In this document: piece by piece, positions 1 to 64,000 of the stretch | How the letters are laid out: each line of letters starts with the position of its first letter | Position numbering within the stretch: the stretch's first letter is position 1 | From: Alphaproteobacteria bacterium UBA2903 | GTDB lineage: Bacteria > Pseudomonadota > Alphaproteobacteria > CAAGCB01 > CAG-977 | Length of the DNA stretch: 64,000 nucleotides | Reading direction: 5' to 3' | Assembly: GCA_002349565.1 (NCBI GenBank) | Contig: DEDN01000027.1 | Span: 39,669-103,668, forward strand | Program-made: the position numbers and the translations under genes | Notes under the pieces: generated by a model | Told to the model about the DNA's origin: nothing | Databases searched by the model: none | What the model saw: only the letters and a program-made list of their open reading frames with translations

Positions 1-183
1 GCTTTTTCATAACGCTGACGCAGAAAGCTTTCGGGCGCTTTGCCTTTGCGGAAACCGGGGATAGTCGCCGTTTCGCCGATAGATTTGATTTTGTCCGTGA
101 CTTTGGAAGCGATAACGTCGGCGGGGACGACGACCTTAAAAGCATGCTTCAAGCCGTCAACTTTTGTTTCAGTAACCTGCATG
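1..183 (-). CDS. tig: Trigger factor, N-terminal part (runs off window start)
   Basis: Minus-strand translation from the ATG at 181-183 gives MQVTETKVDGLKHAFKVVVPADVIASKVTDKIKSIGETATIPGFRKGKAPESFLRQRYEK, the conserved trigger-factor N-terminal ribosome-binding domain (GFRxGKxP). Confidence 0.8.
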
Positions 184-240
184 AACCTAAATCCTATAAA
201 AATAAAACACGTTTCGTCAGCCGCAAAGGGGGAAACAAAC

Positions 241-325
241 TGGTGCGGGTGAAGGGACTCGAACCCCCAAGGCGCAAGCCATCGGAACCTAAATCCGACG
301 TGTCTACCAATTCCACCACACCCGC
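241..325 (-). tRNA. tRNA-Leu (anticodon TAG)
   Basis: The reverse complement GCGGGTG...CACCCGCACCA folds as a cloverleaf. It has a 7-bp acceptor stem, anticodon stem TCGGA/TCCGA with loop TTTAGGT, a long variable arm and a GTTCGAGTC T-loop. Confidence 0.85.
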
Positions 326-489
326 GTTTAACTTCGCGGAAACGATTCAACAGACTTCTATAACATAAAAAGGCGAAACTGCAAACGAATTCTTGCGCGC
401 CTTGACCGAAAGGACGAAAAAAGCGGGAAAAGTCAAAAAAAAGACTTGATAAACGCCCGAAATCCCTATATACAGAAAGCGGTTACAAC

Positions 490-565
490 GCCGGCTTGGC
501 ACAGTTGGTAGCGCAGTTGATTTGTAATCATCAGGTCGGGGGTTCAAATCCCTCAGCCGGCACCA
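490..565 (+). tRNA. tRNA-Thr (anticodon TGT)
   Basis: A 76-nt GCCGGCT...AGCCGGCACCA sequence with a perfect 7-bp acceptor stem, T-loop GGTTCAAATCC and anticodon loop TTTGTAA. There is one mismatch in the anticodon stem. Confidence 0.7.
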
Positions 566-566
566 T

Positions 567-598
567 AAAAAAATTCCCCTTTACGGGGAATTTTTTTA
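567..598 (+). terminator. Rho-independent terminator after tRNA-Thr
   Basis: Hairpin aattcccc-tttac-ggggaatt followed by a T7 run. Confidence 0.55.
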
Positions 599-599
599 T

Positions 600-1010
600 G
601 GTATCAAGTTTATGCGGGATTTATTCGGGACTGACGTCCCTCACCCCTGCGGGGTCGCCTTCGGCGCTACCTGCGCTTGCGCTTCGGTCGAACCCTAAGA
701 GGGCGCTGAGCGTCTTGGAAAACAGGCTATAACGCCTGTTTTCAGCGAAGCGGGGCGAAGCCGGAAACAAAACGTCAGTTTTGTTTATCCCTCAGCCGGC
801 TTTATTTAATTTCATGCGCTTCGGTCGAACCCTAAGAGGGCGTTGAGCGTCTCGGGAAACAGGCTGAACGCCTGTTTTCAGCGAAGCGGGGCGGAGCCGA
901 AAACAAAACGGCAGTTTTGTTTATCCCTCAGCCGGCTTTATTTAATTTCATGCGCTTCGGTCAAACCCTAAGAGGGTGTTGAGCGTCTTGGAAAACAAAA
1001 AAGCCCCCCC
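600..1010. repeat. 80-bp structured head element followed by 2.4 tandem copies of a 136-bp repeat unit
   Basis: The units at 679-815, 816-951 and 952-~1003 (truncated) are more than 90% identical. Each has two strong hairpins (aacaggc..gcctgtt and aaacaaaac..gttttgttt) and the 14-mer atccctcagccggc, which is identical to the tRNA-Thr 3' end. A copy of the head element recurs at 49226-49320. Confidence 0.8.
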
Positions 1011-1045
1011 GCAAAGGAGTGCTTTTTTTTGCTTAAAAAGCATAC

Positions 1046-1531
1046 TCAAGCATCGGCTTCGCGCACCGCTTTGGCGATATTGCTCAACATGCCGTTGACA
1101 ACGCGGATTTCCGCCCCGTCATAGAAACACGACGTCAAATCGACGTATTCTTTTAAAATCACGGCAACGGGCGTTTCGGGAAAAGCCAGCAATTCGGCGA
1201 CACCCGCCTGCAAAATCGCTTTCAGCGTTTTTTCAACGCGGTCTTCCGTCCAATCGGCGGCAAGCGACGCCTTAATCATTTCGTTGATGTGATCGGAATT
1301 TTCGGCATACGACGCCAAAATGCCCGAAAACAGCGTCGGTTCGGCGGGCATGACGGGAACGAATTCTTCCGTTCCGAAATCGTCTTTTTCTTCAATGACT
1401 TCCGCGCCGATGTCGCCGTTCATGAATTCGCGGGCGATTTGGTCAATCGTTTTTTCCCCGAACCCGTATTCGTACAGGGCTTGAACCGCCGCCAAACGGG
1501 ACGAACTGCGGTTTGTTCTTTGTTTAGACAT
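1046..1531 (-). CDS. nusB: Transcription antitermination factor NusB
   Basis: The 161-aa MSKQRTNRSSSRLAAVQALYEY... sequence matches the NusB family signature. Confidence 0.9.
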   Translation of the reverse strand: MSKQRTNRSSSRLAAVQALYEYGFGEKTIDQIAREFMNGDIGAEVIEEKDDFGTEEFVPVMPAEPTLFSGILASYAENSDHINEMIKASLAADWTEDRVEKTLKAILQAGVAELLAFPETPVAVILKEYVDLTSCFYDGAEIRVVNGMLSNIAKAVREADA

Positions 1532-2026
1532 TTAAATGTCCTCCTCGGTATTCTGATGTTTATCGGTTGTTTCGGCGACTTTTTCCAAAGACGCGACAAA
1601 AGCTTTAAAATCCTCGGCTTCGCGGAAATCGCGGTACACGGACGCAAAGCGCACATACGCCACGGGGTCCAGTTCGGACAACGCCTGCATGACCATTTCG
1701 CCGATTTGCACCGACGGAATTTCGCTTTCGCCCGACACTTCCAGCTGGCGCTGAATGCTGTTTACAATCAGTTCGACCTGTTCGGGCGAAATCGGGCGTT
1801 TGCGTACCGCTATCGTAATCGAGCGCTGCAGTTTGTCGCGGTCGAACGGCATGCGCGACGCGTCTTTTTTGATAACGGTCAATTCACGCAGCTGCACGCG
1901 CTCAAACGTCGTAAAGCGCGACCCGCACGCGGGACAAAAGCGGCGGCGGCGAATGGACGAATTGTCGTCGCTGGGACGCGAATCCTTGACTTGCGTTTCG
2001 GCAAAGCCGCAGAAAGGACAGCGCAT
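1532..2026 (-). CDS. nrdR: Transcriptional repressor NrdR
   Basis: MRCPFCG...[14 protein letters not shown] zinc ribbon followed by an ATP-cone domain. The gene directly abuts nusB. Confidence 0.9.
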
Positions 2027-2029
2027 AAA

Positions 2030-3319
2030 TCAAGCCTCCGCCATCAAGCCTTCGTAAATCGGAAAGCGGCGGCACAATTCCAAAACGGTTTCGCGCGCTT
2101 TTTCTTCGGCGGCGGCGTTGTCGTCGGGATTTTGCGCCAGACCGTCCAGCACATCGCCAATCAGGTTGGCGACCGTTCTGAACTCTTCGACACCAAAGCC
2201 GCGGGTCGTCCCCGCAGGCGTTCCCAAACGGACGCCCGACGTTACGGTCGGCTTTTCGGGGTCGAACGGAATGCCGTTTTTGTTGCACGTCATTCCCGCG
2301 CGTTCCAAGCTTTTTTCAGCCAGCTTGCCCGTCAATCCTTTCGGACGCAAATCGACCAGAACCAAATGCGTATCCGTTCCGCCCGAAACCAAATTCAAGC
2401 CGCGTCCGATCAGCGTTTCGCCCAGCACTTTGGCGTTGGCGACGACGGATTTTGCGTATTCTTTGAATTCGGGCTTCAGCGCTTCGCCCAAAGCGACGGC
2501 TTTGCCCGCGATGACGTGCATCAAAGGTCCGCCCTGCAGTCCGGGGAAAACGGCGGAGTTGATTTTTTTCGCCAAATCTTCGCGGTTGGTCAAAATCATG
2601 CCGCCGCGCGGACCGCGCAAAGTCTTGTGCGTTGTGGTTGTGACGACATCCGCGTATTTCAGCGGGTTTTCGTGAACACCGCCCGCGACCAATCCCGCAA
2701 AGTGCGCCATATCGACCATCAGCAAAGCCCCGACTTCGTCCGCAATCGCGCGGAATTTTGCGAAATCGATGGCGCGCGGATACGCCGACCCGCCCGCGAT
2801 AATCAGCTTGGGCTTGTGTTCTTTTGCCAGACGTTCGACTTCTTCAAAGTCGATTAAGCCGTCCTCTTTGCGCACGCCGTACTGAACGGCGTTGAACCAT
2901 TTTCCCGACAACGCGACGGACGCGCCGTGCGTCAAATGACCGCCCGCGGACAAAGACATGCCCATCAGCGTATCCCCCGGCTGCAGCAAAGCCAGCTGTA
3001 CCGCGCCGTTTGCCTGCGCCCCCGAATGAGGCTGAACGTTCACGAATTGAGCGCCGAACAATTTTTTCGCGCGTTCAATCGCCAAGTTTTCGGCGATATC
3101 GACAAACTCGCAACCGCCGTAATAGCGTCTGCCGCAGTAGCCTTCGGCGTATTTATTGGTCAAAATCGACCCTTGCGCTTCCAAAACGGCTTTGGAAACA
3201 ATGTTTTCGGACGCAATCAGTTCGATTTGGTTTTGCTGACGCGTCAATTCCTTGTAAATTCCCGCGTAGATTTCGGGATCGGATTCTTTCAGCGAACGGG
3301 TGAAAAAAGCGTTGTTCAT
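2030..3319 (-). CDS. glyA: Serine hydroxymethyltransferase
   Basis: The 429-aa protein has the PLP-lysine motif [14 protein letters not shown] and the SENIVS and [15 protein letters not shown] motifs. Confidence 0.95.
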
Positions 3320-3328
3320 AGAAGCTCC

Positions 3329-3769
3329 TTAAACCAAATGGGACAGTTTTTCGACGCGGCGCGCATGTCTGCCGCCCGCAAATTGCGTGTTCAAAAACGT
3401 GTTCAGGCAGTCGTAAGCAACCTCGACGCCCGTCGTTCTGCCGCCGAAAACGATAACGTTCGCGTTGTTGTGTTCGCGGCACAGGCGCGCGCCGAAAGCA
3501 TCGTGAATCAGCGCCGCGCGGATGAACGGAAAGCGGTTGGCGGCAATGCTGATGCCGATGCCCGTTCCGCAAACCAGAACGCCGCGTTCGGCTTTGCCCG
3601 CCTTAATCGCGTCCGCCATTTTCGCCGCCATATCGGGATAATCGACGGAATCGGTCGAATACGTCCCCAAATCCAACGGCTCGTACCCCCATTCGGCAAG
3701 CTTTTCCGCCAACAGGTTTTTCAGTTCAAATCCGCCGTGATCCGCGGCAAGGGCGATGACTTCAGCCAT
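3329..3769 (-). CDS. rpiB: Ribose-5-phosphate isomerase B (RpiB/LacAB family)
   Basis: MAEVIALAADHGGFELK...GVLVCGTGIGISIAANR. Confidence 0.85.
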   Translation of the reverse strand: MAEVIALAADHGGFELKNLLAEKLAEWGYEPLDLGTYSTDSVDYPDMAAKMADAIKAGKAERGVLVCGTGIGISIAANRFPFIRAALIHDAFGARLCREHNNANVIVFGGRTTGVEVAYDCLNTFLNTQFAGGRHARRVEKLSHLV

Positions 3770-3808
3770 AACGACAACTCCTTTACAAAAATGTTTTTCA
3801 AAGTTTTA

Positions 3809-4009
3809 TCACACGGGATTGCTTTTGGTCAAAACATATTCCAGTTTTTTGCGCGCCAGCATTTTCAGCGACAGCATCGGCGTGTTGCGCGGCGCCATAA
3901 AGCTGACCTCCGTTCCCGTTTCTTCGTGAACGGCAATGACTTTGACGGCATTGCCTATCGGTTGGATTTGCAGGATGATTCCGTCGCTCACGAGTTCAAA
4001 GCTCCGCAC
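3809..4009 (-). CDS. Small hypothetical protein (66 aa)
   Basis: The ORF lies between rpiB and the M16 peptidase and its 5' end overlaps the peptidase stop by about 20 nt. It shows no compositional oddity, and its function is unknown. Confidence 0.4.
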   Translation of the reverse strand: MRSFELVSDGIILQIQPIGNAVKVIAVHEETGTEVSFMAPRNTPMLSLKMLARKKLEYVLTKSNPV

Positions 4010-5244
4010 AATTCATCGTAAGACATCACGTTTTTGACGGGGCCCAAAGCGGCAAAGGTCGGTTTTTGCGCAAACGTCTTGCGCGCGAAATCCAACACCT
4101 GTTCGGGCGTTACGGCGTTGATTTTGTCCAGCACTTCGTCCTTTTCAATCAAGCGGTCGTAAATCAGCAGATTGCCCGCGTTTTGTTCGCAGCGCGCCGT
4201 CGGATGTTCCAAAGACATCAAAATCCCCGCCTTCAGCTGGGCTTTGCCGCGGTTCAACTCTTCTTCGGTCAAAGAATCCTGCATTTTTTTGATTTCGTCG
4301 CAAACGGCGGGCATGATTTCAGCGGCTTCCTCTTCGCCCGTTCCCGCGTAAACGCCGAACAGCCCGCCCTTTGTCGCGGGGGAAAAGAACGAATACACCG
4401 TATAGACCAAGCCCCGCTTTTCGCGGATTTCCTGAAACAGCCGCGACGACATGCCGCCGCCGAACACCGTCGAAAGCAAATGCGCGGTGTAATAGTTTTC
4501 GTCATAGTACGACACCGACGGAAAACCCAAAATCAGATTGACCTGCTCGATTTTCTTTTTTTGGCGGAAATCCCCGCCGGCATAGGACGGCTGCGGCGCT
4601 TCAAAGCCCTTTGCGGGGGCGAGTTCGGCAAACGCCTTTTCAACCAAAGACACGAAAACGTCGTGCTTGACATTGCCGCTTGCCGCCAGCACCATTCTGT
4701 CGGGCGTGTAGTTCGATTTCAAGTAGTGGTTCAGCGTTTCGCGGCTGACTCCCTTGACCGTTTCGACGGAGCCCAGAACGGGACGGCCGAACGACTGATT
4801 CGGAAAAGCCGTTTCCTGAAAATAATCGAAAATAATATCGTCGGGGGTATCGACGGATTGGTTGATTTCCTGCAAAACGACGGCTTTTTCACGGTCGAAT
4901 TCGTCGGGCGCGAACGTCGAATGAAGCAAAATATCCGCCAGAATATCGACGGCAAGAGGCAAATCCTCTTTCAGCACTTTGATATAAAAGGATGTCGTTT
5001 CGCGCGACGTGCAGGCATTGAAATAGCCGCCGACGTTTTCGATTTCCTCGGCGATTTGGCGGGCGGTGCGGGTGGTCGTGCCTTTGAACACCATGTGTTC
5101 AAGCAGGTGAGAAATGCCGTTGATTTCGGCGGGTTCATACATCGACCCGACCCCGACCCACGCGCCCAAAGCCACGGTGTCGAGTTCGTTCATTTCGTCG
5201 GTTACGATTCGCAGGGAATTCGGCAAACGGGAAACGGTGCGCAT
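3988..5244 (-). CDS. M16-family zinc peptidase (pitrilysin/MPP-like)
   Basis: A 418-aa protein with the inverted zincin HxxEH motif (SHLLEHMVFKGT) near the N-terminus. Confidence 0.85.
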   Translation of the reverse strand: MRTVSRLPNSLRIVTDEMNELDTVALGAWVGVGSMYEPAEINGISHLLEHMVFKGTTTRTARQIAEEIENVGGYFNACTSRETTSFYIKVLKEDLPLAVDILADILLHSTFAPDEFDREKAVVLQEINQSVDTPDDIIFDYFQETAFPNQSFGRPVLGSVETVKGVSRETLNHYLKSNYTPDRMVLAASGNVKHDVFVSLVEKAFAELAPAKGFEAPQPSYAGGDFRQKKKIEQVNLILGFPSVSYYDENYYTAHLLSTVFGGGMSSRLFQEIREKRGLVYTVYSFFSPATKGGLFGVYAGTGEEEAAEIMPAVCDEIKKMQDSLTEEELNRGKAQLKAGILMSLEHPTARCEQNAGNLLIYDRLIEKDEVLDKINAVTPEQVLDFARKTFAQKPTFAALGPVKNVMSYDELCGALNS

Positions 5245-5246
5245 TT

Positions 5247-6644
5247 TCAGACCTCTTTTTTCACACTGTTTTCAATAAAGTAGGTAATCGAATCATATTG
5301 ATTCGGCAAAACGGTAAAGCTTTCGCGCCGCGTCATCAAATCCGACAAAACGGGCGGCAAAGCGGGCGTTATGCCCGTCGCTTCGCGCACGGGAATCGGG
5401 AATTTCGCGGGATGAGCCGTCGCCAGCACAATCATCGGAACATCTTTTTCGGCATACCGTTCCGCCGCCGCAAAGCCGATGGCGGAATGCGGATCGACGA
5501 TTTCGCCCGACAGCTTGTAAACGCGCGCGATTTCCGCTTTCGTTTCCGCGTCGTCGCAGCGCATCCCCTTGAAGAATGCGCGGATTTTCGTCAAAACATC
5601 GGCGGGGACTTCATATTTTCCGTCGTATTTGAACACGTCCATCAGATGCACAATCGCTTTTGCGTCGCGGTCGAACATCTCGAACAGCAAGCGTTCAAAG
5701 TTTGACGAGATTTGAATATCCATCGACGGGCTGATGGACGGCTTGACGGGACGTTTTTCCATAACGCCCGTTTCCAAAAACCGCGGCAGAATGTCGTTCG
5801 CATTCGACCCCAGCACCAGCGTTTTAATCGGCAGTCCCGCCTTTTTCGCGACAAAGCCCGCGAAAATGTTGCCGAAGTTGCCCGTCGGCACGGCAAAGGA
5901 CACTTCGCGGTCGGGCGCGCCCAGCTGTAAAGCGGCATAGAAATAGTACACGACTTGCGCCATAATGCGCGCCCAGTTAATCGAGTTCACGGCGGACAGA
6001 TTGTATTTCGTTCTGAACGCTTCGTCGCCGAACAGCGCTTTGACAATCGCCTGACAATCGTCGAAAGTGCCTTCCAGCGCGATATTGAACACGTTGCGCG
6101 ACAAAGTCGTCGTCATCTGACGGCGCTGGACTTCGGACACGCGGTTGTGCGGATGCAAAATAAAGATGTCCAGATTATCCAGTCCTTTGCAGGCTTCAAT
6201 CGCCGCCGATCCCGTGTCGCCCGATGTTGCGCCGACAATGGTGATATGCTTTCCGCTGCGGGACAAAACGCGGTTGAACATCCGCCCGACCACCTGCAAA
6301 GCGTAATCCTTGAACGCCAAAGTCGGACCGTAAAACAGCTGTTCGACCCACAGATTTTCGCGAATTTGCTTTAACGGAGCGACGGCGGCGTGCGTGAATT
6401 TGCCGTAAGCGCCCGCCGCGATATCCTTTAATTCGGATTCGGTCAAGCAGCCCGCCGTAAAAGGCGCCATGACTTTCGCCGCCAGTTCGGGATAGCTCAA
6501 CGCCTGCATTTTGCGAATTTCGTCCGCCGAAAAGAGCGGGTATTCCTGCGGAACGTACAGCCCGCCGTCGGGGGCAAGCCCCGCCAGCAAAACGTTTTCA
6601 AAATCCAAAGCGGACGCTTTGCCGCGCGTACTGATATATTTCAC
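5247..6644 (-). CDS. thrC: Threonine synthase
   Basis: A 465-aa protein with the N-terminal MKYISTRG signature and a PLP fold. Confidence 0.9.
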   Translation of the reverse strand: MKYISTRGKASALDFENVLLAGLAPDGGLYVPQEYPLFSADEIRKMQALSYPELAAKVMAPFTAGCLTESELKDIAAGAYGKFTHAAVAPLKQIRENLWVEQLFYGPTLAFKDYALQVVGRMFNRVLSRSGKHITIVGATSGDTGSAAIEACKGLDNLDIFILHPHNRVSEVQRRQMTTTLSRNVFNIALEGTFDDCQAIVKALFGDEAFRTKYNLSAVNSINWARIMAQVVYYFYAALQLGAPDREVSFAVPTGNFGNIFAGFVAKKAGLPIKTLVLGSNANDILPRFLETGVMEKRPVKPSISPSMDIQISSNFERLLFEMFDRDAKAIVHLMDVFKYDGKYEVPADVLTKIRAFFKGMRCDDAETKAEIARVYKLSGEIVDPHSAIGFAAAERYAEKDVPMIVLATAHPAKFPIPVREATGITPALPPVLSDLMTRRESFTVLPNQYDSITYFIENSVKKEV

Positions 6645-6780
6645 GAATAAGCTCCTTGCAACAGGGATAAATCTTTACCCCTATATAAGTACATCTTTTG
6701 TTTAAATACAACATCGGATTTGAAACTTTGCCCCGTTTTTGGTATAAAGAGCTCAACAAAACAACGAAAGGACGAAACGG

Positions 6781-7428
6781 ATGAAAAAAATCGCGGTGTT
6801 GCTGTCGGGATGCGGAGTTATGGACGGGTCGGAAATTCACGAAGCCGTCACCGCAATGCTTGCCATTGAACAACAGGGGGCGAAGTATCACTGCTTTGCG
6901 CCCGAAGGCAGTCAAGCCGTCGCAATGAACCACATCTTGAAGCGTCCTATGAACGAAACCCGCCGCATGCCCGCCGAAGCCGCCCGTATCGCGCGCAGCG
7001 ACCTTTCGCTGTTAAGCTCTTACCGCGCCGCAGACTACGACGGGCTTTTGCTGCCCGGCGGAATGGGGGTGATTTTGAATCTGTGCGATTTCGCGCACCA
7101 AGGACCGAACTGCTCGGTTCATCCCGATGTGGAGCGCGCTTTGATTGAAACGCACCAAGCGGGCAAACCGATTGCCGCGCTGTGCATTGCGCCCGTTGTC
7201 GTCGCCCGCGTGCTGAAAGGCGTAACCGTCACAATCGGCAACGACGCGGAAACGGCAATGGCGATTAAACAAATGGGCGGCACGCACAAAATCTGCAATG
7301 CCGCCGAAGTCTGCATCGACACGAAAAACAAAATCGTTTCGACGCCGTGCTATATGCTGGACAAATCGCTGAAAGACGTGGCAATCAGCACTTCAAACGC
7401 CGTCAAGGATTTGTTGACGCTTGCTTAG
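6781..7428 (+). CDS. elbB: DJ-1/PfpI-family protein (ElbB / glyoxalase III-like)
   Basis: MKKIAVLLSGCGVMDGSEIHEAV...AALCIAP. Confidence 0.8.
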   Translation: MKKIAVLLSGCGVMDGSEIHEAVTAMLAIEQQGAKYHCFAPEGSQAVAMNHILKRPMNETRRMPAEAARIARSDLSLLSSYRAADYDGLLLPGGMGVILNLCDFAHQGPNCSVHPDVERALIETHQAGKPIAALCIAPVVVARVLKGVTVTIGNDAETAMAIKQMGGTHKICNAAEVCIDTKNKIVSTPCYMLDKSLKDVAISTSNAVKDLLTLA

Positions 7429-8086
7429 CCGCCGCTTCGCGTTTGGATTTCCAGATGAAATAGAATGACGTTAAAATTCCGAATCCGATAAGGACGACGG
7501 GAATAATCGTCAAAATCCGCATGACGTCTTCCTGATGGTTACGGAAAAACTCGGTCTGTCCCGCGAAATAGCTGAGCGTAATCAGCAAACCGACCCACAA
7601 CACACCGCTGACCCAGTTGACAACGTGGAACACGCGGCGTTCCATGCCCGACACGCCGATAAACAGCGGCATCAGCGTCCGCACGAACGCGGTAAAACGC
7701 GCCAGCAACAAAGCCAGAATACCGTATTTGTGCAACATTCTTTCGGTTTTGTCGTGGTATTTTTGGGGAATATGGCTCATCCAGCGTTTAACGACGCGGC
7801 TTTCGCTCAGCCACCTGCCCTGCCAATAGCCGACTTCGGAACCCAGCGCCGCGCCGACCGTCAAAACCGCAAGGGTAATCCAGTAATCGGCAATGCCGTG
7901 AACAATCAGCGTTCCCGCCAACAGCAACAAGCTGTCGCCCGGCAGAAAAGTCGCGGGCAAAATACCGTTTTCCAACACCAGCACAACGAACAAAACGGCA
8001 TAAAGCATAAAAACCAAATCGGGATTGGCAAGCGTTTGAAAATCCTGTTCCCACAAAGCTTTTAACAACGTCCCGATTTTTTCCAT
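7403..8086 (-). CDS. DedA-family inner-membrane protein
   Basis: A 227-aa multi-TM protein with the DedA motifs (LENGILPATFLPGDSLLLLAG). Confidence 0.8.
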   Translation of the reverse strand: MEKIGTLLKALWEQDFQTLANPDLVFMLYAVLFVVLVLENGILPATFLPGDSLLLLAGTLIVHGIADYWITLAVLTVGAALGSEVGYWQGRWLSESRVVKRWMSHIPQKYHDKTERMLHKYGILALLLARFTAFVRTLMPLFIGVSGMERRVFHVVNWVSGVLWVGLLITLSYFAGQTEFFRNHQEDVMRILTIIPVVLIGFGILTSFYFIWKSKREAAAKQASTNP

Positions 8087-8148
8087 AACTTACCGTCCTT
8101 TCCGTTGATTGATTCGTTAATAAAGATAATGAAAAAAAGACTTGTTTT

Positions 8149-8658
8149 TCAACAGTTATTTTTACCTTTTTGACAAAAAAGTTTCACAATGCCGGCGTGT
8201 CCGTTTTTTTGCGCCAGCTCAACCGCCGTCTGCCCGCCGTACACCTGTTTTTCGGGGTTTGCGCCCGCGTCGAACAACAGCTTTGCGACCGTAAAATAAC
8301 CGCGCAAAGCCGCATCCGCCAAAGCTTCGTCCAAAGCGGCGGGAGCGGCGGGAATCAAAACGCGCGCCGTATCGGCGTTGTTGTGCGCGGCGGCGGCAAT
8401 CAAAGCGGCGTCCGCCTCCCCTCCTTTGAGCTTCAACAGCCGTTCGACCAAAGCCGTATGCCCGAACCGCGCGGCGGCGACAATCGCCCAGGAATCGAAA
8501 ACGCCCGCTTCGATAAAACATTCGACGATTTCGGTTTCGCCCGCTTCGCACGCGTTGACCAAAGCCCCTTTGAAATCGTCCGCCGCCCCTCCCTGCTTCA
8601 AACATTCCCGCAGTTGAGCGATATCTTGATTTTTAACGGCTTCGTAGACGGACGGCAT
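8149..8658 (-). CDS. Ankyrin-repeat protein
   Basis: A 169-aa protein with several ANK-like repeats (GHTALV..LL..GA..., LIAAAAHNNADTARVLI). It has no signal peptide. Confidence 0.65.
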   Translation of the reverse strand: MPSVYEAVKNQDIAQLRECLKQGGAADDFKGALVNACEAGETEIVECFIEAGVFDSWAIVAAARFGHTALVERLLKLKGGEADAALIAAAAHNNADTARVLIPAAPAALDEALADAALRGYFTVAKLLFDAGANPEKQVYGGQTAVELAQKNGHAGIVKLFCQKGKNNC

Positions 8659-8761
8659 GGGCGGCTTCTCCTGTTTTTTTTGATGATAACACCCGATTTT
8701 TCGTTTGTCACAGCCCTTTTTGGCTTTTATACTTGCCCCGATTTTTCAAAGGAGATTCTCC

Positions 8762-10801
8762 ATGACCGATTTTGACGAAAACAAACTGGCGGAACTGGCA
8801 AAACAAGCGGACGTTTTTTTGCAAACGGGCGTTAAAGACGCCGACACCGAACGCGTTTTCGACGAAATCAAGCAAATCGTATCAAAGGAAGCGGGCTGCA
8901 TCGGTCTGGCGCAGATTGATTTGACCATCGGCGACATCGCGGGCAACGGATTGAAAATCGCGCGCTATATCCGATATGCCGAACGCGTCGGACTGGATAT
9001 GATTGTGTTCCCCGAACTGGCGTTAATGGGCTATCCCGTCGAAGACATCATCGACCGCCACCCCGTCGTCGTTTCCGAAAACGTCCGCTGGGTCAAAGAG
9101 CTGGCAAAGCTTTGCAAAAACACCACCGCTTTGGTCGGATTTGTGGAGCCGCGCGGGGATTCGCCCGTCGGACGGCGGTATTACAATTCCGTCGCCGTGT
9201 TGCACAAGGGGGAGATTCAGGGCATCGTCCGCAAACGTCTGCTGCCGACGTATTCGGAATTTAACGACAGCCGCTATATCGAGCCGTCGCCCGTCGCGGG
9301 CGTTCAGCCTGCCGACACTTTGGGCGCGTTCACCCCCGAAAAAGTCGTCGATATGAAAAAAACAATTACCGTCAACGGCATATCCTACGGCATTTCGATT
9401 TGCGAAGACTGCTGGAACAACAAATCTTTCTTTCATCACACTTTGTACGCCGTCGACCCCGTGGACGAACTGGCGCGGGACAAACCCGACGTCTTTATCA
9501 ACTGTTCGGCGTCGCCCTGCCGCGCGAAAAAGGAACAGCTGAAACACAATATGCTGTCCTTTATCGCCAAACAGTACGGGATTCCGTTTGCTTACGTCAA
9601 TCAGGTCGGCGCGATGGACTGCTGTTCTTTTGACGGGGCGAGCCGCGTGTTTTCCGCCGACGGCGTTTTGACGGCGCGGGCGGTGTCGTTCGCCGAACAA
9701 TGTCTGATTGTCAATCCGACGAAAAACAAAGGCGCGGTCTATCCTTTGACCAAAGGGCTGGAAAAAACGCTGTCTGAAGAAAAAGTTTTCACTTTGGATT
9801 ACGAAAACGATTTGGAGCGCACTTACAAAACAATCGTGCAAGCCGTTCGCGGATACTTTTCGAAATGCGGGCTGAAGCGCGCGGTTTTGGGACTGTCGGG
9901 CGGATTGGATTCGACGGTTTGCGCGGTTTTGCTGGCGGACGCTTTGGGCGCGGAAAACGTGTTCGGCGTCAGCATGCCATCCGAAATCACCAGTACGGAA
10001 AGCCGCGACGACGCCGCGACGCTGGCAAAGAATCTCGGCATTCACTTTACTCAAATGCCGATCAAGACAATGGTTGACGCGACAAACGGCTGTTTCGCCG
10101 AACTGTTTGCCAAAGTCGAATCGCAATGGGACTGCCGTTACAAAGCGTCCTTTACGCAAGACAATATCCAAGCCCGTTCCCGCGCCGTGTTTTTATGGGG
10201 AATCGCCAACGAATTCGCCGCCTGCATTCCCATTGCCACATCGGACAAATCCGAGCTTTATATGGGATACGCGACGATTAACGGCGATATGTCGGGCGGG
10301 TTCGCCCCGATCGCCGACGTGCCGAAAACCAAGCTGTTCGCCTTGGCGCGGTGGCTGAACGCGAACAGAGCGGTCAAAAACGCCGTTCCCGAATCCGTTA
10401 TCCTGAAACGCCCCGGCGCGGAGCTGGCAATCGACCCGAAAACGGGCAAACCCTTGATTGCCGAGGACGCTTTAATGCCCTATCCGTTCCTTGACGAAGT
10501 GATTTGGCGTATCGAAAACAAACATGAAAGCTATGCCGATATGCTGGATTCGGAATTCCTGTACGAAAAAACGACGCCCGTTTCCCGCGAACAAAAAAAC
10601 GCTTGGCTGGACAAGTTTTACAAGCGTATGGCGGGCGCGCTGTACAAATGGTCGATTTTGCCGCCCGCAGTTATCGTGGAATCGCGTTCAATCAACAAAA
10701 TCGACTATCGCCAACCGATTACGTCGTGCCGCATCGACTACAAAGGCAAAACTCCGTCGGAAATCGGCGAGCTGTTAAAACTTGCCGATTGCGCGGTATA
10801 G
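8762..10801 (+). CDS. nadE: Glutamine-dependent NAD+ synthetase (nitrilase domain plus NAD synthase domain)
   Basis: An N-terminal CN-hydrolase domain and a C-terminal NAD synthase domain with the SGGLDS PP-loop. The start is at MTDFDENK, with an RBS ggag 7 nt upstream. Confidence 0.9.
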   Translation: MTDFDENKLAELAKQADVFLQTGVKDADTERVFDEIKQIVSKEAGCIGLAQIDLTIGDIAGNGLKIARYIRYAERVGLDMIVFPELALMGYPVEDIIDRHPVVVSENVRWVKELAKLCKNTTALVGFVEPRGDSPVGRRYYNSVAVLHKGEIQGIVRKRLLPTYSEFNDSRYIEPSPVAGVQPADTLGAFTPEKVVDMKKTITVNGISYGISICEDCWNNKSFFHHTLYAVDPVDELARDKPDVFINCSASPCRAKKEQLKHNMLSFIAKQYGIPFAYVNQVGAMDCCSFDGASRVFSADGVLTARAVSFAEQCLIVNPTKNKGAVYPLTKGLEKTLSEEKVFTLDYENDLERTYKTIVQAVRGYFSKCGLKRAVLGLSGGLDSTVCAVLLADALGAENVFGVSMPSEITSTESRDDAATLAKNLGIHFTQMPIKTMVDATNGCFAELFAKVESQWDCRYKASFTQDNIQARSRAVFLWGIANEFAACIPIATSDKSELYMGYATINGDMSGGFAPIADVPKTKLFALARWLNANRAVKNAVPESVILKRPGAELAIDPKTGKPLIAEDALMPYPFLDEVIWRIENKHESYADMLDSEFLYEKTTPVSREQKNAWLDKFYKRMAGALYKWSILPPAVIVESRSINKIDYRQPITSCRIDYKGKTPSEIGELLKLADCAV

Positions 10802-12154
10802 ATTCGATTTTCCGATTAAAACGGTATAAAACGACGTAATCAGTTCTTGGCGCGCGGTCGCCAGTTGCGCCTGAACGGTCAGCAGGTTCAACAGCGTTTC
10901 CTTTCCCGCCCGATAAGACGCGCGGGACACGCGTTCGTTTTCTTCCGCCGATTTTAAGACGTCTTGGTTAATCGTGTAAGACGCCAGCGCGGTTTTATAA
11001 TCCTGATACGCCGACCAGACCTCGTTTTTAACCGCGTCTTCGGTGCTTTTTTCCCGCCAGACGGCTTGGCGATAGTCATAGCGCGCCTTTGCCAGAGCGT
11101 AGGATTTGGAAAAGCCTTCGAACAACGGAACGTTCAGCGCCACGCCGACATCGCCGCCGTAAGTGTAGGGATATCCGTCTTTAAAAGGTTTGTCGTCTTT
11201 CCACCGGTCGGCATAGGACGCGTTCGCCGTCAAAGCCAACGTCGGCGCCATCGCGGATTTCGCGGCGTCTATTCCCGCCGAAGCCGCCGCTTTGGCTTTT
11301 GCCGCGCCTTTGATTTCGGGACGCAGATCCAACGCCAGCTTTATCATCTTTTGCACGGGCATTTTTTCCGCCAACGCGGTTGAACCGTCGTCTTTTTTCG
11401 GCACGACCAGAGAAAACTTCGTTTCGGGCGGCAGGTTCAGCAACGTCGCCAGATTCGCCTGATTCTTTTCAATCGTGTTTTGCGCCGCCGTCACCGCCAG
11501 CTTGGAACGCAGATACGTTGTCTTCGCCAACAATAAATCGGACGTCGCCGCTTTGCCGACCTGATATTTCTTTTGCGTTTCGTCGTATGATTTTTTATAG
11601 GACGCGACGCTGGTTTCGGCGGATTTCAAAACCTCTTTCGCGCTCAGCAAATCCATGTACGCGCTGTGAACGCCCAACACCAAATCGTGCAAAGCCGCAT
11701 TGTAGCCGAACGCCGCCTGTTCCATATACGCTTTCATCATATCCGTTGACGCGGAACGTCCGCCGAAATCCAGCAACAGCCAGTTCAAAGCGACGTTGAT
11801 CGAATACGACTTGACTTTCATATCTTTATAGACATCGGCGTTCGGTTCGTCGTATTGCCCTTTGCCGTGCGACGCCGTCGCCGCCGCCGTCAGATTGACG
11901 TTCGGCAGATAAGCGGCTTTGCTTGCGCCGAATCCCGCTTCCGCCGATTTGACCGCCATAAAGGTGCGGTTCAAGTCGGGGTTGTTGCACACGCCGATTT
12001 GAATCAAGTCGTTCAACCCCAGCTTGCCTTTAACATTCACTTTCGACAGGCAGTTTTCAGGGGCTTTTTGCGTATAAACCGACATCGGGTCGAACGCGTT
12101 CGCGGGGGCGGTCAAAAGCACCGCGACGCCCGCCGTTAACAACATCTTTTTCAT
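10775..12154 (-). CDS. RND efflux outer-membrane factor (TolC/OprM family)
   Basis: A 459-aa protein with a signal peptide and the characteristic duplicated OEP coiled-coil halves. Its start overlaps the stop of the upstream RND pump gene. Confidence 0.85.
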   Translation of the reverse strand: MKKMLLTAGVAVLLTAPANAFDPMSVYTQKAPENCLSKVNVKGKLGLNDLIQIGVCNNPDLNRTFMAVKSAEAGFGASKAAYLPNVNLTAAATASHGKGQYDEPNADVYKDMKVKSYSINVALNWLLLDFGGRSASTDMMKAYMEQAAFGYNAALHDLVLGVHSAYMDLLSAKEVLKSAETSVASYKKSYDETQKKYQVGKAATSDLLLAKTTYLRSKLAVTAAQNTIEKNQANLATLLNLPPETKFSLVVPKKDDGSTALAEKMPVQKMIKLALDLRPEIKGAAKAKAAASAGIDAAKSAMAPTLALTANASYADRWKDDKPFKDGYPYTYGGDVGVALNVPLFEGFSKSYALAKARYDYRQAVWREKSTEDAVKNEVWSAYQDYKTALASYTINQDVLKSAEENERVSRASYRAGKETLLNLLTVQAQLATARQELITSFYTVLIGKSNLYRAIGKF

Positions 12155-15100
12155 TTGTTTCCTTTCTTCATCGCCTTGTCGGCAAGGGTTTGAACCAAAA
12201 CGTACAACAGCGGAATGACAAACAATCCGACCAGCATGCCGTAAAACACGGGCGTGCCGATCGCCTGTCGGCTGTTTGCGCCCGCGCCCGTTGCGTTAAT
12301 CATCGGGAACACCCCCAAAATGAACGCGAAAGCCGTCATCAAAACCGCGCGGAACCGTTCGCGCAAAGCGTACATCGCCGCGCGCGGAACGGTCATGTTC
12401 AGCCCTTGGCGGGCGTCACGGGCAAATTCGACGATCAAAATCGCGTTTTTGCTCGCCAATCCGACCAGCATGACGATCCCCAACTGCGCGTAAATCGACA
12501 AAGGCAGTCCCGTAATCAGCAGCCCCGCCAAAGCTCCCGCCGTCGCGACGGACACGGACATCAAAACGGGAATCGGCAAAATCCAGCTTTCATACAGCGA
12601 CACAAGGAACAGATAGGCGAAAACAACCGCCAGCGACAACAGCAAACCGATTTGCCCCTGATTGTTCTTTTCCTGATAGCTCATGCCCGACCATTCATAG
12701 GAAAATCCTTTGACGCCTTTCATCAGGCTTTCCAGTTCCGCCATCGCTTCGCCCGACGACACCGCGGGATTTTGTTCCGCCGTGATGTCCGCGCTGGGAT
12801 ATTGGTTGTAGCGGGAAATCACGCGCGGGGACATGACTTGGGTCAAACCGACCAAAGCCCCCAAAGGCACTTTTTCGCCCGTCGTCGACGGAACGTAGAT
12901 GTCGCGCATACTTTCGACATCGTCGCGGAAACGCGCGTCCGACTGCACGACGACCTTGTTGACTTGCGTTCCGATGTTGATGTCGTTGACGTACATCGAT
13001 CCCAGATAGGCTTCCAAAGTCGAATAGAGGTTCGACAACGGCACGTTCATCGATTCCGCCTTTTCACGGTTGATTTCGATGAACACCGCGGGCGTTTTCG
13101 ACGTGAACGTCGTAAAGCCGTACAAAAACTTCGAGTTCGTGTTGACTTTTCCCAACAGCTTTTGCGCTTCGGCGTCCAGCTTGGCGTAATCCATGCCCGA
13201 TGTCATTTGCAGACGGAAATCCATACCGCCCTGATTGCCCAAGCCCTGAATCGCGGGAAATTCAAAGAACTGCAATTCGGCTTCGGGCGTTTCGGCAGTC
13301 AGCTTCGCGCGCATTTCGTTCATCAGGTTGGTGGAATACAGCGACGGAGCTTTACGCTTGTCCCACGATTCCAAATCGACGATCACCATCGCCGTGTTTT
13401 CGGAACGCCCCGCCAGAATGCTGACGCCGACGACGCCGATCGACCCGCGCACGCCCTTTTGCGCCAGAATTTTTTCCGTCACTTTTTCAACAACCGCTTT
13501 GGTGCGGGCATAAGACGCGCCTTCGGGCAAAGTGATGTTCGCGATATAAACGCCCTGATCTTCGCTCGGGACGAACGACGTGCCGTTCAGCTTGAACAAA
13601 GTGCCGTTCAACGCCAGAATCACGCCGAAAATCAAAGCGATGACGCTGATGCGCCGCGCGAACAAAGCCGCCGTGCGCGCGTATCCGTTCGCCGTCGAAT
13701 TGACGACGCGGTTGAACCATGCGAGCGGTCCTTTCTTTGCCGTCTTAAACGGTTTCAAAAAGTACGCGCACAAAACGGGCGACAACGTCAGCGCGTTCAC
13801 CGCCGAAAACACCAAAGACGTGCTGATGGTGATTGCGAACTGCTGGTAAATCCTGCCCGTGATGCCGCCCATGCAGGCAATAGGGACGAAAATCACGACC
13901 ATGACCAGCGTTGTTGAAACCAGCGCGCCCGTGATTTCGCGCATGGTGCGCCGGGTCGCTTCCAACGGAGGGAGCTTTTCCTTTTCCATCAAATGCATCA
14001 CGCGTTCGACAACGACGATCGCGTCATCGACGACCGCGCCGATCGCCAGCACGATGCCGAACAGCGTGAACATATTGATGCTGAATCCCAACGCCAGCAT
14101 AACCACCATGGTCGCCAGCATGGATACGGGAACCGCAATCAACGGAATCAGCGTCGTGCGCCAGTTCTGCAAAAACACCCAGCACACCAGAACGACCAGC
14201 ACGAACGTTTCAAACAACGTGTGCAACACTTCGGAAATCGACGCGTTGATGTAATCGGTCGAATCGTAGTTGAATTTGTATTCGACGCCTTCGGGCAGGG
14301 ATTCTTCCAAACGCGACAGTTCGGCGCGCAGTTTTTTCATCGCGTCAACGGCGTTCGCGCCCGAAGACAGCTTGACCTGCAAAGACACGGCGGGCGCGCC
14401 GTCGGCAAACGCCGTAATGCCGTAAGATTCCTCGCCGTAAGACACGTTCGCGATGTCTTTCAGCCGCACCAGTCCGCCGTGTTCCGCCGTGCGGACGATG
14501 ATTTCGCGAAAATCTTTCACTTCATTGATGCGCCCTTGAGTTTTCAGCGGATAGACCATTTGCGCGGAATCGTCCGGCGCGGCGCCCAGCTTGCCCAAAG
14601 TCGGCTGATAGTTCTGCGACGAAATCGCGTTGCGGACATCCGCCGCCGTGATGTTCAACGCCGCCATTTTGTCCGAATTGAGCCATACGCGCATGGCGGA
14701 GCTTGCGGCGTACACGTCCACCCCGCCCACGCCGTCGATGCGCGCCAAAGCCTCTTTGACGTTGTCGATGACGTAATCCGCCAGTTCAAGGCTTGATAAA
14801 GTGTGTTTCGGCGACACGAACGAAATCATCGCCAGCATATTCGTCGATTCGCGGGTAACGGTCACGCCCTGACGGGTGACTTCGGCAGGCAGGGACGCGG
14901 TCGCGATCTGCACGCGGTTCTGCACTTTGACCTGCGCCATATCGGGATCGACGCCCGTTTTGAACGTTACGGTCAGGGAATACGTCGTATCCTCGGACGA
15001 CGAAGACATATACAGCATGTCTTCGACGCCGTTGACTTCGCGTTCAATGGGGATTGCGACCATTTTCGCAATCACGTCCGCGGACGCGCCGGGGTACGTC

Positions 15101-15243
15101 GCCGAAACCGTCACCACGGGCGGCGTGATTTCGGGATACAGCGCAACGGGCAGCAGCTTGATCGCCACCAATCCCGCCAAACACATCACAATTGCGATAA
15201 CAATCGCAAATCGCGGGCGTTTCAGAAAGAACTCCGAAAACAT
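12151..15243 (-). CDS. RND efflux pump, HAE1 family (AcrB/MexB/MtrD-like)
   Basis: A 1030-aa protein with a 12-TM AcrB architecture (MFSEFFLKRPRFAIVIAIVM...). Confidence 0.95.
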   Translation of the reverse strand: MFSEFFLKRPRFAIVIAIVMCLAGLVAIKLLPVALYPEITPPVVTVSATYPGASADVIAKMVAIPIEREVNGVEDMLYMSSSSEDTTYSLTVTFKTGVDPDMAQVKVQNRVQIATASLPAEVTRQGVTVTRESTNMLAMISFVSPKHTLSSLELADYVIDNVKEALARIDGVGGVDVYAASSAMRVWLNSDKMAALNITAADVRNAISSQNYQPTLGKLGAAPDDSAQMVYPLKTQGRINEVKDFREIIVRTAEHGGLVRLKDIANVSYGEESYGITAFADGAPAVSLQVKLSSGANAVDAMKKLRAELSRLEESLPEGVEYKFNYDSTDYINASISEVLHTLFETFVLVVLVCWVFLQNWRTTLIPLIAVPVSMLATMVVMLALGFSINMFTLFGIVLAIGAVVDDAIVVVERVMHLMEKEKLPPLEATRRTMREITGALVSTTLVMVVIFVPIACMGGITGRIYQQFAITISTSLVFSAVNALTLSPVLCAYFLKPFKTAKKGPLAWFNRVVNSTANGYARTAALFARRISVIALIFGVILALNGTLFKLNGTSFVPSEDQGVYIANITLPEGASYARTKAVVEKVTEKILAQKGVRGSIGVVGVSILAGRSENTAMVIVDLESWDKRKAPSLYSTNLMNEMRAKLTAETPEAELQFFEFPAIQGLGNQGGMDFRLQMTSGMDYAKLDAEAQKLLGKVNTNSKFLYGFTTFTSKTPAVFIEINREKAESMNVPLSNLYSTLEAYLGSMYVNDINIGTQVNKVVVQSDARFRDDVESMRDIYVPSTTGEKVPLGALVGLTQVMSPRVISRYNQYPSADITAEQNPAVSSGEAMAELESLMKGVKGFSYEWSGMSYQEKNNQGQIGLLLSLAVVFAYLFLVSLYESWILPIPVLMSVSVATAGALAGLLITGLPLSIYAQLGIVMLVGLASKNAILIVEFARDARQGLNMTVPRAAMYALRERFRAVLMTAFAFILGVFPMINATGAGANSRQAIGTPVFYGMLVGLFVIPLLYVLVQTLADKAMKKGNK

Positions 15244-15245
15244 CT

Positions 15246-16400
15246 TCAGCCCTCCGATTTTACAAAGCTTTGCTTGACGGTCGAACCGTTTTCGACTTTT
15301 TGCAAGCCCTGCACGATGATATGCGCGCTGGCGTTCAGCCCGTCGGTTACGATCAGCCTGTCGCCGATTAAATCACCCGTTTTGATGTAAGTTTTCCGCG
15401 CTTTTTCTTCGGCGTTCACGACATAGACGAACAGCCCCTGATTATCCTGCATCACGGCGGATTGCGGAATCAAAACCAGCGGACGGTCTTCGCCCGCCTT
15501 GACCAGAACGTCGACGTGATTTCCGGGCAACAGCGTTTTGTCCGCGTTTTGAACATCAATATACGCCGCGACCGTCGCCGTCATCAAATTGACTTCGCTG
15601 TCGAAAAACGTCTTTAACACTTTGACGGGAACAACCGTTTCGTCGGGCAGGACAACCTTGATGTCCGTAATGAAATCGCCGTTTGTTTTCAAACGCTTCA
15701 TCGCGGTCAGACGGTCTTTGTCGGTTACGGAAAACGAAACGCGTATCGGCGAAATCTGCACGATGCGCGCCATTGCGCGCCCCGACATATCGACAAAATT
15801 TCCTTTGGTAATCAAAGCCTTGCCGATAAAACCGTCAATCGGGGCTTTGATTTCCGTATAGCCCAGATTGATGCGCGCGGTCGCGGCGTTCGCTTCGGCG
15901 GCTTTGACGGCGGCTTTCGCCTGCGCCAGCGCGCTTTCGGACGCTTCGATGTTCGACGCGGTCAGGACTTTTTGCTTGAACAGCACTTTGTTGCGTTTGT
16001 GGTCGCTTTCGATTTGCTTCAAGTTCGCCTTTGCGCGCGCGACTTCGGCGTCCGCGCTGTTGACGGCTTCCTTGTAGCGGCTTTGTTCGATGACGAACAG
16101 CACCTGATCTTTTTTGACAAAGCCGCCTTCGTCAAACAGGATTTTATCCAGATAACCCGTGACCTGCGCTTTGACATCGACGCTGTTGATCGCTTCGACC
16201 GTCGCGATGTATTTTCTGACGGGCGCGGTGTTTTCCAAAACCGCGTCCGTGGTCACCACATACGGCACGCCGCCGCCGAACCCGTGATTTTCCGCGGGCG
16301 TCAAGCGGGTTTTCAGTCCCCACCCCGCCGCGACGCACGCCGGCAGGACGATCAGCTGAAACAGGATTTTTCTTTTGCTTAAATGAACGACTTTCATCAA
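15246..16400 (-). CDS. RND efflux membrane-fusion protein (AcrA/MtrC-like lipoprotein)
   Basis: A 384-aa protein with a lipobox LPAC and the HlyD/biotinyl-lipoyl domains. Confidence 0.85.
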   Translation of the reverse strand: MMKVVHLSKRKILFQLIVLPACVAAGWGLKTRLTPAENHGFGGGVPYVVTTDAVLENTAPVRKYIATVEAINSVDVKAQVTGYLDKILFDEGGFVKKDQVLFVIEQSRYKEAVNSADAEVARAKANLKQIESDHKRNKVLFKQKVLTASNIEASESALAQAKAAVKAAEANAATARINLGYTEIKAPIDGFIGKALITKGNFVDMSGRAMARIVQISPIRVSFSVTDKDRLTAMKRLKTNGDFITDIKVVLPDETVVPVKVLKTFFDSEVNLMTATVAAYIDVQNADKTLLPGNHVDVLVKAGEDRPLVLIPQSAVMQDNQGLFVYVVNAEEKARKTYIKTGDLIGDRLIVTDGLNASAHIIVQGLQKVENGSTVKQSFVKSEG

Positions 16401-16472
16401 ACGCTCCTATCGAAAAGTTTTGGATTGTTTGATAAAAGCGGAATTTTTTCGAATCAAGAAAAAATTTTTTTA

Positions 16473-16956
16473 TATCACTTTGTAATGGTTTTCGGCTTCT
16501 TTCGAATGGCGATGTCGACGCGAACACCGGAATCAAGGCGTGTTTCCAAAACATACAGATCGTTGTAGCGGAAATCGTCGTCTTCCGGCGACTCGGAAGC
16601 GGTATTGTCTTTGACAACCTTGACTTTTCCCGCTTTGGACACTTTGCGCACGCGCAGGGCTTTCACAACGTCGTCGGTCAGATATTTGCCGGATTTTTTC
16701 CACCGCATCACGCTTTGGACGCTGACGCCCAACGCTTTCGCCGCCGCCGTCATCGACAGTCCAGACACCAGCAGAGTCATCGCCAGCCATTTTTCGTCCA
16801 AGCTGCGAACGCGGGACGTTTCACGCGTGAACTGACAGCCGCATTCGGCGCATTTAAAGCGTTGCCGCCCGCGTGCCGTCCCGTATTTCACCGACTTTTC
16901 ACACCCGCATTTCGGACACTTCATTCTCACCCGCCTTTTACCATTACAAAGTGATA
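16473..16956. mobile_element. Miniature IS1-family-like element with 17-bp perfect inverted repeats around a single InsA-like gene
   Basis: tatcactttgtaatggt at 16473-16489 is the exact reverse complement of accattacaaagtgata at 16940-16956. The left repeat overlaps the gene's stop codon and the right repeat lies just upstream of its start. Confidence 0.45.
16475..16924 (-). CDS. IS1 InsA-like zinc-ribbon + HTH protein (transposase N-terminal regulator domain only)
   Basis: MKCPKCGCEKSVKYGTARGRQRFKCAECGCQF is a CxxC..CxxC zinc ribbon, followed by the HTH KALGVSVQSVMRWKK. RBS ggtgag is present. There is no catalytic DDE domain. Confidence 0.6.
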   Translation of the reverse strand: MKCPKCGCEKSVKYGTARGRQRFKCAECGCQFTRETSRVRSLDEKWLAMTLLVSGLSMTAAAKALGVSVQSVMRWKKSGKYLTDDVVKALRVRKVSKAGKVKVVKDNTASESPEDDDFRYNDLYVLETRLDSGVRVDIAIRKKPKTITK

Positions 16957-17013
16957 ACAAAAAAACGATGTCCGCGACAAGTGTTTTTCGCGCTTTCGTG
17001 TCGGTCGATTCGG

Positions 17014-19386
17014 TCAGGCGTCTTTGATATCAACGGCGGTAAAGCCCGCATCGGCGACCGCTTTGATCAGCACGTTGTCGGCTACTGCTTTTTCAAGTGT
17101 TACAGACGCTTTTTTTCCCGCCAAATCGACCGAAACGTCTGCCACGCCGTCCACGGCTTTCAGCGATTTTTCGACAAACGCGGCACAATGCGCGCAATGC
17201 ATCCCGTCCACAAACACGATTTTATTCATTGTTGATTTTCCTTTTGTTAAGTTGAAACGTCGCAATCGAAGCGCGTTCAATACAACGCTGATTGAACTGC
17301 AGCTCATCGCCGCGGCGGCAATCATGGGGCTGAGCGTTATTCCGAAGCACGGATACAGCACGCCCGCCGCAACGGGAATGCCGACGACATTGTAGAAAAA
17401 CGCCCAAAACAGGTTTTCCTTGATGTTTTTCAGCACCGCCCGTCCCAATTCGACCGCAAACACGACCGAAAACAAGTCATTGTTCGTCAGCACGACGTCA
17501 GCGCAATCCAACGCGACATCCGTTCCCCGTCCCATTGCCATGCCGACATCCGCCCGCGCCAAAGCCGGCGCGTCGTTAATCCCGTCGCCCGCCATGACAA
17601 CGGTATGCCCGCCCTGTTGCAAAGCGAGAATCTCGGCATCCTTGTCCTGTGGCGACATTTCGGCGAAAACGGCTGAAATTCCGGCTTGCTTTGCAACTGC
17701 CCGCGCCGTTTTTTCATTATCGCCCGTCAGCATCACCACGGACACTTTCGCTTTTTCCAATCGCTCCACCGCCGCTTTCGCGTCCGCCTTGACCTTATCC
17801 GCAACGGCAATCGCGCCGATTGTTTTGCCGCCTTTGACAACGAATAAAGCTGTCTTGGCCTGCTCCTTCCATTGTTCCGCACCGGCGGCAAACGGATTGT
17901 CAATAGCGGCAGCGGCATTTCCGACGGCGCAAAGCTCCCCGTTGATTATACCCGTTATGCCCCGCCCGACGATTTGTTTGAAACCGGAAACCGCAGGCAA
18001 ATCAAGGTTGCCCGCCCGTTCAATGATTGCCCTGCCCAAAGGATGCTCGGACTGTGTTTCCAATGCCGCCGCAAGGCGCAAAACTTCGTCCTCATCGCCC
18101 AAGATGTCGGTTACAACGGGCTTTCCGACCGTAATCGTCCCCGTCTTGTCCAAAGCAATGACATCGGCGCGACCGACGGTTTCCAAAGCCTGCGCCGATT
18201 TGAACAAAACGCCCGCTTTCGCCCCGCGCCCCGTGCCGACCATGATTGCCGTCGGCGTCGCCAGCCCCAAAGCGCACGGACACGAAATCACCAAAACGGC
18301 AATCGCTTTTTCCAAAGCAAACGCCGTCCCCGCGCCGCAAAGCATCCAAACGGCAAAAGTCAAAACGGCTGCAGTTATGACAACAGGCACGAAAACGCCG
18401 CTGATTTTATCCGCCAGTCGAGCTATCGGAGCTTTGGAGCTTGTCGCTTCGTCAACCAATCGGATAATCTGCGCCAAAGCCGTGTCCATGCCGATTTTTT
18501 CCGCGCGCAGAACAATCCGTCCCGACACCGCGAAAGTTGCCGTCTTGACCGTGTCGCCGACCGTTTTTTGAACAGGCAAACTTTCCCCCGTCAAAGCGGA
18601 TTCGTCAACGGATGCCGCGCCTTCAACGACAACGCCGTCCGCCGCAACGCGTTCCCCCGTTTTGACAACGATTAAATCGCCGACCGCCAAATCGACGATT
18701 GCGACGGTTTGTTCCGTTCCGTTTTTCAACACGACTGCCGTTTGCGGCGCCAAAGACGCCAATTCCGCGATTGCCTGCGCCGTTTTTGCTTTTGCCCCCG
18801 CTTCCAAATACCGCCCGAACAGCACCAAAGTCAAAATCATTGCGGCGGATTCAAAGTAAAGCGCCGTTTGCTTTTGATACAATCCCGCAACACTGTACGT
18901 CACCGCCGCGCCCGCCCCCAAAGCAATCAAAGAATCCATTGTCGGCGCGCCCGCAAACAGCGTTTTGAATCCTTTTTTGAAAAAATCCGCATTCGCGAAC
19001 AAAACGACCAATGTCAATAAAAACTGAGTCAAGCCGAATGATTCGACGCTCATCTCGGGAACGGGCAAGCCAATCATGCCGCCCATGGTCAGCGTCATCA
19101 AAAACAAAGTCGCGCAAACGGAAACAATCAGGCGTCCTTCAAGATTTTCACTTCTTTGTTCGGCAGGCTGTTTTTCACCCAAAACGCGCGCGCCGTACCC
19201 CGCCCGTTCAACGGCGGAAACAATGACGGCGGGCGATACCGTTTTTTCGTCGTACTCCACCCGCATGGTGTTTTTCAGCAGATTGACCGCAACGCTTTGA
19301 ACGCCCCGCACGGCGGACACCGCTTTGTCCACGCGGGCGGCACACGCCGCGCAACTCATCCCCGTAATGTTGAATACGCTTTTCAT
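17014..19386 (-). CDS. copA: Copper-translocating P1B-type ATPase with an extra C-terminal HMA (CopZ-like) domain
   Basis: N-terminal HMA (GMSCAACAARV), plus the CPC, DKTGT and GDGINDAP motifs. A second GMHCAHCAAFV HMA domain follows the usual LNALRLRRF end without an intervening stop codon. Confidence 0.9.
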   Translation of the reverse strand: MKSVFNITGMSCAACAARVDKAVSAVRGVQSVAVNLLKNTMRVEYDEKTVSPAVIVSAVERAGYGARVLGEKQPAEQRSENLEGRLIVSVCATLFLMTLTMGGMIGLPVPEMSVESFGLTQFLLTLVVLFANADFFKKGFKTLFAGAPTMDSLIALGAGAAVTYSVAGLYQKQTALYFESAAMILTLVLFGRYLEAGAKAKTAQAIAELASLAPQTAVVLKNGTEQTVAIVDLAVGDLIVVKTGERVAADGVVVEGAASVDESALTGESLPVQKTVGDTVKTATFAVSGRIVLRAEKIGMDTALAQIIRLVDEATSSKAPIARLADKISGVFVPVVITAAVLTFAVWMLCGAGTAFALEKAIAVLVISCPCALGLATPTAIMVGTGRGAKAGVLFKSAQALETVGRADVIALDKTGTITVGKPVVTDILGDEDEVLRLAAALETQSEHPLGRAIIERAGNLDLPAVSGFKQIVGRGITGIINGELCAVGNAAAAIDNPFAAGAEQWKEQAKTALFVVKGGKTIGAIAVADKVKADAKAAVERLEKAKVSVVMLTGDNEKTARAVAKQAGISAVFAEMSPQDKDAEILALQQGGHTVVMAGDGINDAPALARADVGMAMGRGTDVALDCADVVLTNNDLFSVVFAVELGRAVLKNIKENLFWAFFYNVVGIPVAAGVLYPCFGITLSPMIAAAAMSCSSISVVLNALRLRRFNLTKGKSTMNKIVFVDGMHCAHCAAFVEKSLKAVDGVADVSVDLAGKKASVTLEKAVADNVLIKAVADAGFTAVDIKDA

Positions 19387-19409
19387 TTGCTTTCCTTTTT
19401 CATAGAAAT

Positions 19410-19442
19410 AACCCCTCCTTGTCGAAAAAACAAGGAGGGGAC
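19410..19442 (-). terminator. Terminator hairpin downstream of trpS, upstream of copA
   Basis: cccctccttg-tcgaaaaaa-caaggagggg 10-bp stem. The minus strand continues with a weak U-run. Confidence 0.45.
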
Positions 19443-19552
19443 TGAACAGTCGTTTGCAAACGGGTTGCTCCCACTTCCGCTTCGTCGGCAGTTCATCGGG
19501 CGTGAAAACATCCCGATTGGATTTTTCGGGTTGCCTCGCCGGCTGAAAACGC

Positions 19553-20614
19553 TTACTTCGTCAGCGCGTTTTTGCCGAAATAGTCAATGCCCATTGCGGC
19601 TTTGACTTCGGACAAAGTATCGGCGGCAACCGCGCGCGCCTTTTCACTGCCCGCTTTCAGCATGTCGAACACCGCGCCGATGTCGCCCGCAAAAGCTTCG
19701 CGGCGTTCGCGAATGGGCTTCAGTTCGTTTTGCAGAATTTCGTTTAAGAACTTTTTGACCGTTCCGTCGCCCAAGCCGCCGCGGCGGTAGTGGTCTTTCA
19801 GTTCGTCCAAATTCTTGTACGCGGGCAGGAACGCCGCAAAGTGTTCGTCCGTCGAAAACGCGTCCAAATAGGTAAATACGGGGTTGTTTTCGGTATGTCC
19901 GGGGTCTTCGACGCGCAAATGCGTCGGATCGGTGAACATGCTTTGGACTTTCTGTTTGATTTCTTTGGACGAATCGGACAGGTAAATGCAGTTGCCCAGC
20001 GATTTGCTCATTTTCGCCGCGCCGTCCAGCCCCGGCAAGCGCGAACACAGGCTGTTGTCGGGCAAAACCGCTTCGGGTTCGACCAAAACGGGGCTGTAAA
20101 TCGTGTTGAAAGAACGCACGATTTCGCGCGTCTGTTCAATCATCGGCAGCTGGTCTTCGCCAACGGGGACAAGGTTCGCTTTGAACGCCGTGATGTCGGA
20201 CGCCTGCGAAATCGGATAAGTGAAAAATCCGACAGGAATGCTCTGCTTGAAGCCGCGCATTTGAATTTCGCTTTTCACGGTCGGGTTGCGCTGCACGCGC
20301 GACACGGTGACCAAGTTCATGTAATAGAACGTCAGTTCCGTCAATTCGGGAATTTGAGACTGAATGAAAATCGTCGATTTGGCGGGATCAAGCCCGCACG
20401 CCAAATAGTCCAACGCGACGTTCGATATGTTGTTTCTGACTTTGGTGATGTCGTCGGCGTTGTCGGTCAAAGCCTGCGCATCGGCAATCATAATGAAAAT
20501 CGTGCGGTACAAGCCGCTGTTCTGCATTTCCACGCGGCGTTTCAGCGATCCGACGTAATGCCCCAAGTGCAATTTGCCCGTCGGTCTGTCACCCGTTAAA
20601 ATAATATCACCCAT
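19553..20614 (-). CDS. trpS: Tryptophanyl-tRNA synthetase
   Basis: HIGH-type motif TGKLHLGHY and KMSKS. The start is at MGDIILTG, with an RBS aaaggag 9 nt upstream. Confidence 0.9.
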
Positions 20615-20785
20615 CGTCAAAAACTCCTTTGTTTGCTTTGCCCGTAAAATATCCCCGAACACGGCTGAAAGTCAACCGTCTTCATCACATTTAAGTCAGG
20701 AGGATATAAGGGCAAACAGGAAAATCGAAGCACACAGCACAAAACACAAACCGCCGCTTTCGTTTTTTTGGTTTAGCGTTACGGC

Positions 20786-21619
20786 TTACTTGTAATAAGC
20801 ATAATCATACGCCGCAACGGTTTCGTATTTATCGGCAATGATTTTTTGTTTAATCCGTTCTGCAGAAACATTGTGGCGGGCTTGAACTTCGTCAATGCTC
20901 AAAATCCGTTTCCACGCTTTCCATCCCGTGATTTGGGCGCACAGATCCAAAGCCTCACGGAACGAAAGACTGCTCAACCGCATCAAATCACGCGTTTTGT
21001 TTTTCATCAAAGCAATATAAATTCCGCGTGCCGTCGGCTGAACGGTTTTCAACGCTTCATAAACGCAAAAAATCCAAGAAAGCGGAACATTCCGCCGTCT
21101 GATGTTTAAATCGGGAAACAGGCGCTGCAGTTTATCCGTATACAAAAAGCCGTCGCTGCAAATCAGCTGTCCGTCCGCAAATAAAGCATAGTCCGACCAA
21201 TCGGGTGACAGCATTTCGTCTTCGGCATCGGGATTGACAACAGACAGACACCTGTTTCCTTTTATCAAGCCCGCGATAAACGCCTCTCTTGTTTTATCGG
21301 GTTCTACAACGCTTTTTTTCCCGTCCGCCCGATACCATGAAAATTCCTGCGCTTGTTTGTAAATCTCCTCCAAACACTGTCCTGAAACATATTCGGGTTT
21401 ACCGTGAGGATACGGGCTTGTTTTCAATATTTTTTCAGCCCTGTAAAATGCCCCGCCGTCCACATCCAAAAAACGGCTTTGACGCACAAAATAACGCCCG
21501 TCGGAAAACAAAGCCATATCCTTGCGGCAAGCGAACGGATATTCGTCCGTCGCCGTCAAGCACACATTGTCTTCGCTTAACAGTAATTGCGCAAAGTCTT
21601 TTGCCGAATCATCAGCCAT
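20786..21619 (-). CDS. Hypothetical protein (~277 aa)
   Basis: A long ORF on the same strand as its neighbours. An ATG at MADDSAKDF has an upstream gaaagg. I recognise no domain. Confidence 0.5.
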   Translation of the reverse strand: MADDSAKDFAQLLLSEDNVCLTATDEYPFACRKDMALFSDGRYFVRQSRFLDVDGGAFYRAEKILKTSPYPHGKPEYVSGQCLEEIYKQAQEFSWYRADGKKSVVEPDKTREAFIAGLIKGNRCLSVVNPDAEDEMLSPDWSDYALFADGQLICSDGFLYTDKLQRLFPDLNIRRRNVPLSWIFCVYEALKTVQPTARGIYIALMKNKTRDLMRLSSLSFREALDLCAQITGWKAWKRILSIDEVQARHNVSAERIKQKIIADKYETVAAYDYAYYK

Positions 21620-21692
21620 TTTTTGCCCTTTCCAACCCAAAAGCGGCTTTACTCTGTGAGCAAAGCCGCTTTATTTGTTTTTCAAATGCCGT

Positions 21693-22268
21693 TTAGCGTG
21701 AACGATTGTTGAGAATCGCCGCCTGAACGGCTTTGCTGACGTCCTGTTTCTTTTCGGCAACGGGTTCGCGATGAACCATACCGCCGCTCGGATTACCGAA
21801 AGCCGCGTACAATTCGCCCGCTTCTTTCCAGAACGATTTTTTGGGTTCTTCTTTCTTCGCTTCGGCTTTGGCGGGTTCAGCCGCTTTTTCGGCAACGGGT
21901 TCGCGATGAACCATACCGCCGCTCGGATTACCGAAAGCCGCGTACAATTCGCCCGCTTCTTTCCAGAGCGATTTTTTGGGTTCTTCCTTTTTCGCTTCGG
22001 CTTTGGCGGGTTCAGCCGCTTTTTCGGCGACGGATTCGCGATGGATCATGCCGCCGCTCGGATTGCCGTACGACGCATACAATTCGCTGACCTGTTCCTT
22101 GTAGGATTTTTTGGATTCAACTTTTTCTTTTTTGGGTTCAGCCTTGGCTTCGGGGGCTTTTTCGGCTTTGTCCGCAGGCATATCGCTGTGAACCATGCCG
22201 CCGCTCGGATTACCGAAACGAGCGTACAAATCGGCGACTTTGCTCCAGAACGATTTTTTTTCTTCCAT
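21693..22268 (-). CDS. Hypothetical tandem-repeat protein (4 x 45-aa repeats, FGNPSGGMVHREP motif)
   Basis: A strong RBS aggag precedes the ATG. At the DNA level there are perfect 135-bp tandem repeats (21756-21890 and 21891-22025) plus diverged copies. Confidence 0.65.
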   Translation of the reverse strand: MEEKKSFWSKVADLYARFGNPSGGMVHSDMPADKAEKAPEAKAEPKKEKVESKKSYKEQVSELYASYGNPSGGMIHRESVAEKAAEPAKAEAKKEEPKKSLWKEAGELYAAFGNPSGGMVHREPVAEKAAEPAKAEAKKEEPKKSFWKEAGELYAAFGNPSGGMVHREPVAEKKQDVSKAVQAAILNNRSR

Positions 22269-22365
22269 AACGCTTCTCCTAGCAGAAAATCTGTTTAATT
22301 TTCTTTATCCTTGCACGTTTTTTCCTTTTTGTCAATTTTTTCTTCTAAAAAAGACAAAAAAGTTT

Positions 22366-22728
22366 TTACATTTTGACGGCGACTTCGTAAGCGCGTTCAA
22401 TCATATCCATCACATCGTCCTCGGTCGTTCCGGCGTCTTCCGATTTGGCATAAGCGGTCAAAGCTTTGTCCAGCATGTCGATGCTTTTCAAAACATTGGT
22501 TTCAATGACCAGAATTTTGGAAACGCCCGACAAATCTTTCATCACGTCCTCGTCAATTTGCGTCAGCAGAATATCGCCCTTCGGGGAACGCTGGAAATGC
22601 AGAGTCGCCGCATCTTTTTTCGTCAAAAGAGGCTTTTCCGGCTCGCCCTCGAACGCAGGCAGAAACACGGAAATCATACCCGCTTCGTTTTTCACAAATT
22701 GAGGGGACGGCAATTCGTTAATATCCAT
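22366..22728 (-). CDS. Hypothetical acidic protein (~120 aa)
   Basis: RBS gaaggag 9 nt upstream of the ATG (MDINELPSP...). No domain recognised. Confidence 0.5.
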   Translation of the reverse strand: MDINELPSPQFVKNEAGMISVFLPAFEGEPEKPLLTKKDAATLHFQRSPKGDILLTQIDEDVMKDLSGVSKILVIETNVLKSIDMLDKALTAYAKSEDAGTTEDDVMDMIERAYEVAVKM

Positions 22729-22763
22729 TTTCAAACTCCTTCGGTTGAATTTTTAACAAAGTA

Positions 22764-22798
22764 TACAAAAAAGCCCTTGTCGAAACAAGGGCTTTTCG
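22764..22798 (-). terminator. Bidirectional terminator after secF
   Basis: aagcccttgt-cgaa-acaagggctt stem flanked by an A6 run and a T4 run. Confidence 0.6.
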
Positions 22799-22810
22799 TT
22801 CTTGAAATCT

Positions 22811-23746
22811 TTAACCCGCATGTTCAAACGGATTGACGTTTTCGTTGTGGCTTTCCATCGTTTTACGGATGTCCAAATACATCAGCACGGGCATCGCAAC
22901 GTAAATCGACGAATATGTACCGACGATAATGCCCCACAACATAATCAAAGCGAATCCCTGCAACACCGAACCGCCCATGAACAGCATCACAACCAGCATG
23001 ATAATGGTGGACATCCCCGTCAACAAAGTACGCGGCAACATTGTATTGGTTGTTTTGTTAATCATTTCGTCAATCGGCATTTTACGGTATTTGCGCAGGT
23101 TTTCGCGCATGCGGTCATAGGACACAATCGTGTCGTTGACGGAAAAGCCCGCCAGCGTCATCAGCCCTGCGATAATCGTCATGTCGAAATCCAACTGGAA
23201 CACGGAAAACAGTCCGACGGCGATGATAATGTCGTGAACCAGCGACAGCATCGTCCCCAACGCGAATTCCCATTCAAAGCGCGTCCAAACATAAGCGGTA
23301 ATCATCAATCCCGCCAGAATGACCGCCCAAATACAGTTGCGGATAAGTTCCGCCCCCACGCGGGGACCGACCATTTCGACGCGGCGGACGGTGTATTCGT
23401 CGCCCAGCCTGTCGCGAATGACGGTCGAGATTTTCATCTGTTCCTTTTCGTTGTCTCCGCGTCCCAAAGCGGTAATCAAAGCTTCCGTTCCCTGCTCGCC
23501 GACGGGCTGCAGGTCGACGCCCAAGTCGTCCAACTTTGCGCGAAGGTCTTTCATGTCGATTTTCTGCTCGGCTTGCACTTCCATCAGCACGCCGCCTTTA
23601 AAGTCGATACCCAAATTCATGCCTTTGGTGCAAATCGACACAATCGAAACGGCAATCATCAGCAGCGAAAACACAAAAGCGATTTTGCGCGCGCCGATAA
23701 AGTTAATGTGCGTCGGTTTAATGAAATAATGAATCAGTCTGGGCAT
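22811..23746 (-). CDS. secF: Protein translocase subunit SecF
   Basis: A 311-aa protein (MPRLIHYFIKPTHINFIGARKIAFVFS...) with the SecF 6-TM architecture. Confidence 0.95.
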   Translation of the reverse strand: MPRLIHYFIKPTHINFIGARKIAFVFSLLMIAVSIVSICTKGMNLGIDFKGGVLMEVQAEQKIDMKDLRAKLDDLGVDLQPVGEQGTEALITALGRGDNEKEQMKISTVIRDRLGDEYTVRRVEMVGPRVGAELIRNCIWAVILAGLMITAYVWTRFEWEFALGTMLSLVHDIIIAVGLFSVFQLDFDMTIIAGLMTLAGFSVNDTIVSYDRMRENLRKYRKMPIDEMINKTTNTMLPRTLLTGMSTIIMLVVMLFMGGSVLQGFALIMLWGIIVGTYSSIYVAMPVLMYLDIRKTMESHNENVNPFEHAG

Positions 23747-23758
23747 TTCACATTCTCC

Positions 23759-25318
23759 TTACACATTGATTCTTTGCGGTTTGGTGAGCTTTGCCCACGC
23801 CAAAATCAGCACTTTTGTTACATAAACGGCAGTAAACACGGACGTCACCAAACCCAAGCAGGTTGTCACGCCGAAACCGCGGACGGGACCGTTGCCCAGC
23901 CAAATCAAAATCAATCCGGCAAACAAACTGGTCAAGTTCGAATCGAAAATCGCGGACGAAGCGTTTTCAAATCCCGCTTCAATCGTGTTCAAAACGGATT
24001 TGCCGTAGGCTTGTTCTTCGCGCATGCGTTCGTAAATCAAAACGTTCGCGTCGACCGCCATGCCCAAAGTCAAAGCTATACCCGCAATCCCCGGCAAAGT
24101 CAGCGTCGCGCCCAGCGCGCTCATCGCGCCGCACAGCAACAACAGGTTCAGCACCAAGGCAATATCGGCGAACAACCCGAACAAGCCGTAAGTCGCCACC
24201 ACGAACAACAGCACCAGCACCATGCCGACCACGCAGGATTTTTTGCCCGCGTCAATCGAATCCGTTCCCAATCCGGGACCGACGATGCGTTCTTCAACAA
24301 CTTCCAGCGGCGCGGGCAAAGCCCCCGAACGCAGCATCAGCGCCAAATCGTTCGCGCTCTGAACCGTAAAGCTGCCCGTAATAATGCCCGAACCGCCCGT
24401 AATCGCGGATTTGACTTCGGGCGCGGTAATCACTTTACCGTCCAAAACAATCGCCAAACGGCGTCCGACATTGTCGCGCGTCGCCGTACCGAAACGTTTT
24501 GCGCCGAACGAATTGAAACGGAAAGCGACAACGGCTTCCGCCCCTTGGAAATCGGCGCGCGCGTCGGTCAGGTGTTCACCTCCGACAATGGATTTGCGTT
24601 CAATGACGTAAAAAGCGGCGGCGGCGTCCTCGTCCCCCGGAACGACTTTGGAATCGGGAGCGATTTTGCCGCGGCGGGCGTCTTCCACACTTGTTTTTTC
24701 ATCAACAAAGTGGAACGACATTTTCGCCGTTTTGCCCAACAGCTTTTTGACTTCGTTCGGATCTTCCAGGCCGGGCAGCTGCACTTGGATGCGGTCGGAA
24801 CCCTGCCGCATAATCGACGGTTCGCGCGTTCCCAGCTGGTCGATACGGCGGCGGACGATTTCGATGGACTGATCGACCGCGGACGTTTTCATTTTCAACA
24901 AAGCCTGTTCCGTAAAGCGGACGGACAGCACGTCGCCGTTTTCCGCAACGTCCAGATTGCCTTTGTCGATTTTGCGAATCAATTCTTTGGCTTTGGCGAT
25001 TTGTTCGTCATTGACGATTTTGACCGTCAGCGCATCATCTTTGACCGACAGATTCGTATAGCGCACATTCTTTTCGCGCAAAGCGATTCGGGCGGCATCC
25101 ATGACCGCGCCCAGCTGATCCTTGACCACCTGATCCAAGTCGACCTGCAACAACAGCTGAGAACCGCCCTGCAAGTCCAAACCCAACGTCATCGGCTGCC
25201 ACCATTCGGGCAGTTTTTCCTGCTGCGCCTTAGGAATAAAGTTGGGGACGGCGAAAAACACGCCGACCGCCGTGATTATTCCGATTAAGGCGACTTTCCA
25301 TTTCGGATAGTTAAACAT
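23759..25318 (-). CDS. secD: Protein translocase subunit SecD
   Basis: A 519-aa protein (MFNYPKWKVALIGIITAVGVFFAVPNF...). Confidence 0.95.
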   Translation of the reverse strand: MFNYPKWKVALIGIITAVGVFFAVPNFIPKAQQEKLPEWWQPMTLGLDLQGGSQLLLQVDLDQVVKDQLGAVMDAARIALREKNVRYTNLSVKDDALTVKIVNDEQIAKAKELIRKIDKGNLDVAENGDVLSVRFTEQALLKMKTSAVDQSIEIVRRRIDQLGTREPSIMRQGSDRIQVQLPGLEDPNEVKKLLGKTAKMSFHFVDEKTSVEDARRGKIAPDSKVVPGDEDAAAAFYVIERKSIVGGEHLTDARADFQGAEAVVAFRFNSFGAKRFGTATRDNVGRRLAIVLDGKVITAPEVKSAITGGSGIITGSFTVQSANDLALMLRSGALPAPLEVVEERIVGPGLGTDSIDAGKKSCVVGMVLVLLFVVATYGLFGLFADIALVLNLLLLCGAMSALGATLTLPGIAGIALTLGMAVDANVLIYERMREEQAYGKSVLNTIEAGFENASSAIFDSNLTSLFAGLILIWLGNGPVRGFGVTTCLGLVTSVFTAVYVTKVLILAWAKLTKPQRINV

Positions 25319-25330
25319 AAGTCTTCCCTT

Positions 25331-25747
25331 TTATTTCTTCGTCAAAAGGTCTTTCAAGCCTTCGCCGCCTTTTTTGGCGTTGTCGTTGGCCTGCTCGTCG
25401 TTCAGCAAGCTTTTGTCGACGTTTTCTTCACGTTTTGCCAAAATGCGGTCGCGCACCACGACGACGCGCACGCCGTCCGCGATTTCAACCAGCAAATCGT
25501 TGGGATTCGACCGAATGACTTTGCCGATGATGCCGCCGTTCGTGATAATCACGTCACCGCGCGCAACGCTGGACTGCATGGTCATGTGTTCTTTCATCTT
25601 TTTCTGCTGAGGACGAATCAAAAAGAAATAAAACACAACAAAAATAACCAGAAACTGGAACAAAATCCGCAAAGGATTGGCGGCGGCCATAGCCGGATCG
25701 GCGGCAACGGCGGCGGCTTCCTGCGCAAAAGCGGGACTGATAAACAT
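25331..25747 (-). CDS. yajC: Preprotein translocase subunit YajC
   Basis: Single TM segment followed by the RGDVIITNGGIIGKV YajC signature. It lies immediately upstream of secD. Confidence 0.85.
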   Translation of the reverse strand: MFISPAFAQEAAAVAADPAMAAANPLRILFQFLVIFVVFYFFLIRPQQKKMKEHMTMQSSVARGDVIITNGGIIGKVIRSNPNDLLVEIADGVRVVVVRDRILAKREENVDKSLLNDEQANDNAKKGGEGLKDLLTKK

Positions 25748-25820
25748 ACAAAAACTCCGTTTGTTAAAGAATATTTAACCGAAGTATAAAGCGATTTGCA
25801 GGGATTGCAATATAAAAGAA

Positions 25821-28800
25821 TCAGAACTGGAACGACAAATTCGCCGAAACGGAATGCGACAGATATGACGACGCGATATCGGCGTCGTATTTTGCCGACA
25901 GAGAGATTTTTCTGCCGAATATCCAATAAACTTCCGCCCCCGCATTGAACGTCAGGGCGTCGGGTTTTGCGCCTTCAACGGTATAGCTTGCACCGTTTGA
26001 CAAAGCAACCTCGGCTTTGTCGGCGGAACGCGAAATGTCGTAAGCCGCCCCCACATTCAGGTTCATGCCCGTTTTCGTCCATTTGGTCTGCTTCAAGGGC
26101 AGCTCCCAGCGGTTATCCACGCTCAGCGTCAGCGTTTTAAAGGACTGCGCCGCGACCTTTTGTCCCGCGGAATCTTCGCGTGCGTCAAGATTTGCCGCAC
26201 TGTAGCGCAATCCGACAGAGGGATTGTAGACATCAAAATTGCCCCCTGCCGTGATTTGCACCCCGTATTGCTTGGCGTCGTAAGTGTCCGACAGCTTCAA
26301 AGTACCGACAGTCTTGTCTTCATCGTACGCCCCCGCCCCGAAGTTGACGATTGCCGACAGGTAAGTTTCGTTCGGCTTGAACGTGCCGTAAACGAACAGC
26401 GTGTTTGACGTAAACGTCGTTTTACGATTCAAGGCGGTAATGTCCGTCGTCGTGTGCGCATATCCGACGCCTGCCGCCGCAATATCCATCATCACCGTGT
26501 CCAGTCCGACGGTAAAGCCCGTGCTTGTCCCCGAAAAACCGTCGGGTTTTCCGTCGTCTTTGTACGTCGTTTTGTTCAGCAAGGTTTCCGCCCAAACGCT
26601 TGCGGTCGGAGTCCGCCAGTTTTGGTATTCGGCCAATCCGTTCGACCAATAGTTTTCGTACGGCTTGCCGCGGACGGACGAACGCGCAGCGCCCCTGCCG
26701 TAAGCTTTTTGATAATACTTGCGCGCATCGTAATAGCTCGATCCGCCCGATCTGCCGCGCCGCATCCCGCGCATCAGCTTTTGATCGCGTCTGAAGCCGT
26801 AAGAGCTTCTGCCCAGTTTGTCATGCAACGCCGTCAAGCGTTTCACCGTCATGGAGTTTATCACTCTCTGCGACCGCAAATGCGCCGCCGACACAGCCCC
26901 CGACACATCGGGCGCCGCCGCCGTCAAACCGTCCAAAAAGCTTTGCTTGTCCGATTGTTCCAGACGGTTCAGCTCATCCGCCAGGTCGTAAGTTTTGTCG
27001 CCTTCATCGAAAGGCGGATGATCCAGCAGTCCTTCCGCCGTATTTTGCTGATTTTTGTTGCCGCCCGCGTTTCCGGCGTTTTCCGCCGACGTATGAAGCT
27101 TTGCTATTCGATAGTTCCCGTTGCTTTCCGCCGTTATTTTGTATTTTTCGTTTGCGACTTCGGCAAACGCGCCGTTTTGAGAACCGTCGAACAGCTTGAA
27201 CACAACCCCGTTCTTGGGGATATAAGTGTTGTACTCGACTTCAATGGACAAAGCCGAATTGGACACCGTCGTACCGCCCGTGATTTTACCGTGTCCGACG
27301 CCCGTCGCATTGCCGTTGCCGTCCGTCGCATTTTTGCCGATTTGCAGCTTCAGCGTCCCGTTTTCCATTGTAAAGGCATTGGCGGTAATTTGATTTTTCC
27401 CGATATTCAAAGTCCCGCCCGACACAGCCAAAGTTCCGATATTCGCCTGAGAAAGCACGGTATCCGACCCGTTCAGCCGCAAAACGCCCGCCCCTGACAA
27501 GCTGCCGATAGTCGCCGCCGCGTTGTTCAACGTCAACCTGTTTTCGACCGCCGCGCTTCGCACCGTCAAAGTCCCGCCATTGATAACGCCGTCCGTTCCC
27601 GTTTGCTTCAGATTTGCCACGCTCAAGCCGTTTTCGACATCGACGCGCCCGCCGTCTTTCAGCGTCAAGCCGTTGACAGAAGCCGTCTGCGCCGTCGCCT
27701 GCCCCGACAATTCGATTTCCGCCACGCTCAAATTCGCGCCCAATACGCTGCCCGTTCCCGTCAAAGCAAGCGTCCCGTCGCCGGCAACCGTACCGCCCGA
27801 CGCAACACTGACCGTCGGCACGCTCAGCCGTTGACCCGCGTTGATTTTAACCGCCCCGCCCTTTCCGCCGAACGTCAGCCCGCCGAATGCCGCATCGGAA
27901 ACGACTGTCGCCGTTCCCGCTTTCGCGTCCGTTCCGATTTGCAAAGTGCCGCCGAAGTTTGCGCCTAAAACCGCATCGCCCGCCGCAATCAGCGTACCGT
28001 TACCCGCAATGTCGCGCGTTAAATTCAGCGATCCGTTCACCGTCAGACCGCCGCTCAGAGTCAAAGCGCCGCTTCCCCCGAAATCGAGCGTGTTGACCGT
28101 CGTATCGTTCGTCAAAACCAGCCCCGCGTTGATTTGAAGCGTATCGACATCCGCCTGCGCCGTCAGCTCTCCGTCGTGCGCCCAAATCAGCTTTGTTCCC
28201 GACAGTTTTCCGCCTGCGTTTACAAACGCCGCATCCACCGTCAAAGTGCCGAAAGACACCGTTCCGCCGTTCAGCGTCAGATTCAAAGCGGACAGCGCGT
28301 AATCCGTTTTCAAGTTCAGCAATCCGTCCGTCATTGTTATGCCCGCGCTGTTCAAAACAGAGTTTTCCAGCGAAAGCACACCGTTTTTTTCGACTTCCAG
28401 CGTACCGTTTTCGATTGTTTTCGCCGCCAAACCGCCCGACACTTTGACCGTGCCGCCGTCCATGGTCAGCTTGTCCGCTTTCAAAACGCCCGACCCGAAG
28501 ATTTTACCGTTTTTCATCGACAGTTCCGCTATCGACACGTCGCCGTTTTCACCTGCGCCGACACCGCCGCCGTTTTCGACCGTCAAAGTCGGCAGAACCG
28601 TTTTTCCGTTGAACAAAGCCGTCGCTTTTTCCCCGACGACAATTTTCGTTCCGTTCACGGCGGAACCGAACACGCTGTCCCCGTTTGTCAGTTTCAGCGT
28701 GCCTTCGCCCGTAATTTTGTTGCCGTCGCCGACTGTCGTGATTTTGGACACGCTGAAAGTGCCGTTTTTGATATTCAGCGTACCGCCCGTTTTGTCGCCG

Positions 28801-29507
28801 AAGCGGAAGTTTTTAACGTTGGTGTCCGCCGTAATGGTGACAGTTCCGCGCATGACTTGCAATCCGCCCAATTCACCGAATTCGCCCGCATTGCCCGCAA
28901 AAGTCAAACTGGTTTCGTTCAGCAGGCTCAAGTATCCCGCGCCCGTTATCGTCAACCCCGTCGGCAAAGCCTGAGAACTGCCCAAATCCAGCCCGAAAGC
29001 GGCATCTTCGGCAATGGTTACCGTATTGTTCGTTCCCGTAAAGCCGTAAGCGTTCAGTTCACCCGTTGCGATGACCAGCTTTGCCCCGTCCGCCAAAGTC
29101 ATATTTTCAACGTCGCCCGTCGTGCCGTTAAACGTAAACGTCCCCTCGTTGACATTCAAAGCATCGACATCCATTTTGCCGTTGAAAGCGGCATTCCCCG
29201 CCAAAGTCAGCGTTCCGCCCCTCAACGTTGACGGCGCATCGCCCGATTGCAGGGAATCGACCGTCAAAACGCCGCTCCAATCAACCGACGCGTTGTTCAG
29301 CTTCAAGTTTTTGATGGCTGCCGATCCGAAAGCCGCCGACGCTCCGTCCAACAGCAGCAGCCCGTCACCCGAAGCCGCAATGCCGTCCTTGACGGATTTT
29401 GTGATTGTCAGCGTCTTGCCTGCATTGATGATTACGTCGGCATTCAGCGCGCCGACCGTCGAATCCCCCGTAATAGTCGCCTGTCCGCCGCTCAAAGTTC
29501 CCAGCAC
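25821..29507 (-). CDS. Autotransporter, C-terminal fragment (passenger repeats plus beta-barrel translocator)
   Basis: It has no signal peptide, Gly/Thr-rich beta-helical repeats and a C-terminal barrel ending ...SANLSFQF. The annotated start is a GTG in the middle of the passenger. This ORF is very likely continuous with 29492-34501 (see findings). Confidence 0.8.
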   Translation of the reverse strand: MLGTLSGGQATITGDSTVGALNADVIINAGKTLTITKSVKDGIAASGDGLLLLDGASAAFGSAAIKNLKLNNASVDWSGVLTVDSLQSGDAPSTLRGGTLTLAGNAAFNGKMDVDALNVNEGTFTFNGTTGDVENMTLADGAKLVIATGELNAYGFTGTNNTVTIAEDAAFGLDLGSSQALPTGLTITGAGYLSLLNETSLTFAGNAGEFGELGGLQVMRGTVTITADTNVKNFRFGDKTGGTLNIKNGTFSVSKITTVGDGNKITGEGTLKLTNGDSVFGSAVNGTKIVVGEKATALFNGKTVLPTLTVENGGGVGAGENGDVSIAELSMKNGKIFGSGVLKADKLTMDGGTVKVSGGLAAKTIENGTLEVEKNGVLSLENSVLNSAGITMTDGLLNLKTDYALSALNLTLNGGTVSFGTLTVDAAFVNAGGKLSGTKLIWAHDGELTAQADVDTLQINAGLVLTNDTTVNTLDFGGSGALTLSGGLTVNGSLNLTRDIAGNGTLIAAGDAVLGANFGGTLQIGTDAKAGTATVVSDAAFGGLTFGGKGGAVKINAGQRLSVPTVSVASGGTVAGDGTLALTGTGSVLGANLSVAEIELSGQATAQTASVNGLTLKDGGRVDVENGLSVANLKQTGTDGVINGGTLTVRSAAVENRLTLNNAAATIGSLSGAGVLRLNGSDTVLSQANIGTLAVSGGTLNIGKNQITANAFTMENGTLKLQIGKNATDGNGNATGVGHGKITGGTTVSNSALSIEVEYNTYIPKNGVVFKLFDGSQNGAFAEVANEKYKITAESNGNYRIAKLHTSAENAGNAGGNKNQQNTAEGLLDHPPFDEGDKTYDLADELNRLEQSDKQSFLDGLTAAAPDVSGAVSAAHLRSQRVINSMTVKRLTALHDKLGRSSYGFRRDQKLMRGMRRGRSGGSSYYDARKYYQKAYGRGAARSSVRGKPYENYWSNGLAEYQNWRTPTASVWAETLLNKTTYKDDGKPDGFSGTSTGFTVGLDTVMMDIAAAGVGYAHTTTDITALNRKTTFTSNTLFVYGTFKPNETYLSAIVNFGAGAYDEDKTVGTLKLSDTYDAKQYGVQITAGGNFDVYNPSVGLRYSAANLDAREDSAGQKVAAQSFKTLTLSVDNRWELPLKQTKWTKTGMNLNVGAAYDISRSADKAEVALSNGASYTVEGAKPDALTFNAGAEVYWIFGRKISLSAKYDADIASSYLSHSVSANLSFQF

Positions 29508-32500
29508 CTTGCCGCCCGTGGTAAACGGCCGCCGTTTGTCAGCGTCAGTTCGCCGACGCCCGAAACGGATGTCGCTCTTAAAGCCCCGTTGACCGTCAGC
29601 GATCTGTTGACGACAACGTCCGCCCCCGCCGTCAAGTCGTTCAAGCTTGCGGTATCAAAAACCGCTCCGCCGGTCAGCTTCAGATTTCCGCCCGACACCG
29701 AGTTTCCCGCCGCATTCAGCTGCGCAATAGTCAGCGTCGCCCCTTTCTCTATGGTCAAAGTGCCGCCCGTCGCCGTAAATTCAAAAGCCTTGAATACGCT
29801 GTTCGCCTTAATTTCCGCCGTTGTTTGCCCGACGCGAACCGTCCCGTTGAACGTCCCGCCGAATGTTCCTTTTGCCCCCAAAGTCAGCGTTCCTTCCCCC
29901 GCATCGACCAAATGTCCGCTGTAATCCAATTCGTTGTTGACGGTCAGCTGTCCGTTCAGCGTCAAAGAGCCGCTACCGCCGAATGTCAAATGCGACAGCG
30001 TGTAATCGCCCGTTTTCGTAATTTCGGTGTTTTGTGCGGTCAGATTCAACGTCCCGCCGCCCGTAATGTTTCCGCCGCTCAGAATACCGTGCGACAGCGA
30101 CAGAACCGCACCGTCGGCAAGAACGATTGTTCCCTGATTCAATTCCATTTCATTCAGGGAATAGTTCCCGTTAAACGTCGCGCGGGCGTTTGCGCCGTCC
30201 ATGACAAAGCGCAGCATTTTCGTCGAATCGCCCGCTTTGAAATCGGCTTGAGCCGAATCAATCAGCCGCAAGGTCGCTTCCCCTGCATTGATTGCCCCCG
30301 AAAACGATTTGGATATGGTCAGCGTTTTGTCGGCTGCCACTTTGGCGGTAACGCCGTCTTTGATTTTTAAAGTGCCGATCGTCGAATTGTCGTAAAAGGT
30401 CGTTTCCCCGTTGACAGTCAGATCGGCTAACGTTTTGCTTCCCGTGGCGAGCATTCCGCCCGTGGCGAGCATTCCGCCCGCGCCGACGGTCAAAGAACCG
30501 TCGCCGTAAACATAATAAGGCCCGCCCGACAGGTTCAAAGCGTCCAAAACCGCCAAGCTTGCCCCGGCTTCGATTGCGATGTTGCCGCCCGCAATGAATT
30601 TTTGAATGACGGAACCGCGTTTCCCGCTTGTAAAAGTCGTCAATGCTTCGGTGGTCAAAGTGCCGTTGTTCATCATCGCGTTGGCAAGCGTGCTTTCGGC
30701 TTTCAAAATCAAATTGCCGCCGCTGCTTTCCAAAGTGTTGCCCGCCCGCATGGACAATCCGTTGTTTATTGTCAAAGTCCCGTTCTGCAGTTCCAGCGTA
30801 CCGGCATCCGCTGTCATGAAAATCACATCGTCAATCGTCATATCGTTGGCGATTGTCGCCGTTCCTCTGTAGATTTTCAGCCCTTTCAGCGTCAAATCGT
30901 CCGAACCGCCGAACGTCATGCTCGTGTTGTTCAGCAAGCCGAGAGTCCCCGCACCGCTGATTTTAACGTTGTCCATATTGGACGCCGAGGCATCGAAATC
31001 CAGTTCCGCCCCGCTGCTTAACACGATTTCGTTGCTTGCGGCTTTGAAATCCGAACTTTTGACCGTCAACGCCCCCTTGACGGTCAGTTTGGCATCGTTC
31101 GTTCCGGAAAACCGCAGCTTGTCCACGGTATTGGAGCCGCCCGACAAATCCAGCGTCAAAGAAACGTTCCCGCCGTCCGCCGTCAGCGCTAAAGTCCCGA
31201 AATCGGCAAACGTGCCGCCGATCATCCCCGAACGCCCTTTGCCGTCAGCCGCCAGCTCCAGCGTGCCTTTGCCCGTAAAGTCGGCATAAGGAATGCGGCT
31301 TTGATCCGCCGCGCTGTTGAACGACAGTTTTCCGTCAATGTTGATTTTCGCGTTTTTAAACGCGTTGCCGCCGGTCGATCGGAAAGTGTTCGCCAAAACA
31401 TCGCCCTTGACATTGATGATTGCCGCCCCGGACGAACGCAGATCAAGGTCTAGCCAGTACAGCGTCATATCGGATGACAGGTTTGCCGTGCCGCCGCCGT
31501 TGACTTTGACGGTATGATAAGTCGCATTGTTTTCGGCAATGTTCAAAACGGCGTTTTTCTGAACGATCAATTCAGCCCTGTCCGACGATCCTTTGACGTC
31601 CAAAGCGGCGGAAATCGCCGAATCGTTTCCGACCGTAAACAAAGCCGAATGGGATTCGTGTTCCGTAGAAACGTCCCACTCGAAATCATCCAGATACAGC
31701 GTCCCGCCCCGTTCGAAAACGATTTCGGATTGAACTTCCGTATTGCCCGTATTTTCCTGCCAAAAATAAATTTTTGATTTTCCGTCGGTCAGGCGGTCGG
31801 TTTGCGCGGTTTTAAAACGCACCGACGCCCCGTCCAGCTTCAAAACGGCATTGTTTTTCAGGGACAGGGAATCTTTGATAATGAATGCCGTGTTGACGCT
31901 CGGTCCCGTCACGGTCGTTCCGTCCAGCGTCAGATTGTTCAGCGTGAACGACTGCGCCCCGCCCTTTGTCGTCGCAGACGAATACCCCGTCAAAATTATC
32001 GTGTCGGCATAAACGTCGCCCGAAAAATTCAGCGTGTCCGCCGCGCTTTTCGCCGTCGCGGTCAGCGTCCCGAACGATTTGTTCCCTCCTATGACGGAAA
32101 ACAGCCCCGAACCGTTCAGAACAAGCGTTCCTTCGCCGTAAAGACCGTATTTCGACAGATCCAACGCGCTGTTGACTTCCAAAGTCGTTCCCGCTTCGAC
32201 GGTAACGTCGCCGTTCGCAGTGTAAGTGCCGATTGTGGACTTGCCGCCCTTGAACGTCGCCTTTTGCGCGGTCAACGTTCCCAAAACCGTATTGCTGAAC
32301 GAACTGTCGCCCTGAACAATCAGCGCGCCCTTCGCCCCGTCGATTTTATTGCCCGTCCCCATGGTTACGCCGGATTTCACGGTCAGCGTTTTGCCGCTGT
32401 CGATACCGAGCGTTCCGCCCGTATCCTGCATGAATTTCAGTTTGTCGATGGAAATGCCGGCTTTGATGACCGCCTCTGCTTTGCCGTCGATTTCCAGCCC

Positions 32501-34501
32501 TTCCAGCGTCAGATAGCCGACCGCCGCTTTGCTCAGTTCCAATTTCGAAGAATTCAGCAGCCCCAACGTCCCCGTGCCGATGATATTGGCGGGCAAAGTC
32601 CCTTTGACGTCGAAATAAAGCGTCGAACCGCTGTTCAATTTGATTTTTCCGTTGCCCGACAAAGCGTTGACCGTCAGCTTCCCCGCCAACAAATTGAATG
32701 TTTCGTCGGATGAAAACACCAAATTTTTGATAATGCTGCTGCCGTTTGCGTTGTTGGCGTTGCTCTGCCCCGTAAAATTCAAATCAGCCCCAAGGCGCAG
32801 CGTCCCCAAATTGTCGAAAACGCCCGTAAAGCCAATAGCGGATTGGATGAAAACCGTTCCGTTTCCCGTCAGCGTTCCCAGCCACTTCGTTGCGTCATAT
32901 CGGGAAAAGGGTTTGTTCCAAACAACGACATCCGAAACGTTCAGCTGACCGTCAACCTTGTAAGTCGGAAAGATGTCGGCGGTTTGCACGATTTTTGACG
33001 GATTGAACACCGCTCCGGACTTGACGGTGCTTGTTTTCGCCGTATCCGCGTAAAGGTAATCCGCTTTGACCGTTCCGCCCGAAACGACCCAGTTGCCGCC
33101 GCTGACACCGTAAAAAGCCGAATTGTTCAGATCGACGTATCCTTTGACGATGAGCTTTTTGTATTTGTCGGCATCCGCGGCAAGAGTCAGCGCCGTTGAA
33201 TCGCTGTAGTTTCCGATAGTTGCATAAACGTCTGACGTCCCTGTAACCGCCGTCAGATCCAGCGCCGACAAATCCAGCGTTCCGCCGTTTTTATATAACA
33301 GCGTGCTGTGCAAAGACATGGCAAGTTTTGATGCCCCTTTGTGGGTAACATCCCCCAAAACCAAAACGCCGTCTCTTCCGACCGTCAAGGTCGAATTGCT
33401 CAGCGTCAGTTTGTCGATAATCGTTTTTCCTTTCGAATAAACCGTCGCTTTGCTGTTTGTCAGCAACAAATCTTCGATTTTTCCGTTTGTGGCGGCAAAA
33501 TTAACGTGTTCCGACCCCGCCCCGCCGACGGACATTTTCTGCACATAAAAAGTGTGCGTACCGTCTGTATATTCGCTATGCACAGGAGTACCTATCAGAA
33601 CAGAATTATCCGTTGTTGAAATGTTCAATTCTTTCAGCGGATCGGAAAAAGTGTCGGACGCGCTGTCATATTGCCCGACATTGTGAAACTCGGCTAATCC
33701 GCCTGTAGCAACATACGCCGTAATCGTATGATTGCCCGATAAATAAAGTTCCTCAACAGACGACGCACCTGCGAAGTAAATACTCCCTACTGTAATATCG
33801 TTGTTCAGTATCACCCTTCCGGTATACAGAAACTCATTGACAAAATCCCACTTTCCGTTGATGGTTGAAGTTCCGCCATTGGAAAAACGAATCTCGTTTG
33901 CTCGAACATTTTCGGAATTGAAAACAAGCGTTCCGTCGAATTGATATATTCCGTCCCCGTTTAAGGAACCGCTGAAGTTGATATCGTTCGCTCTGAAAAG
34001 GATAATAGAGTCTGTAGTAGCCGAAAAACTTGCATTTTTTCCGACACTAATAGTATTACCGGCAAAAAATTCAAGACTCCTTTCGGAACCGGAACTGTTA
34101 GTAAAATTCCCGGATTCTATTTGTATGTTACGGGCTTCAAATCCAAAATAATACATACTGTGTTCAAGTGTGCCTAAATTTTTGAAAACAAGATCACCGC
34201 TGGCCATATCATTTGGACTTTTCAGCCCGACGGCAAATGAGCCACCGTCCTCTGTTGTAAAATCGTGCGAACTTCCGTTTGTTGTGTCAATAGTCACCGT
34301 TGTCGCATTTTTCAGTAAATCGGACGGAGCTGTTCTGGGAAACTTTCCGCCGTTTTGAATCAGCAAAGCTCCGTTCCCTTGGTCAATAATGCTGATATCT
34401 TCGGCTATTGCCGGACACGCGAACAGCGCCGTTGTCGTCAACAGCGTTTTCAAAAATCCGATTTTTCTTTTCCGTCGCGTCATAGATATTCTGTCTGACA
34501 A
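29492..34501 (-). CDS. Autotransporter, N-terminal fragment (signal peptide plus 1,640-aa passenger, no barrel)
   Basis: Extended signal peptide MSDRISMTRRKRKIGFLKTLLTTTALFACPAIA, then Gly/Thr/Asn-rich passenger repeats. The ORF ends at a TGA 11 codons after a frame break. Confidence 0.8.
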   Translation of the reverse strand: MSDRISMTRRKRKIGFLKTLLTTTALFACPAIAEDISIIDQGNGALLIQNGGKFPRTAPSDLLKNATTVTIDTTNGSSHDFTTEDGGSFAVGLKSPNDMASGDLVFKNLGTLEHSMYYFGFEARNIQIESGNFTNSSGSERSLEFFAGNTISVGKNASFSATTDSIILFRANDINFSGSLNGDGIYQFDGTLVFNSENVRANEIRFSNGGTSTINGKWDFVNEFLYTGRVILNNDITVGSIYFAGASSVEELYLSGNHTITAYVATGGLAEFHNVGQYDSASDTFSDPLKELNISTTDNSVLIGTPVHSEYTDGTHTFYVQKMSVGGAGSEHVNFAATNGKIEDLLLTNSKATVYSKGKTIIDKLTLSNSTLTVGRDGVLVLGDVTHKGASKLAMSLHSTLLYKNGGTLDLSALDLTAVTGTSDVYATIGNYSDSTALTLAADADKYKKLIVKGYVDLNNSAFYGVSGGNWVVSGGTVKADYLYADTAKTSTVKSGAVFNPSKIVQTADIFPTYKVDGQLNVSDVVVWNKPFSRYDATKWLGTLTGNGTVFIQSAIGFTGVFDNLGTLRLGADLNFTGQSNANNANGSSIIKNLVFSSDETFNLLAGKLTVNALSGNGKIKLNSGSTLYFDVKGTLPANIIGTGTLGLLNSSKLELSKAAVGYLTLEGLEIDGKAEAVIKAGISIDKLKFMQDTGGTLGIDSGKTLTVKSGVTMGTGNKIDGAKGALIVQGDSSFSNTVLGTLTAQKATFKGGKSTIGTYTANGDVTVEAGTTLEVNSALDLSKYGLYGEGTLVLNGSGLFSVIGGNKSFGTLTATAKSAADTLNFSGDVYADTIILTGYSSATTKGGAQSFTLNNLTLDGTTVTGPSVNTAFIIKDSLSLKNNAVLKLDGASVRFKTAQTDRLTDGKSKIYFWQENTGNTEVQSEIVFERGGTLYLDDFEWDVSTEHESHSALFTVGNDSAISAALDVKGSSDRAELIVQKNAVLNIAENNATYHTVKVNGGGTANLSSDMTLYWLDLDLRSSGAAIINVKGDVLANTFRSTGGNAFKNAKINIDGKLSFNSAADQSRIPYADFTGKGTLELAADGKGRSGMIGGTFADFGTLALTADGGNVSLTLDLSGGSNTVDKLRFSGTNDAKLTVKGALTVKSSDFKAASNEIVLSSGAELDFDASASNMDNVKISGAGTLGLLNNTSMTFGGSDDLTLKGLKIYRGTATIANDMTIDDVIFMTADAGTLELQNGTLTINNGLSMRAGNTLESSGGNLILKAESTLANAMMNNGTLTTEALTTFTSGKRGSVIQKFIAGGNIAIEAGASLAVLDALNLSGGPYYVYGDGSLTVGAGGMLATGGMLATGSKTLADLTVNGETTFYDNSTIGTLKIKDGVTAKVAADKTLTISKSFSGAINAGEATLRLIDSAQADFKAGDSTKMLRFVMDGANARATFNGNYSLNEMELNQGTIVLADGAVLSLSHGILSGGNITGGGTLNLTAQNTEITKTGDYTLSHLTFGGSGSLTLNGQLTVNNELDYSGHLVDAGEGTLTLGAKGTFGGTFNGTVRVGQTTAEIKANSVFKAFEFTATGGTLTIEKGATLTIAQLNAAGNSVSGGNLKLTGGAVFDTASLNDLTAGADVVVNRSLTVNGALRATSVSGVGELTLTNGGRLPRAARCWEL

Positions 34502-34648
34502 AGGGATAATGTTTTAAAGTAAAACTTCTTGTCTAATCTGGCAAGGATTATTATCGTCTGTTTTCCCCTGCTGACAGCAAGGCAAGGCTTGCCTTTCCTG
34601 CAAAAAGCGTGTAGAAATCGGAAAATTTCAAATATCGGGGATTCCGCC

Positions 34649-36376
34649 ATGTTCAAACTCGCCCGCTTTTTGGCAAACTATAAAAAAGAATGCGTCATCG
34701 GTCCTTTGTTCAAGTTTTTGGAAGCCTGCTTCGAACTGTTCGTGCCGCTGGTCATGGCGGGAATTATCGACATCGGCATCAAAAACGGCGACACCGCTTA
34801 TATTTACAAAATGGGCGGGCTGATGGTGGCTTTGGGACTGCTGGGGCTGATTTGCTCCCTGACCGCTCAGTTTTTCGCCGCCAAAGCGTCCATGGGCTTC
34901 GGCACGGCGCTGCGCAGCGCGCTGTTTCGCCACATCGGCGATTTGTCCTATGCCGAATTGGACGAAGTCGGCACGCCGTCGCTGATTACGCGGCTGACGG
35001 GCGACATCAATCAGGCGCAATCGGGCGTAAATTTGGCTTTGCGGCTGTTTTTGCGCTCCCCCTTTATCGTTGTCGGCGCGATTGTCATGGCGTTTTTCGT
35101 CGACGTGAAGCTGGCGGCGATTTTCCTAATTGCCTCGCCGCTGATCGGCGCGGTGATTTGGTTTGTCATGGCAAAGTGCATCCCGTATTACAAACGCATC
35201 CAATCCCTGATGGACAAAGTGTCCCTGCTGGTGCGCGAAAACCTGACGGGCGTGCGCGTCATCCGCGCGTTTTCCAAGCAAAAGGAAGAACACAAAGCCT
35301 TTGAAAACACTTGCGTTTCCCTGATGGACGAGCAGGTAACGGCGGGCAAAATCGCGGCTTTGCTGAACCCCGCAACGTATGTCGTCGTCAATCTGGCAGT
35401 CATCGCGATTGTGTGGGGCGGCGGCTTTCAAGTCAACGCGGGCGATTTGACGCAGGGCGAAGTCATCGCGCTTGTCAATTATATGTCGCAAATTCTGCTG
35501 GCTCTGGTCGCTTTGGCAAACTTGATTGTCGTGTTTACGAAAGCGTCCGCTTCCGCCGCGCGCATCAACGACGTGTTCGCGATTTTCCCGACGGTAAAGG
35601 AAAACAAAAACACGGCAAGCCCCGCAACGGACGCGCCCTGCGTGCGGTTCGAAAACGTGTCGTTCGCCTATAAAAACGCCGAAGCGGAAGCCCTTTCAAG
35701 CATTGACTTCGCCGTGCCTGCGGGGGCGACGGTCGGCATCATCGGCGGCACGGGATCGGGCAAAACGACCTTAATCAACCTGATTGCCCGCTTTTACGAC
35801 ACAACCAAAGGGCGCGTTTTAATCGACGGCGCTGACGTTCGGGATTACGCCTTTGCCGACCTGCGCCGCAAAATCGGAATCGTCCCGCAAAAAGCCGTAT
35901 TGTTCAAAGGTACCATCCGCGACAATATGCGCTGGGCAAAAGCCGACGCGACGGACGCGGAAATCTGGCAGGCTTTGAAAATCGCGCAGGGCGAAGAGTT
36001 TGTTTCATCCAAACCCGAACAGCTTGACACGCCGATAGCGCAAGGCGGGCGCAACCTGTCGGGCGGGCAAAGGCAAAGACTGACCATCGCGCGGGCTTTG
36101 GTCGGTTCGCCCGATATTTTGATTTTGGACGACAGCGCGTCGGCTCTGGACTTCGCAACCGATGCGAAACTGCGCAAAGCGATAAAGAACGAAACAAAAG
36201 GCGCGACGGTGTTTCTGGTATCCCAGCGCATTTCGACGGTGCGCGGCGCGGACTTTATCGTCGTTTTGGACGACGGCAAAGCGGTCGGCATCGGCACGCA
36301 CGGCGATTTGTTCGAAAACTGCCCCGTTTACCGCGAAATCTGCCTGTCACAGCTGGAAAAAGAGGAGGCGGCGTAA
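34649..36376 (+). CDS. ABC exporter, fused permease-ATPase (half-transporter A)
   Basis: A 6-TM domain followed by Walker A GGTGSGKTT, the signature LSGGQRQR and Walker B ILILDD. The start is at the ATG at 34649, not the upstream TTG. Confidence 0.9.
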   Translation: MFKLARFLANYKKECVIGPLFKFLEACFELFVPLVMAGIIDIGIKNGDTAYIYKMGGLMVALGLLGLICSLTAQFFAAKASMGFGTALRSALFRHIGDLSYAELDEVGTPSLITRLTGDINQAQSGVNLALRLFLRSPFIVVGAIVMAFFVDVKLAAIFLIASPLIGAVIWFVMAKCIPYYKRIQSLMDKVSLLVRENLTGVRVIRAFSKQKEEHKAFENTCVSLMDEQVTAGKIAALLNPATYVVVNLAVIAIVWGGGFQVNAGDLTQGEVIALVNYMSQILLALVALANLIVVFTKASASAARINDVFAIFPTVKENKNTASPATDAPCVRFENVSFAYKNAEAEALSSIDFAVPAGATVGIIGGTGSGKTTLINLIARFYDTTKGRVLIDGADVRDYAFADLRRKIGIVPQKAVLFKGTIRDNMRWAKADATDAEIWQALKIAQGEEFVSSKPEQLDTPIAQGGRNLSGGQRQRLTIARALVGSPDILILDDSASALDFATDAKLRKAIKNETKGATVFLVSQRISTVRGADFIVVLDDGKAVGIGTHGDLFENCPVYREICLSQLEKEEAA

Positions 36377-38109
36377 TGCAAAAGAATTTACTGAAACGTT
36401 TGCTGTCTTTCACCCGCCCTTACCTGTCCTATCTGGCTTTGGCGCTGTTTTTCGCAGTCGTCAGCGTGTCGATGACGCTGTACGCCCCCGTGCTGACGGG
36501 ACGCGCGATTGATTTGGTCACAGGCAAAGGCGCGGTCGATTTTCAGGCGTTGAAAGCCGTTTTGGAAGTCTTGGCGGTCGTCGTCGCAATAGCCGCCGCG
36601 TCCCAATGGCTGATGGGGCTTTGCACGAACAAAATCACCTATCTGACCGTGCGCGACATCCGCGTCAAAGCGTTCGACCGATTGCAAAAAGTCCCCCTGC
36701 GCTTTATCGATACGACGCCGCACGGCGACATCCTCAGCCGCGTCGCGGTTGATGCGGAACAAGTCGCGGACGGGCTTTTAATGGGCTTTACACAGCTGTT
36801 CACGGGGCTTGTCACGATTTTCGGCACAATCGGCTTTATGGCGGTTATCAACGTCAAAATCACGCTGCTTGTCGTATTTGTTACGCCTTTGTCGCTGTTC
36901 GTCGCGAATTTCATCGCCAAACGCACGTTCAAGTTTTTCAAGGTGCAATCCGAAACGCGCGGGGAAATGACGGCTTTAATCAACGAAACCGTCGGCAACT
37001 TAAAGCTTGTCAAAGCGTTCGGCTATGAAGCGAAATCCCGCGAAAAGTTCGAGGAAATCAATGCCCGTTTGCAGGATTGCGGGGTCAAGGCGCTGTTCTT
37101 TTCATCCATCACCAACCCCTGCACGCGCTTTGTCAACGGCGTGGAGTATACGCTGGTCGGCATTGTCGGGGCGTTAAGCGCGGTTGCGGGCGTGTTGACC
37201 GTCGGGCAGCTGTCGTGCTTTTTAAGCTACGCGAACCAGTACACCAAACCGTTCAACGAAATATCGGGCGTGATTGCCGAACTGCAAAGCGCGCTTGCCT
37301 CGGCAAAGCGGCTGTTTGAGATTATCGACGCGACGCCCGAAACGCCCGACGCGGCGGATGCGAAAGTTTTGGGACACGCGGACGGCACGGTCGATTTGGA
37401 ACACGTTTTCTTTTCTTACGTTCCGGAAATCAAGCTGATCGAGGATTTGTCCCTGAACGTCAAAGCGGGGCAGAAAATCGCCATTGTGGGCAAGACGGGC
37501 TGCGGCAAAACGACGCTGATTAACTTGCTGATGCGGTTTTACGACATCAATTCGGGCAGGATTTCGGTTTCCAAAACAAACGTCGAAAATATGACGCGCG
37601 ACAGCCTGCGCGCGGCGTTCGGCATGGTGCTGCAGGAAACGTGGCTGAAGTCGGGAACGGTGCGGGAAAACATCGCTTACGGCAAACCGCTTGCGTCCGA
37701 TTACGAAGTTGTTTCCGCCGCCGTTGCCGCGCATGCGGACGGCTTTATCAAACGCCTGCCCGACGGTTACGACACCGTTATCGGCGAAGACGGCGGCAGC
37801 CTGTCCCAAGGACAAAAACAGCTGTTGTGCATTGCGCGCGCGATGCTGTCCCTGCCCTCGATGCTGATTTTGGACGAAGCGACCAGCTCGATTGACACGC
37901 GCACGGAAATTTACGTTCAGAAAGCCTTTGACGAAATGATGAAAGGGCGGACAAGCTTTGTCGTCGCGCACAGGCTTTCGACCATTCGCCGCGCCGATTT
38001 GATTTTGGTGATGGACGCGGGGCATATCGTCGAACGCGGCACACACGCCGAATTGTTGGAAAAAGGCGGCTTTTACGCGAATCTGTACAACAGCCAGTTT
38101 GCCGCGTGA
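36376..38109 (+). CDS. ABC exporter, fused permease-ATPase (half-transporter B)
   Basis: Walker A GKTGCGKTT, signature LSQGQKQL and Walker B LILDEATS. Its start overlaps the stop of the upstream gene by 1 nt (taATG), which fits a heterodimer. Confidence 0.9.
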   Translation: MQKNLLKRLLSFTRPYLSYLALALFFAVVSVSMTLYAPVLTGRAIDLVTGKGAVDFQALKAVLEVLAVVVAIAAASQWLMGLCTNKITYLTVRDIRVKAFDRLQKVPLRFIDTTPHGDILSRVAVDAEQVADGLLMGFTQLFTGLVTIFGTIGFMAVINVKITLLVVFVTPLSLFVANFIAKRTFKFFKVQSETRGEMTALINETVGNLKLVKAFGYEAKSREKFEEINARLQDCGVKALFFSSITNPCTRFVNGVEYTLVGIVGALSAVAGVLTVGQLSCFLSYANQYTKPFNEISGVIAELQSALASAKRLFEIIDATPETPDAADAKVLGHADGTVDLEHVFFSYVPEIKLIEDLSLNVKAGQKIAIVGKTGCGKTTLINLLMRFYDINSGRISVSKTNVENMTRDSLRAAFGMVLQETWLKSGTVRENIAYGKPLASDYEVVSAAVAAHADGFIKRLPDGYDTVIGEDGGSLSQGQKQLLCIARAMLSLPSMLILDEATSSIDTRTEIYVQKAFDEMMKGRTSFVVAHRLSTIRRADLILVMDAGHIVERGTHAELLEKGGFYANLYNSQFAA

Positions 38110-38193
38110 AACGTCGCCGCGGCTATTCTGCGTTTTCTTTCGTCATTATTAACGGCACAGAAAGTGCCTACAACAAAACTTCTCATTTTTAAA

Positions 38194-39579
38194 TCAAAAT
38201 CTGAAATAGATGAACGGATTGTATGTTGAAGCAGCCATTGACGCCACAGCCAAAACAAACAGCAAAACCAGTCCCAAATTGACTAACACCAGCCCTGCCT
38301 TGTTGCGTACAAACAAAATATTTTTGCATACGGGCATAGCACACAACGCCGCAATCACAAAAGCGATAATCTCTATATTGTCAATGTAATAAGCCGTCGT
38401 ATAAGAAATATCGCGACCGCGAACAAATCCGAACATATTTTTCAGATATTCAACAGCATACGACAGCGTGTCCGCGCGAAAAACAACCCACCCGATAACA
38501 ACGACGAAAATCGCGTAAGCATGGTGCAAAAACGATTTTGTTTCATTTTTATGCCAACCCGTCAATTTTTCGACAATAATGAACAAACCGTGCCATAATC
38601 CCCAAACAACAAAAGTCCAACTGGCACCATGCCACACGCCTGTCGCCAGAAAAACAATGAACAAGTTAAGCAAATTACGTTTTTTGCCAACCCGATTTCC
38701 GCCTAAAGGAATGTACAGATATTCCTTAAACCACGTTGACAAAGAAATATGCCATCTGTGCCAAAATTCCGTAATGGATTTTGAAATATAGGGATAGTTG
38801 AAATTTTCCAAAAATTTGAATCCGAAAATCGCTCCCAATCCGATAGCCATATCGGAATACCCGGAAAAATCATAAAACAGTTGAAACGAATAAGCTATTG
38901 CCCCGATCCAAGCCGTCAAAGCATTAAATTGTTCAACCGGTTGAGAAAAAATTTTATCGGCAACCGCGCCCAGAGTGTTCGCTATCAGTATTTTTTTCGC
39001 CAGTCCGATGATAAAGCGTTTTATACCGTACACCGCTTTTTCGCTAGACTCTTCCCGATTTGAAATTTGATCGGCGACATCATGATATTTGACAATCGGT
39101 CCCGCAACCAGTTGAGGAAATAATGTAATGTACAAAGCCAATTTTGCCAAATCCCTCTGCGCCTGTGCTTCACGGCGATACACGTCAATCAGATAAGACA
39201 TTGCTTGAAAAGTATAAAAAGAAATGCCGATAGGCATAACAACGTCAATCAGCGAAATATCCGCTGAACACAGCGCATTAATATTTTCAACAACGAAATT
39301 GAAATATTTAAAATAAAACAAAAAACTTAAATCCGCGCAAATCGTGCATGACAAAATCGACCTTGCTTTTTTGCGGTATTTTTCAATACATAGTGCGCCC
39401 GCCCAATTGATAATGATCGTCGCAATCATTATCGCCAGATAATCGGGTTCGCCCCATGCGTAAAATACAATACTCGCAACAAGCAATACATGATTCTTCA
39501 GCTCGCGGCGCGACAAAAAATACAATGTTGCAACGATCGGCAAAAACAAAAACACAAACGTCATCGATGAAAAAAGCAT
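38194..39579 (-). CDS. MBOAT-family membrane O-acyltransferase (AlgI/DltB-like)
   Basis: A multi-TM protein with the motif FWHRWHISLSTWFKEYLYIPLGGNR. The gene is low in GC. Confidence 0.85.
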   Translation of the reverse strand: MLFSSMTFVFLFLPIVATLYFLSRRELKNHVLLVASIVFYAWGEPDYLAIMIATIIINWAGALCIEKYRKKARSILSCTICADLSFLFYFKYFNFVVENINALCSADISLIDVVMPIGISFYTFQAMSYLIDVYRREAQAQRDLAKLALYITLFPQLVAGPIVKYHDVADQISNREESSEKAVYGIKRFIIGLAKKILIANTLGAVADKIFSQPVEQFNALTAWIGAIAYSFQLFYDFSGYSDMAIGLGAIFGFKFLENFNYPYISKSITEFWHRWHISLSTWFKEYLYIPLGGNRVGKKRNLLNLFIVFLATGVWHGASWTFVVWGLWHGLFIIVEKLTGWHKNETKSFLHHAYAIFVVVIGWVVFRADTLSYAVEYLKNMFGFVRGRDISYTTAYYIDNIEIIAFVIAALCAMPVCKNILFVRNKAGLVLVNLGLVLLFVLAVASMAASTYNPFIYFRF

Positions 39580-39583
39580 GGCA

Positions 39584-41251
39584 TTATTTCCTCATAAAAT
39601 CTGGGACTTTTTGATTTTCAAGATATGGGAGATACCGTTCAACTATTTCAAAAACGATAATATCCGATTGCTTTAAAATTTGTTCATCACTAAGTTTAAA
39701 TTCTCTTCGCCATTCAAAAACACTTTCTCTAAAACACATATAATAATAATCAAGCATAGATTTTGAAAACGAGTCCCTAAGAGAAAACAAATTTATTTTA
39801 TTGTCCTTGTTAACACAGTGAACACTATCTCTGCTTTTTGTATCAACGCAATTGTCGCTTTGTACCGTCAAATGTTTATACTTAATATTTTCATACAAGC
39901 CTTTCCTTGTATAAATCATTGAATTTAAATCTCCTTTCGGATACGAAACGAGTTTGAACTCAACATTTAATGACGGCAATTCTGGAAAATCTTTTTTCAT
40001 TTCATCCCACAAAGCCTGATATCCGATAAACGCTCCGTACTGATTCCAATGAGTATCATTCTTCCAATACAATAATCCGTCTTTTTTCGCCGATAAAAGA
40101 TTGTCCCTCGGATAAATGACGTTAATGTCTGAATTTGATTTTATATAATCTACTAATTGATATGTTCTGCTTAACCTATCATCGTTCAATTTTTTATAAG
40201 CAGTCGAAAAGTATTCTCCATATATTTTATTTTTGTCAGGAGCAATAAATAAATAGAATTTCTTTCTGTTTTTTTTGCAGAAAGAATTAATTTCATCAAG
40301 ATACATTAATATTGAATTAAGCTGCTTTTTATTATATAAAATCTTATTTTGCCAATTTTGAATCCCATTATCAAGTTTCAAAAAAATAAAGCCATCTTTT
40401 CCCATCATAGCTTTGTTATTTTCTATACGACTGTTAATGAAATTTTTAAAAACAGACCATAATGACTGCAGTCTTTTTCTGCCGTTAAATCTGTCATTAA
40501 ACCACGCCTCAAAATCGCGCCCGTATTTCAAATTCATCCCGTTTTTCGTTATCAAAGACGGACGCTTGGCTAACATTCTGTTTTCCGTAACGGATTTGTC
40601 GGCGCGATCGATTTTCGACATTGGAACAAACAGCACGGCACACACAACAATAAGCAACGCAACATCAGCCGCAGGAATGCGCGTTTTGATTTTTAAAATC
40701 ATTCCCGCCAACTGCCACCCCGCCAAACAAGACAGCGCAAAAACGCTGAACAGCAGCAATCCGTCAATTTCAATTCCGTGCTTTAATTTCAACGGTCTTT
40801 TCCAAATAAAATACGGATCCTTTTGCGATGAATTTAATTCCAGTATATCGTTTTCAATCTTGTACGAATCGATTTGATTTGGATGAACGTCTGTTTTTCC
40901 TTGCAGCAAATAAACGGTTTTATCGCCTTTTATTTTCAAATTCTTAATCGTTATATTCCCGGGAACGGTTCCAACATCCAGTCTGAATCTTTCGATATAT
41001 TTCACGGGCAACAGCAGCTTGACCTTTCTATAATCAGAATTCAAAACCGCTTTTTGAGTTACGACCTTATTTCCGTTGAATTTCTCGCCATCCGTTTCCG
41101 TATAAAATACTTGAAACGCAATGGAAGAATCGCCCGTTCCTTTGGCAAGAAATTCCACCTCGATCGTCGAAGTCTTGTATAGCCGCGCGCACAACAAACA
41201 ACATACCGTTGCAAAAAAACAGGCTAAACCTAAACGGGATTTGTTAAGCAT
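39584..41251 (-). CDS. AlgX/AlgJ/DltD-like periplasmic O-acyltransferase partner (DHHW family)
   Basis: A signal anchor followed by the KNDTHWNQYGA (D-x-H-W) motif. The gene lies immediately upstream of the MBOAT gene and is low in GC. Confidence 0.6.
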   Translation of the reverse strand: MLNKSRLGLACFFATVCCLLCARLYKTSTIEVEFLAKGTGDSSIAFQVFYTETDGEKFNGNKVVTQKAVLNSDYRKVKLLLPVKYIERFRLDVGTVPGNITIKNLKIKGDKTVYLLQGKTDVHPNQIDSYKIENDILELNSSQKDPYFIWKRPLKLKHGIEIDGLLLFSVFALSCLAGWQLAGMILKIKTRIPAADVALLIVVCAVLFVPMSKIDRADKSVTENRMLAKRPSLITKNGMNLKYGRDFEAWFNDRFNGRKRLQSLWSVFKNFINSRIENNKAMMGKDGFIFLKLDNGIQNWQNKILYNKKQLNSILMYLDEINSFCKKNRKKFYLFIAPDKNKIYGEYFSTAYKKLNDDRLSRTYQLVDYIKSNSDINVIYPRDNLLSAKKDGLLYWKNDTHWNQYGAFIGYQALWDEMKKDFPELPSLNVEFKLVSYPKGDLNSMIYTRKGLYENIKYKHLTVQSDNCVDTKSRDSVHCVNKDNKINLFSLRDSFSKSMLDYYYMCFRESVFEWRREFKLSDEQILKQSDIIVFEIVERYLPYLENQKVPDFMRK

Positions 41252-41260
41252 ATTTTCTCC

Positions 41261-42121
41261 TTATTTTTCATGCAATTTTGCGGTGCGCTTAAAGCTCAAC
41301 AACAGCAGCTTGCCGAATAAATACACTTTCGTTTTGTATCCTTGCGTTTCGATTTTCAGCAAAGGAATAAAGCCGAACAGTTTCACCCTGACCGCGCAAG
41401 CCGCGCGCAGTATAAATTCATCGTACAATGCGGGATGTTCGACTTTCAGCAACGCCTGCACGGCAAACGTCGCCCGCGCCATTCGATCCGCCTGCAGCAG
41501 CGACGTGTTGCTTTCATGACAGCGGTAACGGAACAGCACTTCGGGCAAATTGTGAAATTTTGTGACTTTCATCAGGCGCGCGAACAGAGCATAGTCTTCC
41601 GACGGGGAAAACTCTTCCTCGTAGCGAAGTGCATTGCCGGTCAAGACCGATTTGCGAATCATGCAGGCGGAATGAACGATCGGACAGCCGCGCATCATGG
41701 CAAGCTTGATTTCCTTGTCGTTTTCAGGAAAGTTTGACAGATCTCCGTGCGGAAATCTTTGAATCCTGCACGACACAAGCCCCACATCGGGATGCGCGTC
41801 CAGAAAAGCCGCTTCCCGTTCGAACCGTTCGGGCAAAGACACGTCGTCATGATCCATAACCGCCAAGTATTCGCCGTTTGCCAAATCAATCAGCCTGTTG
41901 CGCGTCCCCGATATACCTATGTTGGCTTCGTTTCGATAAAAGCGAATGCGCGGATCGGCGTAGGATTTGACAACGGATTCAATATCCCCGCCCGTTGAAC
42001 CGTCGTCCACAATGATAAATTCGAAGTCTTCAAGCGTTTGATTCAGCACGCTTTCGATTGCTTCGCGCAGATATTCCTCTTTGGTGTTGAAAGTCGGAAA
42101 CAAAACGGAAATTTTAGGCAT
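41261..42121 (-). CDS. Family-2 glycosyltransferase
   Basis: ISVLFPTFNTKEEYLREAIESVLNQT...FIIVDDGSTGG. Confidence 0.85.
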   Translation of the reverse strand: MPKISVLFPTFNTKEEYLREAIESVLNQTLEDFEFIIVDDGSTGGDIESVVKSYADPRIRFYRNEANIGISGTRNRLIDLANGEYLAVMDHDDVSLPERFEREAAFLDAHPDVGLVSCRIQRFPHGDLSNFPENDKEIKLAMMRGCPIVHSACMIRKSVLTGNALRYEEEFSPSEDYALFARLMKVTKFHNLPEVLFRYRCHESNTSLLQADRMARATFAVQALLKVEHPALYDEFILRAACAVRVKLFGFIPLLKIETQGYKTKVYLFGKLLLLSFKRTAKLHEK

Positions 42122-42698
42122 CGATCAGCTCCGCCAATTCGGGCGTCCTTTTAAGGAAAGTCGCCAGCGTGTTTTGCGCGACATGCAATCGTATGGCGAT
42201 TTGACGGCGCGAATAGCCGCTTTGCAGCAATTGAGCAATTTCGATTTCATGCCCCGACAATTTTGTTCGCTTGTTCAGCGCGCCGTAAGGACGCCCCAGC
42301 TTTTGCCCCGCGGAACGGCGAAGATCCAAGCTTTCCTTGGTCAATCGGGATCGCAGTTCCTCCGTCAAAGCCGCAACTTTTTCGAACATATCCGCCATAA
42401 CCGCCGCAGAGGCAAGATTTCCGTCAAACAGCACGCCGTCGGCGCAAGAATAAACCGTAACACCCCTTTTCAGCAGCACCGCCAGCATTTTGGCAATGGA
42501 AGCGACATCTTTTGCCAGACGGAACGTTTTTTCCAACAGCAAAACATCGCCCCGCCCCAAAGATTCGGGATTGAACGCGGAAGCATTCTGCCAATTGTCG
42601 ATTGGCATCCCGCGCAATTCGGCATAGTTTGAAATTGCCGATTGCTGACGCTTGGCAACTTCATCGCCGTTCTGATCTTGTATAAAAGCGACGTTCAT
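42114..42698 (-). CDS. Serine-recombinase (resolvase/invertase) homolog lacking the catalytic Ser motif
   Basis: The C-terminal two-thirds align with the resolvase at 48549 (RGDVLLLEKTFRLAKDV... / GKLGRP / HTH). The N-terminus reads FIQDQNGDE where a resolvase has Y-x-R-x-S-T-x-x-Q. The gene overlaps the downstream GT2 start by 8 nt. Confidence 0.65.
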   Translation of the reverse strand: MNVAFIQDQNGDEVAKRQQSAISNYAELRGMPIDNWQNASAFNPESLGRGDVLLLEKTFRLAKDVASIAKMLAVLLKRGVTVYSCADGVLFDGNLASAAVMADMFEKVAALTEELRSRLTKESLDLRRSAGQKLGRPYGALNKRTKLSGHEIEIAQLLQSGYSRRQIAIRLHVAQNTLATFLKRTPELAELIDA

Positions 42699-42712
42699 GC
42701 CGCCTCCCGCTT

Positions 42713-45700
42713 TTACAAAAAGTTGATAAAGGAACGGCTTTCGCTCAATAGCAAAACTTGAGTTTTAATGCCCGTACGCTTGTCTTCCACGAATCTAATT
42801 CCCTTTTCGGACAGCCTTTGCTTTGTTTTGCGAATAGTGTCCTGTTCGCCCGCCCGTTCGGCATCGTCGAATATAATGACGAAATCGTCGGCAAGGTTGT
42901 TGTCAACCAGACCGATAATGTTCGTCCTCGGCTGCGGCTGATCGGCGCCGAAAGGTCCGTCAACAACAATCAGCTGATATTTCGTGTCTTGGACAATCGG
43001 CGTCATATCGGCATATTTGCGGCAAGCAATCCCGTTTACCGTAAAAAATTCCAGTTCTTGATGATGAATGCGGATATTGTCCCCTTTTGCCAATTGTGCG
43101 GAATAAAGGTCAATCCAGTTTTTGTCGTTTTCGACAATATCCAGCTTTGCATCGGGATGTTTAAAAGCCGCATATTGAGTCGTCAGTTTGGACGTTTGCC
43201 CCATTCCCATTTCCAAAATTGTTTGAGGATTGGCGTTGTCCAAAACTCTGAACAGCGTGTACAGGAAACCATAATTCGCCGCCCCGCGGAAACAGGTAAA
43301 CGATTTGTCTTTCAGCCAAGCGGTTTGCAAAGTGGTGTCGTGAAGCAAATCGGCAAAATTCAATTCTTGATAATTTTGCCGCGCTTCAGTCTGCGCCTTT
43401 TGTATTTTTTGCTTTAAATCCTGCGCGTTTTCTTCTTGCTTCACAGAAACGTCTTTTGACAACACCGCCAGTTCAGATTTCAGATCAGCCGTTTGCTCTT
43501 TCAAAGTTTCGCTGACATTTGCGTTGATTTCATCGGTTTGACGAGTCAATTCTCCCGTCAAGCGGAACAATCCGTCCTTGGCGTTCAAACCACACTCTTT
43601 AACGGCAAGATTTACCTTTTCGCTTGCCGCTTCCGTCGCCGCCGTCAACAGTTTGAAATCGGACAACAATCTTTCCGATATGCGTTCAATCGCCTTTGCA
43701 TTGGCAAACAAACTGTTTTGCAAAGTCTGGCAATAAGACGTCATTTGATTTTCCAATGCCGTCGCCGCCTCTTCGGACTGCCGCGTGCTGTACATCAGTT
43801 CGTTTGACAGCATGGATGACATGCGGCTTACTTGATCTGTAATTTCCTTAACGGCATTGCGTTCTGTTTCATGGATTGCGGAAACGATCAAATTTGACGC
43901 CTCCGACAACGCTTTTTGCAAACCCGTTTGTTTTTCCGCCAAACTTTTGATTTCGTTGTTCAGATTACCCAGTTCCTTTTTCACGATGTCCTGACGTGAC
44001 AGTGCATCAACGATCTGTTTGCTTAATGCTTGGTGCAATTTCGCAAACAATTCGCCGTTTTCAACGCGATTTTGAGTAATTTCGGCAGACAAAGCGGCAA
44101 AGCGGTTTTCCCGTGTGATTTTCAGTCCCAAAACACGGTAAATCTTCTTGTTCTCCTGTTTGGTAACAGAGAACAAGGGATTAGTTTTTTTTGCTTCCTT
44201 TTTCTGATTTGGCATTTTTTTCACCAACGTTTTGACAATGGAGTTCATATGTCCCAAAACATAATTCGATGAAGGAAACAGTTTTTTAAGTGTATCCGTC
44301 AAATCTGCCGGCGCATAATTGTGTAGCGATTGTTCAAAAGCAATTTGCACCACTTGTCCGTCTTTAACAGGCATTTCATATTTGAAAGGCTTGTCGTGCC
44401 AGACTGTTACAGGGATTTTCAACTGTTCATTGCCGTTGATTTTGATGGATGTGAAATCAATATAAACAGGAAAACGCACATTACTTTTATCACGTTTGTC
44501 TTGCCCTCGGAAAACAATTGACAATTTACCGTCTTTAATTGCCTTTACCGTCATTTTTTGTACCAACGAACTGCCTGTAACAACTTTCCCACGTCCTTGC
44601 GCATTGGAAAGCCACGCAGGCTCGGCAACAGATAAAGTATTTCCTGTTATAGAAATACCATTTTCAGACTTACCAACGTTTTTAACATCCAATCTGAATG
44701 TGTGCAGAGTATCTTCAACACATTTTTCCATTTTACGGCTTAATTTGCGTTTTAATTTTTCCCGTTGTAACAAATTGTACGGGAATAAAATGTATGACAA
44801 CAGCTTTTTTGTACGCTTAATGGTTTCTATATTGTTATAAATTATCTTAATAGTATTATCTATATCGTAATCATTTCTAACATCTCGCAAAAATGTTCCC
44901 CAACGTTTATTGAAAATCTTTTTATTCTTTTCTAATGCTATTTTTCTTCTTGTACTTCCAAATGATGCGTGGCGTTTATGATATACTAATAAATTATCTA
45001 TTAGGACAGTTTTATACCCATTCTTAATAGCCCTTAAATCAAAATCATCTTCTTCACAATACCCACACTCAAAAACTTCATCAAACAAACCTATAGTTTT
45101 AGCGATGTTTTTTCTTACACAAAAACAAAACCCTTCTGGCGTAAACAAAGGATATTTTGGGGAAATTTTTTTATTAATTAAGGCATCTGTTTTTTTAAAA
45201 TCATAAAACAGCGTTTCTTTAATATTAAAAAATCCAGAATTTGTACAAAGCGGAGATGCCGCTGCTATTTTTCTATCACAACTAAAACAAGCAGCAACCC
45301 TATTATCAAACAACGCAGGAATCTTTGTATCGCTATTCAAAAACACAACAACATCATTATTAGCAATTTCAAGAGCCTTATTGCAAGTTTTCAAAAAGCC
45401 AAGGTTTTTCTCATTTCTTATATATTTAAAATTATATTTTTTACAATACTTTTTTACAAAATTTCCTTCTTTTATAGAGGAAGCATCATCAATCACAATA
45501 ACCTCCGTTGACTTTTTTAATTTTGCCTGTCTTAACGATTTCAAGCACATTTTAACATCTTTCACCGCATTATAAACAGGGACAACTACAGATATGCTTT
45601 CTCTATCACTTTCATTTGACCATTTTTTTTCTTCATGTGTCACCATTGTATTTAAATTTTTAGAAAAACACTCCATTGAATTAAATTTAATATAGTGTTT

Positions 45701-47413
45701 TCTGCATTGTTCTTCAAAACTTTTAACTTTATAATCATTAATAATTTTATTCATACATCTAGCCAAATCATCTACATCTTCTGACTTAAATAAATATCCG
45801 TTTTCTCCTTCCGTCAAAGCATATTGAGCACCAACATGATCAGACATAATGACTGGACGTCCCATCATAAATGCTTCTAACGCCACTCTTGATGTTGGTT
45901 CTTCACGAGAGGGAACTACTACACAAGAAATTTTTTCATAAAAATTTCTCATCTCTGTTTTGTCCTTTATTTCAGGAACAAAAATTACACGATCAGACAT
46001 ATTTTTAATTTTTTCATAAAACTTTCCATCAACAACATTACCTACAATATAGCATTCAATTTCTTCTTTTATTTTGTCTAATGCATTTATAAATACATCT
46101 TGTCCTTTTCTGTTTCCTATCGTCCCAATTACAGCGAATCTAATAACACCTTTATTTGCTTTAATTCCCCTATATGAATCTGGAATTCCATGATGAAAAA
46201 CGCTAATATCACTATTATAATATCTGTACTCATTTGAAGAATATTCAGACATCACATATATTGATTTTTGATTTTTCAAAATTCGTTTTAAATCTTGATT
46301 ATCATCAGCAAAATTACTACCTTCTCTGATCCACCATATTGTCGGCATTAGAGATGAAATTTGCTCAACTTCATAATACGGAATTATTGTATTAACAATC
46401 ACAACATCCGAACAAAGCATCCCTCTTAACAAACTCCACATATTCCGATCTATCAATTGAACCTTCATTCCCTTTTCTTCAAACTCTTTTGAAAGAGGTC
46501 CTTCTTTCAATGTCATAATTCGAACTTTGTACCCCATTTTCTGTAAACATTCCGCTGACTGTAATAACGAAATAGGAGCTCCGGTATAAGTCATTTCATG
46601 AGAAATACATAGTATTCTTTTAAAAGAATTATTTTTCTTTTTAAAAAATTTAATTATTTTCTTTTGCATAGAAGAAAATTTGTTATAATCAATCTTCCTT
46701 CCTTCTTTTTTTCCATGCCTAATATAATGCAACAATGGGCATACGCCAGCTTTCTTAACGTCCCCGTACATATTCAAATACGCCGCATTGTTAAATTTTT
46801 TGCTTGGGTTTCTATTGTTTTTCCATCCGTACATTAAATAATGCTCAATCGGATCAATATTACATTCTTTAATTTCAGCATTATTTTTTTTGTAAAATTT
46901 ACAATCGAACAGACTTGAATTTTTTAATTCTAAATACCCATCAATATGTTTGTTATTTTTATCTACATTATGTTTCACCATAACATTTAAAGTAGATTTC
47001 GGATATGTCACAATATTTCTTATTGCTGTTTTTACACTTAAAAATGGGGCAAGACGTTTTTCCTGCAAATGGATATCCGCATATCTATCCTCAAACTGTC
47101 CATGCAGAAGCCAATGCGCTAGCGGATTCATATTCGCTTTGGCGACATCGGGATACATCTGCAGATAGGCTTTGCCGTCAAAGTACGGGGTTGTCGGGCG
47201 GTCTTCTTTCCACCCGATTGTCAAGTAATGCTCCACGGGGTCGGCTTTGGCGGCGGCGACATCGGGATTGTGTTCCAAATACCATTTGGCGTCAAACAGC
47301 GGCGATTTTGCAATCGCGCGATATTCCGGCGCGTATTTTTTCATCCGTTTTTTATATGCTTTTTTGTTAATCAGATGAAAAAAGCGTAAAGTTTTCAAAA
47401 ATCCCCGTGTCAT
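42713..47413 (-). CDS. 1,566-aa multidomain polysaccharide-biosynthesis protein: 4 x N-terminal ~40-aa repeats, GT4, GT2, ~500-aa coiled coil, C-terminal SAM-MTase-like domain
   Basis: The repeats read F(D/N)xxxYLxxxPDVAxAxxNPLxHYLxxGxxE(G/D)RxP. The GT2 domain is VVVPVYNAVKDVKMCLKSL..VIVIDDAS. The C-terminal motif I is TILEMGMGQTS. The start is at MTRGFL, an ATGA overlap with the upstream RgpF-like gene. Confidence 0.75.
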   Translation of the reverse strand: MTRGFLKTLRFFHLINKKAYKKRMKKYAPEYRAIAKSPLFDAKWYLEHNPDVAAAKADPVEHYLTIGWKEDRPTTPYFDGKAYLQMYPDVAKANMNPLAHWLLHGQFEDRYADIHLQEKRLAPFLSVKTAIRNIVTYPKSTLNVMVKHNVDKNNKHIDGYLELKNSSLFDCKFYKKNNAEIKECNIDPIEHYLMYGWKNNRNPSKKFNNAAYLNMYGDVKKAGVCPLLHYIRHGKKEGRKIDYNKFSSMQKKIIKFFKKKNNSFKRILCISHEMTYTGAPISLLQSAECLQKMGYKVRIMTLKEGPLSKEFEEKGMKVQLIDRNMWSLLRGMLCSDVVIVNTIIPYYEVEQISSLMPTIWWIREGSNFADDNQDLKRILKNQKSIYVMSEYSSNEYRYYNSDISVFHHGIPDSYRGIKANKGVIRFAVIGTIGNRKGQDVFINALDKIKEEIECYIVGNVVDGKFYEKIKNMSDRVIFVPEIKDKTEMRNFYEKISCVVVPSREEPTSRVALEAFMMGRPVIMSDHVGAQYALTEGENGYLFKSEDVDDLARCMNKIINDYKVKSFEEQCRKHYIKFNSMECFSKNLNTMVTHEEKKWSNESDRESISVVVPVYNAVKDVKMCLKSLRQAKLKKSTEVIVIDDASSIKEGNFVKKYCKKYNFKYIRNEKNLGFLKTCNKALEIANNDVVVFLNSDTKIPALFDNRVAACFSCDRKIAAASPLCTNSGFFNIKETLFYDFKKTDALINKKISPKYPLFTPEGFCFCVRKNIAKTIGLFDEVFECGYCEEDDFDLRAIKNGYKTVLIDNLLVYHKRHASFGSTRRKIALEKNKKIFNKRWGTFLRDVRNDYDIDNTIKIIYNNIETIKRTKKLLSYILFPYNLLQREKLKRKLSRKMEKCVEDTLHTFRLDVKNVGKSENGISITGNTLSVAEPAWLSNAQGRGKVVTGSSLVQKMTVKAIKDGKLSIVFRGQDKRDKSNVRFPVYIDFTSIKINGNEQLKIPVTVWHDKPFKYEMPVKDGQVVQIAFEQSLHNYAPADLTDTLKKLFPSSNYVLGHMNSIVKTLVKKMPNQKKEAKKTNPLFSVTKQENKKIYRVLGLKITRENRFAALSAEITQNRVENGELFAKLHQALSKQIVDALSRQDIVKKELGNLNNEIKSLAEKQTGLQKALSEASNLIVSAIHETERNAVKEITDQVSRMSSMLSNELMYSTRQSEEAATALENQMTSYCQTLQNSLFANAKAIERISERLLSDFKLLTAATEAASEKVNLAVKECGLNAKDGLFRLTGELTRQTDEINANVSETLKEQTADLKSELAVLSKDVSVKQEENAQDLKQKIQKAQTEARQNYQELNFADLLHDTTLQTAWLKDKSFTCFRGAANYGFLYTLFRVLDNANPQTILEMGMGQTSKLTTQYAAFKHPDAKLDIVENDKNWIDLYSAQLAKGDNIRIHHQELEFFTVNGIACRKYADMTPIVQDTKYQLIVVDGPFGADQPQPRTNIIGLVDNNLADDFVIIFDDAERAGEQDTIRKTKQRLSEKGIRFVEDKRTGIKTQVLLLSESRSFINFL

Positions 47414-48285
47414 TTTATAACCCTTCTGTGATAAACGGGTATGCGGCAGATTTTGACCAGCCGATACCCGCGCGCCGTTGTTTTCGTGTTCCAAACAAAA
47501 TGTTTCAGCCGTTTCAGCGGTTGAGCCGTTTCAAATTTCCAATTATGACTGGAGCCTTTGATTTTATAGCCTTGGGCGACGACCATGCACCCGAACACCC
47601 GTTCCAGCACATGCGCCAAAGTGCCGTCTTTAACGGCAGAATCGGACAAAGCAAAATCCTGCAGAGAATAAGCGTTTTTAATCGGCTCCAGCAGCTTTGC
47701 CCTGACCGCGAACATCGTTCCCGCCGCGAAAGTGATTTTCGGCGGATATCGCCCCGTCAAATTTTTCATCGCCGACAAAACGCCGCGGCAAACGTTTTTT
47801 GACGCTCCAAAATCCGATGTAATCAAATAACGGGACGCGATCATCCCGCAATCCGCATCTTTGTCAAACAAATGCAAGTTGCGCAAAACGGTCCGCCTGT
47901 CCGAAATCAAAGACTGATACATCAGACCGGTCCACATTTCGCGGGACAGCCAATATTTGTTGATTTGACTGTCACAGCCGCTCTTATCGTTTTTGGTATG
48001 CAGTTTCAGCACAAAATCGTAATCGGACAAATCGATTTGATGCAGAAAATAGATAAACGGTCCGACGTCAAAGCCGCGGTTTTCCACGACGAAAATTTTC
48101 GCCTGCGGGAAAAATTCCAAAATCCGTTTGCTTAACAGCGCATCCGATTGCGTCAGCGTTACAAACAAATCCCAATCGCATACATCCAAATTTGACAGAC
48201 TGTCGGCTATTTTCGCCCACATATCCGTGTAATACAAATGCAGGTGAACCGCGACTTTTGCCCTGTTTTCCTTGTCAGCAACCAC
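47410..48285 (-). CDS. Rhamnan-synthesis protein F (RgpF)-like
   Basis: A 291-aa protein starting VAVHLHLYYTDMWAKIADSLSNL..DLFVTLT, typical of the Rhamnan_synth_F family. Confidence 0.65.
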   Translation of the reverse strand: MVADKENRAKVAVHLHLYYTDMWAKIADSLSNLDVCDWDLFVTLTQSDALLSKRILEFFPQAKIFVVENRGFDVGPFIYFLHQIDLSDYDFVLKLHTKNDKSGCDSQINKYWLSREMWTGLMYQSLISDRRTVLRNLHLFDKDADCGMIASRYLITSDFGASKNVCRGVLSAMKNLTGRYPPKITFAAGTMFAVRAKLLEPIKNAYSLQDFALSDSAVKDGTLAHVLERVFGCMVVAQGYKIKGSSHNWKFETAQPLKRLKHFVWNTKTTARGYRLVKICRIPVYHRRVIK

Positions 48286-48548
48286 TACGAATTACCATCT
48301 TTAACGTCCATCCAACGGGGAATTGATATCAGAAACGGACGTTTGTGATACGTTTCGCCGTCCGTTTCCCGCAAAAACAAAAAAAGTCGAAACTCCTTGT
48401 TTTAAAAGAATATTCATAATTTCGTGATTTATAGGACGCGGCACAATTTATAGCAAAAAATGTCTTGATTTAAACGTCCCTTTATTTGCATACGTTCGCA
48501 CCCCAATTCTGATAAACAACCCGAAAACAAACCAAGGAGATTCAGCCA

Positions 48549-49157
48549 ATGATTTATGGATACTGCAGATGTTCAACAGACAAGCAAACCGTCGACAATC
48601 AGGAATTTGAAATCAAAAGCTTTGCCGAACAAAACGGACTGACCGTCGAAATATGGGTTACCGAAACCGTTTCCAGCAGAAAACCGCTTGAACAGCGTCA
48701 ACTCAACAAAGTATTGAAAAAACTGAAAGAAGGCGACACTTTAATTGTAACCGAAATATCCCGCCTTGGGCGCAGTTTGATGGAAATCATGAGCATTTTG
48801 CAAAAGTGTCTGGACCGCAACTGCATGGTTTGCGCCATCAAGGAAAACTACCGCTTGGGCAACAATCTGGAAAGCAAAGTGCTGGCGTTCGCGTTCGGCA
48901 TTTCCGCCGAAATCGAAAGAAAACTGATTTCCGACAGAACAAAAATGTCGCTTAACAAATTGAAAAGCGACGGCGTAAAACTGGGGCGACCTTTGGGGGC
49001 GAAAAGCAGAAATCTCAAATTGTCGAAAAACAAGCTTAAAATCTTTGAATTGCTGGACAAAGGCGTTCCCAAAGCCCAAATCGCCCGAATGCTGGGCGTC
49101 GATAAAATGACCCTGCACCGTTTTATCAAACTGACGACATCCGACAATCAAAATTGA
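48549..49157 (+). CDS. Serine recombinase (resolvase/invertase family), apparently intact
   Basis: MIYGYCRCSTDKQ carries the catalytic Ser. A GRPLG hinge and a C-terminal HTH follow. Confidence 0.85.
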   Translation: MIYGYCRCSTDKQTVDNQEFEIKSFAEQNGLTVEIWVTETVSSRKPLEQRQLNKVLKKLKEGDTLIVTEISRLGRSLMEIMSILQKCLDRNCMVCAIKENYRLGNNLESKVLAFAFGISAEIERKLISDRTKMSLNKLKSDGVKLGRPLGAKSRNLKLSKNKLKIFELLDKGVPKAQIARMLGVDKMTLHRFIKLTTSDNQN

Positions 49158-49167
49158 GGGAGGGAGT

Positions 49168-49370
49168 ATTCACCGAACTCCATTACCCAACTAAAAAAGC
49201 CACCCTTTGGGGTGAAATCACATTATGGCGGGAGCGGGATTTATTCGGGGCTGTCGCCCCTCACCCCTGCGGGGCCGCCGTTCCGGCGTTGCCTGCGCTT
49301 CGCTTCGGCTGAACCTGAGAGGTTCATTCACCGAACTCATTACCCAACTAAAAAAGCCACCCTTTGGGGT
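49168..49370. repeat. 46-47-bp direct repeats flanking a ~110-bp head-element copy that contains a degenerate tRNA-fMet 3'-end copy
   Basis: attcaccgaactc(c)attacccaactaaaaaagccaccctttggggtg occurs at 49168-49214 and 49325-49370. The intervening ggcgggagcgggattt...cccctcacccctgcgggg resembles both the tRNA-fMet 3' end (gtgcgggagtgggattt) and the element at 600-678. Confidence 0.6.
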
Positions 49371-49380
49371 GGCTTTTTTA
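49349..49380. terminator. Bidirectional terminator between the recombinase gene and tRNA-fMet
   Basis: aaaaaa-gccaccc-tttg-gggtggc-tttttt. Confidence 0.65.
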
Positions 49381-49382
49381 GT

Positions 49383-49460
<78 letters not shown>

Positions 49461-49519
49461 ATAAAAACTTGCACCGTTTAACGGCACGGATTTCTGTATA
49501 AGGACTTCTTAACAAAAAG

Positions 49520-50371
49520 TCAAGGACTTTTTTTAAGGCGTTGCGCTTTTTTGTTCGCGCGGATGATTTCCGCATATTGCGACGCCAGTTTTTGCCCCTC
49601 CTCAATCTGCTGCGGCGTCATCGTGTTCAACAGCCGTTCCAAATCGGGCGACACTTCTACCAAATTTTGCACGTTCGGAAACAGTTCGGACAAACTCAGC
49701 ACCAGCCATGCATAAGCTTTCGGCGGTTCCGCCTTACCGTACGCATACAGCATCGCCAGCTTTCTGCCCGCGTCGGCATATCCCTGCTGCGCCGCCCTGG
49801 TCAGCCATTCGACCGCTTTTTCTTCGCTTTGAGGCACACCTTTGCCGTCCGCATACAGCATGCCCAAGCGGGTCTGCGCCTGCGTCAGCCCCGCATTTGC
49901 CGCCGTTTCGTACAGCTCGGCGGCGCGCTTGAAGTCGCGGCTTTCCCGTTCCGCCCGCAGCCCCAGCTTCAGCGCCGCGTCGGCATTTCCTTGCCGCGCC
50001 TGCAAAGCCAGCCATTCGGCGTTTTCGTCCGCACGCACGCCGTTGAAATAATCATGTCCCGACTTCAAATAAATCAGCTGCAGTTGAGTCATTGCTTCCT
50101 GCGATCCGCGTGCCGCCGCCATATCGTACCATTTTTTGGCAAGCTCCCTGTTTTTCGCAACGCCGCGACGCCCGAACTGATAAATTTTTCCCAATTGCAG
50201 CTGGGCTTGAACAACGCCGCCTTTTGCCGCCTGTTCCAGCAAAGGAATCGTTTCCGCCGCGTTCGTTCCCGCACGATCCAAAGCCGACGCTTGTTCAAAA
50301 GCTTCCGCGGGCGACAACGCAAAGCCGTCCGACGGCAGCAACAGCAATGCGGCGATCAAACATGCTTTCAT
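49520..50371 (-). CDS. Secreted Sel1-repeat (TPR-like) protein
   Basis: Signal peptide MKACLIAALLLLPSDGFA, then repeated ~36-aa Sel1 motifs (A...LG.MY..G.GV..). Confidence 0.8.
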   Translation of the reverse strand: MKACLIAALLLLPSDGFALSPAEAFEQASALDRAGTNAAETIPLLEQAAKGGVVQAQLQLGKIYQFGRRGVAKNRELAKKWYDMAAARGSQEAMTQLQLIYLKSGHDYFNGVRADENAEWLALQARQGNADAALKLGLRAERESRDFKRAAELYETAANAGLTQAQTRLGMLYADGKGVPQSEEKAVEWLTRAAQQGYADAGRKLAMLYAYGKAEPPKAYAWLVLSLSELFPNVQNLVEVSPDLERLLNTMTPQQIEEGQKLASQYAEIIRANKKAQRLKKSP

Positions 50372-52650
50372 TCGGATTTTTCCCGAACTTTCGCCACATA
50401 ATCATCGACGAACGGAATATCCTGCGTGATTTGATTCCAAATGTGCGACCCATGTTCCAAAACCCGTATCGTCGCGGGTTTCCACCAGTCGGGGACTTCG
50501 GAATCGGGCAAAGAATAAGGCTGAAAAGCCGCCATTCCGTCGGGAAGCCGCGTAAACTCGTCTATGACTGTTTGGTCGAAGTTGTCGTATTCGGCATCCG
50601 TTTTTGCGTTTTTCATATTGACGCCGCCCAAATACGACCCTGCAAAGTTCACATTCCGCAAATCGGCATTTTCCAGATCCGCCAGCCGCAAATCCGTCAT
50701 CCGCAAATCGATCTGATGCCCCAAGTCACGCCGCAGCAAAGGATTCGTCAGCGTCCGCAAAGCCAGATCCACATCGTCGGTCATCGGTTCAATGGGCTTG
50801 AACAGATTTTCCCGAGCCGACCAATGGCGGCGTTTCCGCACATATTCCGCCAAAATGTCAATTGCCGCGTTTTCCAGTTTTTTGTCATGCGCCGCCACAC
50901 AGCCCAGCGTGCAGATTGCCCACAATTTATCGTTCATATCCCCCGGCGGATAGGACAAAAGCGTCATCGCGCGCACCGTCATGTTATGAGGGCTTGATTT
51001 CCCCAGCATCACATCGTCGCATACGGCGCGCGAACAAAAGAACGGCGCGGAAGCAAGTTTTTCACGATACAGCTTTTCGTCATAAAAAGCGGCGTCGAAA
51101 TCGGGATAAACCAGCGGCGTTTTTGTTTTCTTGTCCACAACGATTTTTCTGATCTTGTCCAGCGGCACATCCGAAACGCCGCGAATGTCCGCATCGTCGA
51201 AAACGGCGCGGTACAATCGGGCTTTGTCAAAAACGGTTTTTCCCGTAAACAAGGCTTGGCTGAAATCGGCGTATTCCAAATTCGCGTTTTCGAACGAAAC
51301 ATCATCAAAAACGGCTTTCTGCAAAGCCGCATGCTCCAAATTCAAGTATTTGAACATGCACTTTTTGCATGACAGTTCGGGCATTACGGCGCGATCGGCA
51401 ATCGCGGCTTCCATCAAAACGTTGTCGAAAGCGGCTTGCCGCAAATCGGCAAAGCTCAAATCGACCCTGTAAGCCAATACGTCCTGCCACGCCGTATTGT
51501 CCATTTTGGCGTTTCGAAACGACGACAAAGACACATCGACATTGCGAAACTGCGTATTGCTCAAAACCGCGCCGTCAAAGTTTGTCATCGGCGCGACCGT
51601 CCTGTGCAAATGGGCAAAGCGCATTTCCGCGTTTTTGAAAAAAGCCCCCGTCAAATCAACGTTTTTGAATAAAACGTTTTCCAGCAAAGCCCCTTTGAAC
51701 ACCGTTTCCGAAAAATCGGCGTTCAGAAAATAAGCTTCTTTGAAAAACGATCCCGAAAAATTCACGCCTTTCATATCCAACGCGGCAAAATCCGCTTTTT
51801 CAAAGTTGACGTTCGACAAATCAATGGAGGAACAATCCATTTTATCGAAATCGGTTCCGATAATCTCCACCCCCATTTGAACGGGGCGGCTGACGGGAAC
51901 GTCGTTGTTGAACGGCGTGTAGTAAACGGGCGTCCACGGATGGCATTTCCGCAAATAATCGGCTACGGCGTGCTTCATCACGCAAACGGATTTGCCCTGC
52001 GCCAGCTTGTCGTTCGCCATCATCCAATACAAAGTCGGCAAAACGGTCTGTTTGTCGCCTTTGCAGCTTTTAAGCCTGTCCAGAATCCAATCCGTCCATT
52101 CTTCCTGTTTTTTGGGACGTCCCTCGTCAATTTCGGGGGGAGGATCTTTATAAACGTATCGGGTAACGATGATCGGGCGTTCTTTTGCTTCCGCCTTGAC
52201 GGCTTCCGCAGGTTTGACCAAGGGATAAATTCGCACCTGTACGCCGTTGACTTCTTCCCGCGGTTTGGAAAAAACTTTTGATTTCCGTGCGGTTTTAAGG
52301 GATTCGGGGGGCAGAATCATCACCTTTGCGGGGGATAAAACCGCATCGGCGGCTTGATTGTTCGTCCACTTTGCGGGCTTGTCGTACAAAGAAACGCCGA
52401 CGCTTGCGTCAATGCCGCGCGGATTGGGCTTCAGCGCGGCGTCCGACGGCAGCGAGTTCGTCACCGTGCTGGTCAAAGCCCCCGACCTCGTTGGCGCCGT
52501 TTTGGATTCGTGAATGGAATCCGTGTGCGCCAAATCGGACACGGGCAGAAAAAACACCACGACGTTTTTCGGCACGGCAGCGGCGATAACGGCGGAGGTC
52601 AGCAATACTCCGCCGACTGACAGCAAAAATCGTTTAGACTTTTTTGACAT
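50368..52650 (-). CDS. Large membrane-anchored pentapeptide-repeat protein (~760 aa)
   Basis: An N-terminal TM anchor (MSKKSKRFLLSVGGVLLTSAVIAAAV). There are two blocks of A(D/N)LxF pentapeptide repeats (e.g. NVNFEKADFAALDMKGVNFSGSFFKEAYFLNADFSETVFKGALLENVLFKNVDLTGAFFKNAEM). Confidence 0.75.
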   Translation of the reverse strand: MSKKSKRFLLSVGGVLLTSAVIAAAVPKNVVVFFLPVSDLAHTDSIHESKTAPTRSGALTSTVTNSLPSDAALKPNPRGIDASVGVSLYDKPAKWTNNQAADAVLSPAKVMILPPESLKTARKSKVFSKPREEVNGVQVRIYPLVKPAEAVKAEAKERPIIVTRYVYKDPPPEIDEGRPKKQEEWTDWILDRLKSCKGDKQTVLPTLYWMMANDKLAQGKSVCVMKHAVADYLRKCHPWTPVYYTPFNNDVPVSRPVQMGVEIIGTDFDKMDCSSIDLSNVNFEKADFAALDMKGVNFSGSFFKEAYFLNADFSETVFKGALLENVLFKNVDLTGAFFKNAEMRFAHLHRTVAPMTNFDGAVLSNTQFRNVDVSLSSFRNAKMDNTAWQDVLAYRVDLSFADLRQAAFDNVLMEAAIADRAVMPELSCKKCMFKYLNLEHAALQKAVFDDVSFENANLEYADFSQALFTGKTVFDKARLYRAVFDDADIRGVSDVPLDKIRKIVVDKKTKTPLVYPDFDAAFYDEKLYREKLASAPFFCSRAVCDDVMLGKSSPHNMTVRAMTLLSYPPGDMNDKLWAICTLGCVAAHDKKLENAAIDILAEYVRKRRHWSARENLFKPIEPMTDDVDLALRTLTNPLLRRDLGHQIDLRMTDLRLADLENADLRNVNFAGSYLGGVNMKNAKTDAEYDNFDQTVIDEFTRLPDGMAAFQPYSLPDSEVPDWWKPATIRVLEHGSHIWNQITQDIPFVDDYVAKVREKSE

Positions 52651-53086
52651 TGCGTTCAACCGTAGGCAATCCCGCGCGCAGCCATCCCGCCAAACCCTTG
52701 TCCAAAATGGCGACATCGGAAAACCCTTTTTGCTTCAAAGCGTCGTAAGCGTCATACACGGCTTTTTCGTCGCGCAGTCCGACAACGACGACGGGAGTTT
52801 GCTTAAAGCCCGCCAGTCGGTCCGCCGTTTCCGCCAATCTCAGCTTCAATTCGGCGCACGGCAGATTGATCGCGCGGTCGATATGACCGTACAGATTGTA
52901 AAATTCGGATTTTGTGCGAATGTCGATGACCAACATATCGTCTTTTTTGATTTTCTTTTCCAAGTCGGCAGGCGCGATAAAGGCGGCGTTTTTTCCGCGA
53001 ATCTTGCGCCGCAAAGCCGGAATCAAATGCACAACCGCATAATACGCAAACACGACGACCAGCAGACCGATGGCAAACTTATTCAT
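52634..53086 (-). CDS. Membrane-anchored rhodanese-domain protein
   Basis: A TM helix followed by a single rhodanese fold (LVIDIRTKSEF..GHIDRAINLP..VVVVG). No active-site Cys is evident. Confidence 0.7.
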   Translation of the reverse strand: MNKFAIGLLVVVFAYYAVVHLIPALRRKIRGKNAAFIAPADLEKKIKKDDMLVIDIRTKSEFYNLYGHIDRAINLPCAELKLRLAETADRLAGFKQTPVVVVGLRDEKAVYDAYDALKQKGFSDVAILDKGLAGWLRAGLPTVERNVKKV

Positions 53087-53184
53087 TACAAACGCCCCTT
53101 ACAAAAAAAGATTTGGTGGTATACACTTGTCTTTGTAGAATATAAGGATATTCTATTGCAAAGATTTTTTAAAGGAGCTTTTTT

Positions 53185-54534
53185 ATGGCACAGGACGCAA
53201 TCACCGTCGTCGGGGGCGGATTGGCGGGCAGCGAAGCCGCTTGGCAGATAGCGAAAGCGGGGATTCCCGTCGTTTTAAAGGAAATGCGCCCCGTCAAACA
53301 AACGCCCGCGCACCGCACGGACGGACTGGCGGAATTGGTGTGTTCGAACTCTTTGCGTTCCGACGACGCGGTACATAACGCCGTCGGGCTGCTGCACGAG
53401 GAAATGCGCCGCTGCGATTCGCTGATTATGCGTTCCGCCGATTTGAACAAAGTTCCCGCGGGCGGGGCTTTGGCGGTCGACCGCGCGGCTTTTTCGAAAA
53501 CGATTGAGGAAGCTCTGGAAAGCCACCCGCTCGTCACAATCGAACGCGCGGAAATGACCGAACTGCCCGCCGCCGATTCGGGCATGTACGTTATTGCGAC
53601 GGGTCCCTTGACGTCCGAAAGTCTGGCGACACAAATCCAAGCCGTCGCGGGCGGGGACATTCTGCACTTTTTCGACGCCATAGCGCCGATTGTCACAGCC
53701 GATTCGGTCGATATGACCAAAGCGTGGAAGCAGTCCCGCTACGACAAAGGCGACGGCGACGACTATATCAACTGCCCCATGGACGAAGAACAATACAACA
53801 CCTTTATCGACAATTTGCTGTCGGGGGAAAAGGTCGCGTTCAAAGATTGGGAGAAAAACACCCCCTACTTCGAGGGCTGTCTGCCGATTGAAGTCATGGC
53901 GGAACGCGGACGGGAAACGCTGGCGTTCGGTCCGATGAAGCCCGTCGGTCTGCTTGACCCGCACACGGGCAAGCGTCCGTACGCCGTCGTTCAGCTGCGC
54001 AAGGAAAACAAGCAGGGAACTTTGCTGAACCTTGTCGGTTTTCAAACAAAGCTGGTGTACGGCGAACAAAAGCGAATCTTCCAGATGATTCCCGGACTGG
54101 AAAACGCGGAATTTGTGCGCTTGGGCGGGATTCACCGCAACACGTTCATCCATTCGCCGACCGTTTTGGACAGAACTCTGCGCCTGAAAGCGCGCCCGAA
54201 CCTGCGCTTTGCGGGACAAGTCACGGGATGCGAGGGATACGTCGAAAGCGCATCCGTCGGGCTGATGGCGGGGCTGTTCGCCGCGTGGGAAATGCAGGGC
54301 AAGGAAATCGTCCTGCCGCCGCCCGAAACCGCGCTGGGCGCGATGCTGAACCATATCACCGTGTCGGCGGAAAGCGAACTGTTCCAGCCGATGAACATCA
54401 ACTTCGGTCTGATGCCGCCCCCGCCCGTCCCCGAGGGCAAACGCAAAATCAAAGGGCTTGACCGCAAACGCGCGCAAAGCGAACGGGCGGTTGCCGCTTT
54501 AACGCAATGGATTGAACAGGCAGGTTTGAAATGA
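53185..54534 (+). CDS. trmFO: Methylenetetrahydrofolate--tRNA-(uracil54-C5)-methyltransferase TrmFO
   Basis: FAD-binding [14 protein letters not shown] followed by [15 protein letters not shown]. 449 aa. Confidence 0.9.
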
Positions 54535-55409
54535 CGCACGACATCAAACGCACCAAAGACGCGAATGGCGAAAACTTCCCCGTCGGGTCCTGCTTGATTC
54601 CGGCAAAGCTGCGCCCGCACGTCATGGCGTTTTACGACTATGCCCGCACGGCGGACGACATTGCGGATTCCGACTTGCCGCGCATGGAAAAACTGAAGCG
54701 GCTTGACGCTTTGGAATCCGTTTTGCGCGGTCTGCGCGACGCGGACGAAGATACGAAATGCGCCGAAACCCTGCGCAAAAGCTTGGAAGAAACAGGCGTC
54801 ACCAATCAGCACGCCTTGGATTTGCTGAAAGCGTTCCGTCAGGACGCCATCGGATTCACCTATAAAACGTGGGAGGACGTCATGGCGTACTGCCGCAATT
54901 CGGCGGGCAGCGTCGGGCGCTATATGCTGGATTTGCACGGTGAAAACCCGTCGGCTTACTGGCCGTCGGACGCTTTGTGCGCCGCCCTGCAGCTGAACAA
55001 CCACTTGCAGGACTGCCAAGACGACTATCAGAACCGCCAGCGCGTCTATATCCCGCGCGACTGGTTCAGCGACGAAAAAATCAAATACGAAGCTTTAAGC
55101 GACAGCATTACCTGCGACGCCTTGCGCCGCGTGTTCGACCGTATGGCGGCGGCAATCGACAGCCTGCTGGTCGAAGGCTCTCCCCTGCCCCTCGTCATTC
55201 AGCATCGGGGGTTGAGGATGGAAGTCTGCGTCATTTACCGTTTGGCGCAAAGACTGCTGAAGAAACTGAAAAAACGCGACATTTTGAAACGCAAAGTCGC
55301 TTTGGAAAAAACGGATTGGATGCTGGCGGGAGCGCGCGGCGTCTGGGACGGACTGACACGAAAGAAAATCAAATGCATCAAGAAACAAGACCTCTTGCCG
55401 CCGAAGTAG
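54531..55409 (+). CDS. hpnC: Squalene/phytoene-synthase family protein, HpnC-like (hydroxysqualene synthase)
   Basis: ENFPVGS, the DxxxD motif ([11 protein letters not shown]) and the trans-IPPS head-to-head fold. An ATGA overlap with trmFO. Confidence 0.7.
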
Positions 55410-56239
55410 AAGCCGTCGTCAAAAAATCGGGCAGCTCTTTTTACTGGGCGATGCGGCTGCTGGGCAAACAAAAGCGCGACGCCATGTTTGCGATTTACGC
55501 GTTTTGCCGTGAAATCGACGACATCGCCGACGAACCCGCTTTGTTGGAACAAAAACAGCGGGCTTTGCAGGTCTGGCGCGACGATTTGGATAAAATTTAC
55601 GCGGGCAAACAGCCGACGCAAAGAATCGCCGAAGCGCTGATTGCGCCGATAAAGGCGTTCGGATTGCCCAAGGACGAATTTGTCGCCCTGATTGACGGTA
55701 TGGAAATGGACATTCCCGACGGCATGCGCGCGCCGACGATGACCGAGCTTCAGCTTTATTGCCGCCGCGTCGCGGGGGCGGTCGGCATGCTGTCCGTGTG
55801 CGTGTTCGGCGATTTTTCCGAAACGGCTCAAAGATTTGCGATTACTTTGGGCGAAGCTTTGCAGCTGACCAATATTCTGCGCGATATGGACGAAGATATG
55901 GAGCTTGGGCGTTTGTACATGCCCAAAGAATGCTTGGACAAAGCGGGCATTGTCGTCACCGACAACACGCATTTGAGCGAAATTCTGAACCACCCGAATT
56001 TGGGCATTGCCCGCGCAGCTTTGGCGGAACAGGCTCTGCTCCGATATGCGGAAGCCGACGCCGCTTTGGCAAAACTGAACGCCAAGCAAATGAAGCCCGC
56101 CGTGATTATGCAGGCAGCCTACCGCAAAATCTTTGACGCGATGCAAAAACGCGGTTGGAATGTTGTGCGCCCGCGCATCAAAACACCGAAATCGGCGTTG
56201 CTGCTGACGGCTTTGCGCATTTGGCTGATTGGCAGGTAA
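55373..56239 (+). CDS. hpnD: Squalene/phytoene-synthase family protein, HpnD-like (presqualene diphosphate synthase)
   Basis: SSFYWAMRLL, FCREIDDIADE and the second Asp-rich motif NILRDMDEDMELGRLY. Confidence 0.7.
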   Translation: MHQETRPLAAEVEAVVKKSGSSFYWAMRLLGKQKRDAMFAIYAFCREIDDIADEPALLEQKQRALQVWRDDLDKIYAGKQPTQRIAEALIAPIKAFGLPKDEFVALIDGMEMDIPDGMRAPTMTELQLYCRRVAGAVGMLSVCVFGDFSETAQRFAITLGEALQLTNILRDMDEDMELGRLYMPKECLDKAGIVVTDNTHLSEILNHPNLGIARAALAEQALLRYAEADAALAKLNAKQMKPAVIMQAAYRKIFDAMQKRGWNVVRPRIKTPKSALLLTALRIWLIGR

Positions 56240-56245
56240 GGCGTT

Positions 56246-57277
56246 ATGACCGTTTACGTCATCGGCTCGGGCATTGCGGGATTAAGCGCGGCTTTTCACG
56301 CCCAAAAAGCGGGACACCATGTCGTCGTGCTGGAAGCCGCCAATCATGCGGGCGGACGATGCTATTCCTACTATGACAAGGAATGGGACTGCATGCTGGA
56401 TAACGGCACGCACATGATGATGGGCGCCAACACCGCCCTGCTGGAAATCCTGCGCGAATGCCCGACCGATACGCCCTTGCAGCCGATTGGGTCAAGCCTG
56501 ACGTTTTACCGCCGCAACCTCAGCTGTTTTACGGTGGATTTGAATCATCCCGTCAAAGCGTTGTTTCATCTGCCCGAACTGTATAAACTGCTGGCGGAAT
56601 CGGTGCTGAACACCCCCGCGAAAACAGCGGACAAAGCCCTGCTGTTCAAAACGGCGAAATTGTGCTTTGCGGCGCGGGACAAACAAATCTATCTGGCGAA
56701 TCCGTCGCTGATGCAGTCGGTCGTCAATCCGATTTACGAATACTTGAAAGACAAAGTTGAATTTTACTTCGGACATCCCGCGCGCGGCATCGAAGTTGAC
56801 CGCATTTTGTCGGATTCCGTCGATTTTCTGATTTCGCCCGACGACAAAATAATTTCGACCGTCCCGCCTAAAAAAGCCGCGTTCGGCACAATCGTCAACA
56901 TCCACTACAAAACGGACGCGACCCTGCCCGACGGATTGCCCGTCGTCGGATTGATCGACATGCTGCCGCATTGGGCGTTTTGCAAAAACGGCATCGTATC
57001 CGTTACCATCAGTGCGGCGAACGGCTTGGATACGACCGATATTGCGGATCGGGTTTGGGACGATCTTTGTCCTCTGCTTCATTCTTTGGACAAGACTCCG
57101 CCCAACCGCGTCATCGCCGACCGCCGTGCAACCCTGCTGCAGACAAGCAAAACAAAACGCCCCGCCGCCGATTCCGAATACGGCTTGATTTTGGCGGGCG
57201 ATGCGACGGACACGGGATTGCCCTGCACGATAGAGGGCGCGGCGCGTTCGGGCAAAACGGCGGCAGACCTGCTCTGA
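56246..57277 (+). CDS. hpnE: FAD-dependent amine-oxidase-type desaturase, HpnE-like
   Basis: VYVIGSGIAGLSAA..VVLEAANHAGGR dinucleotide fold. It completes the hpnCDE order. Confidence 0.7.
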   Translation: MTVYVIGSGIAGLSAAFHAQKAGHHVVVLEAANHAGGRCYSYYDKEWDCMLDNGTHMMMGANTALLEILRECPTDTPLQPIGSSLTFYRRNLSCFTVDLNHPVKALFHLPELYKLLAESVLNTPAKTADKALLFKTAKLCFAARDKQIYLANPSLMQSVVNPIYEYLKDKVEFYFGHPARGIEVDRILSDSVDFLISPDDKIISTVPPKKAAFGTIVNIHYKTDATLPDGLPVVGLIDMLPHWAFCKNGIVSVTISAANGLDTTDIADRVWDDLCPLLHSLDKTPPNRVIADRRATLLQTSKTKRPAADSEYGLILAGDATDTGLPCTIEGAARSGKTAADLL

Positions 57278-57335
57278 TTGCTATCTTTACCGATAATTTC
57301 AAAAGCGATACCTTTTTTGAAAAAAGGAGGAATCT

Positions 57336-57932
57336 ATGGCTTTTGAATTACCTGTTTTACCCTATGCACAAAACGCGCTTGAACCGTTTATATCCGCGCA
57401 AACGCTTGATTTTCATTACGGCAAGCATCATCAAACTTACATTACGAATCTGAACAATTTGATTCGCAATACGGCTTTGGCGAACCAAACGCTGGAGCAA
57501 ATCATTTTCGAAACGGCGGGAAAGCCCGAAAAATCGGCAATCTTCAATAACGCGGCGCAAAACTTCAATCACGCGTTTTACTGGAAAAGCATGCTCCCGA
57601 ACGGCGGCGGAAAAATTCCCGACGGCGCGTTCAAAACAGCCGTGTCCAAAACGTTCGGCGGCTTGGAAAGCCTGAAAGCGGAATTGAAAGCCGCCGCAAT
57701 TTCCCAATTCGGCAGCGGCTGGGCGTGGCTGGTATCGGAAAACGGTACGCTGAAAATTGTCAAAACATCAAACGCGGACACGCCCATGATTCACGGGCAA
57801 AAACCGCTGTTGACAATTGACGTGTGGGAACACGCGTATTATCTGGATTACCAAAACAAGCGCGCCGATTATGTCCAATCCGTCATTGACAATCTGCTGA
57901 ATTGGGACTTTGCCGCGTCGAATTTTTCCTAG
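57336..57932 (+). CDS. sodB: Fe/Mn superoxide dismutase
   Basis: [34 protein letters not shown]...DVWEHAYY. Confidence 0.9.
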
Positions 57933-58383
57933 CCTTTTTGGCAGGCGCGGCGGCACAGCATCCGAACAGCTTTTTCTTGCGTCTGACCAGATCGGGATTG
58001 CGTTCGTAAACGTTCGTGTCGCCATGCGCAACGGCATCTTTGTAAAAGTCGATCTTGAAATCGATTTTATCCATAAAATCCATCAATTGGCGCATTTGCA
58101 TCTGCAAACGTTCCTTTTGCCGTTCAAACATATCCAGCCGCTGCTGCAAAGTCGAATCGCCCTGCATCAGCCAAACGATGTATTGGCGGATGTCTTTGAT
58201 TTGCATTCCCGTGCCTTTCAAACATTCGATAATGCGCAGCAATTCAATGTCCTGATCCGAAAAATCGCGCAGTCCCGACGGCGTTTTTTTGACAAACGGC
58301 AGCAAGCCTTCTTTGTCGTAATAGCGCAGCGTGTACGTCGAAATGCCGCATCTTTCGGCAACTTGTCCGATGGAATATCCCAT
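57883..58383 (-). CDS. MerR-family transcriptional regulator
   Basis: [31 protein letters not shown], then a coiled coil and a Cys-containing C-terminal tail. It is divergent from the gene at 58472. Confidence 0.8.
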
Positions 58384-58406
58384 AACAGCCTCCTTGAAAA
58401 AAGTTC

Positions 58407-58437
58407 TTGACTTAGAGCTAACTCTAAATTTTATAAA
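58407..58437 (+). promoter_or_regulatory. MerR-type promoter: -35 TTGACT, 19-bp spacer containing the dyad TAGAGctaaCTCTA, -10 TATAAA
   Basis: ttgact at 58407-58412, the perfect inverted repeat tagag..ctcta at 58413-58426 and tataaa at 58432-58437. The 19-bp spacer is the hallmark of MerR-activated promoters. Confidence 0.65.
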
Positions 58438-58471
58438 TATCAAGAACAATTTTAAAAACAGGAGGCTTTTT

Positions 58472-59962
58472 ATGATTGCTTGCGTGTTTATCACCTCGTT
58501 TCTGGGCTGTCTGGTAACAGTTCCGCTGTTTTTCAGATACGCTTATTTTCTGGATTTGACGGCGGCAAAGCGAATCGGGCTGTTTTTCACGGCTCTGGTT
58601 TTGGGCTGCATGCCGCTCTTGTCGGATTTTTCGCTTGCCAATGTTTTGGGATGCGCCTATCCCGCTTGGCGTGCGACGGTTTGGTTTTTGTACGTTTTCT
58701 GCATTATCCTGCTGACGTTTACGGTTGCGCGCGATGTCGTGTGGGCGGTGCTGTACAAAGCGGGCGTTGCCGTTTCCCCGTTTGAAAAAGTCTGGACGAT
58801 TCGCCTGAACGCGGCGACTGCCGTTTTGGCGCTGATTGCGGCGTTTTCATCCGTTTACAGCGGCTTGAAAGTTCCCGATGTGAAAACCCTTTCCATTGTT
58901 TCGGATAAAATCACAGTCCCGCAAAACGTCGTGCTGCTCAGCGATTTGCACATTCACAGAACAATCTCGCCCGCAAAAATCAAGGGAATCGTGGAACGCG
59001 CGAACGCGCTGAATCCCGACGTAATTTTGCTGGACGGCGACATTTTGGACGACGATGTGGAAAAAATCAAACCGATTGCCGAATTGCTCAAAGGATTGAA
59101 AGCCAAAAAAGGCATCTATTTCACAACGGGCAATCATGAATTTTACGTCGGCTACAAGGAAACAACCGAAGCTCTGAAAGAACTGGGCTTTACATTCCTT
59201 GAAAACAGCGGCGAAGCAGTCAGCGGTTCCCTGTTCGTTGCGGGCGTTCCCGATATGTCGGGCAAACGTTACGGCTTTTCCGTCGATGCGGACAAAGCGT
59301 TTGCGGACAGTTCCGCTTCTCAATTCAAACTGCTGATGTCGCACACGCCTGCGGCGTTCAAATCCGCCGATTTGACCGTTTCGGGACACACCCACGGCGG
59401 ACAGATTTTCCCGTTCCATATTTTGGTCAAACTGGCGAACAAATACTTGGCGGGCGGCTACGACGGCGTTTACGTCACCCGCGGCGCGGGTCAATGGGGA
59501 CCGCAAATGCGTTTCCTTGCCCCGTCTGAAATCACTTTCATCCAACTTTTACCCAAAGGACAAAAAGCTATGAACATTACTCCCGTTTTCCCTGTCGGCG
59601 AACCCAATCCGTACGGCAAATTCTTTACGGGCAAAACGTATCTGACCCGTTTGAACGCTTATGACGAAACATTCAAAACATCGCTGGGCAATGTTACGTT
59701 CGAACCCGCCGCCCGTACAAACTGGCACAAACACACGGGCGGGCAAATCCTGCTGGTCACGGCGGGCGAAGGACGCTATCAGGAACGCGGAAAACCCGTT
59801 CAAGTGCTGAAAGCGGGCGATGTCGTCCGTATTGCGCCGAACGTCGAACATTGGCACGGCGCCGCGCCCGACAGCTGGTTTTCACACATCGCCGTTGAAA
59901 CGAATCCCGACTTTAACGTCAACACATGGCTGGAACCCGTTTCGGACGAAGAATACAAATAA
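58472..59962 (+). CDS. Membrane-anchored calcineurin-like metallophosphoesterase fused in frame to a C-terminal cupin domain
   Basis: An N-terminal 4-5-TM region, then the motifs DLHIH, GDILDD, GNHE and GHTHGGQ. From about 59569 a cupin domain follows (MNITPVFPVGEPNPYGKF..), with an internal RBS-like aaagga and no intervening stop. Confidence 0.75.
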   Translation: MIACVFITSFLGCLVTVPLFFRYAYFLDLTAAKRIGLFFTALVLGCMPLLSDFSLANVLGCAYPAWRATVWFLYVFCIILLTFTVARDVVWAVLYKAGVAVSPFEKVWTIRLNAATAVLALIAAFSSVYSGLKVPDVKTLSIVSDKITVPQNVVLLSDLHIHRTISPAKIKGIVERANALNPDVILLDGDILDDDVEKIKPIAELLKGLKAKKGIYFTTGNHEFYVGYKETTEALKELGFTFLENSGEAVSGSLFVAGVPDMSGKRYGFSVDADKAFADSSASQFKLLMSHTPAAFKSADLTVSGHTHGGQIFPFHILVKLANKYLAGGYDGVYVTRGAGQWGPQMRFLAPSEITFIQLLPKGQKAMNITPVFPVGEPNPYGKFFTGKTYLTRLNAYDETFKTSLGNVTFEPAARTNWHKHTGGQILLVTAGEGRYQERGKPVQVLKAGDVVRIAPNVEHWHGAAPDSWFSHIAVETNPDFNVNTWLEPVSDEEYK

Positions 59963-59964
59963 CG

Positions 59965-59996
59965 AAAAGGGGGAGCTTTAGCTCCCCCTTTTTTTA
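59965..59996. terminator. Bidirectional rho-independent terminator
   Basis: aaaa-gggggagc-ttta-gctccccc-ttttttt. Confidence 0.75.
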
Positions 59997-60009
59997 AATC
60001 CACACAAAA

Positions 60010-60354
60010 TCACAAACTTCTGATGTCGGACAGCGGCAATTTGGAAACATGGCGAACGGTCGCCATATATTCGCGAACGATTCCTTTTTGAGGATTGTCG
60101 CCGACGGGATCATTAAATTCCGCAACCAGCACGCTATCGACTTTCGACAGCAACGGCGCAACATCGGGATGAATGTAATCCAAAACGATCATCTGATCCG
60201 CCGTGCGGTAAAACAAAGCATGGTTTTCGCCGTTAAACAAAATCTGCGGACGTTCGGGACTGCCTTCGCGCGCCTTCAAACAAAACAACAACTCGCCGTC
60301 TGCATTCGCCAGAATGTCATAATAGGCTTCGCTTTCAATTGCTGTTTGCGCCAT
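60010..60354 (-). CDS. Hypothetical protein (114 aa)
   Basis: An ORF 25 nt downstream of the 322-aa membrane-protein gene on the same strand. No domain recognised. Confidence 0.5.
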   Translation of the reverse strand: MAQTAIESEAYYDILANADGELLFCLKAREGSPERPQILFNGENHALFYRTADQMIVLDYIHPDVAPLLSKVDSVLVAEFNDPVGDNPQKGIVREYMATVRHVSKLPLSDIRSL

Positions 60355-60379
60355 TTTTTCCTCCGGAATCTAAAGTGGT

Positions 60380-61348
60380 TTATTTTACAACGGTCGCTGT
60401 CGCGGTTTTGCGTTTGACGTTGAATTTGCACGAATAGTTCAGTTTTGTTCTGATGCCGTTTCTGTCGATCAGCTGGGCGCGATCCCCCATCAAAACGATC
60501 AAATCCTGCAAAACGTCAACCTGATACGACGTGAATTTGTATTCTTTGGCGCCGACCGTCCATTCAAAGCGGTCGGGAATTTCCTTGGACACGGCTTGTT
60601 CGCAAATTTCCTGAGCCACTTCTTCGTGTTCGGCATAATAGGAATTCTTTTTCGTGTTCATTTTCTTGCATTCTTCGTCGTTCGTGCAGGGCTTGGATTC
60701 CGCCATCGAGCGGCGCATATTTTCGGCATCGCGCAAACGTCTGGCTTCTTCGCGCTGTTTGGCGAAAGCGATTTCCCGTTCGACGCCGAATTGAATGAAA
60801 GCCGCCTGCACCGACAGGGTGAAAGACGTAACAATCAAGCACGCCGCAATCATTTGCGTCAGCGAACAGCCCATTTTCGCGGCGCGCCCGCGAACCATGT
60901 AAACGCCGTAAGCCAGCCCGCCGAAAACCAGCAAAGCGAACAATTCGGAAATAAACGAACCGTTGCCCGTAACTTCGGACAGCATGGACAAGGAAATCAT
61001 CCCGAACATCAGCAGCAGAAAATACAAAATCGCGGGGGAACGGGTGGCTTTAACGACATTGGCGGCGCCCAGCGCGTAAACCGCCGCGCCGACAACCGCG
61101 ATCAAAACGCCCGCCATGATCAGCTTCATCATCACGCCGAAAACGGAAAACATCGCTAAATACAATAAAAACGCGGCAAACACAATGCCGTAGCAAACGG
61201 CGACGCGGATAAACGCCTCTTTGTTTCGCATCAGCAAAGCTTTAAAATCTCCGCGCAGCAGCAAAGCGGCATCGGCATCCGACAAAAGAAGAAAATTCTT
61301 CAATTTTTCCTGAATCTTAAGCATTTTCCGTTCCAGACTCCTTGTCAA
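60380..61348 (-). CDS. Hypothetical membrane protein (about 4 TM segments plus a Cys-containing cytoplasmic C-terminal domain)
   Basis: A hydrophobic N-terminal half, then a charged coiled stretch and CTNDEECKK. Confidence 0.55.
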   Translation of the reverse strand: MTRSLERKMLKIQEKLKNFLLLSDADAALLLRGDFKALLMRNKEAFIRVAVCYGIVFAAFLLYLAMFSVFGVMMKLIMAGVLIAVVGAAVYALGAANVVKATRSPAILYFLLLMFGMISLSMLSEVTGNGSFISELFALLVFGGLAYGVYMVRGRAAKMGCSLTQMIAACLIVTSFTLSVQAAFIQFGVEREIAFAKQREEARRLRDAENMRRSMAESKPCTNDEECKKMNTKKNSYYAEHEEVAQEICEQAVSKEIPDRFEWTVGAKEYKFTSYQVDVLQDLIVLMGDRAQLIDRNGIRTKLNYSCKFNVKRKTATATVVK

Positions 61349-61398
61349 AAGATACTACAGAAAAGCACAAAAAACCCGCGAACGCAAGCCAAAACCTG

Positions 61399-61875
61399 CT
61401 AACCGCCTTTCAACAAACGATGTTTTTCGCGATTCCAGTCGCGTTTTTTAATGTCTTCGCGTTTGTCGATTTTGTTTTTCCCGACGCCCAGTCCCAGCTT
61501 CAGCTTGGCAATTCCCCGCGCATTAAAGAAAATTTCCAAAGGAATCAACGTATATCCCTTGCGCGCGACGGCACCCGACAAGCGTTTCAATTCGCGCTTG
61601 TGCAGCAGCAGCTTGCGCGGACGGGCGGCAACATGCTTCATATAGCCGATGGAACCGTATTCCAGAATCGACGCGTTGACCAGAAAAGCCTCGCCGTCCG
61701 ACGCGGTTGCGTAAGCTTCGTTGATGCTCGCCTGCCCCAAACGCAGGGATTTGACTTCCGCCCCCGTCAGAACGATACCCGCCTCGAATGTTTCTTCAAT
61801 GGCGTAGTTGAACGACGCCTTGCGGTTTTTGGCAACCGTTCCCTGCGTTATCATGGTTGAACGTTTCTGGCTCAT
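61399..61875 (-). CDS. smpB: SsrA-binding protein SmpB
   Basis: KNRKASFNYAIEETFEAGIVLTGAEVKSLR. Confidence 0.9.
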   Translation of the reverse strand: MSQKRSTMITQGTVAKNRKASFNYAIEETFEAGIVLTGAEVKSLRLGQASINEAYATASDGEAFLVNASILEYGSIGYMKHVAARPRKLLLHKRELKRLSGAVARKGYTLIPLEIFFNARGIAKLKLGLGVGKNKIDKREDIKKRDWNREKHRLLKGG

Positions 61876-62748
61876 TTATTCCCCCAAAACGGCTTTCATC
61901 GCGTTTCGGACCGCCTGTTTCGACGCGTCCGAAATTTCGCACAACGGCAGCCGCAAAGACCCGTCCCCGAATCCCTGCAAAGACGCCGCGTATTTCACGG
62001 GACACGGATTGGATTCGACAAACATCGCCAGATGCAGATCCAGCAGCGAATCGCGCAAACGGGCGACTTCTGCCCAATCTTTGCGCGCCCATGCCTTGTG
62101 CAAATCCGCGCATTCCTTGGGCGCAACGTTGGCGGTCACCGAAATGCAGCCGTCCCCGCCATGCGCCAGAAAAGCAACGATGGTCGCGTCTTCGCCCGAC
62201 AAAACGGAAAAGCTTTCGGGAACGACGCGGCGAATCTGAATCGGACGCAGCAAGTCGGGAGTCGCATCCTTGATGCCCGCGATTCGCGGCAGCTTCGCCA
62301 GCCGTTCAATGTTTTCGATTGCCAGATTCACCCCCGTCCGCCCCGGCACGTTGTACAGAACAATCGGCAAATCAACGGCGTCATGAACGGCTTTGAAGTG
62401 GCGGTAAAGCCCCTCTTGCGACGGCTTGTTGTAATACGGCGTTACAACCAAAGCGGCATCGGCGCCCAACGTTTTGGCGCGCGCCGTGGCTTCAATTGTT
62501 TTGGCGGTGTCGTTCGTTCCCGTTCCCGCAATGACGGGTATTCTTCCCGCGGCGGTTTTGACGCACAGCCCGATGACATGTTCGCGTTCTTCGACCGTCA
62601 TCGTCGCGCTTTCGCCCGTCGTGCCGCACACAACCAGCCCGTTCGTCCCCTGTTCAATCTGACGGTCGACCAAGCGTGCAAAAGCGCCGTCGTCGATTTT
62701 TCCGTCTTTGAACGGCGTAATCAAAGCGGTGAAAGAACCTTTGAACAT
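61876..62748 (-). CDS. dapA: 4-hydroxy-tetrahydrodipicolinate synthase
   Basis: GSFTALITPF..GLVVCGTTGESATM and a Schiff-base Lys region. 290 aa. Confidence 0.9.
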   Translation of the reverse strand: MFKGSFTALITPFKDGKIDDGAFARLVDRQIEQGTNGLVVCGTTGESATMTVEEREHVIGLCVKTAAGRIPVIAGTGTNDTAKTIEATARAKTLGADAALVVTPYYNKPSQEGLYRHFKAVHDAVDLPIVLYNVPGRTGVNLAIENIERLAKLPRIAGIKDATPDLLRPIQIRRVVPESFSVLSGEDATIVAFLAHGGDGCISVTANVAPKECADLHKAWARKDWAEVARLRDSLLDLHLAMFVESNPCPVKYAASLQGFGDGSLRLPLCEISDASKQAVRNAMKAVLGE

Positions 62749-62847
62749 ACTGCCTCCTTAAAAACCTGTCTTAATTAACCGTATCTTAAAAAAATAGCAC
62801 AAGAATAAAAATTATCTATCGTTTTTTGATGCAAGGACGCCTTTTTC

Positions 62848-64000
62848 GTGTTGCGTTTCGCAAACATTTTCGTGTGTTTGACCGTCTGCCTGTTTTCGGC
62901 GGACGCGGCGGCGCATGCGCCTGCAAAGCCGCAAAGTTCCGCTTCGGTCAAAGCCGCCGTTGACGCCGCGATGCGCGACGAATGGCAGCAAGCGGCGCGG
63001 CTGGCAAAAAAAACAGCCGACGCGAAAGTCGTCAAACTGGTGGAGTGGCTGCGCTTGACGCGCGGCAAGGACGACATCGCTTTTGCCGACATGGAACGCT
63101 TTATGAAAAACAACGCGGATTTTCCGCGCATCTATGTCATCCGCCGCAACGCCGAAACGGCTTTGCTGAAACAAGGCGACAACGCCGCTTTGGAAAAATG
63201 GTTCAAAAAGCATCCGCCCGTTTCCCCCGCCGCCGTTATGAAGCAAGCCGAGCTGCTTCTGGCGAAAAAAGAATGGGAACGCGCCCTCCCCATGCTTTAC
63301 AATCTGTGGGCGAAAGGGGAACTTTCCGACGACGAAACAACCGAAGCCGCTGAAAAACTGTCGCTTTTGCTGGATACGCACGATTACGCCGCCCGTGTCG
63401 AAACGCTGCTGAACGAACGCAAACCCAAGCAAGCCAAAAAACTGCTTCCTTCGGTGGACGATGAAGAACGCAAACTGGCGAACGTCCGCATCGGGTTGAT
63501 GACAAACGCCGATCACGCGTCGCGAAAAATCAAGGATTTGCCGACGGAGCAGCGGCAAAACGCGGGGCTGCTGTTTGACGAATTGCGCTGGCTGCGCATC
63601 AGGGGAAAGTATGCCGACGCCGCGAAAATGCTTGAAAAAGTCCCGTTTTCCAAGCAAACGGGCGCGCGCTGGTGGAACGAACGCGTTACCGTTGCCCGCC
63701 AGCTGCTGAACGAAGGACACGCGCATCAGGCGTATGATCTGGTCAAACACCATTCGCTGGAACAGGGCGGCGATTTTGCCGACGCCGAATGGCTGGCAGG
63801 CTGGATCGCTTTGCGCAATCTCAAACAAAACAAGCGCGCCCGCGAACATTTTTCGAAAATGCTGTCTTCCGTCAAATCGCCCGTCAGTCTGGCGCGCGGC
63901 GAATACTGGATGGGGCGCGCGTTCGAAGACGCAAAAAACAAATCGGAAGCCGTGAAATGGTACCGTAAAGCGGCAAACCGCATCACGACGATCTACGGAC
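62848..64000 (+). CDS. slt: Soluble lytic murein transglycosylase (Slt70-like), N-terminal superhelical domain (runs off window end)
   Basis: Not in the ORF track because there is no stop in the window. The GTG/TTG start is approximate. It has a signal peptide (LRFANIFVCLTVCLFSADAAAHA) and a long alpha-helical repeat region typical of the Slt70 U-domain. Confidence 0.65.
   Translation, partial: MLRFANIFVCLTVCLFSADAAAHAPAKPQSSASVKAAVDAAMRDEWQQAARLAKKTADAKVVKLVEWLRLTRGKDDIAFADMERFMKNNADFPRIYVIRRNAETALLKQGDNAALEKWFKKHPPVSPAAVMKQAELLLAKKEWERALPMLYNLWAKGELSDDETTEAAEKLSLLLDTHDYAARVETLLNERKPKQAKKLLPSVDDEERKLANVRIGLMTNADHASRKIKDLPTEQRQNAGLLFDELRWLRIRGKYADAAKMLEKVPFSKQTGARWWNERVTVARQLLNEGHAHQAYDLVKHHSLEQGGDFADAEWLAGWIALRNLKQNKRAREHFSKMLSSVKSPVSLARGEYWMGRAFEDAKNKSEAVKWYRKAANRITTIYG

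Follow-up and report, generated by a model that had tools for sequence, protein, structure and literature searches.

The window analysed here is a 64,000-nt stretch of contig DEDN01000027.1 from Alphaproteobacteria bacterium UBA2903, and positions are those of the window throughout. Its minus strand carries two open reading frames (29492..34501 and 25821..29507), which lie in different frames and overlap by 16 nt; the coordinates given for them in a first-pass annotation of the same sequence were reproduced. The upstream ORF is 1,669 aa long when counted from a TTG codon; gene callers start it at the ATG at 34483, which gives 1,663 aa. The downstream ORF has a GTG start and encodes 1,228 aa, and its frame is open back to 29654. 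The features of the locus are collected in Table 1.

The upstream product starts with MTRRKRKIGFLKTLLTTTALFACPAIA|ED, which shows a basic n-region, a hydrophobic core and an A-I-A (AxA) motif by inspection and hydropathy, and it reads as a predicted Sec signal peptide. This segment is conserved in five relatives (L001, L002, L010, L011 and P0004). No barrel is present in the upstream ORF, which gave no match in Pfam or NCBIfam. The downstream ORF ends in a translocator barrel, and on inspection its N-terminus shows nothing resembling a signal peptide; it too found no match in NCBIfam. The division of signal peptide and barrel between the two ORFs, proposed previously, is thus borne out by inspection and by Pfam.

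Table 1. Positions of the autotransporter gene, its lesions and its neighbours in the window
Feature	Position	Strand	Description
Whole autotransporter pseudogene	25821..34483	-	Single 2,887-aa ORF when one G is restored; intact orthologous ORFs in L001, L011 and P0004
Signal-peptide coding region (predicted)	34403..34483	-	MTRRKRKIGFLKTLLTTTALFACPAIA, then ED...; sequence inspection
Upstream fragment	29492..34483	-	Signal peptide and ~1,630 aa of passenger; tail of 12 out-of-frame residues (LPRAARCWEL, TGA)
Downstream fragment	25821..29507	-	~970 aa of passenger modelled as a beta-solenoid, followed by linker and barrel; without signal peptide
Type Va translocator beta-barrel, PF03797	25884..26597	-	Pfam (E 1.7e-24), AF2, Foldseek; protein end ...SANLSFQF
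Single-base deletion site	29522..29523	-	CCGTTT^ACC in the window; intact relatives read CCGTTTGACC (CGT TTG ACC = R L T)
Segment earlier read as a 17-bp insertion	29511..29527	-	Native sequence for the conserved hexapeptide (R/S)LTT(G/D)G, 17 of its 18 bases
Second inactivating change, GGA to TGA	28937	-	Sublineage L007/L009 (SAMEA5383800), in the downstream fragment
Frame-breaking 59-bp deletion	28159..28218	-	L004 (ERZ1038261), between 10-bp direct repeats CGCAGGCGGA at 28218 and 28159
yajC (25331-25747), secD (23759-25318), secF (22811-23746)	22811..25747	-	Same strand, downstream of the autotransporter gene
Two ABC exporter genes (575 and 577 aa)	34649..38109	+	Divergent, upstream of the autotransporter promoter region

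The autotransporter stop lies at 25821 and the yajC start at 25747, so that the gene precedes yajC-secD-secF on the coding strand, the reverse of the order given in the first-pass annotation. A promoter and terminator scan was uninformative, with no terminator-like site between the autotransporter stop and yajC.

Barrel and passenger of the predicted protein

Residues 971-1208 of the downstream ORF match the autotransporter beta-domain family PF03797 over the full profile (positions 1-255 of 255, E 1.7e-24). When the last 600 aa were modelled with AF2, a barrel was placed there with a pLDDT of 70-87, preceded by modelled helices that are mostly below 50-70, and the C-terminal residue is phenylalanine (...LSFQF). 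The best Foldseek matches of the modelled barrel in the PDB are the beta-domains of EstA, AaaA, EspP, NalP, Hbp and BrkA (E 1e-13 to 1e-10), with a target TM of 0.6-0.73 for isolated barrel domains and ~0.34 for EstA and AaaA as full-length chains. The modelled C-terminal ~260 residues superpose on EstA (3kvn), EspP (2qom, 3slo), NalP (1uyn), Hbp (3aeh) and BrkA (3qq2), although sequence identity to these barrels is only 12-17%. When the barrel region was used as a phmmer query against PDB sequences, only chance matches to antibodies were returned.

The passenger was modelled over residues 1-600 of the downstream ORF, using a 13-sequence alignment. The AF2 model has a mean pLDDT of 84 with short beta strands throughout, and its only low-confidence part is the first ~50 residues past the break, which would fit a solenoid that has been cut mid-way. 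The modelled segment is an all-beta solenoid. Its best fold matches are beta-helical passengers of self-associating and SPATE autotransporters, those of Ag43 (7koh), Pet (4om9), IgA1 protease (3h09) and Hap (3syj), and these matches are weak (E of at least 2.7e-3, TM ~0.2; best E 2.7e-3, TM ~0.22). Unlike those proteins, the window passenger lacks a protease or any other globular domain, belongs to no Pfam family and, at 2,600+ aa, is several times longer. Six passenger pieces scanned against Pfam at E <= 5 gave no detectable family, the hints being at noise level (ChlamPMP_M 0.007, PATR 0.23).

In all likelihood the region represents one classical (type Va) autotransporter gene with a product of ~2,887 aa. 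The predicted order of domains would be a Sec signal peptide, a very long beta-solenoid passenger, a linker and a C-terminal barrel of the PF03797 type.

Intact relatives and the missing base

Six relatives have the reading frame open across the junction. Scanning a single genome for each species gave L001, the human-gut MAG 'Alphaproteobacteria bacterium HGM16787', which shares 97.9% identity with the window across 14 kb and has a single intact ORF of 2,777 aa. An exhaustive HMMER scan gave P0004, a single intact protein of 2,738 aa, and P0005. In L011 a single gene of 3,282 aa is called, and L002 and L010 are metagenome contigs. Where complete, the intact orthologs are thus 2,738 to 3,282 aa long. 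The downstream ORF of the window aligns by HMMER to residues 1539-2738 of P0004. Among the 814 cluster representatives found by the exhaustive scan at E <= 1e-3, most match in the barrel only, and a handful of proteins of 1,750-2,740 aa share passenger sequence too, each being a single large protein with the barrel at its C-terminus. A word-filtered protein search with the C-terminal 430 aa gave three hits, and one with a 378-aa query across the junction gave none, its filter of 8,000 candidates having probably been saturated by the G/T/L-rich sequence.

In L001, L011 and P0004, the signal peptide, passenger and barrel are found on one polypeptide, whereas in the window they are divided between two ORFs in different frames. 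This agrees with the first-pass proposal of one giant autotransporter that has been inactivated, and none of the orthologs is arranged as two separate genes.

The base responsible was located by aligning the junctions. All six intact relatives share the consensus TLT(N/K)GG-(R/S)LTT(G/D)G-KVLGTLSGG. In L001 the corresponding codons are GGC GGC CGT TTG ACC ACG GAC GGC AAG GTG, and the window allele (CCGTTTACC) differs only in lacking the G of TTG. On the aligned sequences the lesion is a 1-nt deletion, converting CGT TTG ACC to CGT TTA CC. Inserting a G between 29522 and 29523 yields a stop-free ORF of 2,887 aa, the product of which reads ...TLTNGGRLTTGGKVLG... across the restored junction. The missing G is the sole frame-breaking indel in the 14-kb alignment to L001; the remaining gaps fall outside the listed ORFs or are clustered near the 3' end of yajC, where they sum to a net three bases. 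The frameshift aside, neither half contains a stop codon in the window itself, suggesting that the deletion event was recent.

Strains differ considerably in the passenger. Its N-terminal two-thirds are mosaic between strains, with only patches of 87-92% identity left, and the last ~1,380 aa show ~98% DNA identity. In the downstream ORF, the codon differences between the window and L001 comprise 19 synonymous and 34 non-synonymous changes, a comparison in which the window branch is not separable. Such a ratio appears to show the weak constraint typical of surface proteins, and it was not counted toward decay.

Recurrence of the deletion and the nature of the split

Single-base indels are a common class of assembly error, and the source of the window is apparently metagenomic, so the missing G might be a consensus error in an intact gene. 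If so, then it would not be expected in other assemblies of essentially the same strain, which were retrieved by exact-protein look-ups. The deletion allele is present in three of them. ERZ1029111 (L006/L013, contig k87_...) carries it in sequence that is 100% identical to the window. The second, ERZ925099 (L008, an 88-kb k127 contig), corresponds to ERR983264 and has the deletion with 1 SNP in 20.6 kb; the project of this run, PRJEB10338, is a bovine rumen metagenome (PMC4619255). The third, ERZ28615384 (L007/L009, sample SAMEA5383800), has it with 3-4 SNPs in 16-18 kb. The identical 1,663-aa upstream product is called in L006, L007 and L008. The SNP differences in L008 and L007/L009 point to separate read sets, and the contig names (k87, k127, scaffold) indicate different assembly runs; separate assemblies that differ by SNPs speak against a single chance error in the consensus. 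The missing G also lies outside any homopolymer run, the alignment to L001 has no second indel of its kind, and one of the contigs with the deletion carries a nonsense mutation further downstream, as a real pseudogene would. An assembly artefact is therefore improbable, and the lesion, judged from the assemblies, is real and heritable. The assemblies bearing the deletion show one clone that has been sampled repeatedly, not a recurrent mutation, and they may come from related cattle cohorts.

The downstream half shows additional lesions. In L007/L009, the frameshift and a TGA codon at 28937 occur on the same contig. L004 has the 59-bp deletion listed in Table 1; its contig stops short of the junction and is otherwise 100% identical to the window, and by this identity L004 is inferred to belong to the frameshift lineage. 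Two contigs, L005 and L007, terminate at 28158 and 28180 respectively, as would be expected if the 59-bp polymorphism breaks assembly graphs. Four of the five SNPs among the near-clonal contigs fall inside the autotransporter gene (one synonymous, two missense and one nonsense), an enrichment that is only suggestive (roughly p = 0.05). From these contigs, the downstream half appears to have begun collecting further disabling mutations.

Frameshift phase variation is known for some autotransporter genes, and the first-pass annotation had allowed for an OFF phase as well as for mis-assembly. Full-length product could in principle be recovered reversibly through a slippage tract, or by recoding (programmed -1 frameshifting or transcriptional slippage), as the frame would be regained by a -1 shift at any point in 29494-29654. 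The sequence context offers little for either. The lost base is a lone G flanked by TTT and ACC, with no simple-sequence repeat or homopolymer at 29522/29523, and Tandem Repeats Finder, run over the gene, reported no repeat at the junction. No slippery heptamer of the form X_XXY_YYZ occurs in the upstream (zero) frame within 29492-29700. The only homopolymer runs in the overlap zone, T5 at 29661 and G5 at 29627, have an identical context in the intact strains. With no heptamer, repeat or homopolymer at the lesion, phase-variable silencing and programmed frameshifting are both very unlikely. In addition, the intact relatives have no repeat tract at the site and need no frameshift, and the nonsense codon, and possibly the 59-bp deletion, in sublineages imply that the downstream part is not being maintained.

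Equally hard to credit is a functional split. On that reading the two fragments would each be produced, with translational coupling at the TTGA overlap (29492-29495) giving the downstream one, and would still be active either alone or in combination. In its favour, the gene call in L008 gives the downstream product a 1,224-aa start that overlaps the upstream stop by 4 nt, and the two fragments are otherwise uninterrupted in the window. Without a signal peptide, however, the barrel of the downstream product could not reach the BAM machinery by the type Va pathway. The two-gene arrangement occurs in no relative, and the downstream fragment is further disrupted both in the frameshift sublineage (L007/L009) and in a probable member of the same lineage (L004).

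The least tenable reading is that of the first-pass annotation itself, which attributed the break to a 17-bp insertion or duplication (cgtttaccacgggcggc, correctly quoted and placed at 29511-29527) in a native ...LTNGG-KVLGTLSGG...: removing the 17 bp does restore the frame arithmetically, and the segment's end (acgggcggc) loosely resembles the preceding aacggcggc, but in all six intact relatives the segment is present as 18 bases in frame, the shorter LTNGGKVLG form occurs in none of them, and the window differs from them at the site by exactly one missing G. Direct alignment refutes this model, the repair of which would remove a conserved hexapeptide. It is also only one of many possible repairs since, with the downstream frame open to 29654, any net +1 or -2 change within ~160 nt restores the frame as well.

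[quoted passage not shown] Very probably, on the sequence comparisons above, it is a recent and genuine pseudogene in a near-clonal strain found in several metagenome assemblies, with loss of the surface adhesin. The consequences would follow from the established type Va pathway, in which a passenger needs its own barrel and the barrel needs a signal peptide to reach the BAM machinery. A single G would have been lost mid-passenger, between 29522 and 29523, in the lineage of the window. Translation from the true start would then pass through 12 out-of-frame codons (peptide tail GGRLPRAARCWEL) to a stop at 29492-29494. Sec would deliver the resulting 1,663-aa fragment into the periplasm, but with no translocator it would not cross the outer membrane. 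The remainder with the barrel, if translated at all, starting either at the GTG or at the TTG in the TTGA overlap with the stop, would have no signal peptide and should be unable to reach the outer membrane. With signal peptide and barrel on separate products, the adhesin would be lost. A residual role for the barrel-less N-terminal fragment is possible.

Comparison with known autotransporters

The case appears to match the known lineage-specific pseudogenisation of giant type Va autotransporters, of which bmaA, bmaB and bmaC of Brucella are the best documented. BmaA, BmaB and BmaC are very large classical autotransporters of Alphaproteobacteria, and their genes are split by frameshift or nonsense mutations in some lineages, with differing or extra lesions from strain to strain and passengers that vary in length between strains (PMC8111173). 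The placement of the signal peptide and barrel on separate ORFs served as the criterion for calling a bma gene a pseudogene (PMC8111173), and the window gene has its signal peptide and barrel on separate ORFs in the same way. The two cases differ in several respects. The passengers have no detectable sequence relationship, and neither PATR nor any other Pfam domain is significant in the window protein. The host of the window gene is an uncultured gut or rumen commensal known only from metagenomes and not a pathogen, and its lesion is a single 1-nt deletion that is apparently very recent. A lineage-associated presence and decay of autotransporter genes is also described in Campylobacter jejuni and C. 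coli, which are likewise gut-associated (PMC7168839); these species belong to a different phylum and their passengers are unrelated.

Loss of the adhesin may have been adaptive in the deletion lineage, either as an escape from recognition by host antibody, phage or protists, or as a saving of cost, although this is rather unlikely. If it were true, then one surface-variation hot spot would take in both the N-terminal passenger, with its mosaic structure, and the low-GC polysaccharide island that neighbours the gene. Much less likely still is that the exported, barrel-less 1,663-aa fragment has gained a new function.

For annotation, the two ORFs should be treated as one pseudogene, frameshifted by a 1-nt deletion, and not as two genes or as a gene interrupted by a 17-bp insertion; beyond annotation, the finding has little importance. 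The intact orthologs (2,738-3,282 aa), with a passenger that belongs to no Pfam family, may be of interest for the cataloguing of adhesins from the gut and rumen. The locus adds an example from an uncultured commensal alphaproteobacterium to a pattern known from Brucella, in which giant adhesins of type Va vary greatly from strain to strain and simple frameshifts often abolish them.

Variation within the adhesin gene

The signal peptide and 5′ end of the adhesin gene are 99% identical between the window and four strains of the same species (L001, L002, L010 and L011). Past this conserved 5′ end, the N-terminal passenger (29960–34410, minus strand) is a mosaic among the same strains, matching only in scattered blocks of 87–96% identity accompanied by internal, repeat-like off-diagonal matches, and the length of the adhesin protein ranges from 2,738 to 3,282 aa across strains. 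Taken together, the mosaic passenger and the variable protein length suggest that the tip of the adhesin varies by recombination or in a cassette-like manner. The passenger also carries a perfect, in-frame 18 bp tandem duplication (30441–30480; 2.2 copies) that encodes GGMLAT-GGMLAT; its counterpart in L001 is one related GGKIAT copy.

A contig otherwise identical to the window, L004 (ERZ1038261), has lost 59 bp between 10 bp direct repeats (CGCAGGCGGA). Contigs of two other assemblies end at this deletion site, suggesting polymorphism within samples.

The flanking breakpoint and a low-GC island

Beyond window position 34555, upstream of the autotransporter promoter, the window is no longer syntenic with L001 (1–2993) or L002 (1–4990). 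In both of these relatives, different genes replace the two ABC exporter genes, placing a rearrangement breakpoint at around 34555.

Further along is an island of low GC content, encoding MBOAT and ALGX proteins, a GT2 glycosyltransferase, a serine recombinase, a multi-glycosyltransferase ORF and an RgpF fragment. Strains L010 and L011 are without it, and in them the sequence at window position 38117 joins that at 48943 directly. The region has the appearance of a surface-polysaccharide island, adjoining the adhesin gene, that was gained by horizontal transfer and varies among strains. The Pfam match of the RgpF ORF covers only the C-terminal half of the profile (positions 267–503 of 503), and the ORF shares 85 nt with the beginning of the multi-glycosyltransferase ORF. 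Truncation or fusion of a gene at the island edge may have produced this RgpF ORF.

Coordinates of the island, three of its genes and the 59 bp deletion site
Feature	Window position	Strand	Basis or setting
Low-GC island, ~10.8 kb	38118–48942		GC 0.33–0.48 vs ~0.53 in flanks
Serine recombinase (Resolvase) gene	42114–42698		within low-GC island
1,593-aa glycosyltransferase ORF	42713–47494	-	
291-aa ORF, RgpF match	47410–48285	-	Pfam RgpF
59 bp deletion site	28159–28218		L004 499–508; flanked by the direct repeats

Possible host range

Parts of the window are matched at 98–100% identity in other sources (whole window compared with L001, L008 and L014). The matches include a MAG labelled as human gut (HGM16787) and bovine rumen sequence (PRJEB10338), and a further one is to a contig named RUBE20-1_SAMN11977852. 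Provided that these labels are correct, this uncultured alphaproteobacterium is present in both human and ruminant hosts.

Follow-up and report, generated by a model that had tools for sequence, protein, structure and literature searches.

The third gene of a glycan operon in the 64-kb window (the whole stretch of DNA from Alphaproteobacteria bacterium UBA2903 that was analyzed here; Table 1) encodes a protein that, judging from its sequence, is a catalytically degenerate homolog of the serine recombinases and a descendant of a DNA invertase. It appears to stand outside the serine recombinase and Mpi families in function, yet it is clearly of their descent. This paralog very probably descends from an Mpi-type invertase, is catalytically dead yet maintained by selection, and forms a standard part of a phase variation cassette in uncultured gut and rumen Alphaproteobacteria. 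In such a cassette, the invertase would be followed by a short invertible promoter segment, the dead paralog, and a variable glycan operon, with AAACG-NN-C(G/C)TTT-type sites on both sides of the segment. The window appears to carry a rearranged version, in which the invertase gene stands at the operon head and points away from it; the paralog, tightly coupled to its neighbors, comes third and would still be transcribed from the switch promoter.

Gene context

The operon is tightly packed throughout and runs from the rgpF-like gene through the giant glycosyltransferase gene, the paralog, the GT2 gene, and the AlgX-like gene to the MBOAT gene. In the gene call of contig L009, the first two genes overlap by 4 nt. 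The paralog has an ATG start codon, which is preceded by GGGAGG, and it is separated by 14 nt from the stop of the giant glycosyltransferase gene; its own end overlaps the start of the GT2 gene by 8 nt (ATGCCTAA). The preliminary description of this DNA had used the same gap and overlap to place the paralog within the glycan operon and had concluded that it is not a mobile-element gene; the coordinates agree with the former, and the latter is supported as well. A search of Rfam matched three tRNAs in the window and nothing else, and it assigned no family to an RNA element that is seen in related loci.

Table 1. Features of the glycan operon and of the candidate switch at its head (window coordinates)
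Feature	Position	Strand	Details and evidence
MBOAT acyltransferase, final gene of the operon	38194..39579	-	Domain search
AlgX-like SGNH protein (O-acetylation)	39584..41251	-	Domain search
GT2 glycosyltransferase	41261..42121	-	Start overlaps the stop of the paralog
Catalytically dead Mpi-like invertase paralog	42114..42698	-	194 aa; BLASTP, Pfam, NCBIfam, alignments, AlphaFold2, dN/dS
Giant GT4+GT2 glycosyltransferase	42713..47413	-	Gene call of L009, 1566 aa; longest ORF reaches 47494
RgpF-like (rhamnan synthesis protein F), first gene of the operon	47410..48285	-	Gene calls and domain search
Crossover-type site 1, operon-proximal	48326..48351		26-bp palindrome ATATCAGAAACG-GA-CGTTTGTGATAC
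Candidate invertible segment	48345..48471		127 bp between 12-bp repeat arms; one orientation seen
Putative promoter, toward the glycan operon	48428..48456	-	TTGCTA-17-TATAAA; read by eye
Crossover-type site 2, invertase-proximal	48465..48490		TTGATTTAAACG-TC-CCTTTATTTGCA
Intact Mpi-family serine DNA invertase	48549..49157	+	202 aa; MIYGYCRCSTDKQ; divergent from the operon

Loss of the catalytic residues

In BLASTP, the paralog aligns with the neighboring invertase over 180 residues at 32% identity (E value of 9e-22). The alignment spans the core (the β3 "RLG" region), the E-helix, the LGRP hinge, and the helix-turn-helix (HTH) domain, so that the similarity previously reported for the central and C-terminal parts holds. 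The Pfam model of the Resolvase domain (PF00239) matches the paralog only at model positions 62 to 144 (E value of 6e-9). The HTH comes next: HTH_38, GerE, and HTH_7 match residues 143 to 184, and the GerE/LuxR-type resemblance is weak. The L-G-R-P hinge is present and is invariant in the family.

At the N terminus, the sequence AFIQDQNGDE of the paralog aligns opposite GYCRCSTDKQ of the neighboring invertase; the corresponding segments are YARVSTSQQ in the γδ resolvase and YIRVSTIDQ in Hin. The nucleophilic Ser of the Y-x-R-V-S-T-x-x-Q motif is absent, in line with the preliminary description, which had FIQDQNGDE in place of YxRxSTDxQ. In the multiple alignment, both R8 and the nucleophile S10 (γδ numbering) are replaced by Gln, RLGR is changed to RLAK (that is, R71 to Lys), a loop of about 10 residues that bears R45 is deleted, and the Arg of the "ERT" motif in the E-helix is changed to Leu. 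Of the catalytic arginines R8, R68, and R71, two are therefore lost, and R68 is the sole survivor. The loss of the catalytic Ser and Arg residues, which was to be checked by alignment with Hin, the γδ resolvase, and the neighboring invertase, is confirmed by that alignment with the exception of R68. An upstream alternative start, which might have restored the YxRVSTxxQ motif, is ruled out: the reading frame upstream of the ATG contains two stops and has no ATG, GTG, or TTG codon. The top NCBIfam match of the paralog is the Mpi family (NF009949), at 84.8 bits, far under the cutoff of 272. Lacking the defining catalytic residues of serine recombinases and scoring below this cutoff, the paralog is no functional member of either family.

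It seems extremely improbable that the paralog is still a recombinase that relies on a noncanonical nucleophile or active site. A Ser is found at or beside the nucleophile column in a few members of the family (QDS in P0034 and QSS in P0046), and the sister-type protein P0055 retains YxRVS and RLGR. However, the nucleophile column varies among Gln, Tyr, Gly, and Ser across the family, and in the window family R8 is invariantly Gln, R71 is Lys, and the R45 loop is deleted.

The AlphaFold2 model of the paralog (pLDDT of 83.8) predicts a resolvase-like α/β core and a 35-residue E-helix, followed by a disordered hinge, an HTH of three helices, and one more helix at the C terminus (the PEL tail). 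In Foldseek searches, the best PDB matches of this model are the Tn3 resolvase on site III, the γδ resolvase, and Sin (entries 5cy1, 1gdt, and 2r0q, with E values of 1e-6 to 8e-8). Distant matches to response-regulator-like folds are also found among the results.

Distribution and conservation of the paralog family

When 5.8 billion proteins were searched for homologs, 48 clusters were retrieved, with lengths of 187 to 202 residues and 39 to 97% identity. All 48 have an N terminus of the M-I-Y-A-F-V-Q-D type and share the catalytic substitutions of the window paralog, indicating that these are a family trait and not an artifact of sequencing or annotation. Among 16 diverse members, 44 positions are invariant, including those in DxLLLEKTFRLxKD, SCxD, RSxLTKE, and LGRPxG. 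The family can be recognized by its length of about 190 to 200 residues, its position downstream of a switch, and the motifs MIYAFVQD, DVLLLEKTFRL(G/A)KD, SCxD, RSxLTKE, and LGRP, all of which are found in the window paralog; there is no Pfam or NCBIfam model for it. The motifs of the N-terminal domain and the E-helix (DVLLLEKTFRLGKD and RSxLTKE) are highly conserved. The HTH is the most variable domain (mean identity of 0.39) and has been swapped as a module among the paralog types. Its recognition helix is AQNTLATFLK in the window paralog versus DKMTLHRFIK in the cognate invertase, with differences at the positions that likely contact bases. This helix varies and is shuffled between clades, whereas the repeats and the helix of the invertase are constant.

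A profile search of 1.84 billion representative sequences yielded just 18 matches below 1e-30. The top matches are other degenerate types, with the signatures GVQTYAN, YLQTAN, VRLCKN, VRLTRN, and YIRAERDG, and one protein that retains VRVS; these are followed by ordinary MIYGYIRVSTDKQ invertases. In a neighbor-joining tree without bootstrap support, the main degenerate types form one clade, sister to the clade of Mpi-like catalytic proteins. All genome matches of the family are to metagenome-assembled genomes (MAGs) of uncultured Alphaproteobacteria from the gut or rumen, among them UBA6411, UBA3864, HGM16788, UMGS1296, RGIG6957, and RUG12246.

Pairwise dN/dS values are 0.09 to 0.39 for the paralogs and 0.03 to 0.09 for their partner invertases, save for one near-identical invertase pair at 0.27, and the paralogs evolve 3 to 5 times faster than the invertases. 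These substitution rates show the family to be under purifying selection. The faster evolution and the lost catalytic residues might also be expected of a nonfunctional relic, a decaying invertase duplicate kept open by chance or by translational coupling. Such an origin is very improbable, given the full-length ORFs in 48 clusters and at least nine cassette contexts, the dN/dS values well under 1, the invariant positions, and the confident fold prediction, as well as the retention of the gene through the operon rearrangement in the window clade. A pseudogene is likewise rejected on the grounds of selection, conservation, and predicted fold.

The neighboring invertase and the candidate switch

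The divergent gene at the operon head was initially taken for a resolvase. Its product scores 274.6 bits against the NCBIfam model of the master DNA invertase Mpi family (NF009949; cutoff of 272) and is an Mpi-family DNA invertase, not a transposon resolvase. The gene is constrained, with a dN/dS of 0.09 against its counterpart in UBA6411.

The 263-bp gap between the invertase gene and the start of the rgpF-like gene contains two inverted crossover-like sites. Site 1 is the only palindrome of its kind within the 64-kb window. In site 2, which lies 59 bp from the invertase start, the central dinucleotide is inverted relative to site 1, and the core, AAACGTCCCTTT, is identical to the demonstrated inversion boundary of loci L006 and L008 (see below). 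The core motif AAACGTCCSTTT has two exact matches in 64 kb, in inverted orientation and both within this gap. Searches of the window with the core motif and the half-sites show no further invertase sites beyond the pair at the operon head; the six half-site matches with one mismatch are isolated and not palindromic. The layout of the two sites and the segment between them is that of serine-invertase crossover sites.

The putative promoter within the segment has both of its hexamers conserved in UBA6411 (L018, a relative with 79% identity), where the spacer has diverged and both inner half-sites carry an identical C-to-T change. A scan of positions 48150 to 48650 for the sigma-70 consensus found no promoter and no terminator; the promoter assignment therefore rests on the conserved hexamers read by eye. 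The search for inverted-repeat recombination sites around a promoter, recommended in the preliminary description, thus ended with two sites flanking a 127-bp segment with a putative promoter. The proposal that the paralog is a remnant of a phase variation switch holds for the link to an invertible promoter, but the switch is not visibly a remnant: the invertase is intact and constrained, the sites are paired, and the sister loci flip.

An exact pattern for the OFF junction of the flipped window switch gave no matches in metagenome contigs. A flank pattern and exact-protein look-ups found seven more contigs of the window clade, all with the same orientation as the window. Accordingly, all eight contigs of this clade (the window, L009, L011/L038, L030, L036, L037, L039, and L018) are in a single orientation, ON. 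Flipping of the window's own switch is plausible.

Cassettes and inversions in related genomes

A census of the cassettes by exact-protein look-ups and a genome scan distinguished nine cassette types. In all nine, the dead paralog is found downstream of a switch-like element, mostly as the first gene, and an intact invertase is located within 0.3 kb in seven types, or 6 kb away in the window clade. In the common form, the gene for an intact invertase of 198 to 201 residues (MTVYGYLRVSTDKQ) shares the strand of the paralog and stops about 210 bp ahead of it, and a glycan or sugar operon comes after the paralog. The homology between cassettes extends no farther than the paralog gene; past this point, the biosynthetic genes are different, as in L021 versus L022. 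L004 and L020 share just 406 bp (95% identical), which correspond to the 3' two-thirds of the paralog. These boundaries indicate that the paralog is part of the regulatory cassette and not of the biosynthetic genes.

Public contigs contain four independent precise inversions of the gap segment of about 100 bp, exactly at the repeats. The first distinguishes L006 from L008, where 120 nt are 100% identical as the reverse complement; the others separate L021, L023, L025, and L027 from L022 and L004; L001 and L002 from L003; and L031 and L032 from L033. The inversion boundaries are repeats of the AAACG(A/T)CC(C/G)TTT type. These four inversions in sister cassettes show that such switches are real and active in nature. 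Two or more cassettes are present in some MAGs, and one MAG has both an ON and an OFF copy. In the P0005 and P0204 clades, no invertase is adjacent to the switches that flip or are carried there. The earlier view of the paralog as a domesticated DNA-binding regulator derived from an invertase thus stands as far as its origin is concerned; instead of a one-off domestication, the gene is a recurrent, selected component of switch cassettes.

Possible roles of the paralog

We tentatively favor a role in which the paralog modulates the invertase or its switch without catalysis and so feeds the ON state back onto recombination. The paralog appears to retain the parts for dimerization and for sitting on DNA, namely, the core fold, the amphipathic E-helix, the LGRP minor-groove hinge, and the HTH, and it would be produced mainly in the ON state. 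It might then occupy the switch DNA, or it might combine with the active invertase into mixed dimers or tetramers unable to complete double-strand cleavage. The outcome would be a biased inversion rate, most simply with the ON state of its own locus stabilized. Inversion in the window clade would turn the promoter toward the invertase gene, so that the two orientations would alternately favor the enzyme and the dead paralog; the uniform ON orientation of this clade would fit an ON-stabilizing role. We infer that the paralog binds DNA and contacts the invertase, and we likewise infer in which direction it acts. The paralog could, with similar reserve, represent a new control element: an inert, switch-expressed copy of the invertase that joins or competes at the crossover sites and provides memory or directionality (e.g., an ON lock) and possibly locus specificity. 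For the Tn3 and γδ resolvases, it is established that subunits of this fold have an architectural function at res sites II and III, where resolvase dimers work without catalysis, and that TnpR is also a transcriptional repressor.

Several observations speak against this proposal. The recognition helix of the paralog is unlike that of the invertase and variable, while the repeats are constant, a point against simple competition between the two proteins for the same half-sites. In the main clade, the invertase gene precedes the paralog in the direction of transcription, and read-through from it could yield the paralog in the OFF state as well. The single orientation of the window-clade switch in eight contigs and the failure of the consensus scan to call a promoter also count against it.

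The variability of the HTH, its difference from that of the invertase, and its exchange as a module are what would be expected for locus-specific operators. They suggest another role, nearly as likely as switch modulation though still doubtful, in which the paralog is a dimeric HTH transcription factor that acts independently of recombination, either by activating or repressing its own operon or by cross-repression of other glycan loci, which would let one glycan dominate. The logic would resemble that of UpxY and UpxZ in Bacteroides, of FljA in Salmonella, or of TnpR as a repressor. Such a role is consistent with the first position behind an invertible promoter, as seen with UpxY and UpxZ, with the MAGs that carry two or more cassettes, including the one with an ON and an OFF copy, and with the weak GerE/LuxR-type HTH matches and the distant response-regulator-like fold matches. 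However, no candidate operator was found to covary with this helix: loci with the same recognition helix have different small palindromes after the right repeat. In addition, the invariant GRP hinge and the E-helix are features of recombinase-type site binding, and an ordinary transcription factor would not need the strict linkage to invertase switches that is seen in nine cassettes.

The anatomical evidence for switch modulation applies equally to a role as an accessory subunit or directionality factor, which we regard as rather unlikely. Here the invertase would need the paralog for a productive synapse, in place of Fis and an enhancer or of the res II/III subunits, and the paralog would promote inversion; expressed in the ON state, it would act chiefly in the ON-to-OFF direction, much as FimE does under orientational control. 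The best fold match of the paralog is a resolvase dimer on an accessory site, and the conserved motifs of the N-terminal domain and the E-helix suggest a conserved protein partner. On the other hand, the segments and their surroundings showed no third conserved site of the recombinase type, the half-site search having returned site 1 only, and the P0005 and P0204 clades, without an adjacent invertase, indicate that any stoichiometric pairing is loose. The eight window-clade contigs, all ON, are also a poor fit to an ON-expressed accelerator of ON-to-OFF switching.

Comparison with known systems

In gut Bacteroides, the phase variation of surface glycans by invertible promoters with Mpi-type invertases is textbook knowledge. 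The invertase and its switch described here belong to this known class of invertible polysaccharide promoters, in this case in another phylum and with one invertase per locus. As in Bacteroides fragilis, the enzyme is a small serine invertase, reaching the NCBIfam cutoff for Mpi in the window, and short inverted repeats with an ACGT-containing core surround a segment of about 100 to 190 bp whose promoter, putative in the window, would drive surface polysaccharide operons of gut bacteria. The B. fragilis repeats presumably have an ARACGTWCGT core, which the repeat of L031 (AAACGTTCGT) would match. The hosts here are Alphaproteobacteria rather than Bacteroidota, most loci have their own invertase where B. 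fragilis has one master enzyme, and the cassette contains a dead invertase paralog, which is not known from the Bacteroides switches. The literature searched describes neither an inactive or degenerate invertase paralog wired to a switch nor invertible promoters in Alphaproteobacteria. The conserved dead paralog downstream of flip-flop promoters thus suggests an undescribed layer of phase variation control: in a gut phylum other than that of Bacteroides, a dead copy of the invertase is hard-wired behind each switch.

Like the paralog, UpxY and UpxZ, which act in the phase-variable capsule operons of Bacteroides (PMC10403206), are regulators encoded right behind an invertible promoter and ahead of variable biosynthetic genes, and they are made from the ON locus only. 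There is no homology: UpxY is NusG-like, UpxZ is its inhibitor, and both act on transcription elongation, whereas the paralog is an HTH protein with a recombinase fold. Additional regulators of Mpi-mediated inversion have been suspected (PMC10403206), and the locus-by-locus bias of inversion rates is a question on which the paralog may bear.

With Hin, Gin, Cin, Pin, γδ, Tn3, and Sin, the paralog shares the domain order and the predicted fold, i.e., the α/β core, the E-helix, the GR(P) hinge, and the HTH. Unlike these proteins, it lacks the Ser, two of the three arginines, and the R45 loop and has an extra conserved C-terminal helix. Furthermore, resolvases use one protein in two roles, whereas the paralog is a dedicated noncatalytic copy. 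Regulators whose levels are set by the orientation of an invertible element include FimE of the Escherichia coli fim system and FljA of the Salmonella hin/H2 system; the feedback is onto the switch itself for FimE and onto the alternative antigen for FljA. FimE is an active tyrosine recombinase and FljA is unrelated to recombinases, whereas the paralog represents the serine invertase itself in an inactive copy.

If the paralog does modulate inversion, it would provide simple feedback for a stochastic switch and a natural dominant-negative recombinase, which might be useful in synthetic recombinase memory circuits. Memory or directionality of this kind is achieved by unrelated means elsewhere (Fis with an enhancer, recombination directionality factors, and UpxZ). 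If it is instead a transcription factor, it would clearly exemplify the domestication of a site-specific recombinase as a regulator. Either role points to active glycan phase variation in uncultured gut Alphaproteobacteria, and the conserved protein motifs allow annotation of such genes, which are currently listed only as "recombinase family protein."

A candidate cis-RNA and a promoter-proximal box

The related glycan operons carry, in the sense orientation, a structured and conserved element ~95 nt long. It is located either directly 3' of the gene for the catalytically inactive Mpi-like invertase copy (the inactive paralog) or 3' of the first few operon genes. Its outer stem of 8 bp (GAACGGGA/UCCCGUUC) is invariant, and its two inner stems show compensatory changes in 9 of 21 pairs; the unpaired motifs AUGUCCA and AAAA are also conserved. 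With a covariance model, 13 copies are recovered, including two that did not belong to the seed; none of the copies located below is in the window. Searches of Rfam returned no match to this element (E ≤ 1), which is a candidate for a new cis-RNA of these glycan operons. It possibly has an antitermination-like role, for which the EAR element serves as the comparison.

Every cassette type contains a GAATATT(C/T) box, located 11 to 13 nt downstream of the putative -10 element. This box lies outside the invertible segment in the main clade and inside it in the window clade, and therefore tracks the promoter and leader rather than the crossover site.

Coordinates of the sequence features in the window and in contigs with related cassettes (L numbers)
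Feature	Location	Coordinates	Strand
GAATATT(C/T) box	window	48408-48415	
GAATATT(C/T) box	L004, L006, L021-L028, L031	adjoining right repeat	
~95-nt element	L001	10592-10687	
~95-nt element	L004	11656-11747	
~95-nt element	L020	10592-10683	
~95-nt element	L021	14273-14363	
~95-nt element	L022	12373-12465	
~95-nt element	L024	659-749	
~95-nt element	L025	15150-15243	
~95-nt element	L026	9711-9805	
~95-nt element	L027	863-954	
~95-nt element	L028	6823-6915	
~95-nt element	L031	10901-10995	
~95-nt element	L034	8644-8738	
Second degenerate paralog	L021	10570-11172	
Truncated invertase pseudogene	L001	20103-20423	(-)
Invertase gene	window	48549-49157	
tRNA gene	window	49386-49460	(-)
Region with tRNA gene and two copies of hairpin-forming repeat	window	49177-49460	
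Region with autotransporter	window	25821-34501	(-)
GC mosaic of the glycan operon	window	38100-47400	

Degenerate paralogs and tandem recombinases

In L021, the end of the first paralog is overlapped by a second degenerate paralog (MRLMYYGYIRAERDG), in which Ser is replaced by Glu and Arg is retained. Its HTH module, VDINTLRRYLKLHP, is also found on other N-terminal types (proteins P0201, P0203, and P0204), indicating domain shuffling among the paralogs. Matches from the representative library include natural proteins of 575 to 839 aa (P0053, P0056, P0060, and P0061) that contain a tandem pair of complete, catalytic Mpi-like recombinase modules; the YxRVS(T/S)DxQ motif is present in both modules.

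The window invertase scores 24.9 bits, against a cutoff of 55, with the model TIGR04323 (“LIC12192 family sporadic carbohydrate cluster protein”), a weak match that the inactive paralog lacks. This subcutoff similarity hints that other resolvase-N-like proteins may be associated with carbohydrate clusters.

Cassette number and orientation

Two cassettes with an invertase, a switch, and a paralog can be found within a single MAG, as with L022 and L027 (MAG RGIG6957) and with L023 and L028; the glycan operons behind such paired cassettes are either related or different. In RGIG6957, one assembled copy is in the ON orientation and the other is OFF. Several contigs (L024, at position 1, as well as L019 and L027) start exactly at or adjoining the right repeat of the switch, as expected if assemblies break there through mixed orientations. 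The L001 cassette shows both switch orientations although no intact invertase adjoins it, so the enzyme that inverts its switch must come from a gene at another location. A truncated invertase pseudogene is located at the far end of this cassette.

Composition and surroundings of the window cassette

The window operon is a GC mosaic set against a background of ~55% GC. Values are ~30% in the AlgX-like gene and in the GT4/GT2 portion of the giant glycosyltransferase gene, and ~50 to 53% in the inactive paralog and the GT2 gene. The giant glycosyltransferase has no Pfam match over approximately its 760 C-terminal residues. The invertase gene is followed directly by a tRNA gene and by a hairpin-forming repeat (ACCCAACTAAAAAAGCCACCC...) that is present twice. 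The window also encodes an autotransporter of 1,228 aa, preceded by an overlapping 1,669-aa ORF with no Pfam match; the L001 cassette likewise adjoins an autotransporter.

Follow-up and report, generated by a model that had tools for sequence, protein, structure and literature searches.

O-antigen and capsule loci (rfb, kps, and cps) carry serotype-specific, low-GC glycosyltransferase (GT) genes between conserved flanks, and these genes are exchanged by homologous recombination. Coiled-coil "molecular ruler" proteins of O-polysaccharides have been described in Escherichia coli O9a and Klebsiella O3 (WbdD with WbdA), Klebsiella O12 (WbbB), and Klebsiella O7 (ORF6) (PMC11231755, PMC3482155); coiled-coil terminators occur fused to GT modules or as separate proteins (PMC11231755). 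Invertible polysaccharide promoters are known from Bacteroides fragilis PS, where the serine recombinase Mpi acts, and from the Salmonella T1 antigen, with a FimB-like tyrosine recombinase (PMC11294581).

The 64,000-nucleotide stretch of DNA analyzed here (the window) holds a mosaic gene that we regard, with a probability of roughly three in four, as one of the alleles of a surface-glycan locus that is both hypervariable and phase variable and is found in gut Alphaproteobacteria akin to "Alphaproteobacteria bacterium UBA6411"; in this locus, cassette exchange and promoter inversion would be combined with a polymerase-ruler-terminator product. As in rfb, kps, and cps loci, conserved flanks enclose GT content that is low in GC and variable, and alleles differ within one species despite 99% flank identity. 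Unlike in those loci, both cassette edges in the window fall within a single reading frame, entire catalytic domains are swapped between constant N-terminal and C-terminal modules, and the same modules are fused or split depending on the allele.

Table 1. Positions of the features of the locus within the window
Feature	Position	Strand	Description
Downstream cargo	38194..42121	-	GT2, AlgX-like SGNH, and MBOAT genes; tightly packed, same operon
MBOAT gene	38194-39579	-	Low GC (35-40% together with AlgX-like SGNH gene)
AlgX-like SGNH gene	39584-41251	-	Low GC (35-40% together with MBOAT gene)
GT2 gene of cargo	41261-42121	-	
Resolvase paralogue, catalytically dead as judged by sequence	42114..42698	-	194 aa; 31% identical to invertase; HTH kept
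Mosaic gene	42713..47413	-	Single intact ORF, 1566 aa; order: N-terminal repeat pair, repeat pair, GT4, GT2, helix, beta-sandwich, long helix, methyltransferase-fold domain
Class I methyltransferase-fold domain	42716..43381	-	C-terminal; motif ILEMGMGQT
Long helical region	43382..44095	-	aa 1107-1344, ~238 aa; candidate coiled-coil spacer
Beta-sandwich domain	44321..44695	-	aa 907-1031; AF2 pLDDT 82-93
GT2 (GT-A) module	45098..45592	-	aa 608-772; Pfam Glycos_transf_2 2.2e-19
GT4 (GT-B) module	45725..46621	-	aa 265-563; Pfam Glyco_trans_4_5 4.5e-19, Glycos_transf_1 2.6e-26
Variable cassette versus alleles A and B	44185..47111	-	aa ~101-1076
Constant 5′ part of mosaic gene	47112..47413	-	aa 1-100, repeats 1-2
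RgpF-like gene	47410..48285	-	291 aa; Pfam PF05045, 90 bits, profile positions 267-503
Inverted repeat, operon side	48333..48344		AAACGGACGTTT; central dinucleotide GA
Invertible core	48345..48471		127 bp, bounded by 12-bp inverted repeats
Inverted repeat, invertase side	48472..48483		AAACGTCCCTTT on + strand; central dinucleotide TC
Gin/Hin-type serine DNA invertase	48549..49157	+	202 aa; YCRCSTDKQ catalytic motif, C-terminal HTH
tRNA-Met	49383..49460	-	Adjoins invertase end of element

Composition and operon context of the mosaic gene

A sequence-only reading of this DNA had described a compositional mosaic within one gene, and computation bore this out, with GC3 running from about 0.55 to 0.22 and back to about 0.5 inside one intact ORF. 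The middle segment (44850 to 47049), expected at about 30% GC, measured 29.5% (GC3, 0.22). The outer segments had been placed too high: the first (47050 to 47413) at about 55% GC against a measured 47.0% (GC3, 0.52), and the last (42713 to 44849) at 45 to 50% against 42.4% (GC3, 0.47). Background genes of the window have a GC3 of 0.67 ± 0.07 (87 blocks of 100 codons; housekeeping average, 0.67), against which the low-GC core lies ∼6 SD lower. Since both ends also fall 1.5 to 2 SD under this background, they are not really host-like, as the first had been called; the conserved frames described below are themselves compositionally atypical. The 5′ switch in GC3 is sharp (0.63 to 0.17 between codons ∼100 and 140) and the 3′ return gradual (codons ∼880 to 1200). 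The cassette that varies relative to alleles A and B has 31% GC and a GC3 of 0.26.

The gene belongs to a 10-kb operon (48285 to 38194) headed by the RgpF-like gene, the stop codon of which overlaps the ATG at 47413 as ATGA, in agreement with the earlier reading. In the Pfam search the RgpF-like protein aligned with the RgpF profile only over the profile's C-terminal half; its gene is constant in size and position across all alleles and the Elusimicrobiales-type loci adjoining rmlACDB. The MBOAT protein of the downstream cargo shares 62 to 74% amino acid identity with that of an Elusimicrobiales MAG locus (69% nucleotide identity). Near the tRNA-Met gene, a 34-nt terminator half is present twice (49181 to 49214 and 49338 to 49371).

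Alleles of the locus

Five natural alleles were found in two related gut Alphaproteobacteria, every compared sequence being a metagenome assembly. Their 5′ and 3′ frames are 86 to 99% identical and enclose unrelated GT cassettes, all of about 30% GC. The 5′ frame consists of the invertase, the switch, the RgpF-like gene, and repeats 1 and 2 of the mosaic gene (the first ∼100 to 139 codons). The 3′ frame begins at ∼44185, contains the long helix and the methyltransferase-fold domain, and ends with the resolvase-like gene, which runs into the first bases of the gene that follows. Allele A (L001, L002, and L004) encodes a fused 1,358-aa protein with GT2 modules, and allele B (L012 to L014) a 1,098-aa GT2 protein, followed by PMM-like and cytidylyltransferase-like genes and then a 496-aa helix-methyltransferase gene. 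Allele C is that of the window and L015. In allele D (L003), window-type repeats and GT4 are joined to a B-type 3′ part (92% identity over 5.1 kb). Allele E (L035 to L037) has the constant 5′ part as a stand-alone 157-aa repeat ORF, then a GT2 gene and a gene for a 1,588-aa protein. The helix-methyltransferase unit is fused in some alleles and in others forms a separate gene starting MTLKNKNPLF.

Junctions were base-precise in the allele alignments and recur at fixed places, ∼47112 and 46999 on the 5′ side and ∼44818 and 44185 on the 3′ side. Homology of the window to the UBA6411-type alleles (outer limits, 49129 and 42130) ends at ∼47112, the end of repeat 2, and restarts at ∼44185. Against allele E (L036), identity is 98.9% from 49198 to 46999 and 99.0% from 44818 to 42041, with an unalignable middle; these junctions are nested within the variable cassette, as is one against allele D at 45623, in the GT4/GT2 linker. 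A patch of 73 to 79% identity (∼45950 to 46450) lies within sequence otherwise 97 to 100% identical. Alleles A and B have flanks 99.1 to 99.8% identical and unrelated cassettes. The constant 5′ part shares 86% nucleotide identity with UBA6411-type alleles and 99 to 100% with same-species alleles, and its chromosomal location differs between the two species. Allele comparison thus shows, at the level of aligned sequence, two frames, interchangeable cassettes, and a chimeric product.

The segments of the gene differ in their nearest relatives, and similarity searches returned no full-length orthologue of the protein apart from an identical metagenome copy. Neither uniform GC3 nor a shared full-length orthologue, the two outcomes named beforehand as contradicting the mosaic reading, was therefore obtained. 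No donor of the low-GC modules could be named from these searches, their nearest non-allelic relatives being 44 to 49% identical in amino acids. The 2.2-kb low-GC block, earlier taken to be foreign, is exactly the part replaced in other alleles. The proposal that foreign modules had been grafted onto a resident N terminus was therefore essentially right, except that the "resident" part is atypical in composition and is not the sole anchor; the 3′ frame made up of the helix-methyltransferase tail and the resolvase-like gene is just as well conserved.

Invertible switch and recombinase genes

The 64 kb contain exactly two copies of the pattern AAASGGACRTTT, in opposite orientation; the invertase-side copy is a near-palindrome, AAACG-NN-CGTTT. 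On the minus strand of the enclosed core, the promoter-like elements TTGCTA (48456 to 48451) and TATAAA (48433 to 48428), separated by a 17-nt spacer, face the RgpF-like/GT operon; they were picked by eye and are absent from the list of the consensus scanner. As they point at this operon, the orientation in the window was read as "ON." The switch exists in both orientations in nature: L035, of the same species and chromosomal context, carries the segment inverted relative to the window (151 bp; 98% identity), and in the sister species L013 has it inverted relative to L012 (flanks 98.9% identical; 141 bp).

The invertase matched Pfam Resolvase (5e−31), and its best PDB match was the Gin invertase 4m6f (E value, 7e−13), aligned from residue 1 and including the catalytic Ser. 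With Gin, Hin, Cin, and Pin it shares a length of ∼200 aa, the N-terminal catalytic Ser motif, the C-terminal HTH, and palindromic sites with an asymmetric central dinucleotide, which it would be expected to cleave. It differs from them in that it is predicted to invert a glycan-operon promoter rather than tail-fiber or flagellin segments and in that its visible site spans 12 bp, against 26 bp in theirs. The resolvase paralogue lacks the active-site Arg and Ser, as does every member of its family (48 clusters), and its PDB matches align only from aa 46 on; by these sequence features it is catalytically dead. It recurs alongside such switches.

The arrangement resembles the B. fragilis PS and Salmonella T1 promoters in having a short promoter segment flanked by inverted repeats directly 5′ of a glycan operon, a recombinase gene alongside, and both orientations in natural populations. 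Unlike those systems, it belongs to a gut alphaproteobacterium, combines a Gin-like invertase with 12-bp AAACG-NN-CGTTT sites and a 127-bp core, and has an invertase paralogue, apparently dead, encoded in the operon itself. The invertible promoter, the invertase, and this paralogue, all defining features of the locus, were absent from the earlier reading.

Origin of the mosaic

Homologous recombination within the kilobase-long frames would exchange whole cassettes between strains, and occasional crossovers at interdomain linkers would exchange single modules. Because both cassette edges fall inside coding sequence, such exchange would leave a chimeric protein and GC steps at the cassette edges. 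The sequence-only reading had instead placed a crossover between repeats 2 and 3, and a single event between resident FDxxxYL...NPLxHY repeats and those of an incoming gene could in principle have attached GT modules of foreign origin to a resident N terminus. The repeats are common to many unrelated GT proteins and therefore offer patches of homology; repeat 2 closes with the motif NPLAHW, which is where homology to alleles A and B breaks off, and 869-aa relatives of the low-GC core have all four repeats. Repeats from different lineages, however, share only 40 to 50% protein identity, a poor RecA substrate, and the allele E junction lies 113 bp further in, at 46999, in the linker leading to repeat 3. 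On the 3′ side, the junctions at 44818 and 44185 are just as sharp, which one crossover cannot account for. The frames offer a simpler route, ordinary homologous exchange, because same-species alleles have flanks several kilobases long and 99% identical on both sides, which suffice for double-crossover replacement. On these alignments, exchange through long flanking homology fits the pattern better, and we consider the repeat-mediated graft unlikely.

The variable region lies exactly between an invertase active by sequence and another resolvase-family gene, which might suggest that these two rearrange GT modules site specifically, in the manner of a shufflon or the Gin/Cin tail-fiber switches. 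The recombination site, however, is confined to the boundaries of the 127-bp core, relaxed site searches were negative at 47112, 46999, 45623, 44818, and 44185, the second enzyme has the family-wide loss of Arg and Ser noted above, and the locus holds no silent alternative cassettes, with one allele per genome; we consider this very improbable. Least credible of all is that nothing was transferred, the GC steps reflecting amino acid composition or selection in a vertically inherited gene, or a chimeric metagenome assembly. The core is indeed rich in Lys, Asn, and Ile, with GC1 and GC2 lowered too, and the window matches a metagenome contig. Yet synonymous third positions show the greatest shift (from 0.55 down to 0.22), and sister alleles with flanks 86 to 99% identical share no nucleotide similarity with the window between the junctions. 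Records of the identical 1,566-aa protein comprise 2 contigs and 8 member sequences, and the same junctions and intact ORFs appear in independent NCBI, ENA, and Logan assemblies.

Domain architecture and predicted product

The four N-terminal repeats reported earlier were found, each of ∼38 aa and arranged as two tandem pairs (aa 40 to 77 and 78 to 115; aa 169 to 206 and 207 to 244), and the GT4 and GT2 assignments held, the matches to Glyco_trans_4_5, Glycos_transf_1, and Glycos_transf_2 all exceeding Pfam cut-offs. What had been read as an ∼500-aa coiled coil was resolved by AF2 into a helix (aa 861 to 905), a beta-sandwich, and the long helix. The beta-sandwich gave no significant PDB fold match, with CBM35 and PA14 appearing only at E values of >0.04, so that a carbohydrate-binding module would be only a guess; it is found together with the helix and the methyltransferase domain in P0123, P0125, P0127, and P0129. 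No Pfam domain matched the long helical region, which the AF2 monomer model renders as continuous helices at low pLDDT and which is a candidate coiled-coil spacer.

The C-terminal Rossmann/SAM domain of the earlier reading stood as regards fold: AF2 gave a class I O-methyltransferase-like fold (pLDDT, 95.4), and the top Foldseek matches were cation-dependent O-methyltransferases and TrmR (E value, 2e−6). The 230 aa had no Pfam or PDB sequence match of their own. Within the family (1,193 representative clusters), 23 of 32 members matched PF21729 IRX15/GXM and 15 of 32 Methyltransf_24, in both cases weakly. From its modeled fold and these family-level HMM matches, which lie below the curated threshold, the domain is probably a methyltransferase.

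By analogy with WbdD, WbbB, and O7 ORF6, the long helical spacer would lie between polymerizing GT modules and a chain-modifying enzyme, with the putative terminator at the spacer's distal end; helix and terminator together are likewise either fused to GT modules or separate, and O7 ORF6 also has an additional beta-sandwich domain. A rhamnose-pathway association is shared too, in relatives of the window gene: relatives of the GT4-GT2 core sit immediately after rmlA, rmlC, rmlD, rmlB, and an RgpF-like gene. The window protein differs in having its GTs N-terminal and its methyltransferase C-terminal, in N-terminal FDxxxYL repeats, and in a methyltransferase of another, GXM/Methyltransf_24-like family and no kinase. 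Nor was a Wzm/Wzt-type ABC transporter seen nearby; this transporter, rml genes, and an initiating transferase were not found in the annotated parts of the window, where two MsbA-type half-transporters are the sole adjacent transporters.

On this analogy, the protein probably unites polymerase, ruler, and terminator, its domains running in the opposite order. The GT4 and GT2 modules, with the RgpF-like protein, would polymerize a glycan, probably rhamnose-containing, the ∼238-aa helix would act as the spacer, and the distal methyltransferase would cap or terminate the chain. Inversion of the promoter segment would switch the whole 10-kb operon on or off.

Cassette exchange within the mosaic gene

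The mosaic gene was intact, and its start codon overlaps, within the sequence ATGA, the stop codon of the RgpF-like gene that precedes it (Table). A sliding GC3 profile gave values of ~0.63 at codons 21 to 100, 0.17 to 0.25 from approximately codon 120 to 880, and a gradual climb to ~0.5 by codon 1100. Measured against 14 ordinary genes of the window (GC3, 0.67 ± 0.07), the low-GC core was extremely deviant and both ends also lay below background. The three segments drawn in the sequence-only reading had GC contents of 47.0%, 29.5%, and 42.4% and GC3 values of 0.52, 0.22, and 0.47, which confirmed a compositional mosaic within one gene but showed that the description of the 5′ segment as 55% GC and host-like had been overstated. 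The GT4 and GT2 domains named in that reading were recovered by Pfam. The four N-terminal repeats form two tandem pairs; neither these nor the middle region had a Pfam match. AlphaFold2 (AF2) resolved what had been taken for a 500-aa coiled coil into three parts instead: a helix, a beta-sandwich, and a long helix. As Foldseek found no significant structural match for the beta-sandwich, any "CBM" label for it is only a guess.

Features of the locus and alignments with its relatives. Nucleotide positions refer to the window and aa positions to the mosaic protein, unless a compared contig (L number) is named.
Feature	Position	Sequence or identity	Remark
tRNA-Met	49383-49460		Adjoins invertase end of element
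34-nt direct repeat	Within 49166-49214 and 49326-49387	Perfect	Copies 157 bp apart
Invertase gene	48549-49157		
IR, invertase side	48472-48483	AAACGTCCCTTT	
Invertible core of switch	48345-48471		
IR, operon side	48333-48344	AAACGGACGTTT	Central dinucleotide of the pair: GA in one IR, TC in the other
Mosaic gene	42713-47413		Minus strand, 1566 aa
Repeat pairs	aa 40-115 and aa 169-244		
GT4 module	aa 265-563		Over Pfam cut-off
GT2 module	aa 608-772		Over Pfam cut-off
Helix	aa 861-905		AF2
Beta-sandwich	aa 907-1031		AF2, confident prediction
Continuous helix, ~238 aa	aa 1107-1344		AF2, monomer model, low pLDDT
In-frame ATG (M1066) after GGTGA	44194-44222 (codons 1064-1077)		
Dead-paralogue family members	Window 42114-42698; L016:2343-2909; L019:10001-10579; L021:10001-10585		
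MBOAT and AlgX-like SGNH genes	38194-41251 (vs L007:17889-20844)	MBOAT, 62-74% aa, 69% nt; SGNH, 33% aa	MBOAT low in GC; identity to Elusimicrobiales MAG genes
Window vs alleles A and B (UBA6411 type)	49129-47113/47123 and 44184/44192-42130	86-87% nt	Gap not alignable
Window vs allele D (L003, same species)	49346-45623; 44192-42041	95%; 99.3%	Gap not alignable
Window vs allele E (L036)	49198-46999; 44818-42041	98.9%; 99.0%	Gap not alignable
Relative protein P0002	aa 1-614 only	88%	
Relative protein P0003	aa 1-146; aa 1056-1566	71%; 84%	Middle differs
Relative protein P0093	aa 1-131 only	80%	

In a protein database search, a single identical protein turned up, encoded on gut metagenome contigs; all other matches were partial relatives. 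The contigs of these relatives, together with a fifth type retrieved via the N-terminal 100 aa, made up a set of alleles designated A (L001, L002, and L004), B (L012 to L014), C (the window and L015), D (L003), and E (L035 to L037). A single architecture was found in every allele, comprising a divergent invertase gene, a short intergenic region, an RgpF-like gene, one or more big GT genes, and a resolvase-like gene. In the comparison with allele E, the block found only in the window (44818-46999) coincides exactly with the 2.2-kb, 30% GC segment for which a separate origin had been proposed, and its replacement in allele E supports that proposal. Alleles A and B shared genome flanks of 99.1 to 99.8% identity and carried unrelated cassettes. 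Allele D joins the repeats and GT4 module of the window to the 3′ part of allele B, with the crossover at the GT4/GT2 linker (~aa 597); a 0.5-kb patch of 73 to 79% identity lies within GT4 sequence that is otherwise 97 to 100% identical. The GC content of all cassettes was ~30%, and that of the frames was 44 to 52%.

In two of the alignments (A3 and A4), the outer 5′ junction followed the NPLAHW that closes repeat 2 (~47112), and the outer 3′ junction fell at NPLFSVTKQ (~44185). The sequence beyond the 3′ junction starts a separate gene of 495/496 aa (MTLKNKNPLF...) in alleles B and D and is fused in frame to the GT gene in the window and allele A; in allele E, the constant 5′ part is a stand-alone 157-aa ORF. 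In the window, M1066 lies just upstream of the start of the separate helix-methyltransferase gene of other alleles, and this tail might also be produced separately by translation.

From this comparison of aligned sequences, we conclude that the mosaic was made by exchange of cassettes and modules between two conserved frames, the 5′ frame including repeats 1 and 2 and the 3′ frame including the long helix. The earlier interpretation, in which homologous recombination within the repeat array grafted foreign catalytic modules onto a resident N terminus, was supported in part and substantially extended. Recombination from repeat to repeat is possible as the historical origin of one junction, but it leaves both the 3′ junctions and the variable 5′ junction unexplained. 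Shuffling of modules by the adjacent invertase was rejected because no recombination sites occur at the cassette junctions. Neither a compositional artefact nor an assembly chimera was retained, since the shift affects synonymous sites and the same junctions recur across independent assemblies.

Outside the allele set, the closest relatives of the low-GC core shared 44 to 49% aa identity and were located after rmlA, rmlC, rmlD, rmlB, and an RgpF-like gene. Their contigs had 72 to 78% nt identity to Elusimicrobiales MAG loci, and there too the GC content of the GT gene was below that of its neighbors. In similarity searches, no plasmid matched the low-GC core and no phage matched the 7-kb element as a whole, and neither type of source can be named. 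We conclude that the donor pool is common to gut bacteria, with no particular donor nameable. Polysaccharide loci commonly have conserved flanks around a glycosyltransferase content that is variable and low in GC; what is unusual here is that modules are exchanged in frame, that the single-chain architecture is reversed, and that a dead recombinase paralogue is present.

Two further observations concern the rest of the window. The AlgX-like SGNH gene that accompanies the MBOAT gene had 33% aa identity to its counterpart at the same Elusimicrobiales MAG locus (L007), and the similarities of the two genes suggest inter-phylum transfer of a putative glycan O-acylation pair. Positions 25821-34501 hold two neighboring ORFs of very large size (1228 and 1669 aa) with no Pfam match on record, and a matching metagenome contig calls them as a single 2638-aa gene. 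As to the host, neither Neisseriaceae DUS nor Pasteurellaceae USS sequences were detected, and megablast yielded no match to E. coli genomes.

C-terminal domain and predicted function

The C-terminal 230 aa of the mosaic protein alone gave no Pfam match even at an E value of 10, and a PDB sequence search was empty; the informative approaches were structure prediction and scans of the domain family. An exhaustive HMMER search identified a family of 1193 representative clusters in which the domain is invariably C-terminal or stand-alone. Weak matches to PF21729 (IRX15/GXM, a plant glucuronoxylan methyltransferase family) were obtained for 23 of 32 scanned members and to Methyltransf_24 for 15 of 32; the best relatives scored no better than 5e−6 (PF21729) and 4e−5 (PF13578), and the family profile reached an E value of 0.02 against PDB sequences. 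A significant curated HMM match to class I methyltransferases was found for neither the window protein nor its relatives. A model built with the family alignment had an AF2 pLDDT of 95.4 and a pTM of 0.92, and Foldseek returned 285 PDB matches for it (E ≤ 1e−3), headed by TrmR and by class I O-methyltransferases of the cation-dependent type (E value, 2e−6; TM, ~0.5). The Rossmann domain with a SAM motif proposed earlier is therefore supported at the level of the fold, the domain being predicted to adopt a Rossmann-like methyltransferase fold. Compared with E/D-x-G-x-G-x-G, its motif I region (E-M-G-M-G-Q-T) keeps the Glu and two Gly residues and is missing the third Gly; across the family, both Gly residues are invariant and the Glu is nearly so.

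The mosaic protein resembles the polymerase-ruler-terminator systems reviewed in PMC11231755 in its combination of GT modules, a predicted long helix, and, at the far end, a putative modifying enzyme; in these alleles the unit of helix and enzyme is likewise found both fused and free. Unlike those systems, it has a reversed domain order, a methyltransferase from another family, and N-terminal repeats, and no Wzm/Wzt was present in the annotated part of the window. Its GT4 and GT2 modules and translationally coupled RgpF-like partner correspond to polymerizing GTs of the WbdD, WbbB, and O7 ORF6 type. The methyltransferase-fold domain is placed at the distal C-terminal end, a putative terminator position. 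By analogy, the GT modules would polymerize, the long helix, a candidate coiled coil between the two, would act as a spacer, and the distal domain would serve as the terminator. The operon is without an ABC-2 type transporter, the rest of the window being annotated only in part; neighboring transporters were two MsbA-type (ABC_membrane plus ABC_tran) genes on the other strand. The RgpF-like gene matched PF05045 over cut-off (90 bits) at profile positions 267 to 503 of 503 rather than over its full length, and this short form is conserved in all relatives.

An invertible switch upstream of the operon

Contigs L013 and L012 were 98.9% identical over 14.6 kb, with 141 bp reversed; this segment of L013 was also reversed relative to L014. 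In L035, which belongs to the species of the window and has the same chromosomal neighbors, 151 bp was inverted relative to the window and L036 (98% identity). Both orientations are thus present in natural populations. The 12-bp inverted repeats (IRs) flanking the invertible core agree at 11 of 12 positions, were the only site matches in the whole 64 kb, and are each a near-palindrome about the central dinucleotide. Serine recombinases make a 2-bp staggered cut, which the central dinucleotides fit. The adjacent invertase, a small serine recombinase with a C-terminal HTH, aligned end to end with Gin, catalytic serine included (YCRCSTDKQ to YVRVSTNDQ). The palindrome TTCTTTTAAAAGAA at 46615 and 48397 was dismissed as not significant (4 matches versus 0.84 expected; at least 4 in 2 of 100 shuffles).

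The core of both species contains a promoter-like TTGCTA-N17-TATAAA, assigned by eye and absent from the consensus scan output. It faces the operon (ON) in the window, L036, L003, L001, and L012 and away from it in L013 and L035. Since all genes between 48285 and 38194 (RgpF-like, mosaic gene, dead resolvase, GT2, AlgX-like SGNH, and MBOAT) share a strand and either overlap or are spaced ≤14 nt apart, the switch probably controls them all. A metagenome pattern scan for further flipped copies gave 12 matches, of which only two were true relatives, both ON. In L035, the RgpF-like gene was called as two ORFs of 196 and 101 aa (9122-10004), suggesting a frameshift in this OFF-state strain. In L028 (1-720), one of the two relatives from the pattern scan, the ClpB-invertase-switch side was 96.7% identical to the UBA6411-type locus; past the far IR lies different, uninformative sequence without a long ORF, and the contig may represent another allele or a deletion.

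At the tRNA-Met end, one half of the terminator hairpin behind the tRNA gene is present twice, as the 34-nt direct repeat; in the spacer between the copies, the window and L003 share only 78% identity. An insertion or excision at the tRNA may have left this repeat as a scar. A reading as tRNA-island att sites was rejected because both copies lie on the same side of the element; the far end has no counterpart of the repeat, and no tyrosine or large serine integrase is present.

A catalytically dead resolvase paralogue

The resolvase-like gene of the window was 31% identical to the invertase and has AFIQDQNGDE in place of YCRCSTDKQ, a 10-aa deletion, and an intact HTH; PDB resolvases aligned to it from residue 46 onward only. 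The same losses of the catalytic Arg and Ser, with the HTH kept, were found in all aligned members of a 48-cluster family. In further gut contigs (L019/L020, L021/L022, and L016), a protein of this kind is encoded directly behind an IR-flanked segment whose sites are related, ahead of sugar-modification or rml/RgpF/GT operons. The family recurs beside IR-flanked segments, at the head of or within glycan operons, in several gut lineages. Contigs L019 and L020, otherwise 99.97% identical, differ in a poly-A tract (A9 versus A8; ~9720-9735) close to the 3′ terminus of the active resolvase gene, giving lengths of 242 and 206 aa; either slippage or an error in sequencing could account for this.

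With low confidence, the dead paralogue could bind the switch sites and bias or lock inversion, or cross-regulate other loci. A more specific proposal, which we regard as doubtful, is that it is a new inverton accessory factor, a DNA-binding "pseudo-invertase" whose production is confined to the ON state of its own glycan operon and which would bind AAACG-NN-CGTTT sites, locking its own switch or keeping those of other glycan loci OFF. UpxZ-type cross-regulation in Bacteroides would be a functional analogue, and a limited literature search found no description of such a factor.

The locus exemplifies domain-level cassette exchange inside one reading frame, in which the N-terminal repeat module and the helix-methyltransferase module stay constant and the GT modules that they accept, fused or split, differ. 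It would offer a natural demonstration of modularity in polymerase-ruler-terminator machines that is useful for glycoengineering. Invertible promoters are a familiar feature of surface-glycan control, here probably extended to uncultured gut Alphaproteobacteria, and a conserved family of catalytically dead recombinases, whose role is directly testable, travels with such switches. Were the pseudo-invertase proposal true, then with its constant frames and swappable domains the locus would be a plug-and-play, self-stabilizing antigen-variation module common to gut Alphaproteobacteria and Elusimicrobiales-like bacteria.
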